From an uncultured Pseudomonadota bacterium (GTDB taxonomy: Bacteria > Pseudomonadota > Alphaproteobacteria > RF32 > CAG-239), in the NCBI GenBank assembly GCA_902761535.1, contig CACWKS010000002.1, positions 270,611 through 334,610 on the forward strand: a DNA stretch of 64,000 bases. Direction: 5' to 3'. Position numbers and translations under genes: made by a program. The stretch's first letter is position 1; the number at the start of each line of letters is the position of its first letter. The notes below the pieces were generated by a model that was given only the letters and a program-made list of their open reading frames with translations, was not told the DNA's origin and did no database searches. Shown here one piece after another: positions 1 to 64,000 of this stretch.

Positions 1-119
1 CCTATTTAGCTTATTGTTTGCTGTATTCTTTAGGTTTTGACAATGTGTTTTTATTAAATTCACCATTTGAATGGTAAAAAAAAATCCTGCCGGAAAGGAG
101 AAAAACGGCAGGACTTTCT

Positions 120-485
120 TTAAGCGTTGGCAAATACTCCGGGAGGTTGTGGAATTGCCAACTGATGATACATACCATACTTTGTCTTATATTCTTGTAA
201 ATCATCCGCAAAATTCTTCATCAAATATCCCATCCTCATATATTCTCCGAGAGCCACGTCAACGAAATGACTTTCGTTTACTATTCCGGCTCCCTGAGCA
301 ATCAATCTGCGAGCTTTTTGCGCATTAAATTTTATAATCACATCTTGAAAAAAGACATGCTTGACATTTACCGCATCACTACATCCGCATATTTCAAATA
401 AGGCCTCAAACAACTGTTCTTTAGTCAAATCGGGTCGATCCATAATCTTTAGGAAATCCAGCCCTGCTTGTTTAATATTTTTCAT
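120..485 (-). CDS. hypothetical protein (about 121 aa)
   Basis: ORF 120..527; likely true start at internal ATG (485) preceded by strong SD GAGGAGG 6 nt upstream; no family recognised. Confidence 0.45.
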   Translation of the reverse strand: MKNIKQAGLDFLKIMDRPDLTKEQLFEALFEICGCSDAVNVKHVFFQDVIIKFNAQKARRLIAQGAGIVNESHFVDVALGEYMRMGYLMKNFADDLQEYKTKYGMYHQLAIPQPPGVFANA

Positions 486-580
486 TGCAGCCTCCTCTTT
501 CCTGTCTACTCTGTTTATATTTTTCATTATAACACATTTTTAATCACAAAACAAGCTTTTTGTAATAAAATTGTAATATT

Positions 581-1924
581 TTATATTTGGTTACGTTTGG
601 CGAAAGAACGATAAATTCTTTTATAGAAAGGCAGTTTTCGCCAATTAAATCGCACATCATTGAAATAATAATTAACATGATTGCTGTCCGACAAAGCATC
701 AACCGATTTTACATCTCCGTCAATATACAAATCATTATCAACGCTGGCTTGTAATAATTTTAAATTTCGACACCCCTTTACCGTTATTTTTCCGCTTGCT
801 CCGTATTCTACAAAAATTTCATTGATTGCCGAAGCTCCCAAATCAATATTGCCGTTAAAATAACGCCCTATATCAACTCTGTTTATCGCTGTTGCATAAG
901 AAGCTATTATTTTACCGACATTTCTCACCCCGCAAACAATATGTTGCACGCTATTATCACCTGATAAATTTATATTCCCGGCAAAATCATCTCCTAAATT
1001 CAATTCTTTAATTCCGGTATTAGGACTTTGGTTGTTTAATTTCAGCCACCCTTTAAAATCAGCTCCCGTTTTCATCAGCTCACAACTCTGATTTGTGGCA
1101 TAAATTCCGCCGCGAAAAGAATCTCCGATTGCAATTTCTTTTTTTATTACATTATTTGATAACATTATATCGGCATAAGAATAATACCCTATAGATAATG
1201 CATACAAACAACTGTTTATTATATTGATGTTGCCGCTGCAAATATCGGCAATTTGTAAATTAGGACACTTTTTTGAATCGCTTAATGTTATATTACAACG
1301 ACAATTATTGCCGATAAATATACTTTCCAGTGTAGTACGCGACAAATTAAGCGTACCCGAAAATTTATCTTTAACGGTTAAACTTTCAATAAATTCATTA
1401 TCTCGCAAATCAATATTAACCGAACAATTTTCGCCCACATTTAGCTTAACAATTTCGGCTTTATTTAAATTATAACTGACATTACGCGTATATTCTTTAA
1501 TATCTAACTGATAAATCTTCAATTTTCCTACATAAACTTTAGCGAAATTTATTCCGGACGCTACTCTTTTTAATAACAACCTTTCCGAAACATATTCTTC
1601 TCGACCGTCTTCATATTGGATAATCGAAATATCTAATTTATCCGCAGCTTCCTTGGTTAAAGTATATTTTTTAGCACGAATAAATGTCAACAACAGGCCT
1701 TTCTCTTCTTCGTTTAGATCTTTTTCGGTATTAACCGATATATTACTGATAATTTTTTCACATCCGTCCAAAGTGGCTCTCAACACATTTTGCTTATTTT
1801 TAAAAAACAAAGCACATTTATTTCCACGTAAACTTACAATACGGTATTCTTTATTAAGATTATGGATTTCGGCATCAGTATCTGTATTCATATTTATCTC
1901 CGTTATATTTGACTGTCTTGCCAA
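581..1924 (-). CDS. repeat protein with degenerate G-N-I-(N/D)-L beta-helix-like repeats (polymer-forming/adhesin-like), function unknown
   Basis: 447-aa ORF; many short repeats of type GNINL / GNIDL / SVNIDL typical of right-handed beta-helix proteins; family not assignable. Confidence 0.5.
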   Translation of the reverse strand: MARQSNITEINMNTDTDAEIHNLNKEYRIVSLRGNKCALFFKNKQNVLRATLDGCEKIISNISVNTEKDLNEEEKGLLLTFIRAKKYTLTKEAADKLDISIIQYEDGREEYVSERLLLKRVASGINFAKVYVGKLKIYQLDIKEYTRNVSYNLNKAEIVKLNVGENCSVNIDLRDNEFIESLTVKDKFSGTLNLSRTTLESIFIGNNCRCNITLSDSKKCPNLQIADICSGNINIINSCLYALSIGYYSYADIMLSNNVIKKEIAIGDSFRGGIYATNQSCELMKTGADFKGWLKLNNQSPNTGIKELNLGDDFAGNINLSGDNSVQHIVCGVRNVGKIIASYATAINRVDIGRYFNGNIDLGASAINEIFVEYGASGKITVKGCRNLKLLQASVDNDLYIDGDVKSVDALSDSNHVNYYFNDVRFNWRKLPFYKRIYRSFAKRNQI

Positions 1925-2033
1925 AATGTAATATCAAATTCGATTAAAACCACCTCAAATGAAAAAAATATTAAATACCTCTTTATTTTTGTAATATTTA
2001 TGTTATCATAACCGCTATTGTTAACAATAATAG

Positions 2034-3074
2034 TTGGAGATTATGTTTTATCTGATATTTTTTGCGGCACTGGCCGTGATTATTTCTTTTATATGTTCGG
2101 TATTAGAAGCATCTCTTTTATCAATAGTTCCCAGTTATATTGCCCAATTGGAAGATAAAAAGCCTAAACTTTTTAGCAAACTTTCTGATATGAAAGAACA
2201 TATTCAAGAACCTTTAGCTGCCATTCTTTCGCTCAACACCATTGCCAACACGGTCGGTGCTACCGGAGTCGGCGCGGAAGTTTCTCGTCTTTATGGTCAA
2301 AATTATATCGGTATTGCCAGCGGTATTATGACTTTTTTAATCCTTACCCTGTCTGAAATATTACCCAAATCAATCGGTGCACGTTATTGGAAAAACATCA
2401 TCCCCGTACTGGTACCGACTTTAAGTGTTTTGATTATTATCATGCGTCCGTTTATATGGCTTTCCAACCTTATAACTCATGGCTTTACCACCCATGATGA
2501 TTGTTCAAACACCAGAGAGGAAATCAAAGCTCTCTCCCGCATGGGACAATCAGCCCATGTAATTGACGACGTCGAGTATCGTATTTTAACCAACACCATG
2601 CGACTTAAACAAATTAATATTGAAGACGTTATGACGCCGCGTACGGTTGTTCGCACGGTTAAACCGGATATGACTATCAAAGAATTTGATAATTTTTTAA
2701 AAACCGCGCCTTTTTCACGTTTTCCGATTATTGATGAAAGTAAACAAATATTCAAAGGCTATATTCACAAATCCAGTTCTTTTAAAGCCAAAGATGATGA
2801 TAAAGTCAAAAAATATTCTTGCGATATGCGTTCATTTTCACCTGAAGCCAAATTGCAAGATGTTTTATCGGCCATGTTGGAAGACCATAACCATATGTCC
2901 TTGGTTGTTGATCAATTGGGCAACTGGATAGGTATTATCACATTGGAAGACATCATTGAAACTATTATCGGAAAAGAAATTGTTGATGAAACCGACACTA
3001 TCACCGACATGCAAAAGTATGCAAAATTACAATGGCTTAATCGTTGCAAACAAAAAGGCAACAATCATGATTAA
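2034..3074 (+). CDS. DUF21 (CNNM) transmembrane + tandem CBS domain protein, HlyC/CorC family, lacking C-terminal CorC domain
   Basis: N-terminal multi-TM DUF21-like region followed by CBS-pair-like region; length 346 aa. Confidence 0.65.
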   Translation: MEIMFYLIFFAALAVIISFICSVLEASLLSIVPSYIAQLEDKKPKLFSKLSDMKEHIQEPLAAILSLNTIANTVGATGVGAEVSRLYGQNYIGIASGIMTFLILTLSEILPKSIGARYWKNIIPVLVPTLSVLIIIMRPFIWLSNLITHGFTTHDDCSNTREEIKALSRMGQSAHVIDDVEYRILTNTMRLKQINIEDVMTPRTVVRTVKPDMTIKEFDNFLKTAPFSRFPIIDESKQIFKGYIHKSSSFKAKDDDKVKKYSCDMRSFSPEAKLQDVLSAMLEDHNHMSLVVDQLGNWIGIITLEDIIETIIGKEIVDETDTITDMQKYAKLQWLNRCKQKGNNHD

Positions 3075-3150
3075 TTTTCTTTTTTAACCTTGAAAAATTT
3101 GGCCGCAAGATTATCTGAATCAGCGGTCATTTTTATAAGGAGAAAATATC

Positions 3151-3645
3151 ATGAATAATCAACCGGCAACTACCGGATCTCGCGCCGACATTACGACGCC
3201 TCGGCATAATTTTATGACTAATCTGTTTAATATTTTTGGCTTACGCCAACACAATAATTTTGCCGATTTAGATCCCAAAATTGAAGTATCTGAAAATAAA
3301 AACAATATAATGGTTACCGCCGAACTTCCCGGAATTGAACAAAACGATATTGACCTTGAAATATCGGCTAATGGTTATTTAACCATCAGTGGTGAAAAAC
3401 ATCACGAAGATGCTGCAGCCTCACCAGATGGTTATTTTTCCGAAATTGCATATGGTTCATTCAGTCGCACAATTCCTTTACCTTGGGATTTGGAATATTC
3501 TAAAGCTTCTGCCGATTATACCAATGGCGTTCTATGCGTTACAATTCCTAAGACCAAAGCCGAACAAGCCAATCGTCAAAAAATTAACGTCAGCAGCGAG
3601 AAAAAAGCTAAACGAAAAACTTCCGCCAAATCTAAAAAAGCTTAA
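3151..3645 (+). CDS. Hsp20/alpha-crystallin family small heat-shock protein
   Basis: alpha-crystallin domain signature (ELPGIEQNDIDLEISANGYLTISGEKHHE...GSFSRTIPLP); followed by hairpin terminator. Confidence 0.8.
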   Translation: MNNQPATTGSRADITTPRHNFMTNLFNIFGLRQHNNFADLDPKIEVSENKNNIMVTAELPGIEQNDIDLEISANGYLTISGEKHHEDAAASPDGYFSEIAYGSFSRTIPLPWDLEYSKASADYTNGVLCVTIPKTKAEQANRQKINVSSEKKAKRKTSAKSKKA

Positions 3646-3684
3646 AAAAAAACCGCCGATACTCAACCGGCGGTTTCTTATTTT
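3644..3684. terminator. rho-independent terminator (bidirectional: A-run, GC stem accgccg/cggcggt, T-run)
   Basis: hairpin 3652-3658/3668-3674 flanked by A9 and T-rich runs between convergent hsp20 and nitroreductase genes. Confidence 0.6.
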
Positions 3685-4198
3685 ACCAATGTTCATAATG
3701 AACTTTATTCGGATTAAACCTGTCTTGAGGCTGTGTCGGTTGTTTCAGCGGATATCCCGCCACCACCAAGGCATTAGGTTTAATATATTCCGGCAAACCC
3801 AACAAATCCTGAAAAGCTTTCATCCTGTCGGCATAAGGATAAATTGCACACCAACATCCGCCCAACCCTTTACCATGTAGCGCTAACAACAAATTTTCGA
3901 TTGCAGCCGAGGTATCAACCAACCAAAATCCGTTATCACATTGTTCTTGCTCATTACCGCAAACCACGATTGCCGCCGAAGCATCGGTTAAAAATTTGGC
4001 ATAAGGATGTAATTCGGTAATTTTAGCTTTTTTATCTTCATCTTCCACCACAATAAATTCCCATGGTTGCTTGTTGCAAGCCGATGGTGCATACATTGCT
4101 ATTTTCAATATATCATTCATATCCTCTTTGGCTATCTTGCGCCCTTTTTCAAATTGACGCACCGAGCGACGGGTTAACAGTCCGGCTTCTAAATACAT
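3683..4198 (-). CDS. nitroreductase family protein
   Basis: RRSVRQF...ILKIAMYAPSACNKQPWEFIVV motif typical of NAD(P)H nitroreductase fold. Confidence 0.75.
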   Translation of the reverse strand: MYLEAGLLTRRSVRQFEKGRKIAKEDMNDILKIAMYAPSACNKQPWEFIVVEDEDKKAKITELHPYAKFLTDASAAIVVCGNEQEQCDNGFWLVDTSAAIENLLLALHGKGLGGCWCAIYPYADRMKAFQDLLGLPEYIKPNALVVAGYPLKQPTQPQDRFNPNKVHYEHW

Positions 4199-4336
4199 CT
4201 TTATTCTCCTTCAAAACACAACACTATTATTAAAATAACCGTTTTTTTTCCGAAAACAACAAAAAACTTGTATTTTTGATAAAACGAGATTACACTCCGA
4301 ACAAATTCTATAATTATAAAATAAAAAATTATTATC

Positions 4337-4588
4337 ATGAGAGAAAAGAAAATCATTCTGTCAAAAACCAACAAAAGACTATTAAAAATAAGCTGTTTCA
4401 TCAACATGTTATCAGTTTTTTTAATTGCGATGATGTTGGTACCGTTTACCCAAAACGATGGTCAACTATGCCTACCCAATTACAAATATGCCTTGATAAT
4501 ATTACTGGTATTATCTTTCATGGCAGCATTGTTGGCAGGAATTGCCCTTGACCGCATCGACAAAGAAACGCGTAACAGCGTTTCCTAA
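4337..4588 (+). CDS. small membrane protein (83 aa), hypothetical
   Basis: two hydrophobic helices; stop followed 5 nt later by hairpin terminator; no SD (AT-rich leader). Confidence 0.3.
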   Translation: MREKKIILSKTNKRLLKISCFINMLSVFLIAMMLVPFTQNDGQLCLPNYKYALIILLVLSFMAALLAGIALDRIDKETRNSVS

Positions 4589-4592
4589 CCTC

Positions 4593-4626
4593 AAAAGCCT
4601 CTCACCAGAGAGAGGCTTTTGCTTTT
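4593..4626. terminator. rho-independent terminator, bidirectional (gcctctc...gagaggc)
   Basis: A-run, 7-bp GC stem 4597-4603/4610-4616, T-run; member of a local family of three similar hairpins. Confidence 0.6.
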
Positions 4627-4634
4627 ATCTAATT

Positions 4635-4721
4635 TTAATCTTTAGGCCAAATAATGAGCCAACAAATAACTTCTACAATAAAATCCAACCATCCCTTTTT
4701 TTCTTCTTCCCTTTTTTCCAT
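4635..4721 (-). CDS. small protein, 28 aa (MEKREEEKKGWLDFIVEVICWLIIWPKD), not in ORF track
   Basis: ATG preceded by strong SD AAAGAGGAGG (6 nt spacing); acidic N-terminus + hydrophobic C-terminal half; flanked by terminator hairpins on both sides. Confidence 0.35.
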   Translation of the reverse strand: MEKREEEKKGWLDFIVEVICWLIIWPKD

Positions 4722-4793
4722 AGTACCTCCTCTTTAGTTAAAATATAATATCTTATCTTTAACTTAACACAACTTGCTTAGAAAAGCAATATT

Positions 4794-4829
4794 AAAAAAA
4801 TCCTCTCACTTCCGAGAGGCTTTTTTTGC
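4794..4829. terminator. rho-independent terminator-like hairpin (cctctc...gagagg) with A-run and T-run
   Basis: near-copy of hairpins at 4593 and 5415. Confidence 0.5.
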
Positions 4830-4921
4830 TTTCCACAAAATAACTTGACATTAAATTAAAAATCTATTACCGGTTAGACAAACCTTATTATAAATGAATT
4901 ATTAACCTTAAAAATAATATT

Positions 4922-5386
4922 ATGAAAAATAAAAAGTATTTGAGCAAAATATTGCCCTATGGAGTTGCTGTGTTTTTTGCAGCCTTTATCTTTTGGGCAT
5001 TATTAGTAAAATTCGTCGACCTTGCTGAAGGTTATCGGTATTTTGCCCTAATTTCTGCCTTTATTACTCTGGGCGGAGATATAGCTTTACTGGTTAACTA
5101 TCTTAAAAAATCCTCCAAAGCCTGGCTAATTTTTCCAATCATAATTATCTTTATAAGTGCTATTCCCTTAGGTATATTTATTGGATATACAATTGTAACA
5201 CACACAATTACTTCAATAATTTGTATAATTGCATTGGCAATTTATATGTCATTAAACTTATTTATCTTCTTTATTGAAAGTGATAAAGAAACAGACCTAA
5301 GTTTTGCCGAAATGAATAGAAAGACTAATGAAGACATTGCCGAAATGCGTTGGAAAACAGATAAAGCCATTGCCAAAATGCGGTAA
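4922..5386 (+). CDS. hypothetical multi-pass membrane protein (154 aa) with short C-terminal AEM(N/R)xKTxxxIA repeats
   Basis: 4 hydrophobic helices; terminator hairpin 30 nt downstream. Confidence 0.45.
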   Translation: MKNKKYLSKILPYGVAVFFAAFIFWALLVKFVDLAEGYRYFALISAFITLGGDIALLVNYLKKSSKAWLIFPIIIIFISAIPLGIFIGYTIVTHTITSIICIIALAIYMSLNLFIFFIESDKETDLSFAEMNRKTNEDIAEMRWKTDKAIAKMR

Positions 5387-5414
5387 CGAACAGCAAAAAC
5401 CGACGAAAACAGCT

Positions 5415-5453
5415 AAAAAAATCCTCTCAACCAAATGAGAGGATTTTTTCTTT
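5415..5453. terminator. rho-independent terminator, bidirectional (atcctctca...tgagaggat)
   Basis: A-run, 9-bp stem, T6; convergent with atpC stop. Confidence 0.6.
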
Positions 5454-5818
5454 TAACAATATTTCTCTGTTTTGTTATTCATTCTGTCAACTATCATCTG
5501 ATAAAAGACATCATCTTGAGCTTTCGCTTCAGCTTCCGATTTTGTAATTTCATCTGCTTTCAGCACCCGTCCGGTCATCAATTTGATAACCCCTTGTGCC
5601 ACATCAGCCACTCCCGATGAAATATAATATTTGGCAGTAGGTTTCAAATTAGCATCCAATAATTGCACCAAACCATAGTTCAGTGCAAACACACTCGGTG
5701 CTCTCTCCGACAATATGGTAACATCACCGGCTACTGCGGGAATAATCACCGCATTTGCCTCCATCTCAGGCATCACCGCACTCGGCATCTCAATTATCAA
5801 TTTTACCTTATCTGCCAT
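5453..5818 (-). CDS. atpC: F0F1 ATP synthase subunit epsilon
   Basis: last gene of atpHAGDC block; N-terminal beta-sandwich-like sequence typical of epsilon. Confidence 0.85.
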   Translation of the reverse strand: MADKVKLIIEMPSAVMPEMEANAVIIPAVAGDVTILSERAPSVFALNYGLVQLLDANLKPTAKYYISSGVADVAQGVIKLMTGRVLKADEITKSEAEAKAQDDVFYQMIVDRMNNKTEKYC

Positions 5819-5836
5819 TATTATTTTCCTTTATCT

Positions 5837-8219
<2,383 letters not shown>

Positions 8220-8222
8220 ATT

Positions 8223-9776
8223 TTACGCAGCCCTTTCTAAAGTTTTCATAAAATCTTTGCTGAAGTTCTCATAGAATTTAAGCATTTTTTCTTCCAATTC
8301 CGGAGAAATCTTTTTCTCTTTAGCAATTTCTTTCAAGATATCAGAATGGCTTGCTTTCAAATTCTGCAAAGCTTTTTCCTCAAACTCATGAACTTTATTC
8401 AACGGCAATTTATCTAAGAAACCTTTAACTCCGGCAAAAATCGCCGCAACTTCATCTTCAACTGCCATCGGCTTGTATTGAGGTTGTTTCAACATCTCGG
8501 TCAAACGAGCACCGCGCTCCAGCAAGTTCTTGGTTGATTGATCCAAATCCGAAGCAAATTGAGCAAATGCCGCCATCTCACGATATTGAGCCAAATCCAA
8601 TTTCATTGAGCCGGAAACCTGCTTCATTGCTTTAATTTGTGCCGCAGAACCAACACGAGAAACCGAAATACCGACATTCACAGCCGGACGAACGCCTTGA
8701 TAGAACAACGAAGTCTCCAAGAAAATCTGCCCGTCGGTAATTGAAATAACATTAGTCGGAATATATGCCGAAACGTCACCGGCCTGAGTTTCGATAACCG
8801 GCAGAGCAGTCAACGAACCGGCTCCTTCGGCATCACTCATCTTAGCCGCACGTTCCAACAAACGTGAGTGTAGATAGAACACATCACCCGGATAAGCTTC
8901 ACGTCCTGGCGGACGACGAATCAACAAACTCATTTGACGATATGCCGTTGCCTGTTTTGATAAATCATCATAAAAGATAACCGCGTGCATACCCTTGTCA
9001 CGGAAATATTCACCCATAGTGCATCCTGAATAAGGTGCAATATATTGCATCGGGGCTGAATCCGAAGCAGTAGCAGCAACTACAATGGTATAATCCATAG
9101 CCCCGTAGTCTTTTAATGTCTTAACTACTTGAGCAACCGTCGAACGTTTTTGACCAATCGCAACATATACGCAGAACAATTTATCTTTATCCGACTTAGC
9201 CGCATCATTAATTTTCTTTTGATTGATAATGGTATCAACTATAATAGCCGTTTTACCCGTCTGGCGGTCACCGATTATCAATTCACGTTGCCCGCGTCCG
9301 ATCGGAATCAACGAATCAACAATCTTAATGCCTGTCTGTACCGGTTCATGAACAGATCTGCGTGCAATAATACCGGGAGCTTTAATATCCGAACGTCCGG
9401 TTTCTTTGGCTTTAATTTCGCCTAAACCGTCAATCGGTTGTCCCAAGGCATCAACCACACGCCCTAACAACTCTTTACCGACCGGAACACTCACGATAGA
9501 ATGAGTACGTTTAACAATGTCGCCTTCTTTAATGGCCTTATCTTCACCGAAAATAACCACGCCGACATTGTCCTCTTCCAAGTTCATTGCCATACCTTTG
9601 ACACCGCTGGAAAATTCCACCAGTTCACCGGCCTGAACCTCATCAAGTCCGTAAACGCGCGCTACACCGTCACCGACCGACAAAACTTTACCAACTTGAG
9701 CCACATCCATTTTTGACTCGAAACCGGCAATTTTGTCCTTGATAATTGAGGATATCTCAACAGCTGAAACAGACAT
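8223..9776 (-). CDS. atpA: F0F1 ATP synthase subunit alpha
   Basis: Walker A GDRQTGKT, alpha signature. Confidence 0.95.
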
Positions 9777-9777
9777 A

Positions 9778-10329
9778 TCAGTTACCTTTCATAATATTTT
9801 CTAAACAATTTAATTTATAGCTTAACGAACCGTCAAACATTTTTGATCCGCTCATAATACGCAAACCTCCCAATAAGTCGGGATTCTCTACATATTTAAT
9901 CACAACATCTTTATCAAATTTCTTGGTTAAAACCTCCCGCAATTTTTTATCCTGCGTCGTTGTCAACGGTTTAACCGTCTCAACACTGACTTCGGCAATA
10001 TTTTTACCGACATAATATAAATGGATAAAATCAGTCATAACCTCGGCCAAAACATCGATTCGATTATTATCAACCAAAATATCCAAACATTTTAATGTTT
10101 CCGCATCCAATTTGGCTTTTACCGCCACTTGTTGCCACACTTCCTTCTGTTGCTCATCGCTCAACAAAGGACTGGAAGATTTTTTAACCAAATCTTTATT
10201 TTGCTGACACAATTCACTTAAAAACTCAGCATCCTTTTTAATTGCATCCAACTTTGATGAAGCAACTGCGACATCATACAATGCCGATGAATAAATGCGA
10301 GCTGTTTTTTCTTTCGAATTTTTTTTCAA
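9778..10329 (-). CDS. atpH: F0F1 ATP synthase subunit delta (OSCP)
   Basis: 183 aa, first gene of block, probable TTG start with AAGG SD. Confidence 0.8.
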
Positions 10330-10430
10330 CTTAGTAACCTTATTCCAAATTCAAACGATATAAACTAAATAACGCAAGATAATTTACATAACAACCAGTT
10401 TATTTTTTATTAACAACTATTTTTTTATTT

Positions 10431-12605
10431 TCAATAAAACGAATACGGATCAATATCCGTCTCAACTCTGACATTTGACGGGATTTTCACCCTTTTAAGC
10501 CATTGTTTTATCACATCTTGAATATTGATATTTTTTGCTGTTTTTATCAACAGGCGATAACGATATTTTTCTCTGAGCACAAAAATCGGAGCCGGAGCCG
10601 GACCTAAAGTAGTGATATTTTCACAATTAAAAGCCGCTTGTCCCAGAATAATTGCTGTTCTTTCGGTAATTTCTTTATTACTTCCGGAAACTATTATTGC
10701 TGCTAATTTACCGAACGGCGGCATTTTCATTATGCGTCTGGTCTGTTTTTCCAATTCAAGGAATTCATCGGAATTTCCTTTAACCAAAGCTTGTAAAACC
10801 GCATTTTCCGGATGAAGCGTTTGTAAATACACCTCTCCTTTTTTAACCCCTCTGCCGGCTCGCCCGGCCACTTGTGATAATAATTGATAAGTTCTTTCTG
10901 CTGCTCGCAAATCACTTCCCATCAATCCCAAATCGGCATCAACGATTCCCACTAATGTCAATTCCGGAAAATGATGCCCTTTTGCCAATATCTGAGTACC
11001 TACCAAAATATCAATTTTATCTTCTTCCATTTCTTTAATAACTTGCTGTACTTCTTTGAAATTAGTAACAAAATCAGATGATAAAACTTTTACTCTGGCC
11101 TCAGGTAATCGATATTTAACCTCTTCGGCAATTCTCTCTACCCCCGGACCGCAAGCACTCAAACCTTCTTCTGATTGACAATTAGGACAAACCTTCGGTA
11201 TATCTGTCATATAACCGCAATGATGACATACCAACTTGCCTATACGCAAATGTTCGGTCAACCAGGCACTGCAATGCGGACATTCTATTTTATAACCGCA
11301 ATCACGACAAATAACCAGCGGAGCATATCCTCTGCGGTTCAAAAACAATACGCTCTGCTCGCCCTTATCAAAATTTGTTTGCAACTTTTTACACAATGAC
11401 GGAGCCAACCACGATTTTCCCCAATCTCCTTTTACCGGCTTATCTTTCTTCAAATCAATAATTTTTACCTCCGGCATTTGTGCCGCTGCATAACGAGATT
11501 GCAATTTTACTTCACCATATTTACCCGATTCGACGTTGCAAATTGTTTCCAAATCCGGAGTAGCGGTCGATAATATAATATGCAGCTGCTCATATTTTGC
11601 CCTCACAATTGCCATATCTCTGCCTTGATAATTAACCATATCTTCCTGTTTAAATGAGGCATCATGGCTTTCATCAACCACAATCAAACCCAAATCGGCA
11701 AACGGCAAAAACAATGCTGAACGTGCACCGATTATAATCTTTACTTCATTATTTATAACCGCTTTCCAATTATCGATTCTTTCTTTTGGTGTCAATGCCG
11801 AATGCCACTCGCAAGGTCTCACTCCGAACCTTTTTTCAAATCTGCCCAACCATTGCGAAGTCAGCCCTATTTCCGGCACCAAAATTAACACTTGTTTTCC
11901 CGCTTGAAATGCTTTTTCTACCGCTTCAAAATAAACTTCGGTTTTTCCCGAACCGGTAACACCGTTTAACAAGGTAACTCCAAATCCTTCTCCGTTTTTT
12001 GCACACAAATAATCAGCAGCCTTTTGTTGTTCATCATTTAGCTTAACTTTTTGAAATCCGCAAATCGGTTGAGCAAATTCTTTTTTGTTTTCAATCAATA
12101 CTTCTTTTAAAATGCCGGATTCTATCATAACTTTAATGACTGAATCCGAAACCCCTGCCCCCAGAGCAATTTCACTGCGTGCAAAAACACGTCCGTCTTT
12201 TAAGAAGTCTATTACTCGCCAACGTGCATCGGAATTTTTCAACTTTGCTTCGCTTAAAGTCTTGCCGGATAGCTCATATAATTTAAGCATCTTAGCATCA
12301 CCGAATACTTGTTTTACCGATAACACCATCTTAAGCACCATCCCTAACGGTGCCATATTATATTCGGCTACAAACTGCACAAATTTGCATATTGCCTCAC
12401 TCAACGGCGGATAAGACAGCACTTTACCGATTTTTCGAATCTTTTTATCATCTAAATCGCTGGCAACATTTACCTGCCATACGACACCGACTGTTTTTTC
12501 TTTGCCGAACGGAACCTCCACCAATGATCCTTCTTTAATCTCATCATCGGTTTTATAATCAAACGGCTCATTCAAATTGAGCGGCAACAACACTTTAACA
12601 ATCAT
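10431..12605 (-). CDS. priA: primosomal protein N' (replication restart helicase)
   Basis: DExH helicase motifs (GVTGSGKTEVY, VVDESHD), two CxxC zinc-finger pairs, 724 aa. Confidence 0.9.
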   Translation of the reverse strand: MIVKVLLPLNLNEPFDYKTDDEIKEGSLVEVPFGKEKTVGVVWQVNVASDLDDKKIRKIGKVLSYPPLSEAICKFVQFVAEYNMAPLGMVLKMVLSVKQVFGDAKMLKLYELSGKTLSEAKLKNSDARWRVIDFLKDGRVFARSEIALGAGVSDSVIKVMIESGILKEVLIENKKEFAQPICGFQKVKLNDEQQKAADYLCAKNGEGFGVTLLNGVTGSGKTEVYFEAVEKAFQAGKQVLILVPEIGLTSQWLGRFEKRFGVRPCEWHSALTPKERIDNWKAVINNEVKIIIGARSALFLPFADLGLIVVDESHDASFKQEDMVNYQGRDMAIVRAKYEQLHIILSTATPDLETICNVESGKYGEVKLQSRYAAAQMPEVKIIDLKKDKPVKGDWGKSWLAPSLCKKLQTNFDKGEQSVLFLNRRGYAPLVICRDCGYKIECPHCSAWLTEHLRIGKLVCHHCGYMTDIPKVCPNCQSEEGLSACGPGVERIAEEVKYRLPEARVKVLSSDFVTNFKEVQQVIKEMEEDKIDILVGTQILAKGHHFPELTLVGIVDADLGLMGSDLRAAERTYQLLSQVAGRAGRGVKKGEVYLQTLHPENAVLQALVKGNSDEFLELEKQTRRIMKMPPFGKLAAIIVSGSNKEITERTAIILGQAAFNCENITTLGPAPAPIFVLREKYRYRLLIKTAKNINIQDVIKQWLKRVKIPSNVRVETDIDPYSFY

Positions 12606-12671
12606 TCAATCTCTCCGCTCTCCACCATAACAGCCGCTTTAATCTTTCTCAAACATCTTTACAATTTACAC

Positions 12672-12720
12672 ACAAAAAAAGCCTGTGATAAACCATTACT
12701 AATAACAGTTCATCACAAGC
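12672..12720 (-). terminator. hairpin + U-run terminator downstream of 12727..13689 gene
   Basis: 9-bp imperfect stem gcctgtgat/atcacaagc with long loop, A7 on plus strand (U7 on minus). Confidence 0.35.
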
Positions 12721-12726
12721 TTCTTT

Positions 12727-13689
12727 TCACTGAGAAAGAATTTCACATAACACCATGTAAGATCTTTCCTCAAAGGGGTGAATCAGATTGGCCGCAATAC
12801 ATTCAACCACACCTGAGCTCAACCTTCTCTCAGAAGAAACTATCTCCTTTTGAGCCGCTGAATCCCAAATACCTATTTGCTCGGCATAGTAGCGAATCTT
12901 ACCCTCATCACCCGAGGACAAGAGCGCCACTTGTGACTTGGCTGACAAGCCGCCGAACTTTTTGAGATAAAACTTCAAAAAATCAATATCCTGAGAAACC
13001 AGTGTAATTTCATCTTCAGGATAAAACGGCACGTTTGAGTACTCAATCAAGTCGGATAAATCGTAAACTTTTGTATCCTCTTTGACAATAAGAGATAACA
13101 ACCCTTGCGGGACAGGATGATGTTGCAAATACAACTTGCAACAGTACGATAAGAAAGAATTCTTCTCGACTTCCTCCCACACTTTCAGCCCCATTTTCTT
13201 TGTCACCTCATGATTGACAACGTAGAATACCTTATCCTTATCATCGGCGCTTTCCCAGAAACGATCCAACACAGAATCTTCAAATGTCCATCTTTGGATA
13301 TAAGCCATAACCAGATTTCTATTCTGGATCATAATGCGCCACAACTGGCGATGCAATGTGAAATCAAAGGGAAAAACAGTAATATACATCATCAGCGCCC
13401 CAAATTGCCCTTTTTGGGCAAGCGCCAAAAGCTTTCTTTGTATATCAATGGGAATTTCCCTAAGTTTTCTTTCTTGATTGACAATCTGGCCAATCAAGAA
13501 ACTAAAAGCATTGTCATCAGTGAGCACTTCATTCACTAGGGATTGTGGCAACGAATCCCCTCTGAAGCTTGCACGTCGAACGTTTTCTTCAATCCGCGCC
13601 AGCAATTGCACATGCGCTAACGCATTTATTTTCTGCTGTTCCATAAATAATATATTTAAGTTAATAATTAATTTTATAACCCACAACAT
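12727..13689 (-). CDS. hypothetical protein (about 305-320 aa), compositionally atypical (GC-richer)
   Basis: long ORF with about 45% GC vs about 35% flanks; no recognisable family; alternative start at 13644. Confidence 0.5.
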   Translation of the reverse strand: MLWVIKLIINLNILFMEQQKINALAHVQLLARIEENVRRASFRGDSLPQSLVNEVLTDDNAFSFLIGQIVNQERKLREIPIDIQRKLLALAQKGQFGALMMYITVFPFDFTLHRQLWRIMIQNRNLVMAYIQRWTFEDSVLDRFWESADDKDKVFYVVNHEVTKKMGLKVWEEVEKNSFLSYCCKLYLQHHPVPQGLLSLIVKEDTKVYDLSDLIEYSNVPFYPEDEITLVSQDIDFLKFYLKKFGGLSAKSQVALLSSGDEGKIRYYAEQIGIWDSAAQKEIVSSERRLSSGVVECIAANLIHPFEERSYMVLCEILSQ

Positions 13690-13750
13690 ATTAACCTAAT
13701 TTGATTTTGTCAACAAATTATTAAATATTTTTTTGATATAATTCTTCATT

Positions 13751-14686
13751 ATGAAAAATAAAATTACCTTCTCTGCCTCAAATGAGGTTAATAAGTATAT
13801 TTCTTCATGGTTTGATTGGCTTGCTTCAATCAAAGGTTATTCTGTTCATACCTGTGATGCTTATATTCGCGATTTATCGATATTTTTTAACTTTTATACC
13901 GATTATCTCGGAACATTACCTGAATTATCCGACCTTGAAAATATTGAAGTATCGGCATTTCGTGCTTTTTTAAGTCGTCGCAGTGCTAATCACATCACTA
14001 AAAGCTCGACCGCTCGCGAGATGTCAGCATTGCGGAGTTTTTTTCATTATCTCAATCGTCAAAAAATTATCACCAATACCGTTCTTTCAATTATCTCATC
14101 ACCAAGACAGGAAAAAATCATTCCCAAAGCACTCAATGACGATGATGCCCAAGATGTTATTCAAACTGCCGCCGAAAATAAAGTTGATTGGATCGGTGCT
14201 CGCGATTCGGCCATAATCACCCTGCTCTATGGCAGCGGTTTACGCATATCTGAAGCATTGTCATTGAATATCGGTGACATTTCCTCAAATGATTTTATTG
14301 TTATCAAAGGTAAAGGCAATAAAGAACGTATTGTTCCTCTTCTTCCGATATCCCGGCAAAAAATCGAAGAATATTTGCTGCTTTGTCCTTATCGACAACA
14401 TAATGGCGATCCGATTTTTGTCGGTGCACGAGGTGAAAGACTGCTGCCGCGTATTGTTCAACGCCGTCTTGCTCAACTGCGGGAAAAACTCAATTTACCC
14501 GATTCGCTCACCCCTCATGCCCTGCGTCATACTTTTGCCACCCAACTTTTGGCTGAAGGTGTTAATTTACGTGCTATTCAAGAGCTTCTCGGACATTCCT
14601 CTCTTTCCACCACCCAACGTTATACCGAAGTCGAAATTGAACACCTCAAAAAGGAATACGCTAAAGCCAACTTATTAGAGCAATAA
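13751..14686 (+). CDS. site-specific tyrosine recombinase XerC/XerD family
   Basis: C-terminal catalytic box ...HALRHTFATQLL...LLGHSSLSTTQRYTEV with catalytic Tyr. Confidence 0.85.
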   Translation: MKNKITFSASNEVNKYISSWFDWLASIKGYSVHTCDAYIRDLSIFFNFYTDYLGTLPELSDLENIEVSAFRAFLSRRSANHITKSSTAREMSALRSFFHYLNRQKIITNTVLSIISSPRQEKIIPKALNDDDAQDVIQTAAENKVDWIGARDSAIITLLYGSGLRISEALSLNIGDISSNDFIVIKGKGNKERIVPLLPISRQKIEEYLLLCPYRQHNGDPIFVGARGERLLPRIVQRRLAQLREKLNLPDSLTPHALRHTFATQLLAEGVNLRAIQELLGHSSLSTTQRYTEVEIEHLKKEYAKANLLEQ

Positions 14687-14844
14687 AAAAGCATTGAAAA
14701 TATTCTGTGTTTATCTGCCTTTTAAGTAAAAAAATTTCTATATCACTATCGCAGATACGACCGGAACTTTTCAATGCTCAAATCAAATGCCTGAACTTTT
14801 GGACTAAACGTATAAACAGCTTATCGGTTGAACGATTATCTTCT

Positions 14845-14879
14845 TTAAACAAAATTAAACCGGCTGTTTCCAACCGGTT
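14845..14879 (-). terminator. rho-independent terminator after rpmG (aaaccgg...ccggttt)
   Basis: 7-bp stem 14857-14863/14873-14879, U-rich tract on minus strand. Confidence 0.5.
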
Positions 14880-14903
14880 TAAGATACAATCTTGCAGAAT
14901 CAA

Positions 14904-15071
14904 TTACTTTAATTTCTTTTCAACGAACTCTTCATGTTTTTTTGACTTCTTGTCATATTTCTTCAAAGTCAATTTTTCCGGATGAGTTCTCGGATTTTTT
15001 TCTGCCAAATAAAATGTACCGGTACCAGCTGTACTTTCCAATTTAACTTTAACTTTTACTGCTTTAGCCAT
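14904..15071 (-). CDS. rpmG: 50S ribosomal protein L33
   Basis: manual translation MAKAVKVKVKLESTAGTGTFYLAEKNPRTHPEKLTLKKYDKKSKKHEEFVEKKLK (55 aa); matches L33 pattern MAK..K.KL.S.AGTG.FY...KN.RT.PEKL..KK.D; SD AAAGAG; missed by ORF track (<60 aa). Confidence 0.85.
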   Translation of the reverse strand: MAKAVKVKVKLESTAGTGTFYLAEKNPRTHPEKLTLKKYDKKSKKHEEFVEKKLK

Positions 15072-15116
15072 TTCAATACTCTTTATTTAAGGTTAAAATT
15101 CAAAACATTTATGCGT

Positions 15117-15144
15117 AATATACATAAATTTTGCCGCCTGTCAA
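15117..15144 (-). promoter_or_regulatory. sigma-70-like promoter for rpmG (TTGACA-16-TATATT)
   Basis: read on minus strand: ttgacaggcggcaaaatttatgtatatt about 45 nt upstream of rpmG ATG. Confidence 0.5.
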
Positions 15145-15200
15145 CACAATTTTGCTTAAAATTTTATTTTTTTAATCAAATCTGCTATAACAATCCTGAA

Positions 15201-15938
15201 TTATGCTTTCTTTTTTGCTCCGGCTTTCTTTGATGCCGCTTTTTTAACAACATTTTTTTTGGTTGTTTTTTTATTTACTGCTTTAGATGCGGCAACTTTC
15301 GAAACCTTCGATTTTTTAGAAACTTGTTTGGCTGCGGATTTAGCTTTTGCCTTTGAAACAGCTTTTACTGCTACTTTATCAGCAACAACCTTTTTAACCG
15401 ATTTGGTTGAAACTTTCCTATTTTGCTGAACTTCTTTTTCCGTATCCATTTTAACCGGTTTACTCTTAAGTAAATCAACTGTTGGCAATTTTTTGACGTC
15501 AATTAAATTATATTTATCATCCAATTGACCGGCAATTGATTTTCCATACACCAAAACTGCAACCAATACTGCAAATACTATAACTACAGTCAAAAATTTG
15601 CGTAAAATTTCCACTCCGACCACAATCGTCATTACTTTTTCCAAATATTCCATTTCAACTATGGCAAATATTGAAGCAATTATTATCATAACCGCTGTAA
15701 AATATGGAATCCACCCTACCGATGCCAACATAGTGGCTGTAATCGGATGTCTGATCATCATATTATCAATTCTTTTAATCGGCACCAATATATTAAGCGG
15801 CAGTAAAAACAGTAATAACAACAAAGACAAAACACAATCCGTTATCAATGCCCCCCAACTTCCCTGCCAAATCAAAACCAGTGAAAATAACCAATAAATA
15901 CCGCCGATTATCAAACTTTGCTTCCAATATAAACTCAT
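15201..15938 (-). CDS. membrane protein (4-5 TM) with Lys/Ala-rich histone H1-like C-terminal tail
   Basis: hydrophobic N-terminal 150 aa; C-terminal 70 aa composed of KA/KS/KV repeats (…KAKSAAKQVSKKSKVSK…KKAGAKKKA); immediately downstream of lolD. Confidence 0.5.
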   Translation of the reverse strand: MSLYWKQSLIIGGIYWLFSLVLIWQGSWGALITDCVLSLLLLLFLLPLNILVPIKRIDNMMIRHPITATMLASVGWIPYFTAVMIIIASIFAIVEMEYLEKVMTIVVGVEILRKFLTVVIVFAVLVAVLVYGKSIAGQLDDKYNLIDVKKLPTVDLLKSKPVKMDTEKEVQQNRKVSTKSVKKVVADKVAVKAVSKAKAKSAAKQVSKKSKVSKVAASKAVNKKTTKKNVVKKAASKKAGAKKKA

Positions 15939-15957
15939 TTTTTGCTCCTTTACCTTC

Positions 15958-16686
15958 TTAATAAAAACTTCTTCCGCTTATATAACCTTCAGCCCCTAAT
16001 TCAATCAATTGACCATTATCCAACTTAACCTTACGATCCATCTTATCTGCCAAATCAAAATTATGTGTGGCAACCAATGCACTTAACCCGGTTTCTTTTA
16101 CTATACTTACTAATTCAGCAAACACAGCCTCCGAAGTTTTAGGATCCAAATTACCGGTAGGTTCATCGGCTAATAATAATTTAGGCATATTAGCCAAAGC
16201 TCTTGCTATTGCCACTCTTTGCTGTTCCCCTCCTGACATTTCAGCCGGACGATGGCTCATTCTTTTCTCCAATCCCATTCTTGACAGCAACCATTTAGCT
16301 CTTTCTCTGGCCTGTTTTTCTTTAACTCCATCAATCAATTGCGGAATCATGACATTTTCCAAAGCACTGAAATCCGTCAAAAGATTATGATATTGATAAA
16401 CAAATCCCAAATAATCTCTGCGCAACTCAGTACGCAAGGAATCACTGGCACCGGAACATTTTTGTCCTTCAATATAGATATCTCCTTTGGTCGGCTTTTC
16501 CAATAATCCGGCCAACTGCAGCAATGTTGATTTTCCCGAACCTGAAGGTCCAATCAAAGCCACAATCTCGCCTTTTGCAACCTCTAAATCCACCCCTCGT
16601 AAAACCTGCAAAGTCTGATTACCTTGCTTAAACGAACGATAAACATTACGCAATTCTAAAATTGGAGTTTTTAAATCATTACTCAT
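15958..16686 (-). CDS. lolD: lipoprotein-releasing ABC transporter ATP-binding protein
   Basis: Walker A GPSGSGKST, ABC signature LSGGEQQRVAIARAL; true start MSNDL at 16686 overlapping lolE stop (ATGA). Confidence 0.85.
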   Translation of the reverse strand: MSNDLKTPILELRNVYRSFKQGNQTLQVLRGVDLEVAKGEIVALIGPSGSGKSTLLQLAGLLEKPTKGDIYIEGQKCSGASDSLRTELRRDYLGFVYQYHNLLTDFSALENVMIPQLIDGVKEKQARERAKWLLSRMGLEKRMSHRPAEMSGGEQQRVAIARALANMPKLLLADEPTGNLDPKTSEAVFAELVSIVKETGLSALVATHNFDLADKMDRKVKLDNGQLIELGAEGYISGRSFY

Positions 16687-17929
16687 AGCGCAAAGCCTCC
16701 ACAGGATCCATTTTAGCGGCACGCCATGCCGGATACAAGGTCGCCGCAAATGACAACAACAAAGCCACGGATACCACCACGGCAACCTCCGCTATATCAA
16801 CTTTAGCCGGAAGCTTTGACAGGAAATAAATTTCTGCTGAAAACAAATCGCGCCCTAATACTCCTTGTAAAAATTGTCGGATTCGCTCAATATTATAACT
16901 TACCAACAAGCCTAATGCGACCCCTATCGAAGTTCCCACAATACCGATAAAAGCACCATCCATAAAGAAAATTCGCATTATCATCCCTTTAGTGGCTCCC
17001 ATCGTCCGCAAAACCGCCACATCACGCCCTTTATCTTTAACTAACATTATTAAACCGGTAATGATATTAAATGCCGCCACTACAATAATCAAAGTCAAAA
17101 TCACAAACATCACATTGCGTTCTACTTCAATTGCATTAAAAAATGCCGCATTACTCTGTTTCCAATCATAAATATAAGCATTACCGCCGATACTCTTGTC
17201 TAAAGCATCGCGAACAGCTTCCAAATATTTGTCATCATCCAAAGTAACATCTATATTGGTAACCGCATTTTTCAATCCGAAATAAAGCTGTGCACTTTCC
17301 AATGGCATAAAAATAAAGTTGGAATCATATTCAAACATTCCCGAATCAAACAATCCGATAATTTGATAAGATTTCATTCTTGGTACTGTTCCGAAAGCGG
17401 TTATCTTACCGTTAGGTGACAACAAAGTTATTTTATCTCCTTCAGTCAATCCCATCTTATGAGCCAACCGTACTCCCATTATAATTCCGTCATCGCTGTA
17501 ATATTGCATATCAACACCGGCTACCGCTTTTGCCAAAGCTTGCTTTTTCAACAAATCCTCTTTGGCAATACCGCGTACCATAACCCCTTCTGCCGAACGT
17601 CCTGCCGTTACCAATAATTGATTTTCAATCATTGGTATTACCGTAGTTATATGTTCAATCGACGAAATATCTTTTATTGCTTCGTGATAATTATTAAACG
17701 GATAACTTGTTGGAGCCATAATACCTATATGACCGTTAATCCCTAATATGCGACTTAACAATTCATGCCTGAAACCGTTCATTACACTCATTACAATAAT
17801 TAAAGTAGCCACACCTAATGCTATACCGGTAAAGGCAAATCCGGTAATCACCGAAATAAAACCTTCCCTGCGTTTGGCTCGCATATATCTTCCCGCCAAT
17901 AATCTTTCAAATTTACCAAACAATTTCAT
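16679..17929 (-). CDS. lipoprotein-releasing system permease LolC/LolE family
   Basis: 416 aa, N-terminal TM, large periplasmic loop, C-terminal FtsX-like 3 TM. Confidence 0.85.
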   Translation of the reverse strand: MKLFGKFERLLAGRYMRAKRREGFISVITGFAFTGIALGVATLIIVMSVMNGFRHELLSRILGINGHIGIMAPTSYPFNNYHEAIKDISSIEHITTVIPMIENQLLVTAGRSAEGVMVRGIAKEDLLKKQALAKAVAGVDMQYYSDDGIIMGVRLAHKMGLTEGDKITLLSPNGKITAFGTVPRMKSYQIIGLFDSGMFEYDSNFIFMPLESAQLYFGLKNAVTNIDVTLDDDKYLEAVRDALDKSIGGNAYIYDWKQSNAAFFNAIEVERNVMFVILTLIIVVAAFNIITGLIMLVKDKGRDVAVLRTMGATKGMIMRIFFMDGAFIGIVGTSIGVALGLLVSYNIERIRQFLQGVLGRDLFSAEIYFLSKLPAKVDIAEVAVVVSVALLLSFAATLYPAWRAAKMDPVEALRYE

Positions 17930-18013
17930 TCACCTGTATATCTTAACAACTCATTGCCTTTTTATATTACCTGAAGATATTTTTTACAACTATCATCAAT
18001 AACTTATACAAAA

Positions 18014-18052
18014 GAAAAAGACCTTTGGTACCCCGACCTCAGGTCTTTTATT
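18014..18052 (-). terminator. hairpin terminator downstream of FlaF-like gene
   Basis: agacct...aggtct stem with A/T runs. Confidence 0.4.
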
Positions 18053-18070
18053 TATATCAGCCTCACAAAA

Positions 18071-18742
18071 TTATCTGTGTCCGATTAAACCTTCAGAAAT
18101 ATGACGATTGATGTTAATTAAACTATTCAATAACTTATCATCAATATTATCCAAATTCTGTCCTACTTTAATGGTATTAGCTGCAACATAATCGGCCAAC
18201 TTAATCAAATTATCACGAGTCTCTTGAGGTAATTTAGTCTTACCTTTTTTCATCAATGTTTTAATCATAATCCATAATTTTTGATTGGTATCCAATGCTT
18301 GAACCAATTGCGTATTATCTTTTGACTTATAAGCCTCTGACAAATTCAAACCGCATTTGGCCAAATAATAGGCTTCTTGTTGAGCCATATTAGTATTAAC
18401 CGATTCCCTCAATCCTTCCGAAATCTGACGATTAATAGTAGCCAACGAGTTAAAATAACTGGCGCTCATATTAACACCCTTACTTAAGGTAACTTGCTCA
18501 ACATACTGCGATAATTTATACAAGTTATCTTTAAGCGGTTGCGGCATAATATTAGCTTTACTTTTAGTAGCAGCACCAATAGATACCCACATTTTCATAT
18601 TATCATCTAAGACCAATACTTTATAAGCACTATCGTTAGAAGTAGCCGCAGTTTCCAAATAACCAGCATACTCTTGCAAAAGATTTGCCTCTTCTACAGC
18701 TCCGTCAAGTTGTAATTCAATATCATTATTATTTTCCGTCAT
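18071..18742 (-). CDS. flagellar-associated protein, internally duplicated FlaF-like domain (tentative)
   Basis: two about 100-aa internal repeats each ending in ...L(N/A)(S/T)(L/I)N+.ISEGL; pattern resembles FlaF flagellin-synthesis regulators; adjacent to flgH-flgA-flgG-flgF. Confidence 0.35.
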   Translation of the reverse strand: MTENNNDIELQLDGAVEEANLLQEYAGYLETAATSNDSAYKVLVLDDNMKMWVSIGAATKSKANIMPQPLKDNLYKLSQYVEQVTLSKGVNMSASYFNSLATINRQISEGLRESVNTNMAQQEAYYLAKCGLNLSEAYKSKDNTQLVQALDTNQKLWIMIKTLMKKGKTKLPQETRDNLIKLADYVAANTIKVGQNLDNIDDKLLNSLININRHISEGLIGHR

Positions 18743-18991
18743 ACGTCTTTTCCTTCTATATAATATTAAAAATAACTAACAATACCCGACCTATTGCAAA
18801 AGAGAGGATGCGTCACGGTCTTTGGGGATATCGACCATAATATAGACGTCATCCTCTCCCCAGTCAAGTAAAATACAATATTATAAACCGTATTGTATTT
18901 TTTTTGTTTTTTTAAGAAAAAATTGGGGAGATTTTCTGCTTAAAAAAACTTTTACACATAATAATATTAGGGAAAACTTATCCTATTCAGC

Positions 18992-19753
18992 CTAAAACGG
19001 TGCAACTATATCCAATATCTGCCGCCCGTAACGCGGTTGTTGAACATCGGAAATAACCCCTTTGCCTCCGTATGAAACACGCAATTCAGCAATTTTGCTC
19101 GATTCTATAATATTATTTGATGAGATATCGGCTCTTCTGACGATTCCGCGCATATAAAGCTGACGCACTTCATAACTGATACGAATCTCCTGAGTTCCCT
19201 CAATTACCAAATTACCATTCGGTAAAACCTGAGTTACCACTGCTGCAAAAGTAACATTTACACTTTCTTTACGATCAATCTTGCCATCACCCTTTATTTC
19301 ACGATTAGAGGTAATGCCAACAGCATTCTCATTTTTATAATCCCCCGGCATTACATCTTCTAGAAATTTCTCAAATCCGAATGCCGATCCGATACTCAAA
19401 GAATCATTATTATCATCACGATTCTGTTCCATCTTATTTTCCATTAAGGCATTATCTCTGGTAGAAATCTTAACCGTTATAATATCTCCTACTTTTGAAG
19501 CTCTTTGATCTTTGAAAAATCCGTCTGAACCTTGCCTCCATAATGAATTAGCGGCATAAACACCTTCCTGTCTTTGCGGCATCGGCATTGATACCGGTTC
19601 ATACCCTTGCATTTCCACCGGATTAGATATCGGCGACAAGGGCGGTTCTTTTCCTACATCAGACAAACGTGAAAATATTCCGCATCCCGATAGCGAAGTT
19701 GCCATCAGCAACAACGCCGTACCTTTTATAATTTTTGTAGTATTATCTTTCAT
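18992..19753 (-). CDS. flgH: flagellar L-ring lipoprotein
   Basis: lipoprotein signal with LSGC lipobox, FlgH core; start MKDNTTK at 19753. Confidence 0.85.
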   Translation of the reverse strand: MKDNTTKIIKGTALLLMATSLSGCGIFSRLSDVGKEPPLSPISNPVEMQGYEPVSMPMPQRQEGVYAANSLWRQGSDGFFKDQRASKVGDIITVKISTRDNALMENKMEQNRDDNNDSLSIGSAFGFEKFLEDVMPGDYKNENAVGITSNREIKGDGKIDRKESVNVTFAAVVTQVLPNGNLVIEGTQEIRISYEVRQLYMRGIVRRADISSNNIIESSKIAELRVSYGGKGVISDVQQPRYGRQILDIVAPF

Positions 19754-19772
19754 GTTAATAGTTCCCCTGCTA

Positions 19773-20483
19773 TTATTCATTACTTATTTCCACCAAGCCG
19801 GCTCCTTTTGCTATGCCGACAATTTCTTTTTTACTGCCCAAATTAAGCAATTTCACGACCTGTCCCAATGCGGCATTATCCAAAGCCTGCATTTTAGAAG
19901 TTATTTGCAAACCTTTCTTGCTGTAAACAACTGTAACTGCCTGCCCTTTTTTTACCACTATTTCAGCTTGTAAATCTCCCTTCTCAATCAATTTACCCGC
20001 CTTCAAATTCTTTGCTGCCTGTTTACCGATTATATCCGCTTGATTCTGCCATGCACCGCCTTTTAACCGTCCTTCTCTTACTGTTATTTCTTTCAAATCA
20101 TCTTCTTTAATGATTGTATCCTTAACAACATCTTTGACCGGAACCCAAACTTTAACCATTTTATAATAACGACCGGCTAATTTTGTTTCCGTTGTCTTTT
20201 CTCCGTCGGCAAAAATTTCCGCATTGGCATTAAACTTTCCTTGTTCTTCATCTGTCTCCAGATTACTCAACATAATTTTAGCGTCATTGGCCTGTTCAAA
20301 ATAATAATCGGTTTTACCTCCGAAAATTTCTATTTCAACCTCATCACCAAGCCCCTGCTCAGCAAATTCCTGCTTAACAGCTTCTGTCATATCGGCTTTA
20401 GTCAACCGATATTCTGCCTGTGCCTCTGCTAAAGGTAAAATCATCATCAATGCCAAACTTGCCAATTGCCGATACATAATCAA
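19773..20483 (-). CDS. flgA: flagellar basal-body P-ring formation chaperone
   Basis: signal peptide, C-terminal SAF/FlgA domain, gene order flgG-flgA-flgH. Confidence 0.75.
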   Translation of the reverse strand: MIMYRQLASLALMMILPLAEAQAEYRLTKADMTEAVKQEFAEQGLGDEVEIEIFGGKTDYYFEQANDAKIMLSNLETDEEQGKFNANAEIFADGEKTTETKLAGRYYKMVKVWVPVKDVVKDTIIKEDDLKEITVREGRLKGGAWQNQADIIGKQAAKNLKAGKLIEKGDLQAEIVVKKGQAVTVVYSKKGLQITSKMQALDNAALGQVVKLLNLGSKKEIVGIAKGAGLVEISNE

Positions 20484-20491
20484 TCAATCCC

Positions 20492-21280
20492 CTACTTCAT
20501 CTGATTAATGGTATTAAGCATGGAATCCGAAGTAGTAATCACTTTGGAATTCATCTCATAAGCACGCTGAGCCGAAATCAACTCGGTAATTTCCGTAACC
20601 GGATTAACGTTGGATGTGTTGAGATATCCTTGCAAAATTGAACCGAAACCTTCCGAATCAGGGTTATCAATAATCGGATCTCCGGAAGCCTGGGTTTCAA
20701 TAAACAAATTATCTCCGATAGCTTCCAAACCGGCTTCATTAACAAAGGTGGCCAATTCTAACTGTCCGACATTAACTTCATCAACTTCACCATCTTGTTT
20801 AACCCAAACCTCACCGGATGAGTTCACATATACTTCAACCGCATCTTCGGGAATGGTTATCTCCGGTTGAACAACATATCCTTCATGAGTAACGATGGTT
20901 CCGTCGCCGTTACGTTGAAAAGCTCCGTCACGAGTATATCCGGTTCCTTTCCCTTCCGGCAGTTGAATGGTAAAATATCCTCTTCCGCGAATAGCCAAAT
21001 CCAAATCATTGCCGGTTGAAGTAAGCGAACCACCCTCGGTAATACGATAAATTGCCGAAGTTCTGACACCTAATCCCATCTGTACACCGGCCGGAACAAT
21101 AGTATTATCTGCCGTTGAAGATGATCCGGGACGTACCACGTTTTGATATATCAAATCACTGAATTCTGCCCGACGCTTGGTAAAAGCGGTGGTATTCATA
21201 TTGGCGATATTGTTGGATATGGTATCAACATTGGTCTGCTGTGCCAGCATTCCGGTTGCGCCTATTTGTAATGATCTCAT
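20492..21280 (-). CDS. flgG: flagellar basal-body rod protein FlgG (distal rod)
   Basis: N-terminal rod motif ISNNIANMNTTAF and C-terminal ANVNPVTEITELISAQRAYEMNSKVITTSD. Confidence 0.9.
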   Translation of the reverse strand: MRSLQIGATGMLAQQTNVDTISNNIANMNTTAFTKRRAEFSDLIYQNVVRPGSSSTADNTIVPAGVQMGLGVRTSAIYRITEGGSLTSTGNDLDLAIRGRGYFTIQLPEGKGTGYTRDGAFQRNGDGTIVTHEGYVVQPEITIPEDAVEVYVNSSGEVWVKQDGEVDEVNVGQLELATFVNEAGLEAIGDNLFIETQASGDPIIDNPDSEGFGSILQGYLNTSNVNPVTEITELISAQRAYEMNSKVITTSDSMLNTINQMK

Positions 21281-21298
21281 TTCTTTTCCCCTTATAAA

Positions 21299-22042
21299 TT
21301 ATGCCAAATCGGCAAAAGTTGAAATTGTATTGGTCAGACGAGTATGTTCCTCATCTATCATTTGTTGCACATAATCATAACTGCGTTGTATTTTGATTAA
21401 ATTAGTCATCTCGGCAATTGCGTTAACATTGGAATTTTCGACCATTCCTTGAATAATTCTAGCATCATCCGAACCATAATTAACAGCATTACCTTCAACG
21501 TTTTCAAACAGCACTCCGGCAGTTTTAAGCAATTTTCCCTCATCGGCAAAATTGGCAATTTTCAACCGTCCGATAGTACCGTTTTCTGTCATCACATCGC
21601 CGCTCTCCGATATCACTACTTCTCTTTCCCCCGGAGCAAAAAACAACGGTGCATTACTTTCGCTCAAAACTATATCCCCATCGGTTGTGGTCAAAGCACC
21701 TTCTTCGTTTATGGTAAATTGTCCTTTGCGGGTATAACGTTCACCGGCAGCTGTTTCAATACAGAAAAACCCTTTGCCGCGAATTGCCACATCTAAGTCA
21801 TTACCGGTTTCCTTAAAACTTCCTTCACTGAAATCGGCATAATCACCGTAATCTTGTGTAAAATAAATCGGATTTGCCCCAATTCCCTGTGCCGACGGCG
21901 TCTGTTGCAGATAGCTTGCAAACACTGCATCATCTTGTTTATAACCGGCAGTATTCATATTGGCGATGTTATTGGAAACAATATTCATCTGTTTCCATAA
22001 TGCCATTTGGCGCGACAAGGCCACATAGTTGGTATTATCCAT
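21299..22042 (-). CDS. flgF: flagellar basal-body rod protein FlgF
   Basis: N-terminal VSNNIANMNTAGYK and C-terminal rod motif. Confidence 0.85.
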   Translation of the reverse strand: MDNTNYVALSRQMALWKQMNIVSNNIANMNTAGYKQDDAVFASYLQQTPSAQGIGANPIYFTQDYGDYADFSEGSFKETGNDLDVAIRGKGFFCIETAAGERYTRKGQFTINEEGALTTTDGDIVLSESNAPLFFAPGEREVVISESGDVMTENGTIGRLKIANFADEGKLLKTAGVLFENVEGNAVNYGSDDARIIQGMVENSNVNAIAEMTNLIKIQRSYDYVQQMIDEEHTRLTNTISTFADLA

Positions 22043-22114
22043 TTATATTCCCCTTTTCTTTTCGGTGCTTTCCCTTTTGCACCTCGGATAATTTTTCACT
22101 TATGCCAAACTATA

Positions 22115-22130
22115 TGCAAAACCCGTGCCA
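22115..22130 (-). promoter_or_regulatory. sigma-54 (RpoN) promoter TGGCAC-N5-TTGCA upstream of flgF
   Basis: minus-strand sequence tggcacgggttttgcat about 70 nt upstream of flgF ATG; exact -24/-12 consensus. Confidence 0.6.
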
Positions 22131-22142
22131 AATTTTAAAAAT

Positions 22143-22175
22143 ATAAAAAAAAGAGAGCCTTTTCAGCCCTCTTTC
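22143..22175 (-). terminator. hairpin/U-run terminator after giant ORF
   Basis: aaagag...ctcttt stem and U8 on minus strand, separates giant ORF from flgF operon. Confidence 0.4.
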
Positions 22176-22193
22176 ATGAAGTTAATCTGATTA

Positions 22194-25100
22194 TTACTCT
22201 CTTTCACTACCATTTTGTTGTCTTACGGGACTATTTAGCGCATTATTATTTTGCGATGAAGGTGCTTTATTATTTGTATTATCGTCCTTACCATTTCTAC
22301 CGCTCAGTCTGCTTAATGCTGCTGCACCAACAAAACCTGCTACTAATCCTCCTCCGGCAACAACCGCACCTGTAAGACCATCTTTACTGCTTTCATTAGT
22401 AAAATTTCCGTCCAACTCCGGATTTGAAACAACGGTAGAATCTGCAACGGAAATATTAGAATCAGCCAATAATCCGGCATCAGCCAACTTCTCGGTAGTA
22501 GTTCCACTAATCGAATCGGCCACTCCTTCACCTGAGTTTCTTGCAGCACCTCTTAAAGCATTTATTTTATCTTGAGCTGCAGAAGTCTTATTATCGGTAT
22601 TGCCCTGTTGTAAATGCTCTCGAGAACCTCCTTGCGCTGTTGATCTAGCAATTCCTTTATCGGATTGATCGCGACTTTGAGTAGAATCTGCATGATTATT
22701 TGCTTCATTCTTCGATTGTACTGCACTTTCTTGATTAATTAACTGTTCGGTTCCGGTCAAATTGCCGCTTGCATCAAAATTACTACGCACTGCACTAATC
22801 TCCGCACCTTTATCATTATATTGATGATTGATAGTACTGTAAGAACCGTCACGATTGATAATTTTATCACTTTCAATCTGCCCGTTCTCCGATACCACCG
22901 TTTCTTGATGATAAGGCTTGCTATCATCTGCATAATTATCCGTGGTAATAATTGTTTTACCTCCAATAACTTCCTGAACTTGTTGATAATCAACACTTTG
23001 TCCGTCAGCAGAACGAATGATGTCAGTAGAACGAACAAAATTATCATCTTTATCATAAATATTCGTTTGTTCGGCTATTATGTTTCCATCGGCATTTTTC
23101 GTAGTTGCAATATCAGCTACTTGCCCGCTTGCCTCATCAATCTTTGATGTCCATTCGGTCTTTGATACCAAATTTCCGTCAGCATCTTCCCGAATTTCCG
23201 ATATCGGATTATTATCTTTATCCGCTACATATTCGGTGCTTCCCAAACAATTACGATTTCCGTCATATTCCATAGTATGAACAACATTATTACCAGAAGG
23301 ATCATAAGTAAAAAGCTTGTCTTGATGAAGTGTCAAATTACCATCTTTATCATAATAATCACTGGTTTCTTTTTGCTCATGTTGTGCATTTTCCCAAACA
23401 TCATTTTTAACACTTCCACCATCTTCGGTCGGAGAAATAACAACATCATGATGTTCAACCAATACACCATCGGCTCCGAATTTATCAACCATTTGGAAAG
23501 TCTCATTATTTTCCACCACTGTACGTGTATAAGCAGTTAAATCACCATTATCCGTCGAAACTGTTGTGATTTCCGGCTTAACATCTTCAAATACGATTCC
23601 CCGTGCATTGACCTCAGCAAGATTTTCAGACAGCGAGCCGACAGTCTCGGAAACCTCTCCAACACTTTCTGATACCCCCCTAGCCGCATCCATCACATCT
23701 TTAGATACAAATACCCCATTGGGCACAACCGGTCTGTCCTCAACAACAGTTTCTTGAATTACGACAACTCGTTCTCCATGACCATAATGATGAGCGTAAG
23801 GATGACCGCCATGCATTGCAGCGTTTATATCAGGAGTATTCATGTCTCTCATCACAGGTGCTGCTTCTCCTTGATAGACCATACCTTTCATTATATCTAT
23901 TGCATCTCCTTGATAGACCATACCTTTCATTATATCTATTGCATCTCCTTGATAGACCATACCTTTCATTATATCTGTTGCTTCTCCTTGATAGTCCATA
24001 TCTCTAGTATATCCAGCTGTTTCTTGATTTTGACCATAAGTCATCGAATCTCCAAATGCGGCAGAAAAATTAATACCTCTCGTATTTTCCGGATTGGAAA
24101 CCAAATTATTTACAGCTCGAACTTGTGCCTCTTGGTAAGATGTAGAGTAAATATTTTTTGTTTCTGAGAAACTTCCTGACGCAGCCGTTCTGTGACCGGC
24201 TGAATTTATGCCATTTCCACCGGCACTACCGCCTTGACTGCTTCCTTGATTGGCTGAATTTACGCCATTACCGCCGGAAACACCGCCTTGACTGCTTCCT
24301 TGATTGGCTGAATTTACGCCATTACCGCCGGAAACACCGTTTTGACCGCTTCCTTGGTTGGCTGAACTTCCGCCATTACCGCCGGAAGCGCCGTTTTGAC
24401 CGTTTCCTTGACCGACTGAACTTCCGCCATTACCGCCGGAAACACCATCTTGACCGCTTCCTTGATTGGTTGAACTTCCGGCATTTTCACCGGCTGTACC
24501 GCCTTGACTGTTTCCTTGACCGACTGAACTTCCGGCATTTTCACCGGCTGTACCGCCTTGACTGCTTCCTTGATTGGCTGAATTTACGCCATTACCGCCG
24601 GAAACACCGTCTTGACTACTTCCTTGATTGGCTGAACTTCCGCCATTTCCACCGGCACTACCGCCTTGGCTGCTTCCTTGGTTGGCTGAACTTCCGCCGG
24701 CTTGACTATTTGTATTATTATTGTCGAAAACACCGTCTTCTTCAGCCGCATTTTCAATTTGTCCACCAGTACTACCGTCTTGGTTATTTTCATGACCGGC
24801 ATAACTGTTTTCTTCACTGTTTTGCCCAACATCATTGCCTTTAACATCTTCAACCATTGTTGATTGATTTGAACTTTCCGCCGTCATATTACTATCTAAC
24901 CCCATATCGGTACCGGAAACAAAATCACTGTCAGTTAAATAGTTATCTTGTATACCATAAATAGTACTGGCAACATGTGACATATTTGTCACATTATCTG
25001 AACCGGAGGCAATCTGCTCTCCTCCGCCAAAAGAAAGTGCACCGCTTTTCCCTAACATAATAGCTCCACCGGTAACCAAAGCCTGACGCCAAACTTTCCA

Positions 25101-26828
25101 TTTATCTTTACCTTTCGGCGGAACTCTTTTACCGGTCCTTTTATCTAAAGGACCTTGCAATCCGTCACCCAATCTGCCGAGTGTTGCTGTAAGTGCCAAA
25201 GGAAGTCTGACCGCCATTGCATTTTGCATTTTTTGTGCAATCGGATTATTGGCCATCCCCGGTAAACTTGCTGTCAATCCGACTGTTGCTACCGTACTTG
25301 CCAACACGGACGCACCTTGAGCAATAACTTTAAGCTTGTTTTGTTTACAATACTGCTTAAAAGACAATTTTTCTTTGGTATAAGGATTATAACGCTCATT
25401 CTTAAAATCTTTAATCATTTTTCGTGTCGAAACAAAAGCACTTTTTGCTGCCACATAGGTAAACACAAAAGGTGCAACCTTCGGAGCAACATATGCAAAT
25501 CCAGCCATTGCTGCCATAGTTCCGAATGTAGTTAATGCCGGACATTTATCCGCAAGCTTTTTATAAGCTTGATCACCTTTTTTATACAACTTTATGAATG
25601 GATTGCTCGGCTTTTTAAGACTTTTTTGCAAATCTTTTGTCTGTTGTTTATAACTGTCAAAACGATATTTATGACAATCGCAAACCGCCGCAAAAACTTC
25701 TTGTTTTATAGTCGGATTTGTCTGTGCGTAATTGTAAAAATCATCACTCCCCTCTTTAGTAAGTTCCCTGATATCTGCTTGTATCTTTAATTTTTCTTCA
25801 TGCGAAAGTTTTTTATAATCAAAATTTTCCCCTTGTTTTTCTTTTAGTTGTTGTGCCTTATCATAAGCATATTGCGTAGCCAATAATTCCAATTCAAAAG
25901 CTCCTTTGGCAGTTATAATACTACCTTTATAGCTTTTCTTTTTCTCATCTTCCTCAGCACTTGAGAAATTTTTATCACTTAATAGTTCAAGAGTTGCATC
26001 ATTTTTAATTAAGTCCTCAAAAGCCAACTGGAAATCAGAATTTACCAAATCTAAATCGGCAAGTTTTGTATCATATAATCTTTCAACACTTACCCCGAGC
26101 TTCAACTCTTTACTATCAACCAAACCCTCTTGTTCAAATTGATTGATTTGCTCAATAACTTCTTCACACCTTGCCAATTCTTCTGCGTTTTCAGGAATAA
26201 CAATCCCCAAAAGCTTATTTTCTTGTTCCTTAGCATTGCCGGCTGTAAAATGATTTAATTCAATTCCTCGATTATAGGCATAATCAGCGACGTCCCTTTT
26301 ATGAAAATCATAAACAGCTTTTGCTACATCCCAAGATATATTACCAGAAAAATTAGCATCATACTTATCCTTATAAGTTTCACGAATTTTTGCAATATCG
26401 GTGATATCTTCCCCGGGAAATTCGTTTCTGAACAACTGTAATAACTTCAAATCATCTGCTATTTCTTTATTTTTGTCATTAAAAATATCTTTATAACCAT
26501 CATTTTTATTCGGATCTTCGTAAAAAGATTTACTCGCTTGTAATTTCGCTAATTCATCAAATCCCTCATATCCGTTATTAATCGGATCATAAATAATATC
26601 CGTATAACTTAATTTGCTCACATCACTGTCGCTTAAATCAAAAGTTTTCTCACCATTTATGATTTCATCATAATACTTTCCATTTTTAGCCATTTCATCC
26701 GCATAACTTTTTCCTGCATCAGTCAAAAAATCTTCTAAAGTTTTATCTTTATTTTCTTGCCTCCAAGCTTCATATGCCAGCCAGGCTTCCCACCCCAAAG
26801 CTCTCAAACTATCTTCTGTCCACGCCAT
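22194..26828 (-). CDS. giant repeat-containing protein (1544 aa), putative surface/effector protein, unknown family
   Basis: continuous ORF; no signal peptide; internal hydrophobic hairpin-like segments, G/S/N/Q-rich 18-aa tandem repeats, 13-aa repeats, YD/RHS-like dipeptide repeats, C-terminal Gly-rich hydrophobic anchor. Confidence 0.7.
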   Translation of the reverse strand: MAWTEDSLRALGWEAWLAYEAWRQENKDKTLEDFLTDAGKSYADEMAKNGKYYDEIINGEKTFDLSDSDVSKLSYTDIIYDPINNGYEGFDELAKLQASKSFYEDPNKNDGYKDIFNDKNKEIADDLKLLQLFRNEFPGEDITDIAKIRETYKDKYDANFSGNISWDVAKAVYDFHKRDVADYAYNRGIELNHFTAGNAKEQENKLLGIVIPENAEELARCEEVIEQINQFEQEGLVDSKELKLGVSVERLYDTKLADLDLVNSDFQLAFEDLIKNDATLELLSDKNFSSAEEDEKKKSYKGSIITAKGAFELELLATQYAYDKAQQLKEKQGENFDYKKLSHEEKLKIQADIRELTKEGSDDFYNYAQTNPTIKQEVFAAVCDCHKYRFDSYKQQTKDLQKSLKKPSNPFIKLYKKGDQAYKKLADKCPALTTFGTMAAMAGFAYVAPKVAPFVFTYVAAKSAFVSTRKMIKDFKNERYNPYTKEKLSFKQYCKQNKLKVIAQGASVLASTVATVGLTASLPGMANNPIAQKMQNAMAVRLPLALTATLGRLGDGLQGPLDKRTGKRVPPKGKDKWKVWRQALVTGGAIMLGKSGALSFGGGEQIASGSDNVTNMSHVASTIYGIQDNYLTDSDFVSGTDMGLDSNMTAESSNQSTMVEDVKGNDVGQNSEENSYAGHENNQDGSTGGQIENAAEEDGVFDNNNTNSQAGGSSANQGSSQGGSAGGNGGSSANQGSSQDGVSGGNGVNSANQGSSQGGTAGENAGSSVGQGNSQGGTAGENAGSSTNQGSGQDGVSGGNGGSSVGQGNGQNGASGGNGGSSANQGSGQNGVSGGNGVNSANQGSSQGGVSGGNGVNSANQGSSQGGSAGGNGINSAGHRTAASGSFSETKNIYSTSYQEAQVRAVNNLVSNPENTRGINFSAAFGDSMTYGQNQETAGYTRDMDYQGEATDIMKGMVYQGDAIDIMKGMVYQGDAIDIMKGMVYQGEAAPVMRDMNTPDINAAMHGGHPYAHHYGHGERVVVIQETVVEDRPVVPNGVFVSKDVMDAARGVSESVGEVSETVGSLSENLAEVNARGIVFEDVKPEITTVSTDNGDLTAYTRTVVENNETFQMVDKFGADGVLVEHHDVVISPTEDGGSVKNDVWENAQHEQKETSDYYDKDGNLTLHQDKLFTYDPSGNNVVHTMEYDGNRNCLGSTEYVADKDNNPISEIREDADGNLVSKTEWTSKIDEASGQVADIATTKNADGNIIAEQTNIYDKDDNFVRSTDIIRSADGQSVDYQQVQEVIGGKTIITTDNYADDSKPYHQETVVSENGQIESDKIINRDGSYSTINHQYNDKGAEISAVRSNFDASGNLTGTEQLINQESAVQSKNEANNHADSTQSRDQSDKGIARSTAQGGSREHLQQGNTDNKTSAAQDKINALRGAARNSGEGVADSISGTTTEKLADAGLLADSNISVADSTVVSNPELDGNFTNESSKDGLTGAVVAGGGLVAGFVGAAALSRLSGRNGKDDNTNNKAPSSQNNNALNSPVRQQNGSERE
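23862..24000. repeat. tandem 39-nt repeat x3-4 (encodes DIMKGMVYQGDAI)
   Basis: near-identical 39-mers tccttgatagaccatacctttcattatatctattgcatc visible in plus strand. Confidence 0.8.
24185..24700. repeat. tandem 54-nt repeat x about 9 (encodes NQGSSQGG(S/T/V)(A/S)GGNG(G/V)(S/N)SA)
   Basis: lines 24241-24300 and 24301-24360 nearly identical; period 54 nt within giant ORF. Confidence 0.85.
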
Positions 26829-26950
26829 AATTTTATCCCCCGATTAGTTTAACTCATAATCTAAATTTACCACAATTTTGTCTAAATAGCAACATATTTT
26901 TTATTATAAAATACTTTTTTTAACAATAAATTAAAAAAACAACTAAATAC

Positions 26951-26986
26951 AAAAAAATACTGCCGATTTTCAGCAGTATTTTTTTT
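26951..26986. terminator. rho-independent terminator downstream of tRNA-Thr (bidirectional)
   Basis: A7, stem atactgc/gcagtat, T8. Confidence 0.6.
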
Positions 26987-27000
26987 ACTTTCAAAAAAAC

Positions 27001-27076
<76 letters not shown>

Positions 27077-27112
27077 AACCGACAAAACACCACTCTTTTA
27101 TTCCATATTTTT

Positions 27113-28381
27113 TTATTTGGCAAGCTTTTTTATACAATTAACAAAATCCTCGCCTCTTGCTTCAAAATTCTTATACATATTATAACTCGGTGCCGCCGGC
27201 GATAATATTATCCATCCGCTTTTTTTACTCATCTTCCAAGCCTCAGCAACCGCCTCGTCCATATCTGCTGCATTTATGACCAAAACCCCCTTAATTTTTG
27301 CTGCTTGACCTAATCTTACACCGGTATCCGGCAAAGTTATCAAACTAACCCTTTCGCCTAATTGTGCCAAATATTCTGCCAATTCCTTATAATCTTGTCC
27401 GCGGTCAAAACCTCCTGCAATCAATATAAGTTGCTGTCCCTTATCTAATGCCTTCAATGCCGCAATTGCCGTTTCCGGAGTGGTTGAAATACTATCGTCA
27501 ACAAAAGTCCTTTCATCTTTTTCCGCTACAATTGTCAATCTGTGCGGTAAAGCTTTGAAACTTTTGAAAGCTTCTTCACACTCTCTTAAATTCTCGCCCG
27601 TTAATTTTATCGCACTCAACACTGCACAGGCATTTTCGGCATTATGATCACCTAACAGCGGCAATACATCTTTTGCAAACAACCTCTGCTCGCCGTCATA
27701 AAAACTTCCGTTTTGCAAATGTATCCCGTTATCATTATTAAACCACTCAGCCGCCACGCCTTTTGTCATTTCCATAATTCGTTTATCTTTAAAATTAAGC
27801 AGTTTAGTTTTTGCCTGAGTTATCATATGCAATTTATCAGCCCAATAACGCTGATGACTGCCGTGCCATTGCAAATGCTCGGGATATAAGTTCAACAGGA
27901 TTCCTATATCGGCTGATCCTTGACAATCAGCACATTGATAACTCGACATTTCTGCAACCGCCCAATCCGCATCACTGTCAACCAAATCCACCAACGGACG
28001 CCCGATATTTCCCCCTAATTCGACTTTTTTACCTAATTCTTGCAAAGTATGATATAACAAAGCCGAAGTTGTGCTTTTGCCTTTAGTTCCGGTAACGGCA
28101 ATCACTTTCAGTTTATCCGGTTTATTGGCAAAAAACAAATTTGTTCCCGATGTAACAACTATTCCGTTTTCAACCGCCTTTTTTATTTCATCACGATACA
28201 GGCTCACCCCCGGCGATTTTATCAAAACCTGACATTTTGCAATATCTGCCGTGTTATCCTCGTTTATATTCACTATCTCAAATCCGGAACAATGCTTGGC
28301 TATTGCTTGCGATGCCGCCAAGCCTTCTTTACCTTGTCCCCATATACCGATAACTTTATTGTCTAAATTCTGCCATAACAT
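27113..28381 (-). CDS. Mur ligase, MurD family (UDP-MurNAc-L-Ala:Glu ligase); possibly MurD2-type
   Basis: full-length MurD architecture: N-terminal Rossmann IGIWGQGKEG, GTKGKSTT P-loop, MSSYQ, HRLT, C-terminal SPAAPSYNMYKNFEARGEDF; stand-alone (not in a dcw cluster). Confidence 0.8.
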   Translation of the reverse strand: MLWQNLDNKVIGIWGQGKEGLAASQAIAKHCSGFEIVNINEDNTADIAKCQVLIKSPGVSLYRDEIKKAVENGIVVTSGTNLFFANKPDKLKVIAVTGTKGKSTTSALLYHTLQELGKKVELGGNIGRPLVDLVDSDADWAVAEMSSYQCADCQGSADIGILLNLYPEHLQWHGSHQRYWADKLHMITQAKTKLLNFKDKRIMEMTKGVAAEWFNNDNGIHLQNGSFYDGEQRLFAKDVLPLLGDHNAENACAVLSAIKLTGENLRECEEAFKSFKALPHRLTIVAEKDERTFVDDSISTTPETAIAALKALDKGQQLILIAGGFDRGQDYKELAEYLAQLGERVSLITLPDTGVRLGQAAKIKGVLVINAADMDEAVAEAWKMSKKSGWIILSPAAPSYNMYKNFEARGEDFVNCIKKLAK

Positions 28382-29669
28382 TCTTAAATCTCTTTGGTAT
28401 TAAATGCTGATGATTGGGAATAAACAAGCCGAGATTTTTCTGATAAACTTTTGGTGTCAGATTTTTAACGATATAATCATTTTGCCATTCCGGTCTTTGT
28501 GCCAGCTGTTCCAATGCCCAATTTGATTCCTTAAATTCGCCCACACATTCAAAAGGTTTATGCCCGCTCAAACCCAACAATTCTCGATAATTATCAATTT
28601 GTGTAACATCATCTAAAGGATTTTTTCCCACAATCTCAATTAATTTTTGTTTATCCATAAACGGAGCCAATATCAAAAATACAAAACGACATTTGTCACA
28701 ACTGCCGCACCAATGATTCAGTCTTTTATTCTCATCTAACTTAAAAGCCTTATTACAGCTGGTAAAAATATCAAAATAATCTCCGCATTTTTGTGTAAAC
28801 AGCTTGGCAATATGAATTTCACTGATCGGGCGCAATAATGAAAAATAGCGAAAATCCGGTGTAATCTTTTGCGTCAGTTCATAAAAATCCTTTTCAAAAT
28901 CAAATGATTTACTGTATTGATGATTGATTTTAACTCCGTCATAAGTCATATTTCCCGATGAAGCCGAACGCTCACAACTCATCACCACATATTTCTTTTC
29001 ATAAATTATTGCCGCTGTCCAAAGCATAAAAGCTAAAATACCGGTTATCGGCACATGCCCGTTATAAACTTTTCCGCTTTCATTAAGTTTCAGCAATTCC
29101 GGTGCTATCTGACGTTTTACGATAATTTTGGGATTACCGGCTCTGTCCATCACCTCGGCAATCGGTTTAGGATACCCGCAAGCGATTGTTGTTGCTTTAA
29201 TATTCATATCTTTTAATAACTTTAACGCCAAACAGGAATCTTTTCCTCCGCCGATCGGTACCAAAGTCTCATCATCCAATTTTATACTGTAAGTTTGACG
29301 TCTGGCATCTTCGCTGTATGGAAAACTGATTTTATCAAAAAAATGCAAGCTGTTACGCACCGCAAACTCGCCCAAACCGTTAATATAAAATTTTCGGAAA
29401 AATTCAGCTTCAGCTTTGGTCAATGTATAAATATCCGTAACCGTTTTTTTAGGCAAAAAAGCTTTATAATAACTTATTCCCGCAGCCAAATGCCAATAAC
29501 GCAAAACTTGAGTTAATGCTTTTTTTTGATTTTCACTTAATACAAACGGTGCTCCCGGAAATTTAAATTTCTCGGTAAAATCATAAATTTCATCAACAGC
29601 ATAGCCGAATTCAACCTCACCGTTTTCTAACGAAAAATTTATACTCTTAAAGTGAAATTCATCATACAC
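28356..29669 (-). CDS. PP-loop (SGGxDS-type) ATP pyrophosphatase-family protein with C-terminal Cys cluster; candidate MurL-like epimerase partner of MurD
   Basis: PIGGGKDS motif; WCGSCDKCRF cysteine cluster; overlaps MurD-like start by 26 nt (translational coupling). Confidence 0.45.
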   Translation of the reverse strand: MYDEFHFKSINFSLENGEVEFGYAVDEIYDFTEKFKFPGAPFVLSENQKKALTQVLRYWHLAAGISYYKAFLPKKTVTDIYTLTKAEAEFFRKFYINGLGEFAVRNSLHFFDKISFPYSEDARRQTYSIKLDDETLVPIGGGKDSCLALKLLKDMNIKATTIACGYPKPIAEVMDRAGNPKIIVKRQIAPELLKLNESGKVYNGHVPITGILAFMLWTAAIIYEKKYVVMSCERSASSGNMTYDGVKINHQYSKSFDFEKDFYELTQKITPDFRYFSLLRPISEIHIAKLFTQKCGDYFDIFTSCNKAFKLDENKRLNHWCGSCDKCRFVFLILAPFMDKQKLIEIVGKNPLDDVTQIDNYRELLGLSGHKPFECVGEFKESNWALEQLAQRPEWQNDYIVKNLTPKVYQKNLGLFIPNHQHLIPKRFKNVMAEFRQ

Positions 29670-29681
29670 CGCTATTATCCT

Positions 29682-32024
29682 TTATTTTTCAGCCTGATGC
29701 AATACGATTTGCGTAAACGGAATTTCAATTCCCTCTTCTTCAAAACGTTTATTTATGGCAAAACGCACATCGCTGGGCGTTGTCCAACCGCTCCAAATAT
29801 CATTGACATAAAACCGCACTTCAAAATCCAAACTGCTTGATCCGAAATCTTGGAACAATACATAAGGTGCCGGCTTTTTAGAAACTTTAGGATGCGAAGC
29901 CGCACATTCCAACAAGACTTTTTTAACCTTGTCAACATCTGTTCCGTAGGCAACCCCGACCTTAACTCCGTAACGAGCCCAACTGTTTTGGTGAGTAAGA
30001 TTGGTAACCGAATTTGATAAAACTTTAGCATTGGGAATTATCAGGCTGGCGCGATTAAAAGTTTCAATTTCGGTTGAACGAATATTAATCTGTTTAACCT
30101 GACCTTCTTCGCCGTTTATAATTACCCAATCCCCGACTTTTATCGGCCGTTCAAACAACATGATAATGCCGGAAACAAAATTATTGACAATATCTTGCAA
30201 ACCAAGTCCGATACCTACCGATAATGCGCCGGCGATTAAAGCGATGTTGGTAAGGTTGCCTCCCATAATCGCAATCGCCAACAAGGCCGATAACACATAA
30301 CCTATATAAGCAAAACCCGAAGCCAATGAATGTTTGGTTCCTGTATCAATCGAAGTTTTTTCCAATAATTTAAACTCGATTCGGTCTTGCAAAAATCTTA
30401 TCAACCACAAGCATAATACAAAGGCTAAAATTCCCCAAAATATCGAAATCAGAGAAATTTTTACTCCGCCGACCGTAAAACCGGAAACAGCTTTATAAGC
30501 AATGTTTTGCAACACATCAATCGGCATTCCCCATAATATCAACAATCCGGTGATTAAAGCCAGCACCATCAGCGGTTCAACTGCCAATCCAAACCAAAAA
30601 TCAACTTTACGCAGAAAAATACGACGGACCCGAAAACTCTTCACCCACAAAGCCATAAATAAAACTCTTCTCGCCACATCATAGAAAAAGCGCCGTAAAA
30701 TTGAATAAGCAAATATTGCTATCAACGACAATAATGTTCGATTAACCGCAAAAAATGCCAATCTTGCATAACCGCAAAAAGCCAAACCTATCACCACTGC
30801 CGCAAACAAGGTAACCAATACCCCTATACGTGATGCTCTGGCCTTAGCAGCTGATGCGGCTTCATCACTTTCTTTCTTGTCATTATCACTGGTAAAATAA
30901 ATATAAGCCAACCACACCATACAAACGGCTCTAACCGTTGCAGACAAGGCCATTAAATATGCCAACAGCTCTATCGAATAATTTTGCTTGGCTACAATCG
31001 CCAACAAAATTGAGAATATACCCACCGTATAAATTGTAAAGTTAATAGCCTTAAACAAACGCTTGGCTTTATAAGTTGACATATTTATCAACCGCCATTT
31101 CTCGTTATAAGGCGTCAAAACAACACGCGCAATTGCCCGTCCCATAATCACAAACAACACATAATATAAAGTTGTCCGCAACACCATTTTAAGCAAATCA
31201 TTATTCCAAAATGCAATCTGATTAAGATGAAACCAACAATATAAAACTATTGCTGTGGGAATAATCCCGTAAGCACACCACACCGATACCGAGGCTGCAA
31301 TCTTATTTCCCAAACGAATATTTTCCAATTCTTTGCGATAGCCCCAACGTTCTATCATCCAACGCCTTAAATAATACCCTACAATTGCAATAACGATTAA
31401 TAGGCTCAAAAACTTGAATACCGCCACTCCGAAACCGGAATTTTTATCTTCTTTATACTCATCATATGCCGAAACCGGTGATTTAACAATATCAGCTAAT
31501 AATCCTACCAATTCACGATTAACCCGCCACAACACTGCAGGGTTAATCAACCGCAAATCAGATTTCAGCATATTACCCCACAGCATTTGATTACGTGCTT
31601 CAAAAATACGCAAATTTATCTCTTCGATTTTGGCCAAAAGTATATCTATTTCCGATAATCTTGCTTTTTCATCTTTCAATTCGGCACTGAATTCTTTACG
31701 CTTTTGGGCTATAACTTTTGACTCACCGGTTTCCTCGTTTTTATCGCCTAAAGCATCCAATCTTTTTTCTATAAGTTTTACTTCCAAATCAATATTTTGG
31801 CGTGATGAAATAAGAAGCGAAAAAGTCTCGTTCAGATACGAAGTTTTTTCGACCAAAGCTCTTATATCGGGAGCACTTTCTTTGGTCATAGCTTCAATAG
31901 ATTTAAGCTGAGCCGATATTTCTTTATAACTCAGCTCATCACCCAAATTATCGACATAACTATTTTGCGCCCAAGCATTGCTCCATAATAAAATTGCAAT
32001 AAAACAAATAATTAACTTCTTCAT
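29682..32024 (-). CDS. mechanosensitive channel, MscK/KefA-like (MscS family with large N-terminal periplasmic coiled-coil domain)
   Basis: signal peptide, long coiled-coil region, about 11 TM, conserved MscS core ...DWVIINGEEGQVKQINIRSTEIETFNRASLIIPNAKV. Confidence 0.85.
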   Translation of the reverse strand: MKKLIICFIAILLWSNAWAQNSYVDNLGDELSYKEISAQLKSIEAMTKESAPDIRALVEKTSYLNETFSLLISSRQNIDLEVKLIEKRLDALGDKNEETGESKVIAQKRKEFSAELKDEKARLSEIDILLAKIEEINLRIFEARNQMLWGNMLKSDLRLINPAVLWRVNRELVGLLADIVKSPVSAYDEYKEDKNSGFGVAVFKFLSLLIVIAIVGYYLRRWMIERWGYRKELENIRLGNKIAASVSVWCAYGIIPTAIVLYCWFHLNQIAFWNNDLLKMVLRTTLYYVLFVIMGRAIARVVLTPYNEKWRLINMSTYKAKRLFKAINFTIYTVGIFSILLAIVAKQNYSIELLAYLMALSATVRAVCMVWLAYIYFTSDNDKKESDEAASAAKARASRIGVLVTLFAAVVIGLAFCGYARLAFFAVNRTLLSLIAIFAYSILRRFFYDVARRVLFMALWVKSFRVRRIFLRKVDFWFGLAVEPLMVLALITGLLILWGMPIDVLQNIAYKAVSGFTVGGVKISLISIFWGILAFVLCLWLIRFLQDRIEFKLLEKTSIDTGTKHSLASGFAYIGYVLSALLAIAIMGGNLTNIALIAGALSVGIGLGLQDIVNNFVSGIIMLFERPIKVGDWVIINGEEGQVKQINIRSTEIETFNRASLIIPNAKVLSNSVTNLTHQNSWARYGVKVGVAYGTDVDKVKKVLLECAASHPKVSKKPAPYVLFQDFGSSSLDFEVRFYVNDIWSGWTTPSDVRFAINKRFEEEGIEIPFTQIVLHQAEK

Positions 32025-41374: not shown

Positions 41375-41537
41375 TTTTTCTCTCCGTTATTCTACCATAT
41401 TATCAACTGATCAACTAAAAGCAATATCTTTTCTTTCTTAAAACAGATTAACCGCGAATAAATATTGACAAAAGCTATTTACCTGTTAAAAAGAAAATCA
41501 AATGAAATTATTAATTACTTAAATTAAATCAATTATT

Positions 41538-42101
41538 ATGAAAGAAAAAGCAATTACCAAACTCTTTATCCAAATGATGCAACATAAGGATAAAGCTGGT
41601 CGCATTGAGGTGTTTCTTCGTCTCTTGGGAATATTAGGGATAAAACAAGCAGATCTCTATCATCCTAAAACCGAATCAGAAACCCAACCACCGACCGAAT
41701 TGTCGGATGAATTTGATCTTCTTATCCGGACAAAAAAGGGAGAATTGCGGCGCGTTCCGTTTTCTCAACGGAATTTGGGAAAACCAGTTGGAATTTTTCC
41801 GATTAACGGCTCCCCGATGTATCTCGAGTTAGACGAGGTTGCAGACAAATGCCCCAACGATAAGGATGTTGACATTTTCCGTCTGCCTGAGGTAGACGAG
41901 CTGGAGCGAATTGACATTGCCAAAATCAATCCTTATTTGCAGGCACTCGACAAACCCACCTTAGAAGGATGTTACTTGGCTGAAAATTCGAAGTATATGC
42001 ACCAGTGCGGCTGGATATATAACTTCGACAATCAAGGTAGTGATTACTACGGAGGAAATGAGCCGAGCAAACTCCGTTACGCGGGGTATTTCTATGACTA
42101 A
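41538..42101 (+). CDS. hypothetical protein, paralog family member B (187 aa)
   Basis: see 40221..40778; followed by terminator. Confidence 0.5.
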   Translation: MKEKAITKLFIQMMQHKDKAGRIEVFLRLLGILGIKQADLYHPKTESETQPPTELSDEFDLLIRTKKGELRRVPFSQRNLGKPVGIFPINGSPMYLELDEVADKCPNDKDVDIFRLPEVDELERIDIAKINPYLQALDKPTLEGCYLAENSKYMHQCGWIYNFDNQGSDYYGGNEPSKLRYAGYFYD

Positions 42102-42105
42102 ACTA

Positions 42106-42140
42106 CAAAATCCCTTGCAACTTCAAGCTGCAAGGGATTT
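42106..42140 (+). terminator. rho-independent terminator (cccttgca...tgcaaggg + T-run)
   Basis: 8-bp stem, 9-nt loop, TTTTTGTTG. Confidence 0.6.
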
Positions 42141-42331
42141 TTGTTGCATGGTTATCGGCTGTTTCTTTCCTTAAATTTAATCATATTCTGCACGACAAGC
42201 AGTGCCGAATAAAATTGCCCCGACAAATAAAATCCAACCCAATTTTCTCATATCTGCCTCCTATAAAACAACTATGAATAGATATTAATAAAAAAAACAC
42301 TCATGTCAATAATACATTTATGTTATAAAAG

Positions 42332-42360
42332 AAAAAAGCCACCTTGAGAAAGGTGGCTTG
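42332..42360 (-). terminator. rho-independent terminator on minus strand (gccacctt...aaggtggc + U6)
   Basis: closes the structured spacer downstream of tRNA-Glu. Confidence 0.5.
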
Positions 42361-42516
42361 AAGTGGTGATCCCAGCTCGACTACTCTGCGCCATAAATGG
42401 CTTGAGTTGCAACTGTGCTCGTTCGCAATAAATTACTCACCGGCACACCCCCGTGTGCCTCTCGCTTGTTGTCAAACTCGCCCCCCCGCGAGTTCAAGTT
42501 CTTTGACTATACCCAA

Positions 42517-42550
42517 TAAAAAATACCCTCATAAAGAGGGTATTTTTTAT
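42517..42550. terminator. rho-independent terminator directly 3' of tRNA-Glu (bidirectional taccctc...gagggta)
   Basis: A6, 7-bp stem, T6. Confidence 0.6.
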
Positions 42551-42626
42551 TGGTGATCCCAGCGAGACTCGAACTCGCGTTACCGCCGTGAGAGGGCGAT
42601 GTCCTAGACCGCTAGACGATGGGACC
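42551..42626 (-). tRNA. tRNA-Glu (anticodon CUC)
   Basis: minus-strand read GGTCCCATCGTCTAGCGGTCTAGGACATCGCCCTCTCACGGCGGTAACGCGAGTTCGAGTCTCGCTGGGATCACCA; cloverleaf, encoded CCA. Confidence 0.85.
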
Positions 42627-42773
42627 TTTTATTTGTCTGTGCTATTCTATTACCATAAAAATTTTAACTTGCAAGCTTTTTTTTAAGCAAATAGTAAAAA
42701 TTGCTTGCCAAAATCTTTTTTTAGTATATATTATTGATTGATTGAGCCCGCCTTGGCGGGCTCTTTTTTGTTG

Positions 42774-43553
42774 TTAATCTTTAATATATTGTTTAGCTGT
42801 TTCGTAATCTTCCGGAGTATTGATATCGGCAGGAACTCTTTTATCAAGGCGAATATCATCAACCAACATTGCTCTAATTTCCATACCATTTTCCAAAGCA
42901 CGTAACTGCTCCAAAGATTCTCTAGCTTCCAAAACCCCGACCGGCAATGAAACCATTTTCTTTAATGATGCCGCTTTGAATACATAAATACCGATATGTT
43001 GATACAAATCCTGATTGGGACATTTCTCCGGATTACGCGTAAACGGCGCCGTAGCGCGGGTAAAATACAGACAGCGAGCTTCTTTTTCGCCTTCTCTCAA
43101 TCCCATAACCGCCTTAACTACCGCCGGATTGGTCTTATCTGCCTCGTTTTTAATCACAAAAGCCGCCGTGGCAATATCACAACCGGTGCGTTCAACCATT
43201 TCAATCAACGGCAGATTAACCTGCGGATTAACATTGATATTGTCACCCTGAAAATCAACCACAATGTCATATTTGTCGCCATTAGGATCCAATACTTTTA
43301 AAGCCGCGGCAATTCTGTCTGTACCTGATGGAAGTTTGGGATCGGTCAAAATCGCTTTAGCCCCGAATTTTGCACACTCATCCACAATTTCCTGATCACC
43401 GGCGGCAATCGCAATATCGCAGTCCGGCAGATATTTTTTGACATTTTCATAAACGCGTTGCACCGCTGTTTTACCGTTAATATCCAACAAAGGTTTGTTA
43501 GGCAGTCTGGTCGAAGCCAACCTTACCGGCATTAAAGTGATAACTCGTGACAT
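42774..43553 (-). CDS. kdsB: 3-deoxy-manno-octulosonate cytidylyltransferase (CMP-KDO synthetase)
   Basis: N-terminal IPARLASTRLPNKPLLDI-type motif, 259 aa. Confidence 0.85.
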   Translation of the reverse strand: MSRVITLMPVRLASTRLPNKPLLDINGKTAVQRVYENVKKYLPDCDIAIAAGDQEIVDECAKFGAKAILTDPKLPSGTDRIAAALKVLDPNGDKYDIVVDFQGDNINVNPQVNLPLIEMVERTGCDIATAAFVIKNEADKTNPAVVKAVMGLREGEKEARCLYFTRATAPFTRNPEKCPNQDLYQHIGIYVFKAASLKKMVSLPVGVLEARESLEQLRALENGMEIRAMLVDDIRLDKRVPADINTPEDYETAKQYIKD

Positions 43554-43568
43554 TTTTCATTTCCTTTC

Positions 43569-44243
43569 TTAATTTTGAACCGTATTATTTTCCAACCAAT
43601 TTTTAAACTCAACCACATCATGAACTTCCGGCACATTTGCCAATTCCGGCGGCAAAGCGGAAGTAAACTCACAACGCATTCTCACCGGCTGAACACCTGC
43701 TTTGATAGCCGCTTCAATATTATAAATTCGATCATCAACCAAAATTGTCTCTTCTGCTTTCAAACCGTATTTATCCAAACAATATTTCAACATATCCTCT
43801 TTGGCGGAATCATGCATAAAAGCCCCGTGTTGCACACATTCAATCGTCAAAAAGTCACTGACTTCGGCAAGCAATTTATTGAGTAATTTTTTCTTGGTGG
43901 CAACATCAAAAGTCGCTGACATGGTAAACTGGCGATACCCTTTTTCATGCAGTTCTTTTAATACCTCAACCACATGCGGATAAAGCGGACGAGCCGAAAA
44001 AAACTCCCAACTGGCGCAAAAATCTTTATCCATTTCTACACCCATCTCCGGATGAGTTTTAAGCTCTAATGCCCCGTATTTAGGCACAATCGGTAACACT
44101 TTAGGCAAATCTTGCCATTGCATATTGCCAAACATCGGTTCATATTTGGGATGATTGGTCAAAAAATTAAAATAAGCCCGATTAAGATCAGCCAAAACTC
44201 CGTCCACATCCCAAAATATATTTTTAATCAATTTCTTACTCAT
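43569..44243 (-). CDS. HAD-superfamily hydrolase (5'(3')-deoxyribonucleotidase-like)
   Basis: motif I FWDVDGVLAD; HAD length/layout. Confidence 0.6.
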   Translation of the reverse strand: MSKKLIKNIFWDVDGVLADLNRAYFNFLTNHPKYEPMFGNMQWQDLPKVLPIVPKYGALELKTHPEMGVEMDKDFCASWEFFSARPLYPHVVEVLKELHEKGYRQFTMSATFDVATKKKLLNKLLAEVSDFLTIECVQHGAFMHDSAKEDMLKYCLDKYGLKAEETILVDDRIYNIEAAIKAGVQPVRMRCEFTSALPPELANVPEVHDVVEFKNWLENNTVQN

Positions 44244-44252
44244 ATTTTACCT

Positions 44253-45524
44253 CTAACGACACTGCCAACCTTTGGCCGCCAAGTTCACTTTATCAAAATA
44301 AGTATTACGTCCTTCAACCGGCTCGGCAACCTCGCCGCAAACAATATTTTTGCCGGAACTTATCACTTCGGCAATTTCCCAAACCTTATTTTGCAAGCGA
44401 TATCTGGCCATATCGGCAAAAAGACGTGCCTCCATATATTCACCGAATGAGGAATAGCGGACATTCAAACGACCGGACAACCTTGCTTGCAAATCAGCAA
44501 ACATTTGCTTATGCTCCGGTAAAATTATACCTTCTCCTTGCAATAATTTTTTGAAATCATCCAATACCAAAGGATTTTTCCATCCGCCTCCAAAAAGAAT
44601 AATTTGCTTTGGCAAAGCAATATTATCAGGTATTTGAGCCAAAGTATAAGCGGCAATATAAGCAGCCGAATATTCAAATGTGCGTAAAGCATCGGCAAAA
44701 GCAATATTTTGTTCGCTCACATATGCAAAAATCTCCTGCTTGTGGTAATAAGCGGGATCACCTGATTTCGGCAAAGGACCGCGATAAAATCCCTCCCCTT
44801 CATCAAATATCCTCTGTAAAAGCTTTTGTTTTATTTTGCCCTGACTGCCTAATTTTCCGCCTTCATCAAAAGATTGATCGGTATTAAGACGCACAAAAGC
44901 ATCAATATATTCGTTAAACGGGCCGGAATCCGAACCTATAAGCGCTACATTGTTGCGTACTAAAGCAAAATTGGAAGTATTACCGCCGTTATAATAAATT
45001 CCGTCACCTTCACTCAAAGCTATATGAGCATTATGCGGCGGCACCAATGGTGCACCTTCAAATCCGTTCATCAACAGTGCCGAGCGAAAATCATACACGA
45101 CCTTGATTCCCGTCAAATCAGCCAACATTTGCCCCGAACCCATTTGCAGAGTATAAGGAATATCCCCGTTGCGATGTGCTTTAGACGGAGGATTATGGTC
45201 GAGAGTTTTGCCGTGAAAACCGATTGCGTCAATATGCGTCTTATCTAAACGATTAATTTTGCACATCTCATTGACTGCTTCAGCAATACCGCGAATATAT
45301 TCATCATGAATTTGATGAAACAACGGCAAAGACTCTATTTCCAAATAAGTTTTATTATATACTTGCCGGCGTAATTCTTCTATTTTGTTTTGCATTGCGG
45401 CACTGTAAGGTTCAGAAAACGTGCAAATATCGGTCATTTTATCACCCTCGAACTCTGTCAATACAAAGTCCAGTGCATCCATAGAATTGCCGGTCATATT
45501 ACCGATAATGCGATATTTTTCCAT
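44253..45524 (-). CDS. anmK: anhydro-N-acetylmuramic acid kinase
   Basis: IGNMTGNSMDALDFVL, AIGFHGKTLDHNP, GAPLVPP blocks collinear with AnmK. Confidence 0.8.
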   Translation of the reverse strand: MEKYRIIGNMTGNSMDALDFVLTEFEGDKMTDICTFSEPYSAAMQNKIEELRRQVYNKTYLEIESLPLFHQIHDEYIRGIAEAVNEMCKINRLDKTHIDAIGFHGKTLDHNPPSKAHRNGDIPYTLQMGSGQMLADLTGIKVVYDFRSALLMNGFEGAPLVPPHNAHIALSEGDGIYYNGGNTSNFALVRNNVALIGSDSGPFNEYIDAFVRLNTDQSFDEGGKLGSQGKIKQKLLQRIFDEGEGFYRGPLPKSGDPAYYHKQEIFAYVSEQNIAFADALRTFEYSAAYIAAYTLAQIPDNIALPKQIILFGGGWKNPLVLDDFKKLLQGEGIILPEHKQMFADLQARLSGRLNVRYSSFGEYMEARLFADMARYRLQNKVWEIAEVISSGKNIVCGEVAEPVEGRNTYFDKVNLAAKGWQCR

Positions 45525-45527
45525 TAC

Positions 45528-46019
45528 TTAAAAATCCATAAACAAGTTATAATAATGATTAATCAAATACAAACAAACGGCGGCATAACCTCCGGCAAAC
45601 ACATCATCAAGCATAACCCCTAAAGCATTGCGTATTTTTTTATCCGCCCAGCCGGCCGGAAAAGGCTTGGTTATGTCAAATAAACGAAACAAAGCAAATC
45701 CTATCGTTAAAACCAATATTACATGGCTATTGCCTTGCATTACCGCCGCCACAGGCAAAAAGCTCAAACTTTGTCCGCATACCTCATCAATCACAATCAA
45801 TGACGGATCATGTTTGGTATATTTCAAAACTTCGATTGAAACAACCCAGCCGACAATAAAAGCTACCGCAGCTAAAACCGCCACACCTTTGGCCCCGTAA
45901 TTATAAGCACTCCACCAAACCAAAGGCAAAGTTACCAATGAACCGAAAGTCCCTGAGGCAAACGGAAAATATCCTGCCCCGAAAAAGCTTGCCAAAGCAA
46001 ATGCAATTTTTTTATACAT
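45528..46019 (-). CDS. pgpA: phosphatidylglycerophosphatase A
   Basis: FFGAGYFPFASGTFGSLVTLPL... PgpA signature; ATG start at 46019 (ORF track extends to TTG at 46064). Confidence 0.8.
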   Translation of the reverse strand: MYKKIAFALASFFGAGYFPFASGTFGSLVTLPLVWWSAYNYGAKGVAVLAAVAFIVGWVVSIEVLKYTKHDPSLIVIDEVCGQSLSFLPVAAVMQGNSHVILVLTIGFALFRLFDITKPFPAGWADKKIRNALGVMLDDVFAGGYAAVCLYLINHYYNLFMDF

Positions 46020-46156
46020 TATTACCTGTCCTGAAATTTTTATCTGCCTGAAAGCATAAAACAATCACAAAGTTTTGCAACAGCTTTAGGCAACTTTTGC
46101 GCAAATAATACTGAATATATTGTAATCTTTAACCGATGTTATTTGTTTCTGCCCAA

Positions 46157-46184
46157 TTGCACAAAAATACTTGCATTTTATAAT
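46157..46184 (+). promoter_or_regulatory. sigma-70-like promoter TTGCAC-N16-TATAAT
   Basis: ttgcacaaaaatacttgcattttataat; drives structured leader/sRNA upstream of XRE regulator. Confidence 0.5.
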
Positions 46185-46190
46185 CTTTTA

Positions 46191-46362
46191 TTTTACCATA
46201 ATTTCCGCAACGACGTGTTGTCGCTGCGGAGTGTCGAAACTCCCTGTAACAAATATCTCTCCGAGAGGGGAGCCGACCTAATATATTGAATAAGTCGGAC
46301 TGTTTGTTACAGCAGTTTCGAACTCCCCGCCTTGATGAGTTTGTCAAGGTGGTTGTTTTTTA
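46191..46362 (+). ncRNA. candidate structured sRNA / 5' leader (about 170 nt) ending in intrinsic terminator
   Basis: strong promoter, hairpin 46204-46229, 22-nt long-range inverted repeat (46231-46256 vs 46301-46324) each containing palindrome GT(T)TCGAAAC, terminator hairpin 46329-46350 + T-run directly before RBS of 46383 gene. Confidence 0.3.
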
Positions 46363-46382
46363 TTCAATAGGAGAGTATAAGT

Positions 46383-46874
46383 ATGAAAACAACAACCTCG
46401 GACTATTCTCGCAATAAAAAAGCTCGTGGTCGTCAACCCAACGGAGAGCCTAATCCGGTTGATATTCACATCGGCAAACGCTTAAAATTGCGCCGTCAAA
46501 TTTTACATATTTCGCAACAACAACTGGGTAAAATGTTGGGACTGACCTTTCAACAGGTGCAAAAATACGAGAAAGGACAAAATCGCATATCCGGCAGCAG
46601 ATTGTGGGATTTTGCTTGTATTTTAGGTGTCGATGTCAATTTCTTTTATGCCGATATGGATAGAGAAATTGTTTCACAAAGTCCGCGTTGCCTTAACCAT
46701 GTTGTTACTCAAAATCCTGCAATTACGCCCTATGATCCCATGCAGTCGGAACGAGCCCTCAAAGTAACTAAAGCTTTTTTACAAATTAAAAATCGTTCAA
46801 TTGCTGATAATCTCTATAACTTAATAATCAACTTAAACACCAGTCAATATCTTTTAGCTAAAGAAAAAGAATGA
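46383..46874 (+). CDS. XRE-family helix-turn-helix transcriptional regulator
   Basis: HTH_3-like IGKRLKLRRQILHISQQQLGKMLGLTFQQVQKYEKGQNRIS. Confidence 0.7.
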   Translation: MKTTTSDYSRNKKARGRQPNGEPNPVDIHIGKRLKLRRQILHISQQQLGKMLGLTFQQVQKYEKGQNRISGSRLWDFACILGVDVNFFYADMDREIVSQSPRCLNHVVTQNPAITPYDPMQSERALKVTKAFLQIKNRSIADNLYNLIINLNTSQYLLAKEKE

Positions 46875-46951
46875 TTAACTTATAAGCTATCATTTGTTGA
46901 TATAAAAAACGGACAAGTTGCCTCGCCCGTTATAACCAAAGCGGAAAATTA

Positions 46952-49111
46952 TTATTTCTCCAACTGTTCCAACACCCATTTCTTTAAGGTAACATTATCC
47001 GCTTTGCCGGTGGCAAACAACGGAATTTCCTCCTTAAACATAAACTGAGTGGGAATATACAACTCTGACAAACCTTTGGCTTGAACCGCAGCGGCAAATT
47101 TATCACGAGTAACTTCCTTGGAATTGGAAACAAAAACTATTTGTTCGCCCTTAGACGGATGCGGAATGGCAACAACACCGCAATGAAATTCTTCATCCTT
47201 CCAAGTCTCACGAGCAACATTTTCTACGGCTAACAGCGATACCATCTCTCCGCCGATTTTGGCAAAACGCTTAACGCGGTCAATGATTTTAACAAATCCC
47301 AATTCATCAATCTCAACCACATCACCGGTATGATACCACCCGTCTTTGACCGGCACCACTTCACCCGGTTTATCGGCAAAGATATATCCCTGCATAACAT
47401 TAGGTCCTTTTACCACGAACTCTCCGCCCTTCTCAATTCCCGGAACTTTTTCGATTTTACACTCCATTGCCGGAGCCAAACGACCGATAGTACCATATTT
47501 ATTAAACAACAGAGTATTAACACACACAATCGGTGAACATTCGGTTGTTCCATATCCTTCCAATAACCGAACTCCCAAATTTTCTGCCAACATTTTGCGA
47601 GTATCTTCTTTAACCGCTTCCGCACCGGCATAGCAATAACGCACATGGCGAAAATCATAAGGATGTGAAATCTTGGCATAAGCCTTAAAGAATGTATCCG
47701 TAGCTACCACAATTGTTGCCCGCAACTCATATAACAACTCGGTAATTGTGCGATATAACAACGGTGACGGAAATTCAAAAACTTTAGCCCCGCTCAACAA
47801 CGGAAAAATAGTACCTACCGTAAGCCCGAATGAGTGAAACATCGGCAACGAGTTAAACATCAAATCCTTAATGGTTGTATGCAAAAAGCAACAGGTTTGT
47901 GCCACATTGGCAATAACATTTTGATGTGAAAGCAAAACTGCTTTAGGCATCCCCTCCGAACCGGAAGTAAACAAAATATATGCTGTATCCGAGCTTTTTT
48001 GTTTAGCCGGCACTTTTTTGATTTTATAATACCACAAACCGCGCAACTTGTCTTTAAGAGTAATATTTTTGGCAATATCTTCCAAATAGTGAACTTTAAT
48101 CTTGGCTTCTTGTAACTTCTCAATAACATTTTCTAACTTTGCTTTTTCCACAAAAGCTTTAGAGGTAATCACATTTTTAACCACAGCCGTCTTACACATA
48201 CTGACAACTACCCCCTCACCCTGAGTGAAGTTAATCATCACCGGAACTCTTGCATAAGCCGATAAACCGAACAACGAAACCACATTAGCAATCGTATTTG
48301 GCAAAATCAAACCTACTCGTTCTTTGTTTTGAGTAAATTCCTTAAACTTATGCCCCAAAACATAACTCTTTAGCAAAATATCCATATAAGACTGAGGTTC
48401 GCGATTTATATCTTCAATTATCTTGCGACGGCTGAACAAACCGGTCTTACCGTAAATACGCGATGTACGCAACAGTGCACGAAACAAAGTAAGGTTGCTT
48501 TTATACAGTGATGCAAAGCGCATATTATTCATCATACGATAAGTCAAATCTTTCAAATAATCACGATTCTTACGCAACTCAGCATCGATTTTAATATTCT
48601 CAGGCTTGCCGACTTTAACAAAAATCTTCGGCAACGGACGATGCGGAACATTTCCTTCCGTTTCGGAAAAAACACTGTATTGCGCACCGCTTATCCAAAT
48701 CGGTATCAAAGGAGATTGAGTCTTGTCCGCAATAATGGCGGGAATTTCGTAAATCTTCATAATATCTCCGGAATCACTCATCATTCCTTCGGGAAACATC
48801 ACAAAATATTGCTCATCATGCAACCCTTCCATAACCTTTTTGGCATCGGCGGCATCAATATAATTATATTCCATCTTGCGAGCAAAAGTCATAAAAAAGC
48901 GCAACCACTTATTGCGATATAAACGTGAATGCAGCAAAAAAATCGGATTCTTCGGCAAAAATGCAAACAAAATCACCGGATCAAGCCAAGAAATATGATT
49001 GGAAATAAAAATACCGCGTTTGGGTAATTTATCTTCCTCAACCTGAAACTCAACCCGCACCTTAAATAACTTAAAAACACCCCTTAAAATCAGACGCACA
49101 AAGTTCTGCAT
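46952..49111 (-). CDS. aas: bifunctional 2-acylglycerophosphoethanolamine acyltransferase / acyl-ACP synthetase
   Basis: N-terminal PlsC-type acyltransferase HxxxxD (NHISWLD) + C-terminal AMP-binding YILFTSGSEGMPKAV; 719 aa. Confidence 0.85.
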   Translation of the reverse strand: MQNFVRLILRGVFKLFKVRVEFQVEEDKLPKRGIFISNHISWLDPVILFAFLPKNPIFLLHSRLYRNKWLRFFMTFARKMEYNYIDAADAKKVMEGLHDEQYFVMFPEGMMSDSGDIMKIYEIPAIIADKTQSPLIPIWISGAQYSVFSETEGNVPHRPLPKIFVKVGKPENIKIDAELRKNRDYLKDLTYRMMNNMRFASLYKSNLTLFRALLRTSRIYGKTGLFSRRKIIEDINREPQSYMDILLKSYVLGHKFKEFTQNKERVGLILPNTIANVVSLFGLSAYARVPVMINFTQGEGVVVSMCKTAVVKNVITSKAFVEKAKLENVIEKLQEAKIKVHYLEDIAKNITLKDKLRGLWYYKIKKVPAKQKSSDTAYILFTSGSEGMPKAVLLSHQNVIANVAQTCCFLHTTIKDLMFNSLPMFHSFGLTVGTIFPLLSGAKVFEFPSPLLYRTITELLYELRATIVVATDTFFKAYAKISHPYDFRHVRYCYAGAEAVKEDTRKMLAENLGVRLLEGYGTTECSPIVCVNTLLFNKYGTIGRLAPAMECKIEKVPGIEKGGEFVVKGPNVMQGYIFADKPGEVVPVKDGWYHTGDVVEIDELGFVKIIDRVKRFAKIGGEMVSLLAVENVARETWKDEEFHCGVVAIPHPSKGEQIVFVSNSKEVTRDKFAAAVQAKGLSELYIPTQFMFKEEIPLFATGKADNVTLKKWVLEQLEK

Positions 49112-49302
49112 AACAAACTCCTTATATAAATTAACTTGTCTTACACGTTACGACACAACATCCAATATATCATTTAACTTTTTTAATGCTTGTTAATTTA
49201 TTGTTTTAACGTAAATTATTTTATAAAAATATCAAAAGCATTAAATTTATCTTGCCAATTTATTCTATATCGTTATTATGTAAAAAAACAAAGGATTTTA
49301 TC

Positions 49303-50430
49303 ATGAATGACATCAAATGTCCCAAATGCGGGCAATCTGTTAAAAAAAACGGTTTTGTTTTCGGCCTGCAACGTTACAAATGCAAAGATTGCCATTACCA
49401 ATTCACCAAAGAACAACCTCATGGCAAACCCCGTAAAGATAAAGGATCAGCCATTGCTTTATGCAGTTTGGGTGTATCCCAGAATCAGGCAGCTAAAATA
49501 CTCGGCGTCACCCCAACCAGCATTGCTCGTTGGCTTGATGAAATACCCCAAGAATTATCGTTTGAGCTTTCTCCGAAAATCAACGTGCAAAAAATTGAAG
49601 AAACCAACCTGCGCACTTATATTCGTCAGCTCTATATCGAAAACAAAGAAAATTTCTTAATGGTTAAAAATGATTATCCATCTGGATATGAAGTGAACAT
49701 TTTGATAAAAAACCGCATTCCTTTAGATAATCTTCACCAACACAAATTGACGGTTTGTGCTTTCGGCGATTCCATTCTGCAAGGTGTGGTACATGATGCC
49801 CAAAACAACAAATATCAACTCTTAAAAGAAAATTTCATCGCCATCTCCGGCAAAAAACTCAATGTTGCTTGGAAAAATTATGCTCGTCACGGTGCTCTCA
49901 TCAATGACGGAGAAAAAGAATTTTTAAAACATCTTAATAGTGTTAATGAAAGTGATTATATCTTTTTTTCTTTCGGTGGTAACGATTGTAATTTTGATTG
50001 GGATGCTATATCCCAAAATCCCAACACGCCTCATCTCCCCTACACTCCTTTGGATGTTTTCCATCAAAAATATGTTAACCTGATTCGCCGCGTTCAAGAC
50101 AAAGGTAAAACTCCGATCTTGTTTTCGCTCCCCCCCGTTCATCCGCAAATGTTTTTTGATACCAACTGCCGTTATCGCAACTCGGCAAATATACTTAAAT
50201 TTATGCGCGGTGATCTCAACACTATCTACCAATGGCACAGTATGTATAACATGGAAATTTTCAAAATAGCCAACGAAACCAATGTTCCGATTATTGATAT
50301 TACCACTTTCTTTTTAAGCCGAATTGATTATAAAGACTTTTTATGCGATGACGGTGTTCACCCTAATGCCAAAGGACATTTATTAATTGCTTCGGCGGTT
50401 AAAGATTTTTATGAAAAATATTATTTATAA
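49303..50430 (+). CDS. zinc-ribbon + HTH (InsA-like) domain fused to SGNH/GDSL hydrolase
   Basis: CPKCG...YKCKDCHYQF zinc ribbon, HTH VSQNQAAKILGVTPTSIARWL; then GDSL blocks: FGDSI, GGND, DGVHP; start ATG 49303 after AAGGAT (ORF track starts at upstream TTG). Confidence 0.6.
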   Translation: MNDIKCPKCGQSVKKNGFVFGLQRYKCKDCHYQFTKEQPHGKPRKDKGSAIALCSLGVSQNQAAKILGVTPTSIARWLDEIPQELSFELSPKINVQKIEETNLRTYIRQLYIENKENFLMVKNDYPSGYEVNILIKNRIPLDNLHQHKLTVCAFGDSILQGVVHDAQNNKYQLLKENFIAISGKKLNVAWKNYARHGALINDGEKEFLKHLNSVNESDYIFFSFGGNDCNFDWDAISQNPNTPHLPYTPLDVFHQKYVNLIRRVQDKGKTPILFSLPPVHPQMFFDTNCRYRNSANILKFMRGDLNTIYQWHSMYNMEIFKIANETNVPIIDITTFFLSRIDYKDFLCDDGVHPNAKGHLLIASAVKDFYEKYYL

Positions 50431-50442
50431 TTTTAAAACAAA

Positions 50443-50476
50443 AAAGCCCGCATCAAAGCAGGCTGTTTTTTAATTT
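50443..50476 (+). terminator. intrinsic terminator after SGNH gene (imperfect stem agcccgc/gcaggct + T6)
   Basis: A-run, stem with one mismatch, TTTTTT. Confidence 0.45.
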
Positions 50477-50744
50477 TGTTTTTTGCGAGAACTTTTTTGC
50501 GACTGTCCGCAAGTTCTACGTGGGTTTGATGTCACTGACGTATATCCGTCTTGTACAGCGACTTTCGAATCGTTTGGGGTAGGAGTACCATCACCTTCAT
50601 CAGGAACAATATGTTCCACGTATTCAGGTATTAAAAATGCCCCAATACAATATTTTACTTTTTTCATGATTTATATAATTATTTGTTAAACATAATAAAA
50701 CACTGCCAAATTAACCACATTCTTTCGACTTGTCAACTATTTTC

Positions 50745-51323
50745 TTAAACCACCTTTTCCCAATCAGCTTTCAACTTAGCCCAAATATTTGTATCCCTTA
50801 AGCTTTGATAATAATCACTCCAACGATCTTCCCGCATTACTCCTTCCAAAATATAACCGGATCTTTCAGCCACATGTGCCGAACGTAGATTTAAAGTATC
50901 ATTTTTTATCACAATTCGATTAATCCCGGCATTAAATGCTTCACATTCCAAAGCCTTTACTGCCTCCTGCATATAGCCATGTCCTACTGCACTTTGAGCC
51001 AACCAATAACCGATTTCCCCGCTCTTTCTCTCTTCAGAAACTGGAAATAAATCAATAGTTCCCAAAATCTGACCACTATCTTTTGCCGTAACCAAATAAG
51101 CAAAACCTTCTCCTGTCTCCCAATGAGCTTTACACCAATTAACCAAATAATTTGTATATTCATCTTCGGGACGATTGGTTTTATCCACCCAATCTAACCA
51201 TACCCGCAAAGTCTCTCTTGAAGCATCAATCGCCGCATATAGTTTTTCCGCCAGCTCAAAAGACGGAGTTTTCAAGCCTTTTAAGATTAACCTCTCGGTT
51301 TGAATTTCTTCTGGTAATTGCAT
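50745..51323 (-). CDS. GNAT family N-acetyltransferase (RimJ/RimL-like)
   Basis: TERLILKGL... N-terminal and GNAT motifs; strong SD AAGGAGGG. Confidence 0.7.
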   Translation of the reverse strand: MQLPEEIQTERLILKGLKTPSFELAEKLYAAIDASRETLRVWLDWVDKTNRPEDEYTNYLVNWCKAHWETGEGFAYLVTAKDSGQILGTIDLFPVSEERKSGEIGYWLAQSAVGHGYMQEAVKALECEAFNAGINRIVIKNDTLNLRSAHVAERSGYILEGVMREDRWSDYYQSLRDTNIWAKLKADWEKVV

Positions 51324-51373
51324 AACAACCCTCCTTTTTCATATTTTAGTTTCAAAACAAATACATCCCGTTT

Positions 51374-52291
51374 CTACCCTTGAGCAACAAAATCTTTAAG
51401 ATCTTCAATATCTTGAAGACTCAATTTTGATACCGTTAAATGTATCGGTGTCAATCTCGAAGGATAGGCCATATAATCTCGATACATATAGGTCAATACT
51501 CTATCAGGATTATTGGGAACCGGAATCTCCATATCCTCATATACCATTGTTTTCAAAGGGAAAATATCGTCATAGCCATAAAATATCGAAGCAGAAGTCA
51601 TTGATGCTGAATCTAATCCCAAATAAATATCCGGATGATCTGCAGGATTTCCAACTTTTCCTTCCATTACCATCTTCTTATCCAGTTGCCTTAATAATTC
51701 ATATTTTTTATCATTACTAAGCCTCTTACTTTGCGGTAAATAAACAGTGTTTTGTATTTTTTGTATTTTTTTAGTTAAAGCGCAACGCTCGTCAGCACTG
51801 TTAATCTTTGAATGATACAAATCATGAACAAATATATCTACACTGATAAAATTTATTTTTTGATGTCTGATTTTTATAATATTACAAGTAGAGCTATAAA
51901 AAAACTCTGCATAAAAATCCGATTTTGCTTCAGCATTAAATAAGCCAACGAACCTTTCATAATCATCTCTTAACATTGCGATATCAACATCATCATCCCA
52001 TGGAATAAATCCTTTGTGTCGAAATGCCCCTAATAAAGCACCAAAATCAGCCCAATATGTTATATTATGCTTTTTACAAACCCTATCCACTTCTTTTAAT
52101 ATTATCAAACCTGCCAGTTGAATATCTCTCAATATTCCCATCGCCGGAGGAACCGTCGTTATATCAAATTGATAGCGATAAATTTGCGATAAAAACAAAT
52201 TATTAAAATTTTTCTTATATTTAAATAATGTGACACCTAAAAATTTTATTTCTCTGCTATCATCGTTTTTTATTCTGCTAAAAATTTTCAT
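51374..52291 (-). CDS. LicD-family protein (phosphocholine/phosphoryl transferase for glycan decoration)
   Basis: YWADFGALLGAFRHKGFIPWDDDVDIAM block matches LicD signature. Confidence 0.6.
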   Translation of the reverse strand: MKIFSRIKNDDSREIKFLGVTLFKYKKNFNNLFLSQIYRYQFDITTVPPAMGILRDIQLAGLIILKEVDRVCKKHNITYWADFGALLGAFRHKGFIPWDDDVDIAMLRDDYERFVGLFNAEAKSDFYAEFFYSSTCNIIKIRHQKINFISVDIFVHDLYHSKINSADERCALTKKIQKIQNTVYLPQSKRLSNDKKYELLRQLDKKMVMEGKVGNPADHPDIYLGLDSASMTSASIFYGYDDIFPLKTMVYEDMEIPVPNNPDRVLTYMYRDYMAYPSRLTPIHLTVSKLSLQDIEDLKDFVAQG

Positions 52292-52419
52292 GGTTAGTCC
52301 CCTTTAATTTTTATAAACACTCGCCATTCTACAACTATTGCTTTACCCTAAATACTTTTCTTACCGCCTTTACCTGATTTTGCAATTTATTATATAACAA
52401 AGCCGGTTTTGTTTGCATT

Positions 52420-53451
52420 TTACTTTCTCCGCTTATTTTTTATCCTGAATTCAATCCCCAAAAACACCAAAATCTTTTGTGTTTTGTCTTTTGAATTTTT
52501 GATTGAAAATATTCTTGCAAACAGACTATCCTCTTTTCCCTTTAATTTAATAAGTTTTCTGAGTTGTTTTATCTGTTTAAACTTTGACAATTCTTTTTTT
52601 GAATATTTTTTCTGAAGATATACCTCATATTCTTGCAAAAAATCAATATTCTTCAGTTTGTTTTCTAAAGTCAGTCTTTCATATCTGTAAATAAGGTTAC
52701 AGAGTATTTTTATATCTATTGCCAGACGCTCCTCATTGGTAGATTTATTATAAAATTCTTGCTTAAGCAGATAATCTCTGATTAATAACTCTTTATCCAA
52801 ACCATGTTGTCCGGATAAAGTTGAACCTTGACGATATATCACATAATAGTACAAACCTTCGTCAATTGTCTGTATTTTCGGATATTGTAACATCAGCTCA
52901 ATATTAAATAAACCGTCTTCACTCAATTTTATATGTTCGACAAATCGCAGCTTATTATTTTCTATAACGGATCGTTTATACAATTTATTCCATACTAAAC
53001 TGCCTAATTTCAACAATAAATATGAATAATCATTCAGCTTATTCTCTTCGATATTTATCGGCTTATATTTTGCTGTAATTCCATCATAAACACAGTAATT
53101 GCCAAATATTATAATATCTACATCCGCTCCCTTGATGGACTTTAGCAATTTCTCATAAGCATTAACATCCAACCAATCATCGGCATCCAAAAATGATATC
53201 CAATCCCCCGTTGCCACATCTAAGCCTTTATTACGAGCAACCGACACACCTCTGTTCTCTCCGTGAATCACTTTTATTCGTTCATCTTTTGCTGCATACT
53301 CATCTAAAATTCTGCCGCTGTTATCCGAACTACCGTCATCAACGCATATTATCTCTAAATTTTTATATGTTTGATTAATCACGCTATCCAAGCATTTTGC
53401 TAAATATTGCTCGACATTATAAACCGGAACGATTACGCTGATTTTATTCAT
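52420..53451 (-). CDS. glycosyltransferase family 2
   Basis: ISVIVPVYNVEQYL...VDDGSSDNS...LDADDW. Confidence 0.8.
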   Translation of the reverse strand: MNKISVIVPVYNVEQYLAKCLDSVINQTYKNLEIICVDDGSSDNSGRILDEYAAKDERIKVIHGENRGVSVARNKGLDVATGDWISFLDADDWLDVNAYEKLLKSIKGADVDIIIFGNYCVYDGITAKYKPINIEENKLNDYSYLLLKLGSLVWNKLYKRSVIENNKLRFVEHIKLSEDGLFNIELMLQYPKIQTIDEGLYYYVIYRQGSTLSGQHGLDKELLIRDYLLKQEFYNKSTNEERLAIDIKILCNLIYRYERLTLENKLKNIDFLQEYEVYLQKKYSKKELSKFKQIKQLRKLIKLKGKEDSLFARIFSIKNSKDKTQKILVFLGIEFRIKNKRRK

Positions 53452-53476
53452 TTTTTGCGCTCAAAATAAAAAAAAT

Positions 53477-53563
53477 GGCGGAGCGTAGAGGACTCGAACC
53501 TCTGCATCGGTATTCCCGATGACGGATTAGCAATCCGCTGCATTACCACTCTGCCAACGCTCC
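53477..53563 (-). tRNA. tRNA-Ser (anticodon GCU), 87 nt with long variable arm
   Basis: minus-strand read GGAGCGTTGGCAGAGTGGTAATGCAGCGGATTGCTAATCCGTCATCGGGAATACCGATGCAGAGGTTCGAGTCCTCTACGCTCCGCCA. Confidence 0.8.
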
Positions 53564-53640
53564 ACTCGGTAACTTTGATATGTTTATATTATCTTTTTTT
53601 AATCGTCAACAGTTTTTTGACTGTTTATAAAAAATAATCA

Positions 53641-54609
53641 CTATAATTTTATTTTAATTTTTAACCCTAACAGTCTGACTTCATAAACCTTGCCGTTATA
53701 GCGAACGGAAAACAGCTTCTGCAACAATGACAGCTCTTTGGTATAATTTGTGTAACGACTGTATAGTTCATCTGTCATAATTGCTTTACAACGACGATTA
53801 TATTCATCTATACATTCATCGGGCAACTTTCGATAATGAATAGCCAATATTCTTAAAGCAGGCTCCCAAAAATTATCGGCATAATTTTCATAACAATTAT
53901 GCTGTAATAAAAACTGTTTTGTATCTGCAACAAAATTCGGAACCGTTAAATTCACGGCCGATTTTTTGTGAGTTATGGAACTTTTGCGATGCAAATAATG
54001 ATAATAAACCTTATCGATATAAATAATTTTTGCCGCTGTTGCTCTTGTTGACACGGTAAAAATCATATCTTCAGCACAATAACCTGCCGAAAAACTTATT
54101 TTATTTTTTCTGATAAACTCGGCATTAAACAATTTATTCCAAACAGCTATATCATTACCGAACAAAAATTGCGGATACTTTTTCACATCAACAATTAAAT
54201 CTTTATAAAGCTTATCCTTTATTTTAACTTTACCGTCCTTTTCCTCATGCACGGCAAAAGCAAATTCCGCCATATCGGCATTTTCTTTTTTAATTATCTG
54301 ATACAACTCTTCATAAGCCTCAATCTCAACCCAGTCATCCGGATCAACAAAAGCAATATATTCTCCCTTAGCTGCAGCAATACCGTTATTACGTGCAACT
54401 CCGGGACCGGCATTTGCCTGATTGATTATTTTAATTCTTTTATCTTTAGCAGCATATTGTTGCAAAATCTGTAAAGTATTATCCGTACTTCCGTCATTAA
54501 CACATATTATTTCTATATCTTCCAATGTCTGAGCTGTCAAACTATCCAAACATTTCGGTAAATATCTTTCAACATTATAAATCGGTAATATAATCGAAAC
54601 TTTTACCAT
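53641..54609 (-). CDS. glycosyltransferase family 2
   Basis: VSIILPIYNVERYL...VNDGSTDNT...VDPDDW. Confidence 0.8.
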   Translation of the reverse strand: MVKVSIILPIYNVERYLPKCLDSLTAQTLEDIEIICVNDGSTDNTLQILQQYAAKDKRIKIINQANAGPGVARNNGIAAAKGEYIAFVDPDDWVEIEAYEELYQIIKKENADMAEFAFAVHEEKDGKVKIKDKLYKDLIVDVKKYPQFLFGNDIAVWNKLFNAEFIRKNKISFSAGYCAEDMIFTVSTRATAAKIIYIDKVYYHYLHRKSSITHKKSAVNLTVPNFVADTKQFLLQHNCYENYADNFWEPALRILAIHYRKLPDECIDEYNRRCKAIMTDELYSRYTNYTKELSLLQKLFSVRYNGKVYEVRLLGLKIKIKL

Positions 54610-54624
54610 AACAATTTTCTCCTT

Positions 54625-55581
54625 TTAACCGATTTTCTGCTTAATGGTAAAACCAAATAAATCAATATAACGATGACGTCTGTCGGTAGAATATTCAATC
54701 CCGAATATTCTGCGCCACCATACTTTCTTTTCTCGGCCTTTGCCGGCCTTTTTAATCCCTATTTCGCTTTGCAACTGTTCATATCCTGAAACCAACTTGG
54801 AATAATCAAGATATTCACCCTTAAATTTATTACGGCAATCAGGATGATTGGGCTTAACTCCGGTAAAATGAACAATTGTCGGATCATCTGCAATACGTTC
54901 AAATTCAGCGGCATATGCTTTATCATATTCGGGATTATTGCTCCGCCACCATACCTGCATATAATCATAACTCGGTGACAGTCTTAATTTGCGCCCTTCG
55001 CTTGCTTTATTCAATGCATCTTGATCATTGGATATTTTTTGATCATCAGCAACAATTTTTTTCAAACAATCAAAAAATCCCACCTTTCTCCATGCCTCAA
55101 GATTGATATACATGACACCGGAATTGAAATAAAAATTATCTTTTAATCCGATATTTTGCGCCTTTTGTTTTGATTGCGATACATCTTCAATCACTCCGAC
55201 CAAATTATCTCCCAATTTAATATTAAATAAATCCTTTAGTGATTTTCTCACTATCGTATCACAATCAAGATACAAAATTTTATCCATATCCGGCAATAAA
55301 TCCGCTAACAAGCATCTGAACCATGCTTCCAAAGTTACCCAATTCGGACACGGAAAATCAACAAAAAGATTTTTATCTACTTTCAGGCAACGAAGTTTAT
55401 AATTTTTAATGTTCTGTAAATTATCAAAAACTTTAAGATATTTATCCTCTAATCCGGCGTGCATAATCACAAATTCTATTTCATCATCTGCGTCAGCGTT
55501 TTTCAATACCGATGCCATTGATACCAAAGTCAACGGAATAAAATTCGTATCCGGTGCATAAGCTATTGATATTTTAGTCAT
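54625..55581 (-). CDS. glycosyltransferase family 8 (LPS 1,2/1,3-glycosyltransferase-like)
   Basis: GT8 layout with DxD (LYLDCDTIV) and C-terminal HxxGxxKPW-like region (HFTGVKPNH). Confidence 0.7.
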   Translation of the reverse strand: MTKISIAYAPDTNFIPLTLVSMASVLKNADADDEIEFVIMHAGLEDKYLKVFDNLQNIKNYKLRCLKVDKNLFVDFPCPNWVTLEAWFRCLLADLLPDMDKILYLDCDTIVRKSLKDLFNIKLGDNLVGVIEDVSQSKQKAQNIGLKDNFYFNSGVMYINLEAWRKVGFFDCLKKIVADDQKISNDQDALNKASEGRKLRLSPSYDYMQVWWRSNNPEYDKAYAAEFERIADDPTIVHFTGVKPNHPDCRNKFKGEYLDYSKLVSGYEQLQSEIGIKKAGKGREKKVWWRRIFGIEYSTDRRHRYIDLFGFTIKQKIG

Positions 55582-55601
55582 AAAACCTCCGTCCCAAAAA
55601 A

Positions 55602-56381
55602 TTAATCCTTAAAAACCATCGTCAGATAAGTCATGATAATAAAACCTACAAATACCGCCGCTGCTGACTTATTATTATCTTTAGTGCCGTAAGTTTCCGG
55701 TAAAATCTCGTTAATCACCACAAACAACAAAGTTCCTCCGGCCAAAGCCATACCATAGGGAATAAATCCGTAACCGAAATTCATCAAACCTAATCCCAAT
55801 AATGCACCCAACGGCTGTACTAAACCGATTAAAAAGGCTGTAAATGCCGCTTTCCAACGTTTCGTTCCCGCAGCCATCAATGATATGGCTATTGTCAAAC
55901 CTTCGGGAATATTATGTGCGGCAATACCGATTACCAATGAAATCGGATTAATAATTGTTTCTGCACCATAGGCTACACCGACAGCCAATCCTTCCGGTAA
56001 TTTATGCAAAGTAATCGCTATTACAAACAACCATGCTTTTTTTATATCAAAATGCGGTCCGTGATGTCCCATTTCGTTATGCTCATGCGGAATTAACACA
56101 TTAAGTGTCCAAATTAAAACCACTCCGCCGAATACCGCCAAAGCATATTTAAAAGCTGAAACATAAATATCATTACCATGCCGAACAATTTCATTCATCG
56201 ATGGTACCAACAACGAAAAAAATGATGCCGCCAACATAACTCCGGCTGCAATATTAAGCAGTTGATTGATTTGTGATTTAAGGTAACGTTTTTTTAAGAA
56301 TATACCCAAACCACCTACACCAGTGATCATTCCGGCCAAACAAGCCGCTAAAAAACCATCAATAAAAGTATTATCCGTCAT
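55602..56381 (-). CDS. zupT: ZIP-family zinc transporter
   Basis: HKLPEGLAVG and HNIPEGLTIA ZIP signature helices. Confidence 0.8.
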   Translation of the reverse strand: MTDNTFIDGFLAACLAGMITGVGGLGIFLKKRYLKSQINQLLNIAAGVMLAASFFSLLVPSMNEIVRHGNDIYVSAFKYALAVFGGVVLIWTLNVLIPHEHNEMGHHGPHFDIKKAWLFVIAITLHKLPEGLAVGVAYGAETIINPISLVIGIAAHNIPEGLTIAISLMAAGTKRWKAAFTAFLIGLVQPLGALLGLGLMNFGYGFIPYGMALAGGTLLFVVINEILPETYGTKDNNKSAAAVFVGFIIMTYLTMVFKD

Positions 56382-56384
56382 TTT

Positions 56385-58160
56385 CTAATTTCTTTCAAAT
56401 AAATGGGCTATATCACTCAATTTCATCTCCACATAAGTCGGTCGCCCGTGATTACATTGACCGGAACGCGGTGTTTTTTCCATATCACGCAATAAACGAT
56501 TCATTTCATCAATATTTAATCTGCGACCGGCTCTGACCGAACCATGACAAGCAAAAGTAGCACAAACCAAATGCAATTTCTCGGTCAAATCAAAAGCCTC
56601 GCCCCATTCGGCAATTTGCTGAGCCAAATCCGTTACCAGATTTTTGATGTCTCCGTCTTTTAATAATGCCGGAACTTCACGCACCAAAACTTCCGTTGTG
56701 CCGAATTCTTCCAAAACCAAACCTAGCTTTGCCAGCTTTTCCGAAGCAGCTAACAATTTTTCTTTTTCAACTTCATTTAAGGTAACAATCTCCGGAATCA
56801 ACATAATTTGCCGAGCAATATTATGACTTTCAAATCCCGCCTTAAGTTTTTCCATTACAATCCGCTCATGTGCCGCATGTTGATCTACAATAATCAAACT
56901 ATCATCTGTTTGAGCTATGATATAGGTATCATTAATTTGTGCTCTCGCTAAACCCAAAGCGCCTATATTTTCATCATCTGAATTAAATGATGACGTTTCA
57001 TTTTTAAACGAAAATTCTTGTTCAAGTTTTGGTAATATTGTTTGTTTAGGACGATAATAAGATGCTCCGAATTGTGCCATCGGCTCGTTTAATACCAATG
57101 AATCGCCCATTCTTTCTGCCTTAATAATATTTTGCAAATTCAAAGTATTAGAGGTTTTATTTGAAGCTCTGCTTAAAGCATTTTTTATTGCCGTAACCAA
57201 CAATCCTCTGACTAATTGCGAATTATAAAAACGAACTTCCGTCTTATTAGGATGAACATTCACATCTACTTCACGAGGCGGAACTGTAAAATAAAGCGAG
57301 CAAACCGGATATCGCCCTGCTGTCATTACATCTTGATATGCCCCTTTAATCGCTCCCAACAATAACTTATCTCTCACCGGCCGATTATTAACAAACAAAA
57401 ATTGTGATAACGAATTAGCTTTATTATAAGTCGGTAAAGACACATACCCGCTTATATTAACCCCATCTCTGCTTTCATCAATTAAAATAGAATTATCCCT
57501 GAAATCTCTCCCCGCTATGTCAGCTAATCTTTCTAATCTTTGTTGTATTTCATCGCCGATTGCTGCTTGATAACTGATTTTTCTTTTACCGTCTGCCGTA
57601 AGCGAAAAACTTATTTTGGGATTAGCCAAAGCTATTCGCTGTAAAATTTCAATACACGCTGCCGCTTCACTGACTGCTGTTTTCAAAAATTTTAATCTTG
57701 CCGGTTGAGCATAAAAAATATCCCTGACCTCAATACTTGTACCATAACTTCCCGCTGCCGGCTCAACCTCTGATTTTACACCGCCGTTAACTTCAATTTT
57801 CCACGCATTATCTTCATTTTGGGTGCGGCTGATTATACTCAATCTTGCCACTGAAGCAATTGACGGCAATGCCTCGCCGCGAAATCCCAAATAGCAAATA
57901 TTAAATAAATCGTCATCCGGCAACTTTGACGTAGCATGCCGTTCTATAGCCGTTGACAACTCGTCTTTTGATATTCCCTTACCGTTATCCGTCACTTTAA
58001 TAAGAGATTTTCCGCCATCTGTTAAATAAACATCTATGATTGTCGATCCGGCGTCGACGGCATTTTCAACCAGTTCTTTCACCACCGAGGCCGGACGCTC
58101 AATCACCTCTCCGGCTGCAATCTGATTAACTAAATTAGACGGCAGAATTCTGATAGTCAT
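56385..58160 (-). CDS. mutL: DNA mismatch repair protein MutL
   Basis: GHKL ATPase N-terminal (VVKELVENAVDAG), C-terminal dimerisation domain. Confidence 0.9.
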   Translation of the reverse strand: MTIRILPSNLVNQIAAGEVIERPASVVKELVENAVDAGSTIIDVYLTDGGKSLIKVTDNGKGISKDELSTAIERHATSKLPDDDLFNICYLGFRGEALPSIASVARLSIISRTQNEDNAWKIEVNGGVKSEVEPAAGSYGTSIEVRDIFYAQPARLKFLKTAVSEAAACIEILQRIALANPKISFSLTADGKRKISYQAAIGDEIQQRLERLADIAGRDFRDNSILIDESRDGVNISGYVSLPTYNKANSLSQFLFVNNRPVRDKLLLGAIKGAYQDVMTAGRYPVCSLYFTVPPREVDVNVHPNKTEVRFYNSQLVRGLLVTAIKNALSRASNKTSNTLNLQNIIKAERMGDSLVLNEPMAQFGASYYRPKQTILPKLEQEFSFKNETSSFNSDDENIGALGLARAQINDTYIIAQTDDSLIIVDQHAAHERIVMEKLKAGFESHNIARQIMLIPEIVTLNEVEKEKLLAASEKLAKLGLVLEEFGTTEVLVREVPALLKDGDIKNLVTDLAQQIAEWGEAFDLTEKLHLVCATFACHGSVRAGRRLNIDEMNRLLRDMEKTPRSGQCNHGRPTYVEMKLSDIAHLFERN

Positions 58161-59815
58161 TATTTTCTCAATGACTTAATTAAAGATATTAAAGCGTTAG
58201 TTGAAGAATCGTGAGCCGCAGGATTGGCTTCACCTTGCAACTCCGGCATAATTTTCAAAGCCAATTGCTTACCTAGTTCAACTCCCATCTGATCAAACGA
58301 ATTGATATTCCATATAACCCCCTCTACAAAAGTCTTATGTTCATATAATGCTATCAATTCTCCAAGTGCATAAGCATCAATCTTTTTAAATACGATTGTA
58401 TTGGAAGGACGATTTCCCTTAAAAGTTTTGAACTTTTTCAAACTTGTAATCTTACTTGCACTCATTCCTTTTGCCTTAAGCTCTTCTGCTGCTTCGGCAG
58501 TAGTTTTGCCTTTCATCAAAGCTTCTGATTGAGCCAATATATTAGCCAACAAAATTTCATGATGATTACCTATTTCATTATGCGAAATAGCCGGAACAAT
58601 AAAATCACAAGGCACAAAAGACGTTCCCTGGTGTAAAAGTTGGAAAAATGAATGTTGAACATCGGTCCCTGCTCCACCGAATATCACCGGTGAAGTAGCA
58701 TAACTGATAAAATTATTATTAAGATCGACCGATTTACCGTTGCTTTCCATAACCAACTGTTGCAAATAGGCCGGTAACAAATTCAAATACTGATCATAGG
58801 GTACAATCACCTGATTGCGTATACCGAAGAAATCAACATACCAAATGCTTAACAATGCCAAAATTACCGGCATATTAGAAGCAAACTCGGTATTTTTAAA
58901 ATGCATATCCATGGCATAAGCCCCATCAAGCATTTTTTCAAAATTATCATAACCGACCGCTATGGCAATTATCAAACCGATTGCCGACCACATCGAATAA
59001 CGTCCGCCGACAAAATCCCAAAATTCAAACATATTCTCAACATTTATACCGAATTTTTCAACTTCAGCCGCATTGGTAGATACTGCTACAAAATGTTTTG
59101 CAACCGCCGGCTCACCCAAAGCATCAATCAACCACTTGCGACAAGTTTTGGCATTAGTCAATGTTTCAATAGTAGTAAAAGTCTTTGAACAAACAATAAA
59201 CAACGTTGTTTCCGGATCAAGTTTATCCAAAACTTCTGCACAAGCTGTACCATCAATATTAGATATAAAATAAAAATTCATATCTTTGCGATGATAGCGT
59301 TTCAATGCTTCAACCGCCATCTTCGGACCTAAATCAGATCCTCCGATACCTATATTTACTATATTGGTCAATTTTTTGCCGGTATGTCCGGTAAAAGTTC
59401 CCAAACGCACTCTCTCGGAAAAATCTTTAATTTTTGCTAAGACCCGATTAACCTCCGGCATAACATCTGTTCCGTCCACATATATCGGATGATTGTCTCT
59501 GTTACGCAAAGCAATATGCAAAACAGCTCTGTTTTCGGTTAAATTTATTTTATCCCCCTCAAACATCTGCATGATTTTTTCTTTCAAACCGGCTTTATCC
59601 GCCAATGCCAAAAGATACAACATTGCTTTGCTGTCAATAATATTTTTGGAATAATCTAAATACATATTATCTAAAGAAATTGCAAAACGCGAGGCTCGAT
59701 TTTTATCTTTGGCAAACATTTCTGCCATATTGACCTTTTGCATCTTACGAGCATATTTTGCCAATTTATGCCAAGCTCTGCTCTTATTTATATCTCCGCT
59801 TAATCCAAACATCAA
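58160..59815 (-). CDS. pgi: glucose-6-phosphate isomerase
   Basis: PGI signatures (GGRYSMWSAIGL, SIS domains), 551 aa. Confidence 0.9.
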   Translation of the reverse strand: MMFGLSGDINKSRAWHKLAKYARKMQKVNMAEMFAKDKNRASRFAISLDNMYLDYSKNIIDSKAMLYLLALADKAGLKEKIMQMFEGDKINLTENRAVLHIALRNRDNHPIYVDGTDVMPEVNRVLAKIKDFSERVRLGTFTGHTGKKLTNIVNIGIGGSDLGPKMAVEALKRYHRKDMNFYFISNIDGTACAEVLDKLDPETTLFIVCSKTFTTIETLTNAKTCRKWLIDALGEPAVAKHFVAVSTNAAEVEKFGINVENMFEFWDFVGGRYSMWSAIGLIIAIAVGYDNFEKMLDGAYAMDMHFKNTEFASNMPVILALLSIWYVDFFGIRNQVIVPYDQYLNLLPAYLQQLVMESNGKSVDLNNNFISYATSPVIFGGAGTDVQHSFFQLLHQGTSFVPCDFIVPAISHNEIGNHHEILLANILAQSEALMKGKTTAEAAEELKAKGMSASKITSLKKFKTFKGNRPSNTIVFKKIDAYALGELIALYEHKTFVEGVIWNINSFDQMGVELGKQLALKIMPELQGEANPAAHDSSTNALISLIKSLRK

Positions 59816-59823
59816 AATTCTCC

Positions 59824-61233
59824 TTATTTGTTAATATTACCTATTTTACCTTTTATAAAATTACTGTCAAAGTAATCCTTTGCTGCCTGATTTAATTGAC
59901 GCAAAGTAACATCTTTTACTAATTGATTGCGTTGATTTAAGAAATTCACTCCCAAATCATACTTTTGCATATAAGCTAACATTTCTGCTATTCCCGAGGT
60001 AGAAGCAAAACGCAAATTATGCGAAGAAATCAAATAATCTTTGGCATTTTGCAACTCATCTTCAGTAAATCCTTTCTCCCCTGCTTCTTGCCATATCTCT
60101 TCAAATAACTTTTCCGCACGTTCAGACTTATCTCCGGTTGCCGAAAATGAAGCCGTTAAGATATTTGCATTATCATTCAGATCCAACCACGAAGATACAC
60201 CATAAGTCAAATTTTCTTTCTCACGCATTCTCTGATTAAAACGTGAATTAAGTCCTGCACCGCCTAAAATATAATTAGCTATATACAAAGGATAAAAATC
60301 TTCACATTTGCGACAAGTTCCTTTTGCTGCATATACTACTATATTTTGCGGAATATTTCTTTCAATATTAACATCCGGACGATGCCAATTTATATATGGT
60401 ACACCTATCTCTCGGCTTTCTAAAATCGGTAATTTTCCAAATAGATTATCAAGCATTTCTTCGGCAGCTTCCTTTTGTATATTACCGACAATCCCTACAA
60501 ACAACCTGTTTTTAGCCAGATTATTTCGAACAAAATTTACCAAAACCCGCCGATTGATTTTCTTTATCGTTTCAATATCTCCTATCGGATTTCTTCCATA
60601 AGCAAAATCGCCGTATATCGCTTGATTAAATTCTAATAACAATTCGGTAGAAGGATTTTCTTTTTGTGTCTCAATTGCTCGAATTGCTCCGGCTTTGGCT
60701 GTTTCGACATATCTATCCTCAAAATGAGGGTTCAACAACATCTCACGTAAATATTTAACTGCATTTTCTTTTTGTTCATTAGGAAAAGTCACTTGACCGG
60801 AAAAATCATCTTTCGAAACGGAAAATCCGATTTTAATTCCCGAACTTCCCATCAAATTACGCAACTCTTTTGCTGACCACCAACCGGCACCTTCTTTAAG
60901 AGTTTGAGCAACAATATTCGCCACACCGGCCTGCTCCGGATTTTCATAGGCTTTTCCTGATTGGATAAAAGTAAAACTAACCGAGGTTAAACCGCTTTTT
61001 TGAAACATATAATAAGCTTTAATCCCGAACTTGGGTGATACAATCTCCTCAACTCTTCCCTTAAAAACACTCTCGGAAATAATTTCTTGCCGCTCTTCAA
61101 CAACCGGCTCCGGTTGAACTGCCGGTTTTGGCCGATTGCACCAAACTGCAATCAACAATAATGCCAGTAACGCCGACACCCAAAATACTTTACTGCCGCC
61201 TCGTCGTTTCAAATACATAGGTTTTTTACTCAT
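59824..61233 (-). CDS. M16-family peptidase (non-catalytic/partner subunit type), membrane-anchored
   Basis: N-terminal TM anchor, M16 fold without HxxEH. Confidence 0.75.
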   Translation of the reverse strand: MSKKPMYLKRRGGSKVFWVSALLALLLIAVWCNRPKPAVQPEPVVEERQEIISESVFKGRVEEIVSPKFGIKAYYMFQKSGLTSVSFTFIQSGKAYENPEQAGVANIVAQTLKEGAGWWSAKELRNLMGSSGIKIGFSVSKDDFSGQVTFPNEQKENAVKYLREMLLNPHFEDRYVETAKAGAIRAIETQKENPSTELLLEFNQAIYGDFAYGRNPIGDIETIKKINRRVLVNFVRNNLAKNRLFVGIVGNIQKEAAEEMLDNLFGKLPILESREIGVPYINWHRPDVNIERNIPQNIVVYAAKGTCRKCEDFYPLYIANYILGGAGLNSRFNQRMREKENLTYGVSSWLDLNDNANILTASFSATGDKSERAEKLFEEIWQEAGEKGFTEDELQNAKDYLISSHNLRFASTSGIAEMLAYMQKYDLGVNFLNQRNQLVKDVTLRQLNQAAKDYFDSNFIKGKIGNINK

Positions 61234-62578
61234 TTCGGTCTCCTTTTAGCTGATATAGTATTCCGGAAACCTGTGGCGCTTCATTTTGTAAATACGAAAC
61301 TGCCGCAATCACATCTTTCAATGTTACTTGATTAATACCTTTTTCATAATTTTTTAATTCCTGTAAATCAACATCTGCAGCCGCTATATAACCTACTAAT
61401 TCAGCTATATCCTCCGGATTATCTTCCAAATAAATCAAATCAGCCAGCAATTTTTCCTTGGTCATAGCCAACTGTTCGTCATCTAATTTGCGTAAAGCAT
61501 AATTCCACGCCCTGTCCAATTCTAAAAACAAATTATCCCGTTCAATATCTGTCGGAATCAAACCTATTTCAAAAACACCGTAACTGCGAGAAATGGGATT
61601 ATATCCTACATTGATGTCTAAAGCTTTTTTATCTTGAATAACCAATTTCTGATAAAAGGGAGAATTTTTATCTCCTCCCATATACTCTGCTAAAACTTCC
61701 AATGCATATATCTTATCTTTATCTAAATTGTAAGATGGTGTGGCATAAATATTAGTCATACGTCCCAGTTTGACATCAGGCAATCTCATTGAGATTGAAG
61801 CCTTATAATTCTGCGGCAATGTCGGAAGCGACAAATCAGAAACATAATTTTGCGATTTTATATTTCCAAAATATTTTTTGGTTAATTCCTCAGCTTTTTC
61901 TACAGTAATATCACCCGACAACACCAATACTGCATTATCCGGAACATAATATTTACGATAAAAGTCCTCGGCATCAGTTAACCGTAAACTCAAGATCTCG
62001 CTGTCCTCACCGGTAACTTGGCGATTATAAGGATGATTCTGCCACAAAACTTTCTTTAATGCCTCATAAAATTTAGCCGAAGGATTATTGTCTATACGTT
62101 GCTTACGCTCTTGAAAAACTATGTTGCGTTCTGCTAAAAAATCATCATTGTTAATCTGCAAATTTTGCATACGATCTGCTTCCAACTCCATCATTTTATC
62201 CAAACGGCTCACATCAAAAAACTGATGATAAGCCGTCACATCTTGTGAAGTAAAAGCATTACTTATTGCTCCGTTACTCTCCATAATTTGATTAAATTGT
62301 TGCCCCGGAAAACGAGGAGTACCGCGAAACATTAAATGTTCCAACAAATGAGCCAATCCTCCCTTACCGATTGCTTCATTTATTGATCCGACCTTATAAA
62401 ACAACATCTGCTTTACTATCGGAGCCTTATGGTCTTCAATCACTACCACTTGAAGCCCGTTATTTAATTTAAATTGATTTATATTCTCAAAAAAAGCATC
62501 GGCCGAAAACGCCGTCACAAAACTGCATATAAACGCAGCTACTGCATATAAATTAAGCAGTTTTTTATTCATCTGCAT
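61226..62578 (-). CDS. M16-family zinc metallopeptidase (pitrilysin-like) with signal peptide
   Basis: HxxEH zinc motif (GLAHLLEHLMFRGT); start MQMNKK at 62578 with AAGG SD (ORF track starts upstream). Confidence 0.8.
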   Translation of the reverse strand: MQMNKKLLNLYAVAAFICSFVTAFSADAFFENINQFKLNNGLQVVVIEDHKAPIVKQMLFYKVGSINEAIGKGGLAHLLEHLMFRGTPRFPGQQFNQIMESNGAISNAFTSQDVTAYHQFFDVSRLDKMMELEADRMQNLQINNDDFLAERNIVFQERKQRIDNNPSAKFYEALKKVLWQNHPYNRQVTGEDSEILSLRLTDAEDFYRKYYVPDNAVLVLSGDITVEKAEELTKKYFGNIKSQNYVSDLSLPTLPQNYKASISMRLPDVKLGRMTNIYATPSYNLDKDKIYALEVLAEYMGGDKNSPFYQKLVIQDKKALDINVGYNPISRSYGVFEIGLIPTDIERDNLFLELDRAWNYALRKLDDEQLAMTKEKLLADLIYLEDNPEDIAELVGYIAAADVDLQELKNYEKGINQVTLKDVIAAVSYLQNEAPQVSGILYQLKGDRNE

Positions 62579-62747
62579 CAACCTTAACAACCGGACGAAC
62601 ATCAAATTCCGGCGGCAAAGACAAAGGTTTACGTTGTTCAACCACCGTTTCATCAGGCGACATATTAGCCATCCCCAACTCTTTTTTGCCCCAACCGGAA
62701 CAAGCAACTGTCATTAACACTAAATTCAATATAATAAATATACGCAT
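62565..62747 (-). CDS. small putative lipoprotein (60 aa)
   Basis: signal-like N-terminus ending ...LMTVAC-SG; immediately follows lspA stop and overlaps peptidase start. Confidence 0.4.
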   Translation of the reverse strand: MRIFIILNLVLMTVACSGWGKKELGMANMSPDETVVEQRKPLSLPPEFDVRPVVKVDADE

Positions 62748-63281
62748 TTATTTCTCCTTACTTTTGTTTATCTGAATCCAAAATGCCTGAGCGATAATAA
62801 TTGCCGCTCCGACACAAATACAACTGTCAGCAACATTAAACGCCGGCCAATGTGAATCATTGATATGAAAATCTAAAAAATCAAACACGGCTCCGAACCG
62901 TAATCTGTCAACTACATTTCCCAAAGCTCCTCCCATAATCAAACCTAAAGCGACCTGAGAAAGCCTGTTTTTCTCCGATTTAAGCCAACACAATAACATT
63001 ATAACAATTACTATGGCAGCTGCTGATAAAATATAAGCGCCCAATTTGCCGTAATTATTAAACATCGAAAAACTTACACCGGTATTCCAAGCTCTCACTA
63101 TATTGAAAAAATCACTTATCTTTATACCGACAAGTTCACCCAACCACCAATGCAAAACCGCATATTTGCTCAATTGATCAGCAACAACCACTACAAAAGC
63201 ACAAAGTATTCCCAATATCAAACCAATACCCTCTCTAAAAAACTCATATTTCCTGCAAGTGTATGCTTTAAATTGCATCAT
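62748..63281 (-). CDS. lspA: lipoprotein signal peptidase II
   Basis: 4 TM, conserved FNVADS and NxGxxF blocks. Confidence 0.85.
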   Translation of the reverse strand: MMQFKAYTCRKYEFFREGIGLILGILCAFVVVVADQLSKYAVLHWWLGELVGIKISDFFNIVRAWNTGVSFSMFNNYGKLGAYILSAAAIVIVIMLLCWLKSEKNRLSQVALGLIMGGALGNVVDRLRFGAVFDFLDFHINDSHWPAFNVADSCICVGAAIIIAQAFWIQINKSKEK

Positions 63282-63318
63282 CTCAAGATGATAGCTTAAG
63301 ATACACACAAAAAATGAG

Positions 63319-63999
63319 TTAAAACATTTTCTTTTTTCGGAAAAACAGAATCACTAAAATTGTCAAAATAGTAGACGCCGTCACCACATACCAAAATCCC
63401 CACGGACTTTCCGTAAAAGGCAAACCTACATTCATTCCCCAAAAACTTGCCAACATTGTCGGTATAGACAAGATAATTGTAATTGCCGCCAAAAATTTCA
63501 TCACTTGATTGACATTATTATTGATAACACTGGCAAATCCGTCCATCATACTCTCCAAAATGGTACGATGCATATCAACCATTTCTATTGCTTGTTTATT
63601 TTCAATCAAAATATCTTCCAATAAATCGATATCCGCCTCGCTGAATATTATTGATTTATTAAGCGTTTTAGTACGAACCATTCGCAATAATTTTTGCAAA
63701 ACCAACTGATTATCACGCAATGCGGTTGTAAAATAAACTAACGATTTTTGAATTTCCATCAAAGCAAATAACTCTTTGTTATTTGTGGTATTGCGCAAAT
63801 TATATTCAATTTGTTCAGTCTTGCGATTAATAATTTTCAAATATCTTTGATAAAACTGAGTTGATTTAAATAAAATTCGCAACATCAACTGCTCGGGATT
63901 CTTGGTATCAAAATAAGCGGCGTTTACTTTGGTAAACGAACCTAAAATACGATTCTCTCGTGAACAAAGTGTAACAAAACTTTTCGGAGCAAAAATCAT
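63319..63999 (-). CDS. corA: CorA-family magnesium/cobalt transporter (C-terminal part; N-terminus beyond window)
   Basis: C-terminal two TM with GMN motif (FWGMNVGLPF). Confidence 0.75.
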   Translation of the reverse strand: MIFAPKSFVTLCSRENRILGSFTKVNAAYFDTKNPEQLMLRILFKSTQFYQRYLKIINRKTEQIEYNLRNTTNNKELFALMEIQKSLVYFTTALRDNQLVLQKLLRMVRTKTLNKSIIFSEADIDLLEDILIENKQAIEMVDMHRTILESMMDGFASVINNNVNQVMKFLAAITIILSIPTMLASFWGMNVGLPFTESPWGFWYVVTASTILTILVILFFRKKKMF

Positions 64000-64000
64000 C

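What the first reader, a model, noticed from the sequence alone, without database searches (positions are those of the whole stretch)
27113..29669. Stand-alone MurD-family ligase translationally coupled to a PP-loop ATPase (MurD2/MurL-like pair?)
A complete MurD-type Mur ligase lies outside any dcw cluster, between a tRNA and mscK. It overlaps by 26 nt a 437-aa protein carrying a PP-loop (PIGGGKDS) and a C-terminal Cys cluster (WCGSCDKC). A MurD paralog adjacent to an ATP-dependent partner is the arrangement reported for the alternative D-Glu pathway in Xanthomonas. In that pathway MurD2 adds L-Glu and MurL epimerises it on the UDP-MurNAc-dipeptide. I cannot confirm from memory that MurL carries a PP-loop, so the MurL assignment is an inference from gene context.
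Basis: partly seen in the sequence, partly recalled or inferred. Interest (0 to 1): 0.7.

Follow-up and report, generated by a model that had tools for sequence, protein, structure and literature searches.

The report
MurL–MurD2 alternative D-glutamate cell-wall gene pair
These two overlapping genes, from an uncultured rumen or gut alphaproteobacterium, are a new example of the known MurD2/MurL route, which puts D-glutamate into the cell wall by attaching L-glutamate first and then inverting it with ATP.

Summary

**The two genes**
[quoted passage not shown] It matches NCBIfam NF041275 at E 2.5e-130 and carries precomputed Pfam MurL_N and MurL_epimerase_C hits.
- 27113..28381(-) encodes a 422-aa MurD-type ligase that overlaps murL by 26 nt.
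- The ligase carries the MurD2-type residues at the published stereospecificity positions. E168 and R327 correspond to Xanthomonas oryzae MurD2 E197 and R358. P398, Y400 and I298 also match the MurD2 type.

**Comparative evidence**
- A MurD-type gene lies directly downstream of murL in 79 of 80 other genomes, including Xanthomonas and Stenotrophomonas.
- Natural MurL–MurD2 fusion proteins exist.

**MurL fold**
- The GGGKDS loop and a QueC-like four-cysteine motif are invariant.
- This fits the published ATP-to-AMP chemistry.

**Verdict**
This is a new member of a known kind, of modest interest. Absence of murI and of a canonical murD from the rest of the genome could not be tested. No biochemistry was possible.

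The parts
28356..29669 (-). [quoted passage not shown] It has a GTG start with an AGGA Shine-Dalgarno sequence 8 nt upstream.
   Evidence: The ORF is. NF041275 matches at E 2.5e-130 and 435 bits over the full length. Precomputed Pfam hits are PF26299 and PF26298. The start region was read. The AF2 model has pLDDT 93.3.
29235..29258 (-). PP-loop of MurL, PIGGGKDS (residues 138-145): the predicted ATP alpha/beta-phosphate and PPi binding loop.
   Evidence: Coordinates are. G140-G142, K143 and D144 are invariant in 81 sequences. hhalign places the motif on the SGGQDS of E. coli QueC. The fold matches PP-loop enzymes.
28689..28757 (-). QueC-like four-cysteine motif of MurL, C305-x15-C321-x2-C324-x2-C327: a predicted structural Zn site.
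   Evidence: All four Cys are invariant in 81 MurL sequences. The pattern parallels E. coli QueC, C-x8-C-G-H-C-A-A-C. Zn binding is inferred and was not measured.
28536..28559 (-). Invariant KPFECVGE motif of MurL (residues 371-378, with C375 and E374). It is a candidate acid/base or catalytic element, and this role is an inference.
   Evidence: K371, P372, F373, E374, C375, V376 and G377 are invariant in 81 sequences.
27113..28381 (-). [quoted passage not shown]
   Evidence: The ORF is. TIGR01087 scores 309.6 bits, with Mur_ligase_M and Mur_ligase_C domains. The specificity residues are E168, I298, R327, P398 and Y400. The conserved catalytic residues K102, E144, H169 and K183 are retained.
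28356..28381 (-). The 26-nt overlap between the murL stop and the murD2 start, predicted to give translational coupling.
   Evidence: The sequence was read. The same 26-nt overlap occurs in 12 of the 19 gut and rumen alphaproteobacterial loci (L005-L023). Overlaps of 20, 14 or 1 nt occur in most Xanthomonadales loci. In all, about 63 of 79 loci overlap.
27001..27076 (-). tRNA-Thr(CGU), 36 nt downstream of murD2 and probably co-transcribed with it.
   Evidence: ARAGORN and Rfam at 71 bits.
26951..26985 (-). Intrinsic-terminator-like hairpin with a T-run, which closes the transcription unit after the tRNA.
   Evidence: One search found a 16-pair stem followed by a T-rich tail. The sequence was read.

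Best explanation
The locus is a two-gene murL-murD2 module for the alternative, racemase-independent route to the D-Glu residue of peptidoglycan.

**Step 2, MurL (28356..29669).**
- It binds ATP at its PP-loop (GGGKDS).
- It adenylates the free alpha-carboxylate of the terminal L-Glu and releases PPi.
- It inverts the now acidic C-alpha.
- The reaction runs one way. The product then enters the normal MurE step.

**Expression.** The 26-nt overlap probably couples translation, so the two enzymes are made together.

**What is shown and what is inferred.**
- Shown here: family membership by sequence, MurD2-type specificity residues, conserved pairing and fusions, and a QueC-like PP-loop fold for MurL.
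- Taken from the literature: the reaction scheme and AMP formation in X. oryzae, Micromonospora and Salinispora.
- Inferred: that this organism's enzymes do the same, the roles of the PP-loop, the Cys4 motif and C375, H250, K254 and E233, and translational coupling.
For: **MurL membership**
- NF041275 matches at E 2.5e-130 over the full length.
- Precomputed Pfam hits are MurL_N and MurL_epimerase_C.
- The window MurL is 39-41% identical to the MurL of Xanthomonas albilineans and Stenotrophomonas maltophilia. Those two proteins score 821-823 bits on the same model.

**Ligase residues**
- Compared with E. coli MurD positions D182, K319, K348, A414 and L416, the window protein has E, I, R, P and Y.
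- All 73 complete murL-linked ligases show the same pattern, with F or Y at the last position.
- Five canonical MurDs with solved structures have D or T, K, K or R, A, and L, F or W.
- PMC8788868 reports that E197 and R358 of X. oryzae MurD2 set L-Glu specificity, and that the E197D/R358K double mutant switches it to D-Glu.

**Pairing**
- A MurD-like gene lies directly downstream of murL on the same strand in 79 of 80 loci.
- Twelve of the 150 best cluster representatives are MurL-MurD2 fusions, and one is a MurD2-MurL fusion.
- Flanking genes are not conserved, so only the pair travels together.

**Mechanism**
- The AF2 model has pLDDT 93.3 and pTM 0.92.
- Foldseek's best hit is QueC 2pg3 at E 4.4e-5.
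- The PP-loop and the four Cys are invariant.
- Published AMP formation and ATP dependence of MurL fit this (PMC5808125, PMC8788868).

**The organism makes and recycles peptidoglycan:** AnmK is in the window.
Against: - No enzymology or genetics exists for this organism.
- The NCBIfam score of 435 bits is below the curated cut-off of 700. That cut-off separates Xanthomonadales (781-823 bits) from all other MurL-bearing lineages tested (448-496 bits).
- Absence of murI, of a D-amino-acid aminotransferase and of a canonical murD was checked only in the 64-kb window. The rest of the genome is unseen.
- R at the K348 position also occurs in a canonical streptococcal MurD, so it is not diagnostic on its own.
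- In some distant fusion proteins the D182 position is D rather than E.
- Sequence-profile comparison with QueC is weak (hhalign probability 3.7%). The PP-loop assignment therefore rests on the predicted fold and the motif.
Confidence: 0.85

Rival explanations
1. The ligase is an ordinary D-Glu-adding MurD that lies outside the dcw cluster. The neighbour is an unrelated QueC-like PP-loop enzyme, for example in nucleoside or tRNA modification or in a QueC-like defence protein of the Cap9 or QatC type.
For: The ligase passes the TIGR01087 murD cut-off. The best structural neighbours of the partner protein are QueC and the QueC-like defence proteins Cap9 and QatC.
Against: - The partner matches the MurL model end to end at E 2.5e-130, and no QueC model matches it.
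- Identity to QueC and Cap9 is only 12-17%.
- No CBASS or Qat partner genes lie nearby.
- The ligase has E, I and P where all five canonical MurDs have D or T, K and A.
- The pairing with a ligase of this type is conserved in 79 of 80 loci, and fusions exist.
Confidence: 0.04
2. The pair is a true MurD2/MurL system but is not the sole D-Glu route. The genome also keeps murI (or a D-amino-acid aminotransferase) and a canonical murD, so the pair is a back-up or a conditionally used branch.
For: Only 64 kb of the genome was seen. The source contig alone is 374 kb, and the genome was not searched. Nothing here excludes a second pathway.
Against: - The review states that the bacteria known to carry MurD2/MurL lack a D-Glu-forming gene (PMC8788868).
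- No murI, Aminotran_4 or dcw gene was found among the window's ORFs of 150 aa or more that were scanned.
- Both points are weak evidence for this particular genome.
Confidence: 0.12
3. The pair acts on a different substrate. For example, it could build a non-peptidoglycan glutamyl conjugate, or the ligase could add another amino acid that the partner then epimerises.
For: Sequence does not prove substrate. Identity to the Xanthomonadales MurL and MurD2 homologues fetched here is only 34-41%.
Against: - The UDP-MurNAc-L-Ala ligase catalytic set is intact: K102, E144, H169 and carbamylated-Lys K183.
- Sixty MurL positions are invariant between this protein and the Xanthomonadales enzymes.
- The specificity positions are identical to the MurD2 type.
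- Orthologues as distant as Micromonospora and Salinispora were shown in vitro to do the same reaction (PMC8788868).
Confidence: 0.04

Closest known systems
MurL (XOO_1319) / MurD2 (XOO_1320) of Xanthomonas oryzae, and the orthologue SmltD (MurD2) of Stenotrophomonas maltophilia (Feng et al. 2017, as reviewed in PMC8788868 and PMC5808125)
   Same: - The two genes are adjacent on the same strand, with murL directly upstream in the 79 related loci examined here (X. oryzae itself was not fetched).
- The MurL match is full-length.
- Residues at the MurD2 stereospecificity positions are the same: E and R, plus P and an aromatic residue.
- MurL keeps the invariant PP-loop, the four Cys and the KPFECVGE motif.
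- Start and stop codons overlap.
   Different: - Identity to the Xanthomonadales proteins fetched here is only about 40% for MurL and about 35% for MurD2.
- The MurL score is below the Xanthomonadales-specific NCBIfam cut-off.
- The host is an uncultured, low-GC (about 37%) rumen or gut alphaproteobacterium, a group not in the published list of genera.
- The overlap is 26 nt rather than 20 nt.
- The ligase is shorter, at 422 aa against 461-479 aa.
- The activity is untested.
[quoted passage not shown]
   Same: It has the same three-domain Mur ligase architecture. The ATP-binding GxxGKS/T loop, K115, E157, H183 and the carbamylated K198 equivalents are all present. The window ligase also passes the TIGR01087 cut-off.
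   Different: - Identity to E. coli MurD is 29%.
- D182 is E, K319 is I, K348 is R and A414 is P.
- The gene lies outside the dcw cluster and is always paired with murL.
- The predicted amino-acid substrate is L-Glu.
QueC (7-cyano-7-deazaguanine synthase) and the QueC-like proteins Cap9 (CBASS) and QatC (QatABCD)
   Same: - A glycine-rich xGGxDS loop follows the first strand.
- A C-terminal Cx(n)CxxCxxC cysteine motif is present.
- The chemistry starts with adenylation of a carboxylate.
   Different: - Identity is 12-17% and no QueC sequence model matches.
- MurL has an extra N-terminal domain of about 125 aa and a helical C-terminal extension of about 100 aa.
- The first Ser of SGGxDS is Gly.
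- The substrate is a UDP-muramyl dipeptide.
- The adenylate is hydrolysed after C-alpha inversion rather than attacked by ammonia.
Glutamate racemase MurI
   Same: It supplies the D-Glu stereocentre of peptidoglycan.
   Different: MurI is cofactor-independent, reversible and acts on free glutamate. Its fold is unrelated. No such gene was seen in the window.

Membership tests
[quoted passage not shown] | Full-length sequence homology to the curated MurL models | tested here: met
   NF041275 matches at E 2.5e-130, residues 4-432 against model positions 9-443 of 447. Precomputed Pfam hits are PF26299 MurL_N and PF26298 MurL_epimerase_C.
[quoted passage not shown] | Score above the curated NCBIfam equivalog cut-off of 700 bits | tested here: inconclusive
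   The window protein scores 435 bits, below the cut-off. The model is built for Xanthomonadales: X. albilineans scores 822.6, S. maltophilia 820.5 and Rhodanobacter 780.9. Every non-Xanthomonadales murL tested scores 448-496. The cut-off therefore marks the clade, not the function.
[quoted passage not shown] | Family-invariant residues present | tested here: met
   Sixty positions are invariant across the window protein and 80 genomes. They include GGGKD, C305, C321, C324, C327, NHQ-x-x-K and KPFECVG.
[quoted passage not shown] | Encoded next to a MurD2-type ligase | tested here: met
   The two genes overlap by 26 nt in the window. The same arrangement occurs in 79 of 80 loci, and fusion proteins exist.
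[quoted passage not shown] | ATP- and Mg-dependent, AMP-forming, unidirectional L-to-D epimerisation of the dipeptide | not testable with these tools
   This is biochemistry reported only for the X. oryzae, Micromonospora and Salinispora enzymes (PMC8788868).
[quoted passage not shown] | MurD-type Mur ligase with an intact catalytic set | tested here: met
   TIGR01087 scores 309.6 bits, with Mur_ligase_M and Mur_ligase_C domains. K102, E144, H169 and K183 align with E. coli K115, E157, H183 and K198.
[quoted passage not shown] | Glu and Arg at the positions of X. oryzae MurD2 E197 and R358 (E. coli D182 and K348), which set L-Glu specificity | tested here: met
   The window protein has E168 and R327, and also P398 and Y400 (X. 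oryzae P433 and F435) and I298 at the K319 position. All 73 murL-linked ligases share this pattern, with F or Y at the L416 position. The five canonical MurDs differ (positions from PMC8788868).
[quoted passage not shown] | Preference for L-Glu over D-Glu in vitro | not testable with these tools
   An enzyme assay is needed.
MurD2/MurL pathway (organism level) | The genome lacks murI and a D-amino-acid aminotransferase, and MurD2 is the only MurD homologue | not testable with these tools
   Only the 64-kb window is held. None of these genes was found among its ORFs of 150 aa or more that were scanned. The rest of the genome could not be fetched.
PP-loop ATP pyrophosphatase superfamily (the MurL core works like one) | Rossmann-like alpha/beta fold with a glycine-rich SGGxDS-type loop after strand 1 | tested here: met
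   - Foldseek matches QueC at E 4.4e-5.
- The loop is GGGKDS, with Ser1 replaced by Gly, and is invariant.
- All this rests on a predicted structure, not a solved one.
QueC family proper | Match to QueC sequence models | tested here: not met
   No QueC family appears in the Pfam or NCBIfam scans. hhalign against E. coli QueC gives probability 3.7% over the 35 PP-loop columns only. The protein is therefore QueC-like in fold but is not a QueC.
QueC family proper | Four-cysteine Zn site | tested here: inconclusive
   The sequence patterns are parallel (MurL C-x15-CxxCxxC against QueC C-x8-CxxCxxC) and the cysteines are invariant.

The most novel reading that the evidence does not exclude
MurL has been described in the open literature as 'lacking known conserved domains'. 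The reading here is that MurL is a QueC-type PP-loop ATP pyrophosphatase with a Cys4 Zn knuckle, an added N-terminal domain and a C-terminal helical extension.

This gives a concrete, testable mechanism for the only known ATP-consuming, one-way peptide epimerase:
- adenylation of the Glu alpha-carboxylate at GGGKDS with PPi release;
- C-alpha inversion by invariant residues such as C375, H250, K254, E233 or E374;
- hydrolysis of the adenylate.

The pathway is also far more widespread than the published genus list:
- 1151 clusters at 50% identity at E <= 1e-30;
- many uncultured gut and rumen Alphaproteobacteria, one Sericytochromatia MAG and one Spirochaetales MAG.

The probability given is that this reading is both correct and not yet published. 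The fold assignment on its own is about 0.9 likely.
Probability: 0.3. Interest if true: 0.5.

Novelty: new member of a known kind. Interest (0 to 1): 0.3.

Why it matters
MurD2/MurL replaces glutamate racemase in the organisms that use it, and it has been proposed as a narrow-spectrum antibiotic target.

- **Wider host range.** The module is present and highly conserved in a large group of uncultured rumen and gut Alphaproteobacteria. This widens the known host range and matters for any inhibitor aimed at the pathway.
- **Metabolic reconstruction.** Models of these MAGs would otherwise flag D-Glu synthesis as a gap.
- **Annotation rule for MurD2.** The residue pattern that separates MurD2 from MurD is E, I and P at E. 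coli positions 182, 319 and 414. It held in all 73 linked ligases and could serve as an annotation rule, because current models call these proteins plain murD.
- **Mechanism of MurL.** The QueC-like PP-loop fold gives a rational set of residues for mechanistic work on MurL.

Tried and rejected
- **Local Pfam scan of MurL.** It found no families, because that copy lacks PF26298 and PF26299. This is a limit of the library, not a negative result.
- **PDB sequence search with MurL.** It found only a chance hit at E 0.26, so no solved MurL structure was found by sequence search of the PDB.
- **hhalign of the MurL alignment against E. coli QueC.** The match was weak (probability 3.7%, E 0.011, 35 columns), although it did place PP-loop on PP-loop.
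- **afdb50 fold search.** The library was unavailable.
- **Conserved neighbours.** The upstream asd-like and MscK-like genes, hisS, the 1544-aa protein and flgF are not found next to murL in any of the 80 other loci. E. coli MraY and FtsW queries found only a RodA/FtsW-family gene 5 kb away in L019 and L020, and it is not part of an operon with murL. A link between the pair and the dcw cluster or the asd gene was therefore dropped.
- **Promoter scan.** The number of promoter-like sites was no higher than in shuffled sequence (20 against 21.2), so no promoter is claimed.
- **Cluster look-up.** It gave no source names or accessions for the two proteins.
- **L416 position as a discriminator.** It was rejected because two canonical MurDs (PDB 4buc and 7sir) also have Phe there.
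- **Genome-wide test for murI or a second murD.** It was not possible, because only one scan of the genome collection was allowed and whole genomes cannot be fetched.
Full report
**1. What is in the sequence**

One is 27113..28381 (422 aa, ATG start). The other is 28356..29669 (437 aa, GTG start, with an AGGA Shine-Dalgarno sequence 8 nt upstream). They overlap by 26 nt in different frames.

The flanks are also as described.
- Downstream lies tRNA-Thr(CGU) at 27001..27076, followed by a strong terminator-like hairpin at 26985..26951.
- Upstream, 12 nt from the murL start, a 780-aa mechanosensitive channel gene ends (29682..32024). Its C-terminal part is related to MscK.
- That gene overlaps by 4 nt a divergent aspartate-semialdehyde-dehydrogenase-like gene at 32021..32998.

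The motifs PIGGGKDS (residues 138-145) and WCGSCDKC (residues 320-327) are present.

**2. Source organism**

The identical proteins occur on rumen and gut metagenome contigs and on a 374-kb NCBI contig. The nearest relatives in a species-representative genome collection are uncultured 'Alphaproteobacteria bacterium' MAGs. They come from sheep rumen, goat abomasum, rabbit and human gut, and their MurL is 45-59% identical.

The window has about 37% GC. It carries ordinary chromosomal genes: F1 ATP synthase, priA, flagellar rod and ring genes, hisS, mutL, pgi, lspA and the peptidoglycan-recycling kinase AnmK.

**3. The partner protein is MurL**

- NCBIfam NF041275 is the UDP-N-acetyl-alpha-D-muramoyl-L-alanyl-L-glutamate epimerase model. 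It matches end to end at E 2.5e-130 and 435 bits.
- The public collection's precomputed Pfam hits are MurL_N (PF26299) and MurL_epimerase_C (PF26298). The local Pfam copy lacks these two models, which explains the empty scan.
- The score of 435 bits is below the curated cut-off of 700, so I calibrated the cut-off. MurL from X. albilineans, S. maltophilia and Rhodanobacter scores 781-823 bits. MurL from Emcibacter, from a Sericytochromatia MAG and from a rumen alphaproteobacterium scores 448-496 bits.
- The cut-off therefore delimits Xanthomonadales, as the model's name says. It does not delimit the function. The literature reports in-vitro-confirmed MurL/MurD2 orthologues as far away as Micromonospora and Salinispora (PMC8788868).

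**4. The ligase is of the MurD2 type**

It is a complete MurD-like Mur ligase. The review PMC8788868 reports four differences between X. oryzae MurD2 and E. coli MurD near the glutamate site:

| E. coli MurD | X. oryzae MurD2 |
|---|---|
| D182 | E197 |
| K348 | R358 |
| A414 | P433 |
| L416 | F435 |

The same review reports that the E197D/R358K double mutant converts MurD2 into a D-Glu ligase. It also reports that K319T lets E. coli MurD accept L-Glu.

I aligned the window protein with E. coli MurD, with two other canonical MurDs from PDB alignments, and with the ligases encoded next to murL in other genomes. The results at the E. coli positions are:

| E. coli position | Window protein | 73 complete murL-linked ligases | Five canonical MurDs with solved structures |
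|---|---|---|---|
| D182 | E168 | E | D or T |
| K319 | I298 | I | K |
| K348 | R327 | R | K or R |
| A414 | P398 | P | A |
| L416 | Y400 | F or Y | L, F or W |

The 73 linked ligases include those of X. albilineans and S. maltophilia. The five canonical MurDs are from E. coli, P. aeruginosa, PDB 7sir, Thermotoga 4buc and S. agalactiae 3lk7.

E, I and P at positions 182, 319 and 414 therefore discriminate cleanly in this sample. R348 and the aromatic residue at 416 do not.

The catalytic residues are kept: K102, E144, H169 and K183, equivalent to E. coli K115, E157, H183 and K198.

**5. The pairing is the conserved unit**

- In 79 of the 80 best loci from 596 confirmed genome hits, a MurD-like gene follows murL directly on the same strand. 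The exception is a contig that ends.
- By my start-codon assignment, about 63 of 79 pairs overlap. The overlap is 26 nt in 12 of the 19 gut and rumen alphaproteobacterial loci (L005-L023). It is 20 nt in most Xanthomonadaceae loci and 14 or 1 nt in most of the remaining loci.
- Nothing else around the pair is conserved, even in the nearest relatives.
- An exhaustive search of 1.84 billion cluster representatives found 2520 MurL-like clusters at E <= 1e-3 and 1151 at E <= 1e-30.
- Fourteen of the best 150 representatives are long proteins. Twelve are MurL-MurD2 fusions, one is a MurD2-MurL fusion, and one is an aspartokinase-MurL fusion.
- These fusions support a functional partnership independently of gene order.

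**6. How MurL probably works**

The open reviews say that MurL needs ATP and Mg, forms AMP, runs only from L to D, and 'lacks known conserved domains' (PMC5808125, PMC8788868).

An AlphaFold2 model built on 45 homologues is confident, with pLDDT 93.3 and pTM 0.92.
- LarE, ThiI, GMP synthase, NAD synthetase, TtuA, NcsA and TilS follow. All are PP-loop ATP pyrophosphatases.
- Foldseek agrees, with QueC 2pg3 at E 4.4e-5.

The sequence motifs fit the fold.
- The loop GGGKD (G140-D144) sits where SGGxDS sits in QueC. It is invariant in 81 MurL sequences, from rumen alphaproteobacteria to Xanthomonas.
- The cysteines C305, C321, C324 and C327 are invariant. Their pattern (SC...WCGxCxKC) parallels the QueC zinc motif (TC...GCGHCAAC).

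PP-loop enzymes adenylate their substrate and release PPi, which matches the published AMP stoichiometry. My mechanistic reading has three steps:
- adenylation of the Glu alpha-carboxylate;
- inversion at the acidified C-alpha by some of the invariant polar residues (C375 and E374 in KPFECVGE, H250 and K254 in NHQxSK, E233);
- hydrolysis of the adenylate.

The fold and motif conservation are shown here on a predicted structure. The residue roles and zinc binding are inference.

**7. Comparison with what is known, and novelty**

This is the MurD2/MurL alternative peptidoglycan pathway of Feng et al. 2017. That work is cited here only through the reviews PMC8788868 and PMC5808125.
- The present host group, uncultured gut and rumen Alphaproteobacteria, is not on that list.
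- Curated family models already exist, and the pair occurs in hundreds of genomes.

I therefore classify it as a new member of a known kind.

The QueC-like PP-loop assignment is not in any paper I could search. However, subscription journals are not covered, and dedicated Pfam MurL families exist. It may therefore already be known.

**8. What remains open**

- I could not test whether the genome lacks murI, a D-amino-acid aminotransferase or a canonical murD. None is among the window ORFs scanned, but the window is a small part of the genome.
- No activity can be shown with these tools.
- Translational coupling is inferred from the conserved overlap.

**9. Verdict**

I have about 0.85 confidence that this is a functional MurL-MurD2 module. 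Interest is modest (0.3), because the finding extends a known system and does not reveal a new one.

Noticed in passing
window 22194..26828 (-): A 1544-aa ORF has no Pfam or NCBIfam match. It contains in-frame tandem repeats: a 54-nt unit (18 aa, Gly/Asn/Ser/Gln-rich) repeated 9.3 times at 24198..24698, and a 39-nt unit (13 aa, DIMKGMVYQGDAI-like) repeated 3.6 times at 23862..24000. It ends in a hydrophobic stretch. In another assembly of the same locus (L001) the gene called here is only 603 aa and is preceded by a 3.2-kb gap without calls. Either the repeat region assembles differently or the gene is called differently.
   Followed up: partly
window 32021..32998 (-) and P0266: A divergent aspartate-semialdehyde-dehydrogenase-like gene heads the same gene string as murL-murD2. 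It scores 172 bits against the 223-bit cut-off of NF011456. One distant MurL representative (P0266, 918 aa) is fused to an aspartokinase (AA_kinase and ACT domains). Both enzymes belong to the DAP/lysine branch that supplies the third residue of the peptidoglycan stem peptide. The asd-like neighbour is not conserved in the 80 other loci.
   Followed up: partly
P0121, P0125, P0145, P0149, P0167, P0188, P0210, P0213, P0230, P0236, P0251, P0259 (MurL-MurD2) and P0214 (MurD2-MurL): These are natural single-polypeptide fusions of the two enzymes, in both orders, among the best 150 cluster representatives. In some of the distant fusions the E. coli D182 position is D or A rather than E.
   Followed up: partly
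MurL model m8e79c8fedde4 against PDB 9nto_B, 9y01_B and 9y02_B: The closest solved structures to the MurL core include the QueC-like anti-phage proteins Cap9 (type IV CBASS) and QatC (QatABCD), alongside QueC itself. This points to a wider radiation of QueC-like adenylating domains onto non-nucleobase substrates.
   Followed up: no
L018 (contig CAVDQP010000029.1), L025, L039: murL-murD2 pairs occur on contigs labelled Holdemanella biformis (a Firmicute), Candidatus Sericytochromatia and Spirochaetales. The Holdemanella contig is 49% identical to the window MurL and resembles the gut alphaproteobacterial loci, so it may be mis-binned. In L039 the ligase ORF is only 204 aa, so it is truncated or frameshifted.
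   Followed up: no
window 37923..40151 (+) and 13751..14686 (+): A 742-aa PcfJ-like protein is followed by three small ORFs with no family match (40221..42101), next to tRNA-Glu at 42551..42626. There is also a XerC/D-type tyrosine recombinase. The first group may be a remnant of a mobile element.
   Followed up: no
window 42774..55581 (-): A run of envelope and glycan genes lies here: a CMP-sugar cytidylyltransferase (CTP_transf_3), a HAD hydrolase, AnmK, PgpA, an Aas-like acyltransferase/acyl-ACP synthetase, a LicD-family protein, two GT2 glycosyltransferases and one GT8 glycosyltransferase. It looks like an LPS or surface-polysaccharide decoration region.
   Followed up: no
window 581..1924, 12727..13689, 15201..15938 (all -): Three ORFs of 447, 320 and 245 aa have no Pfam or NCBIfam match at the thresholds used.
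   Followed up: no
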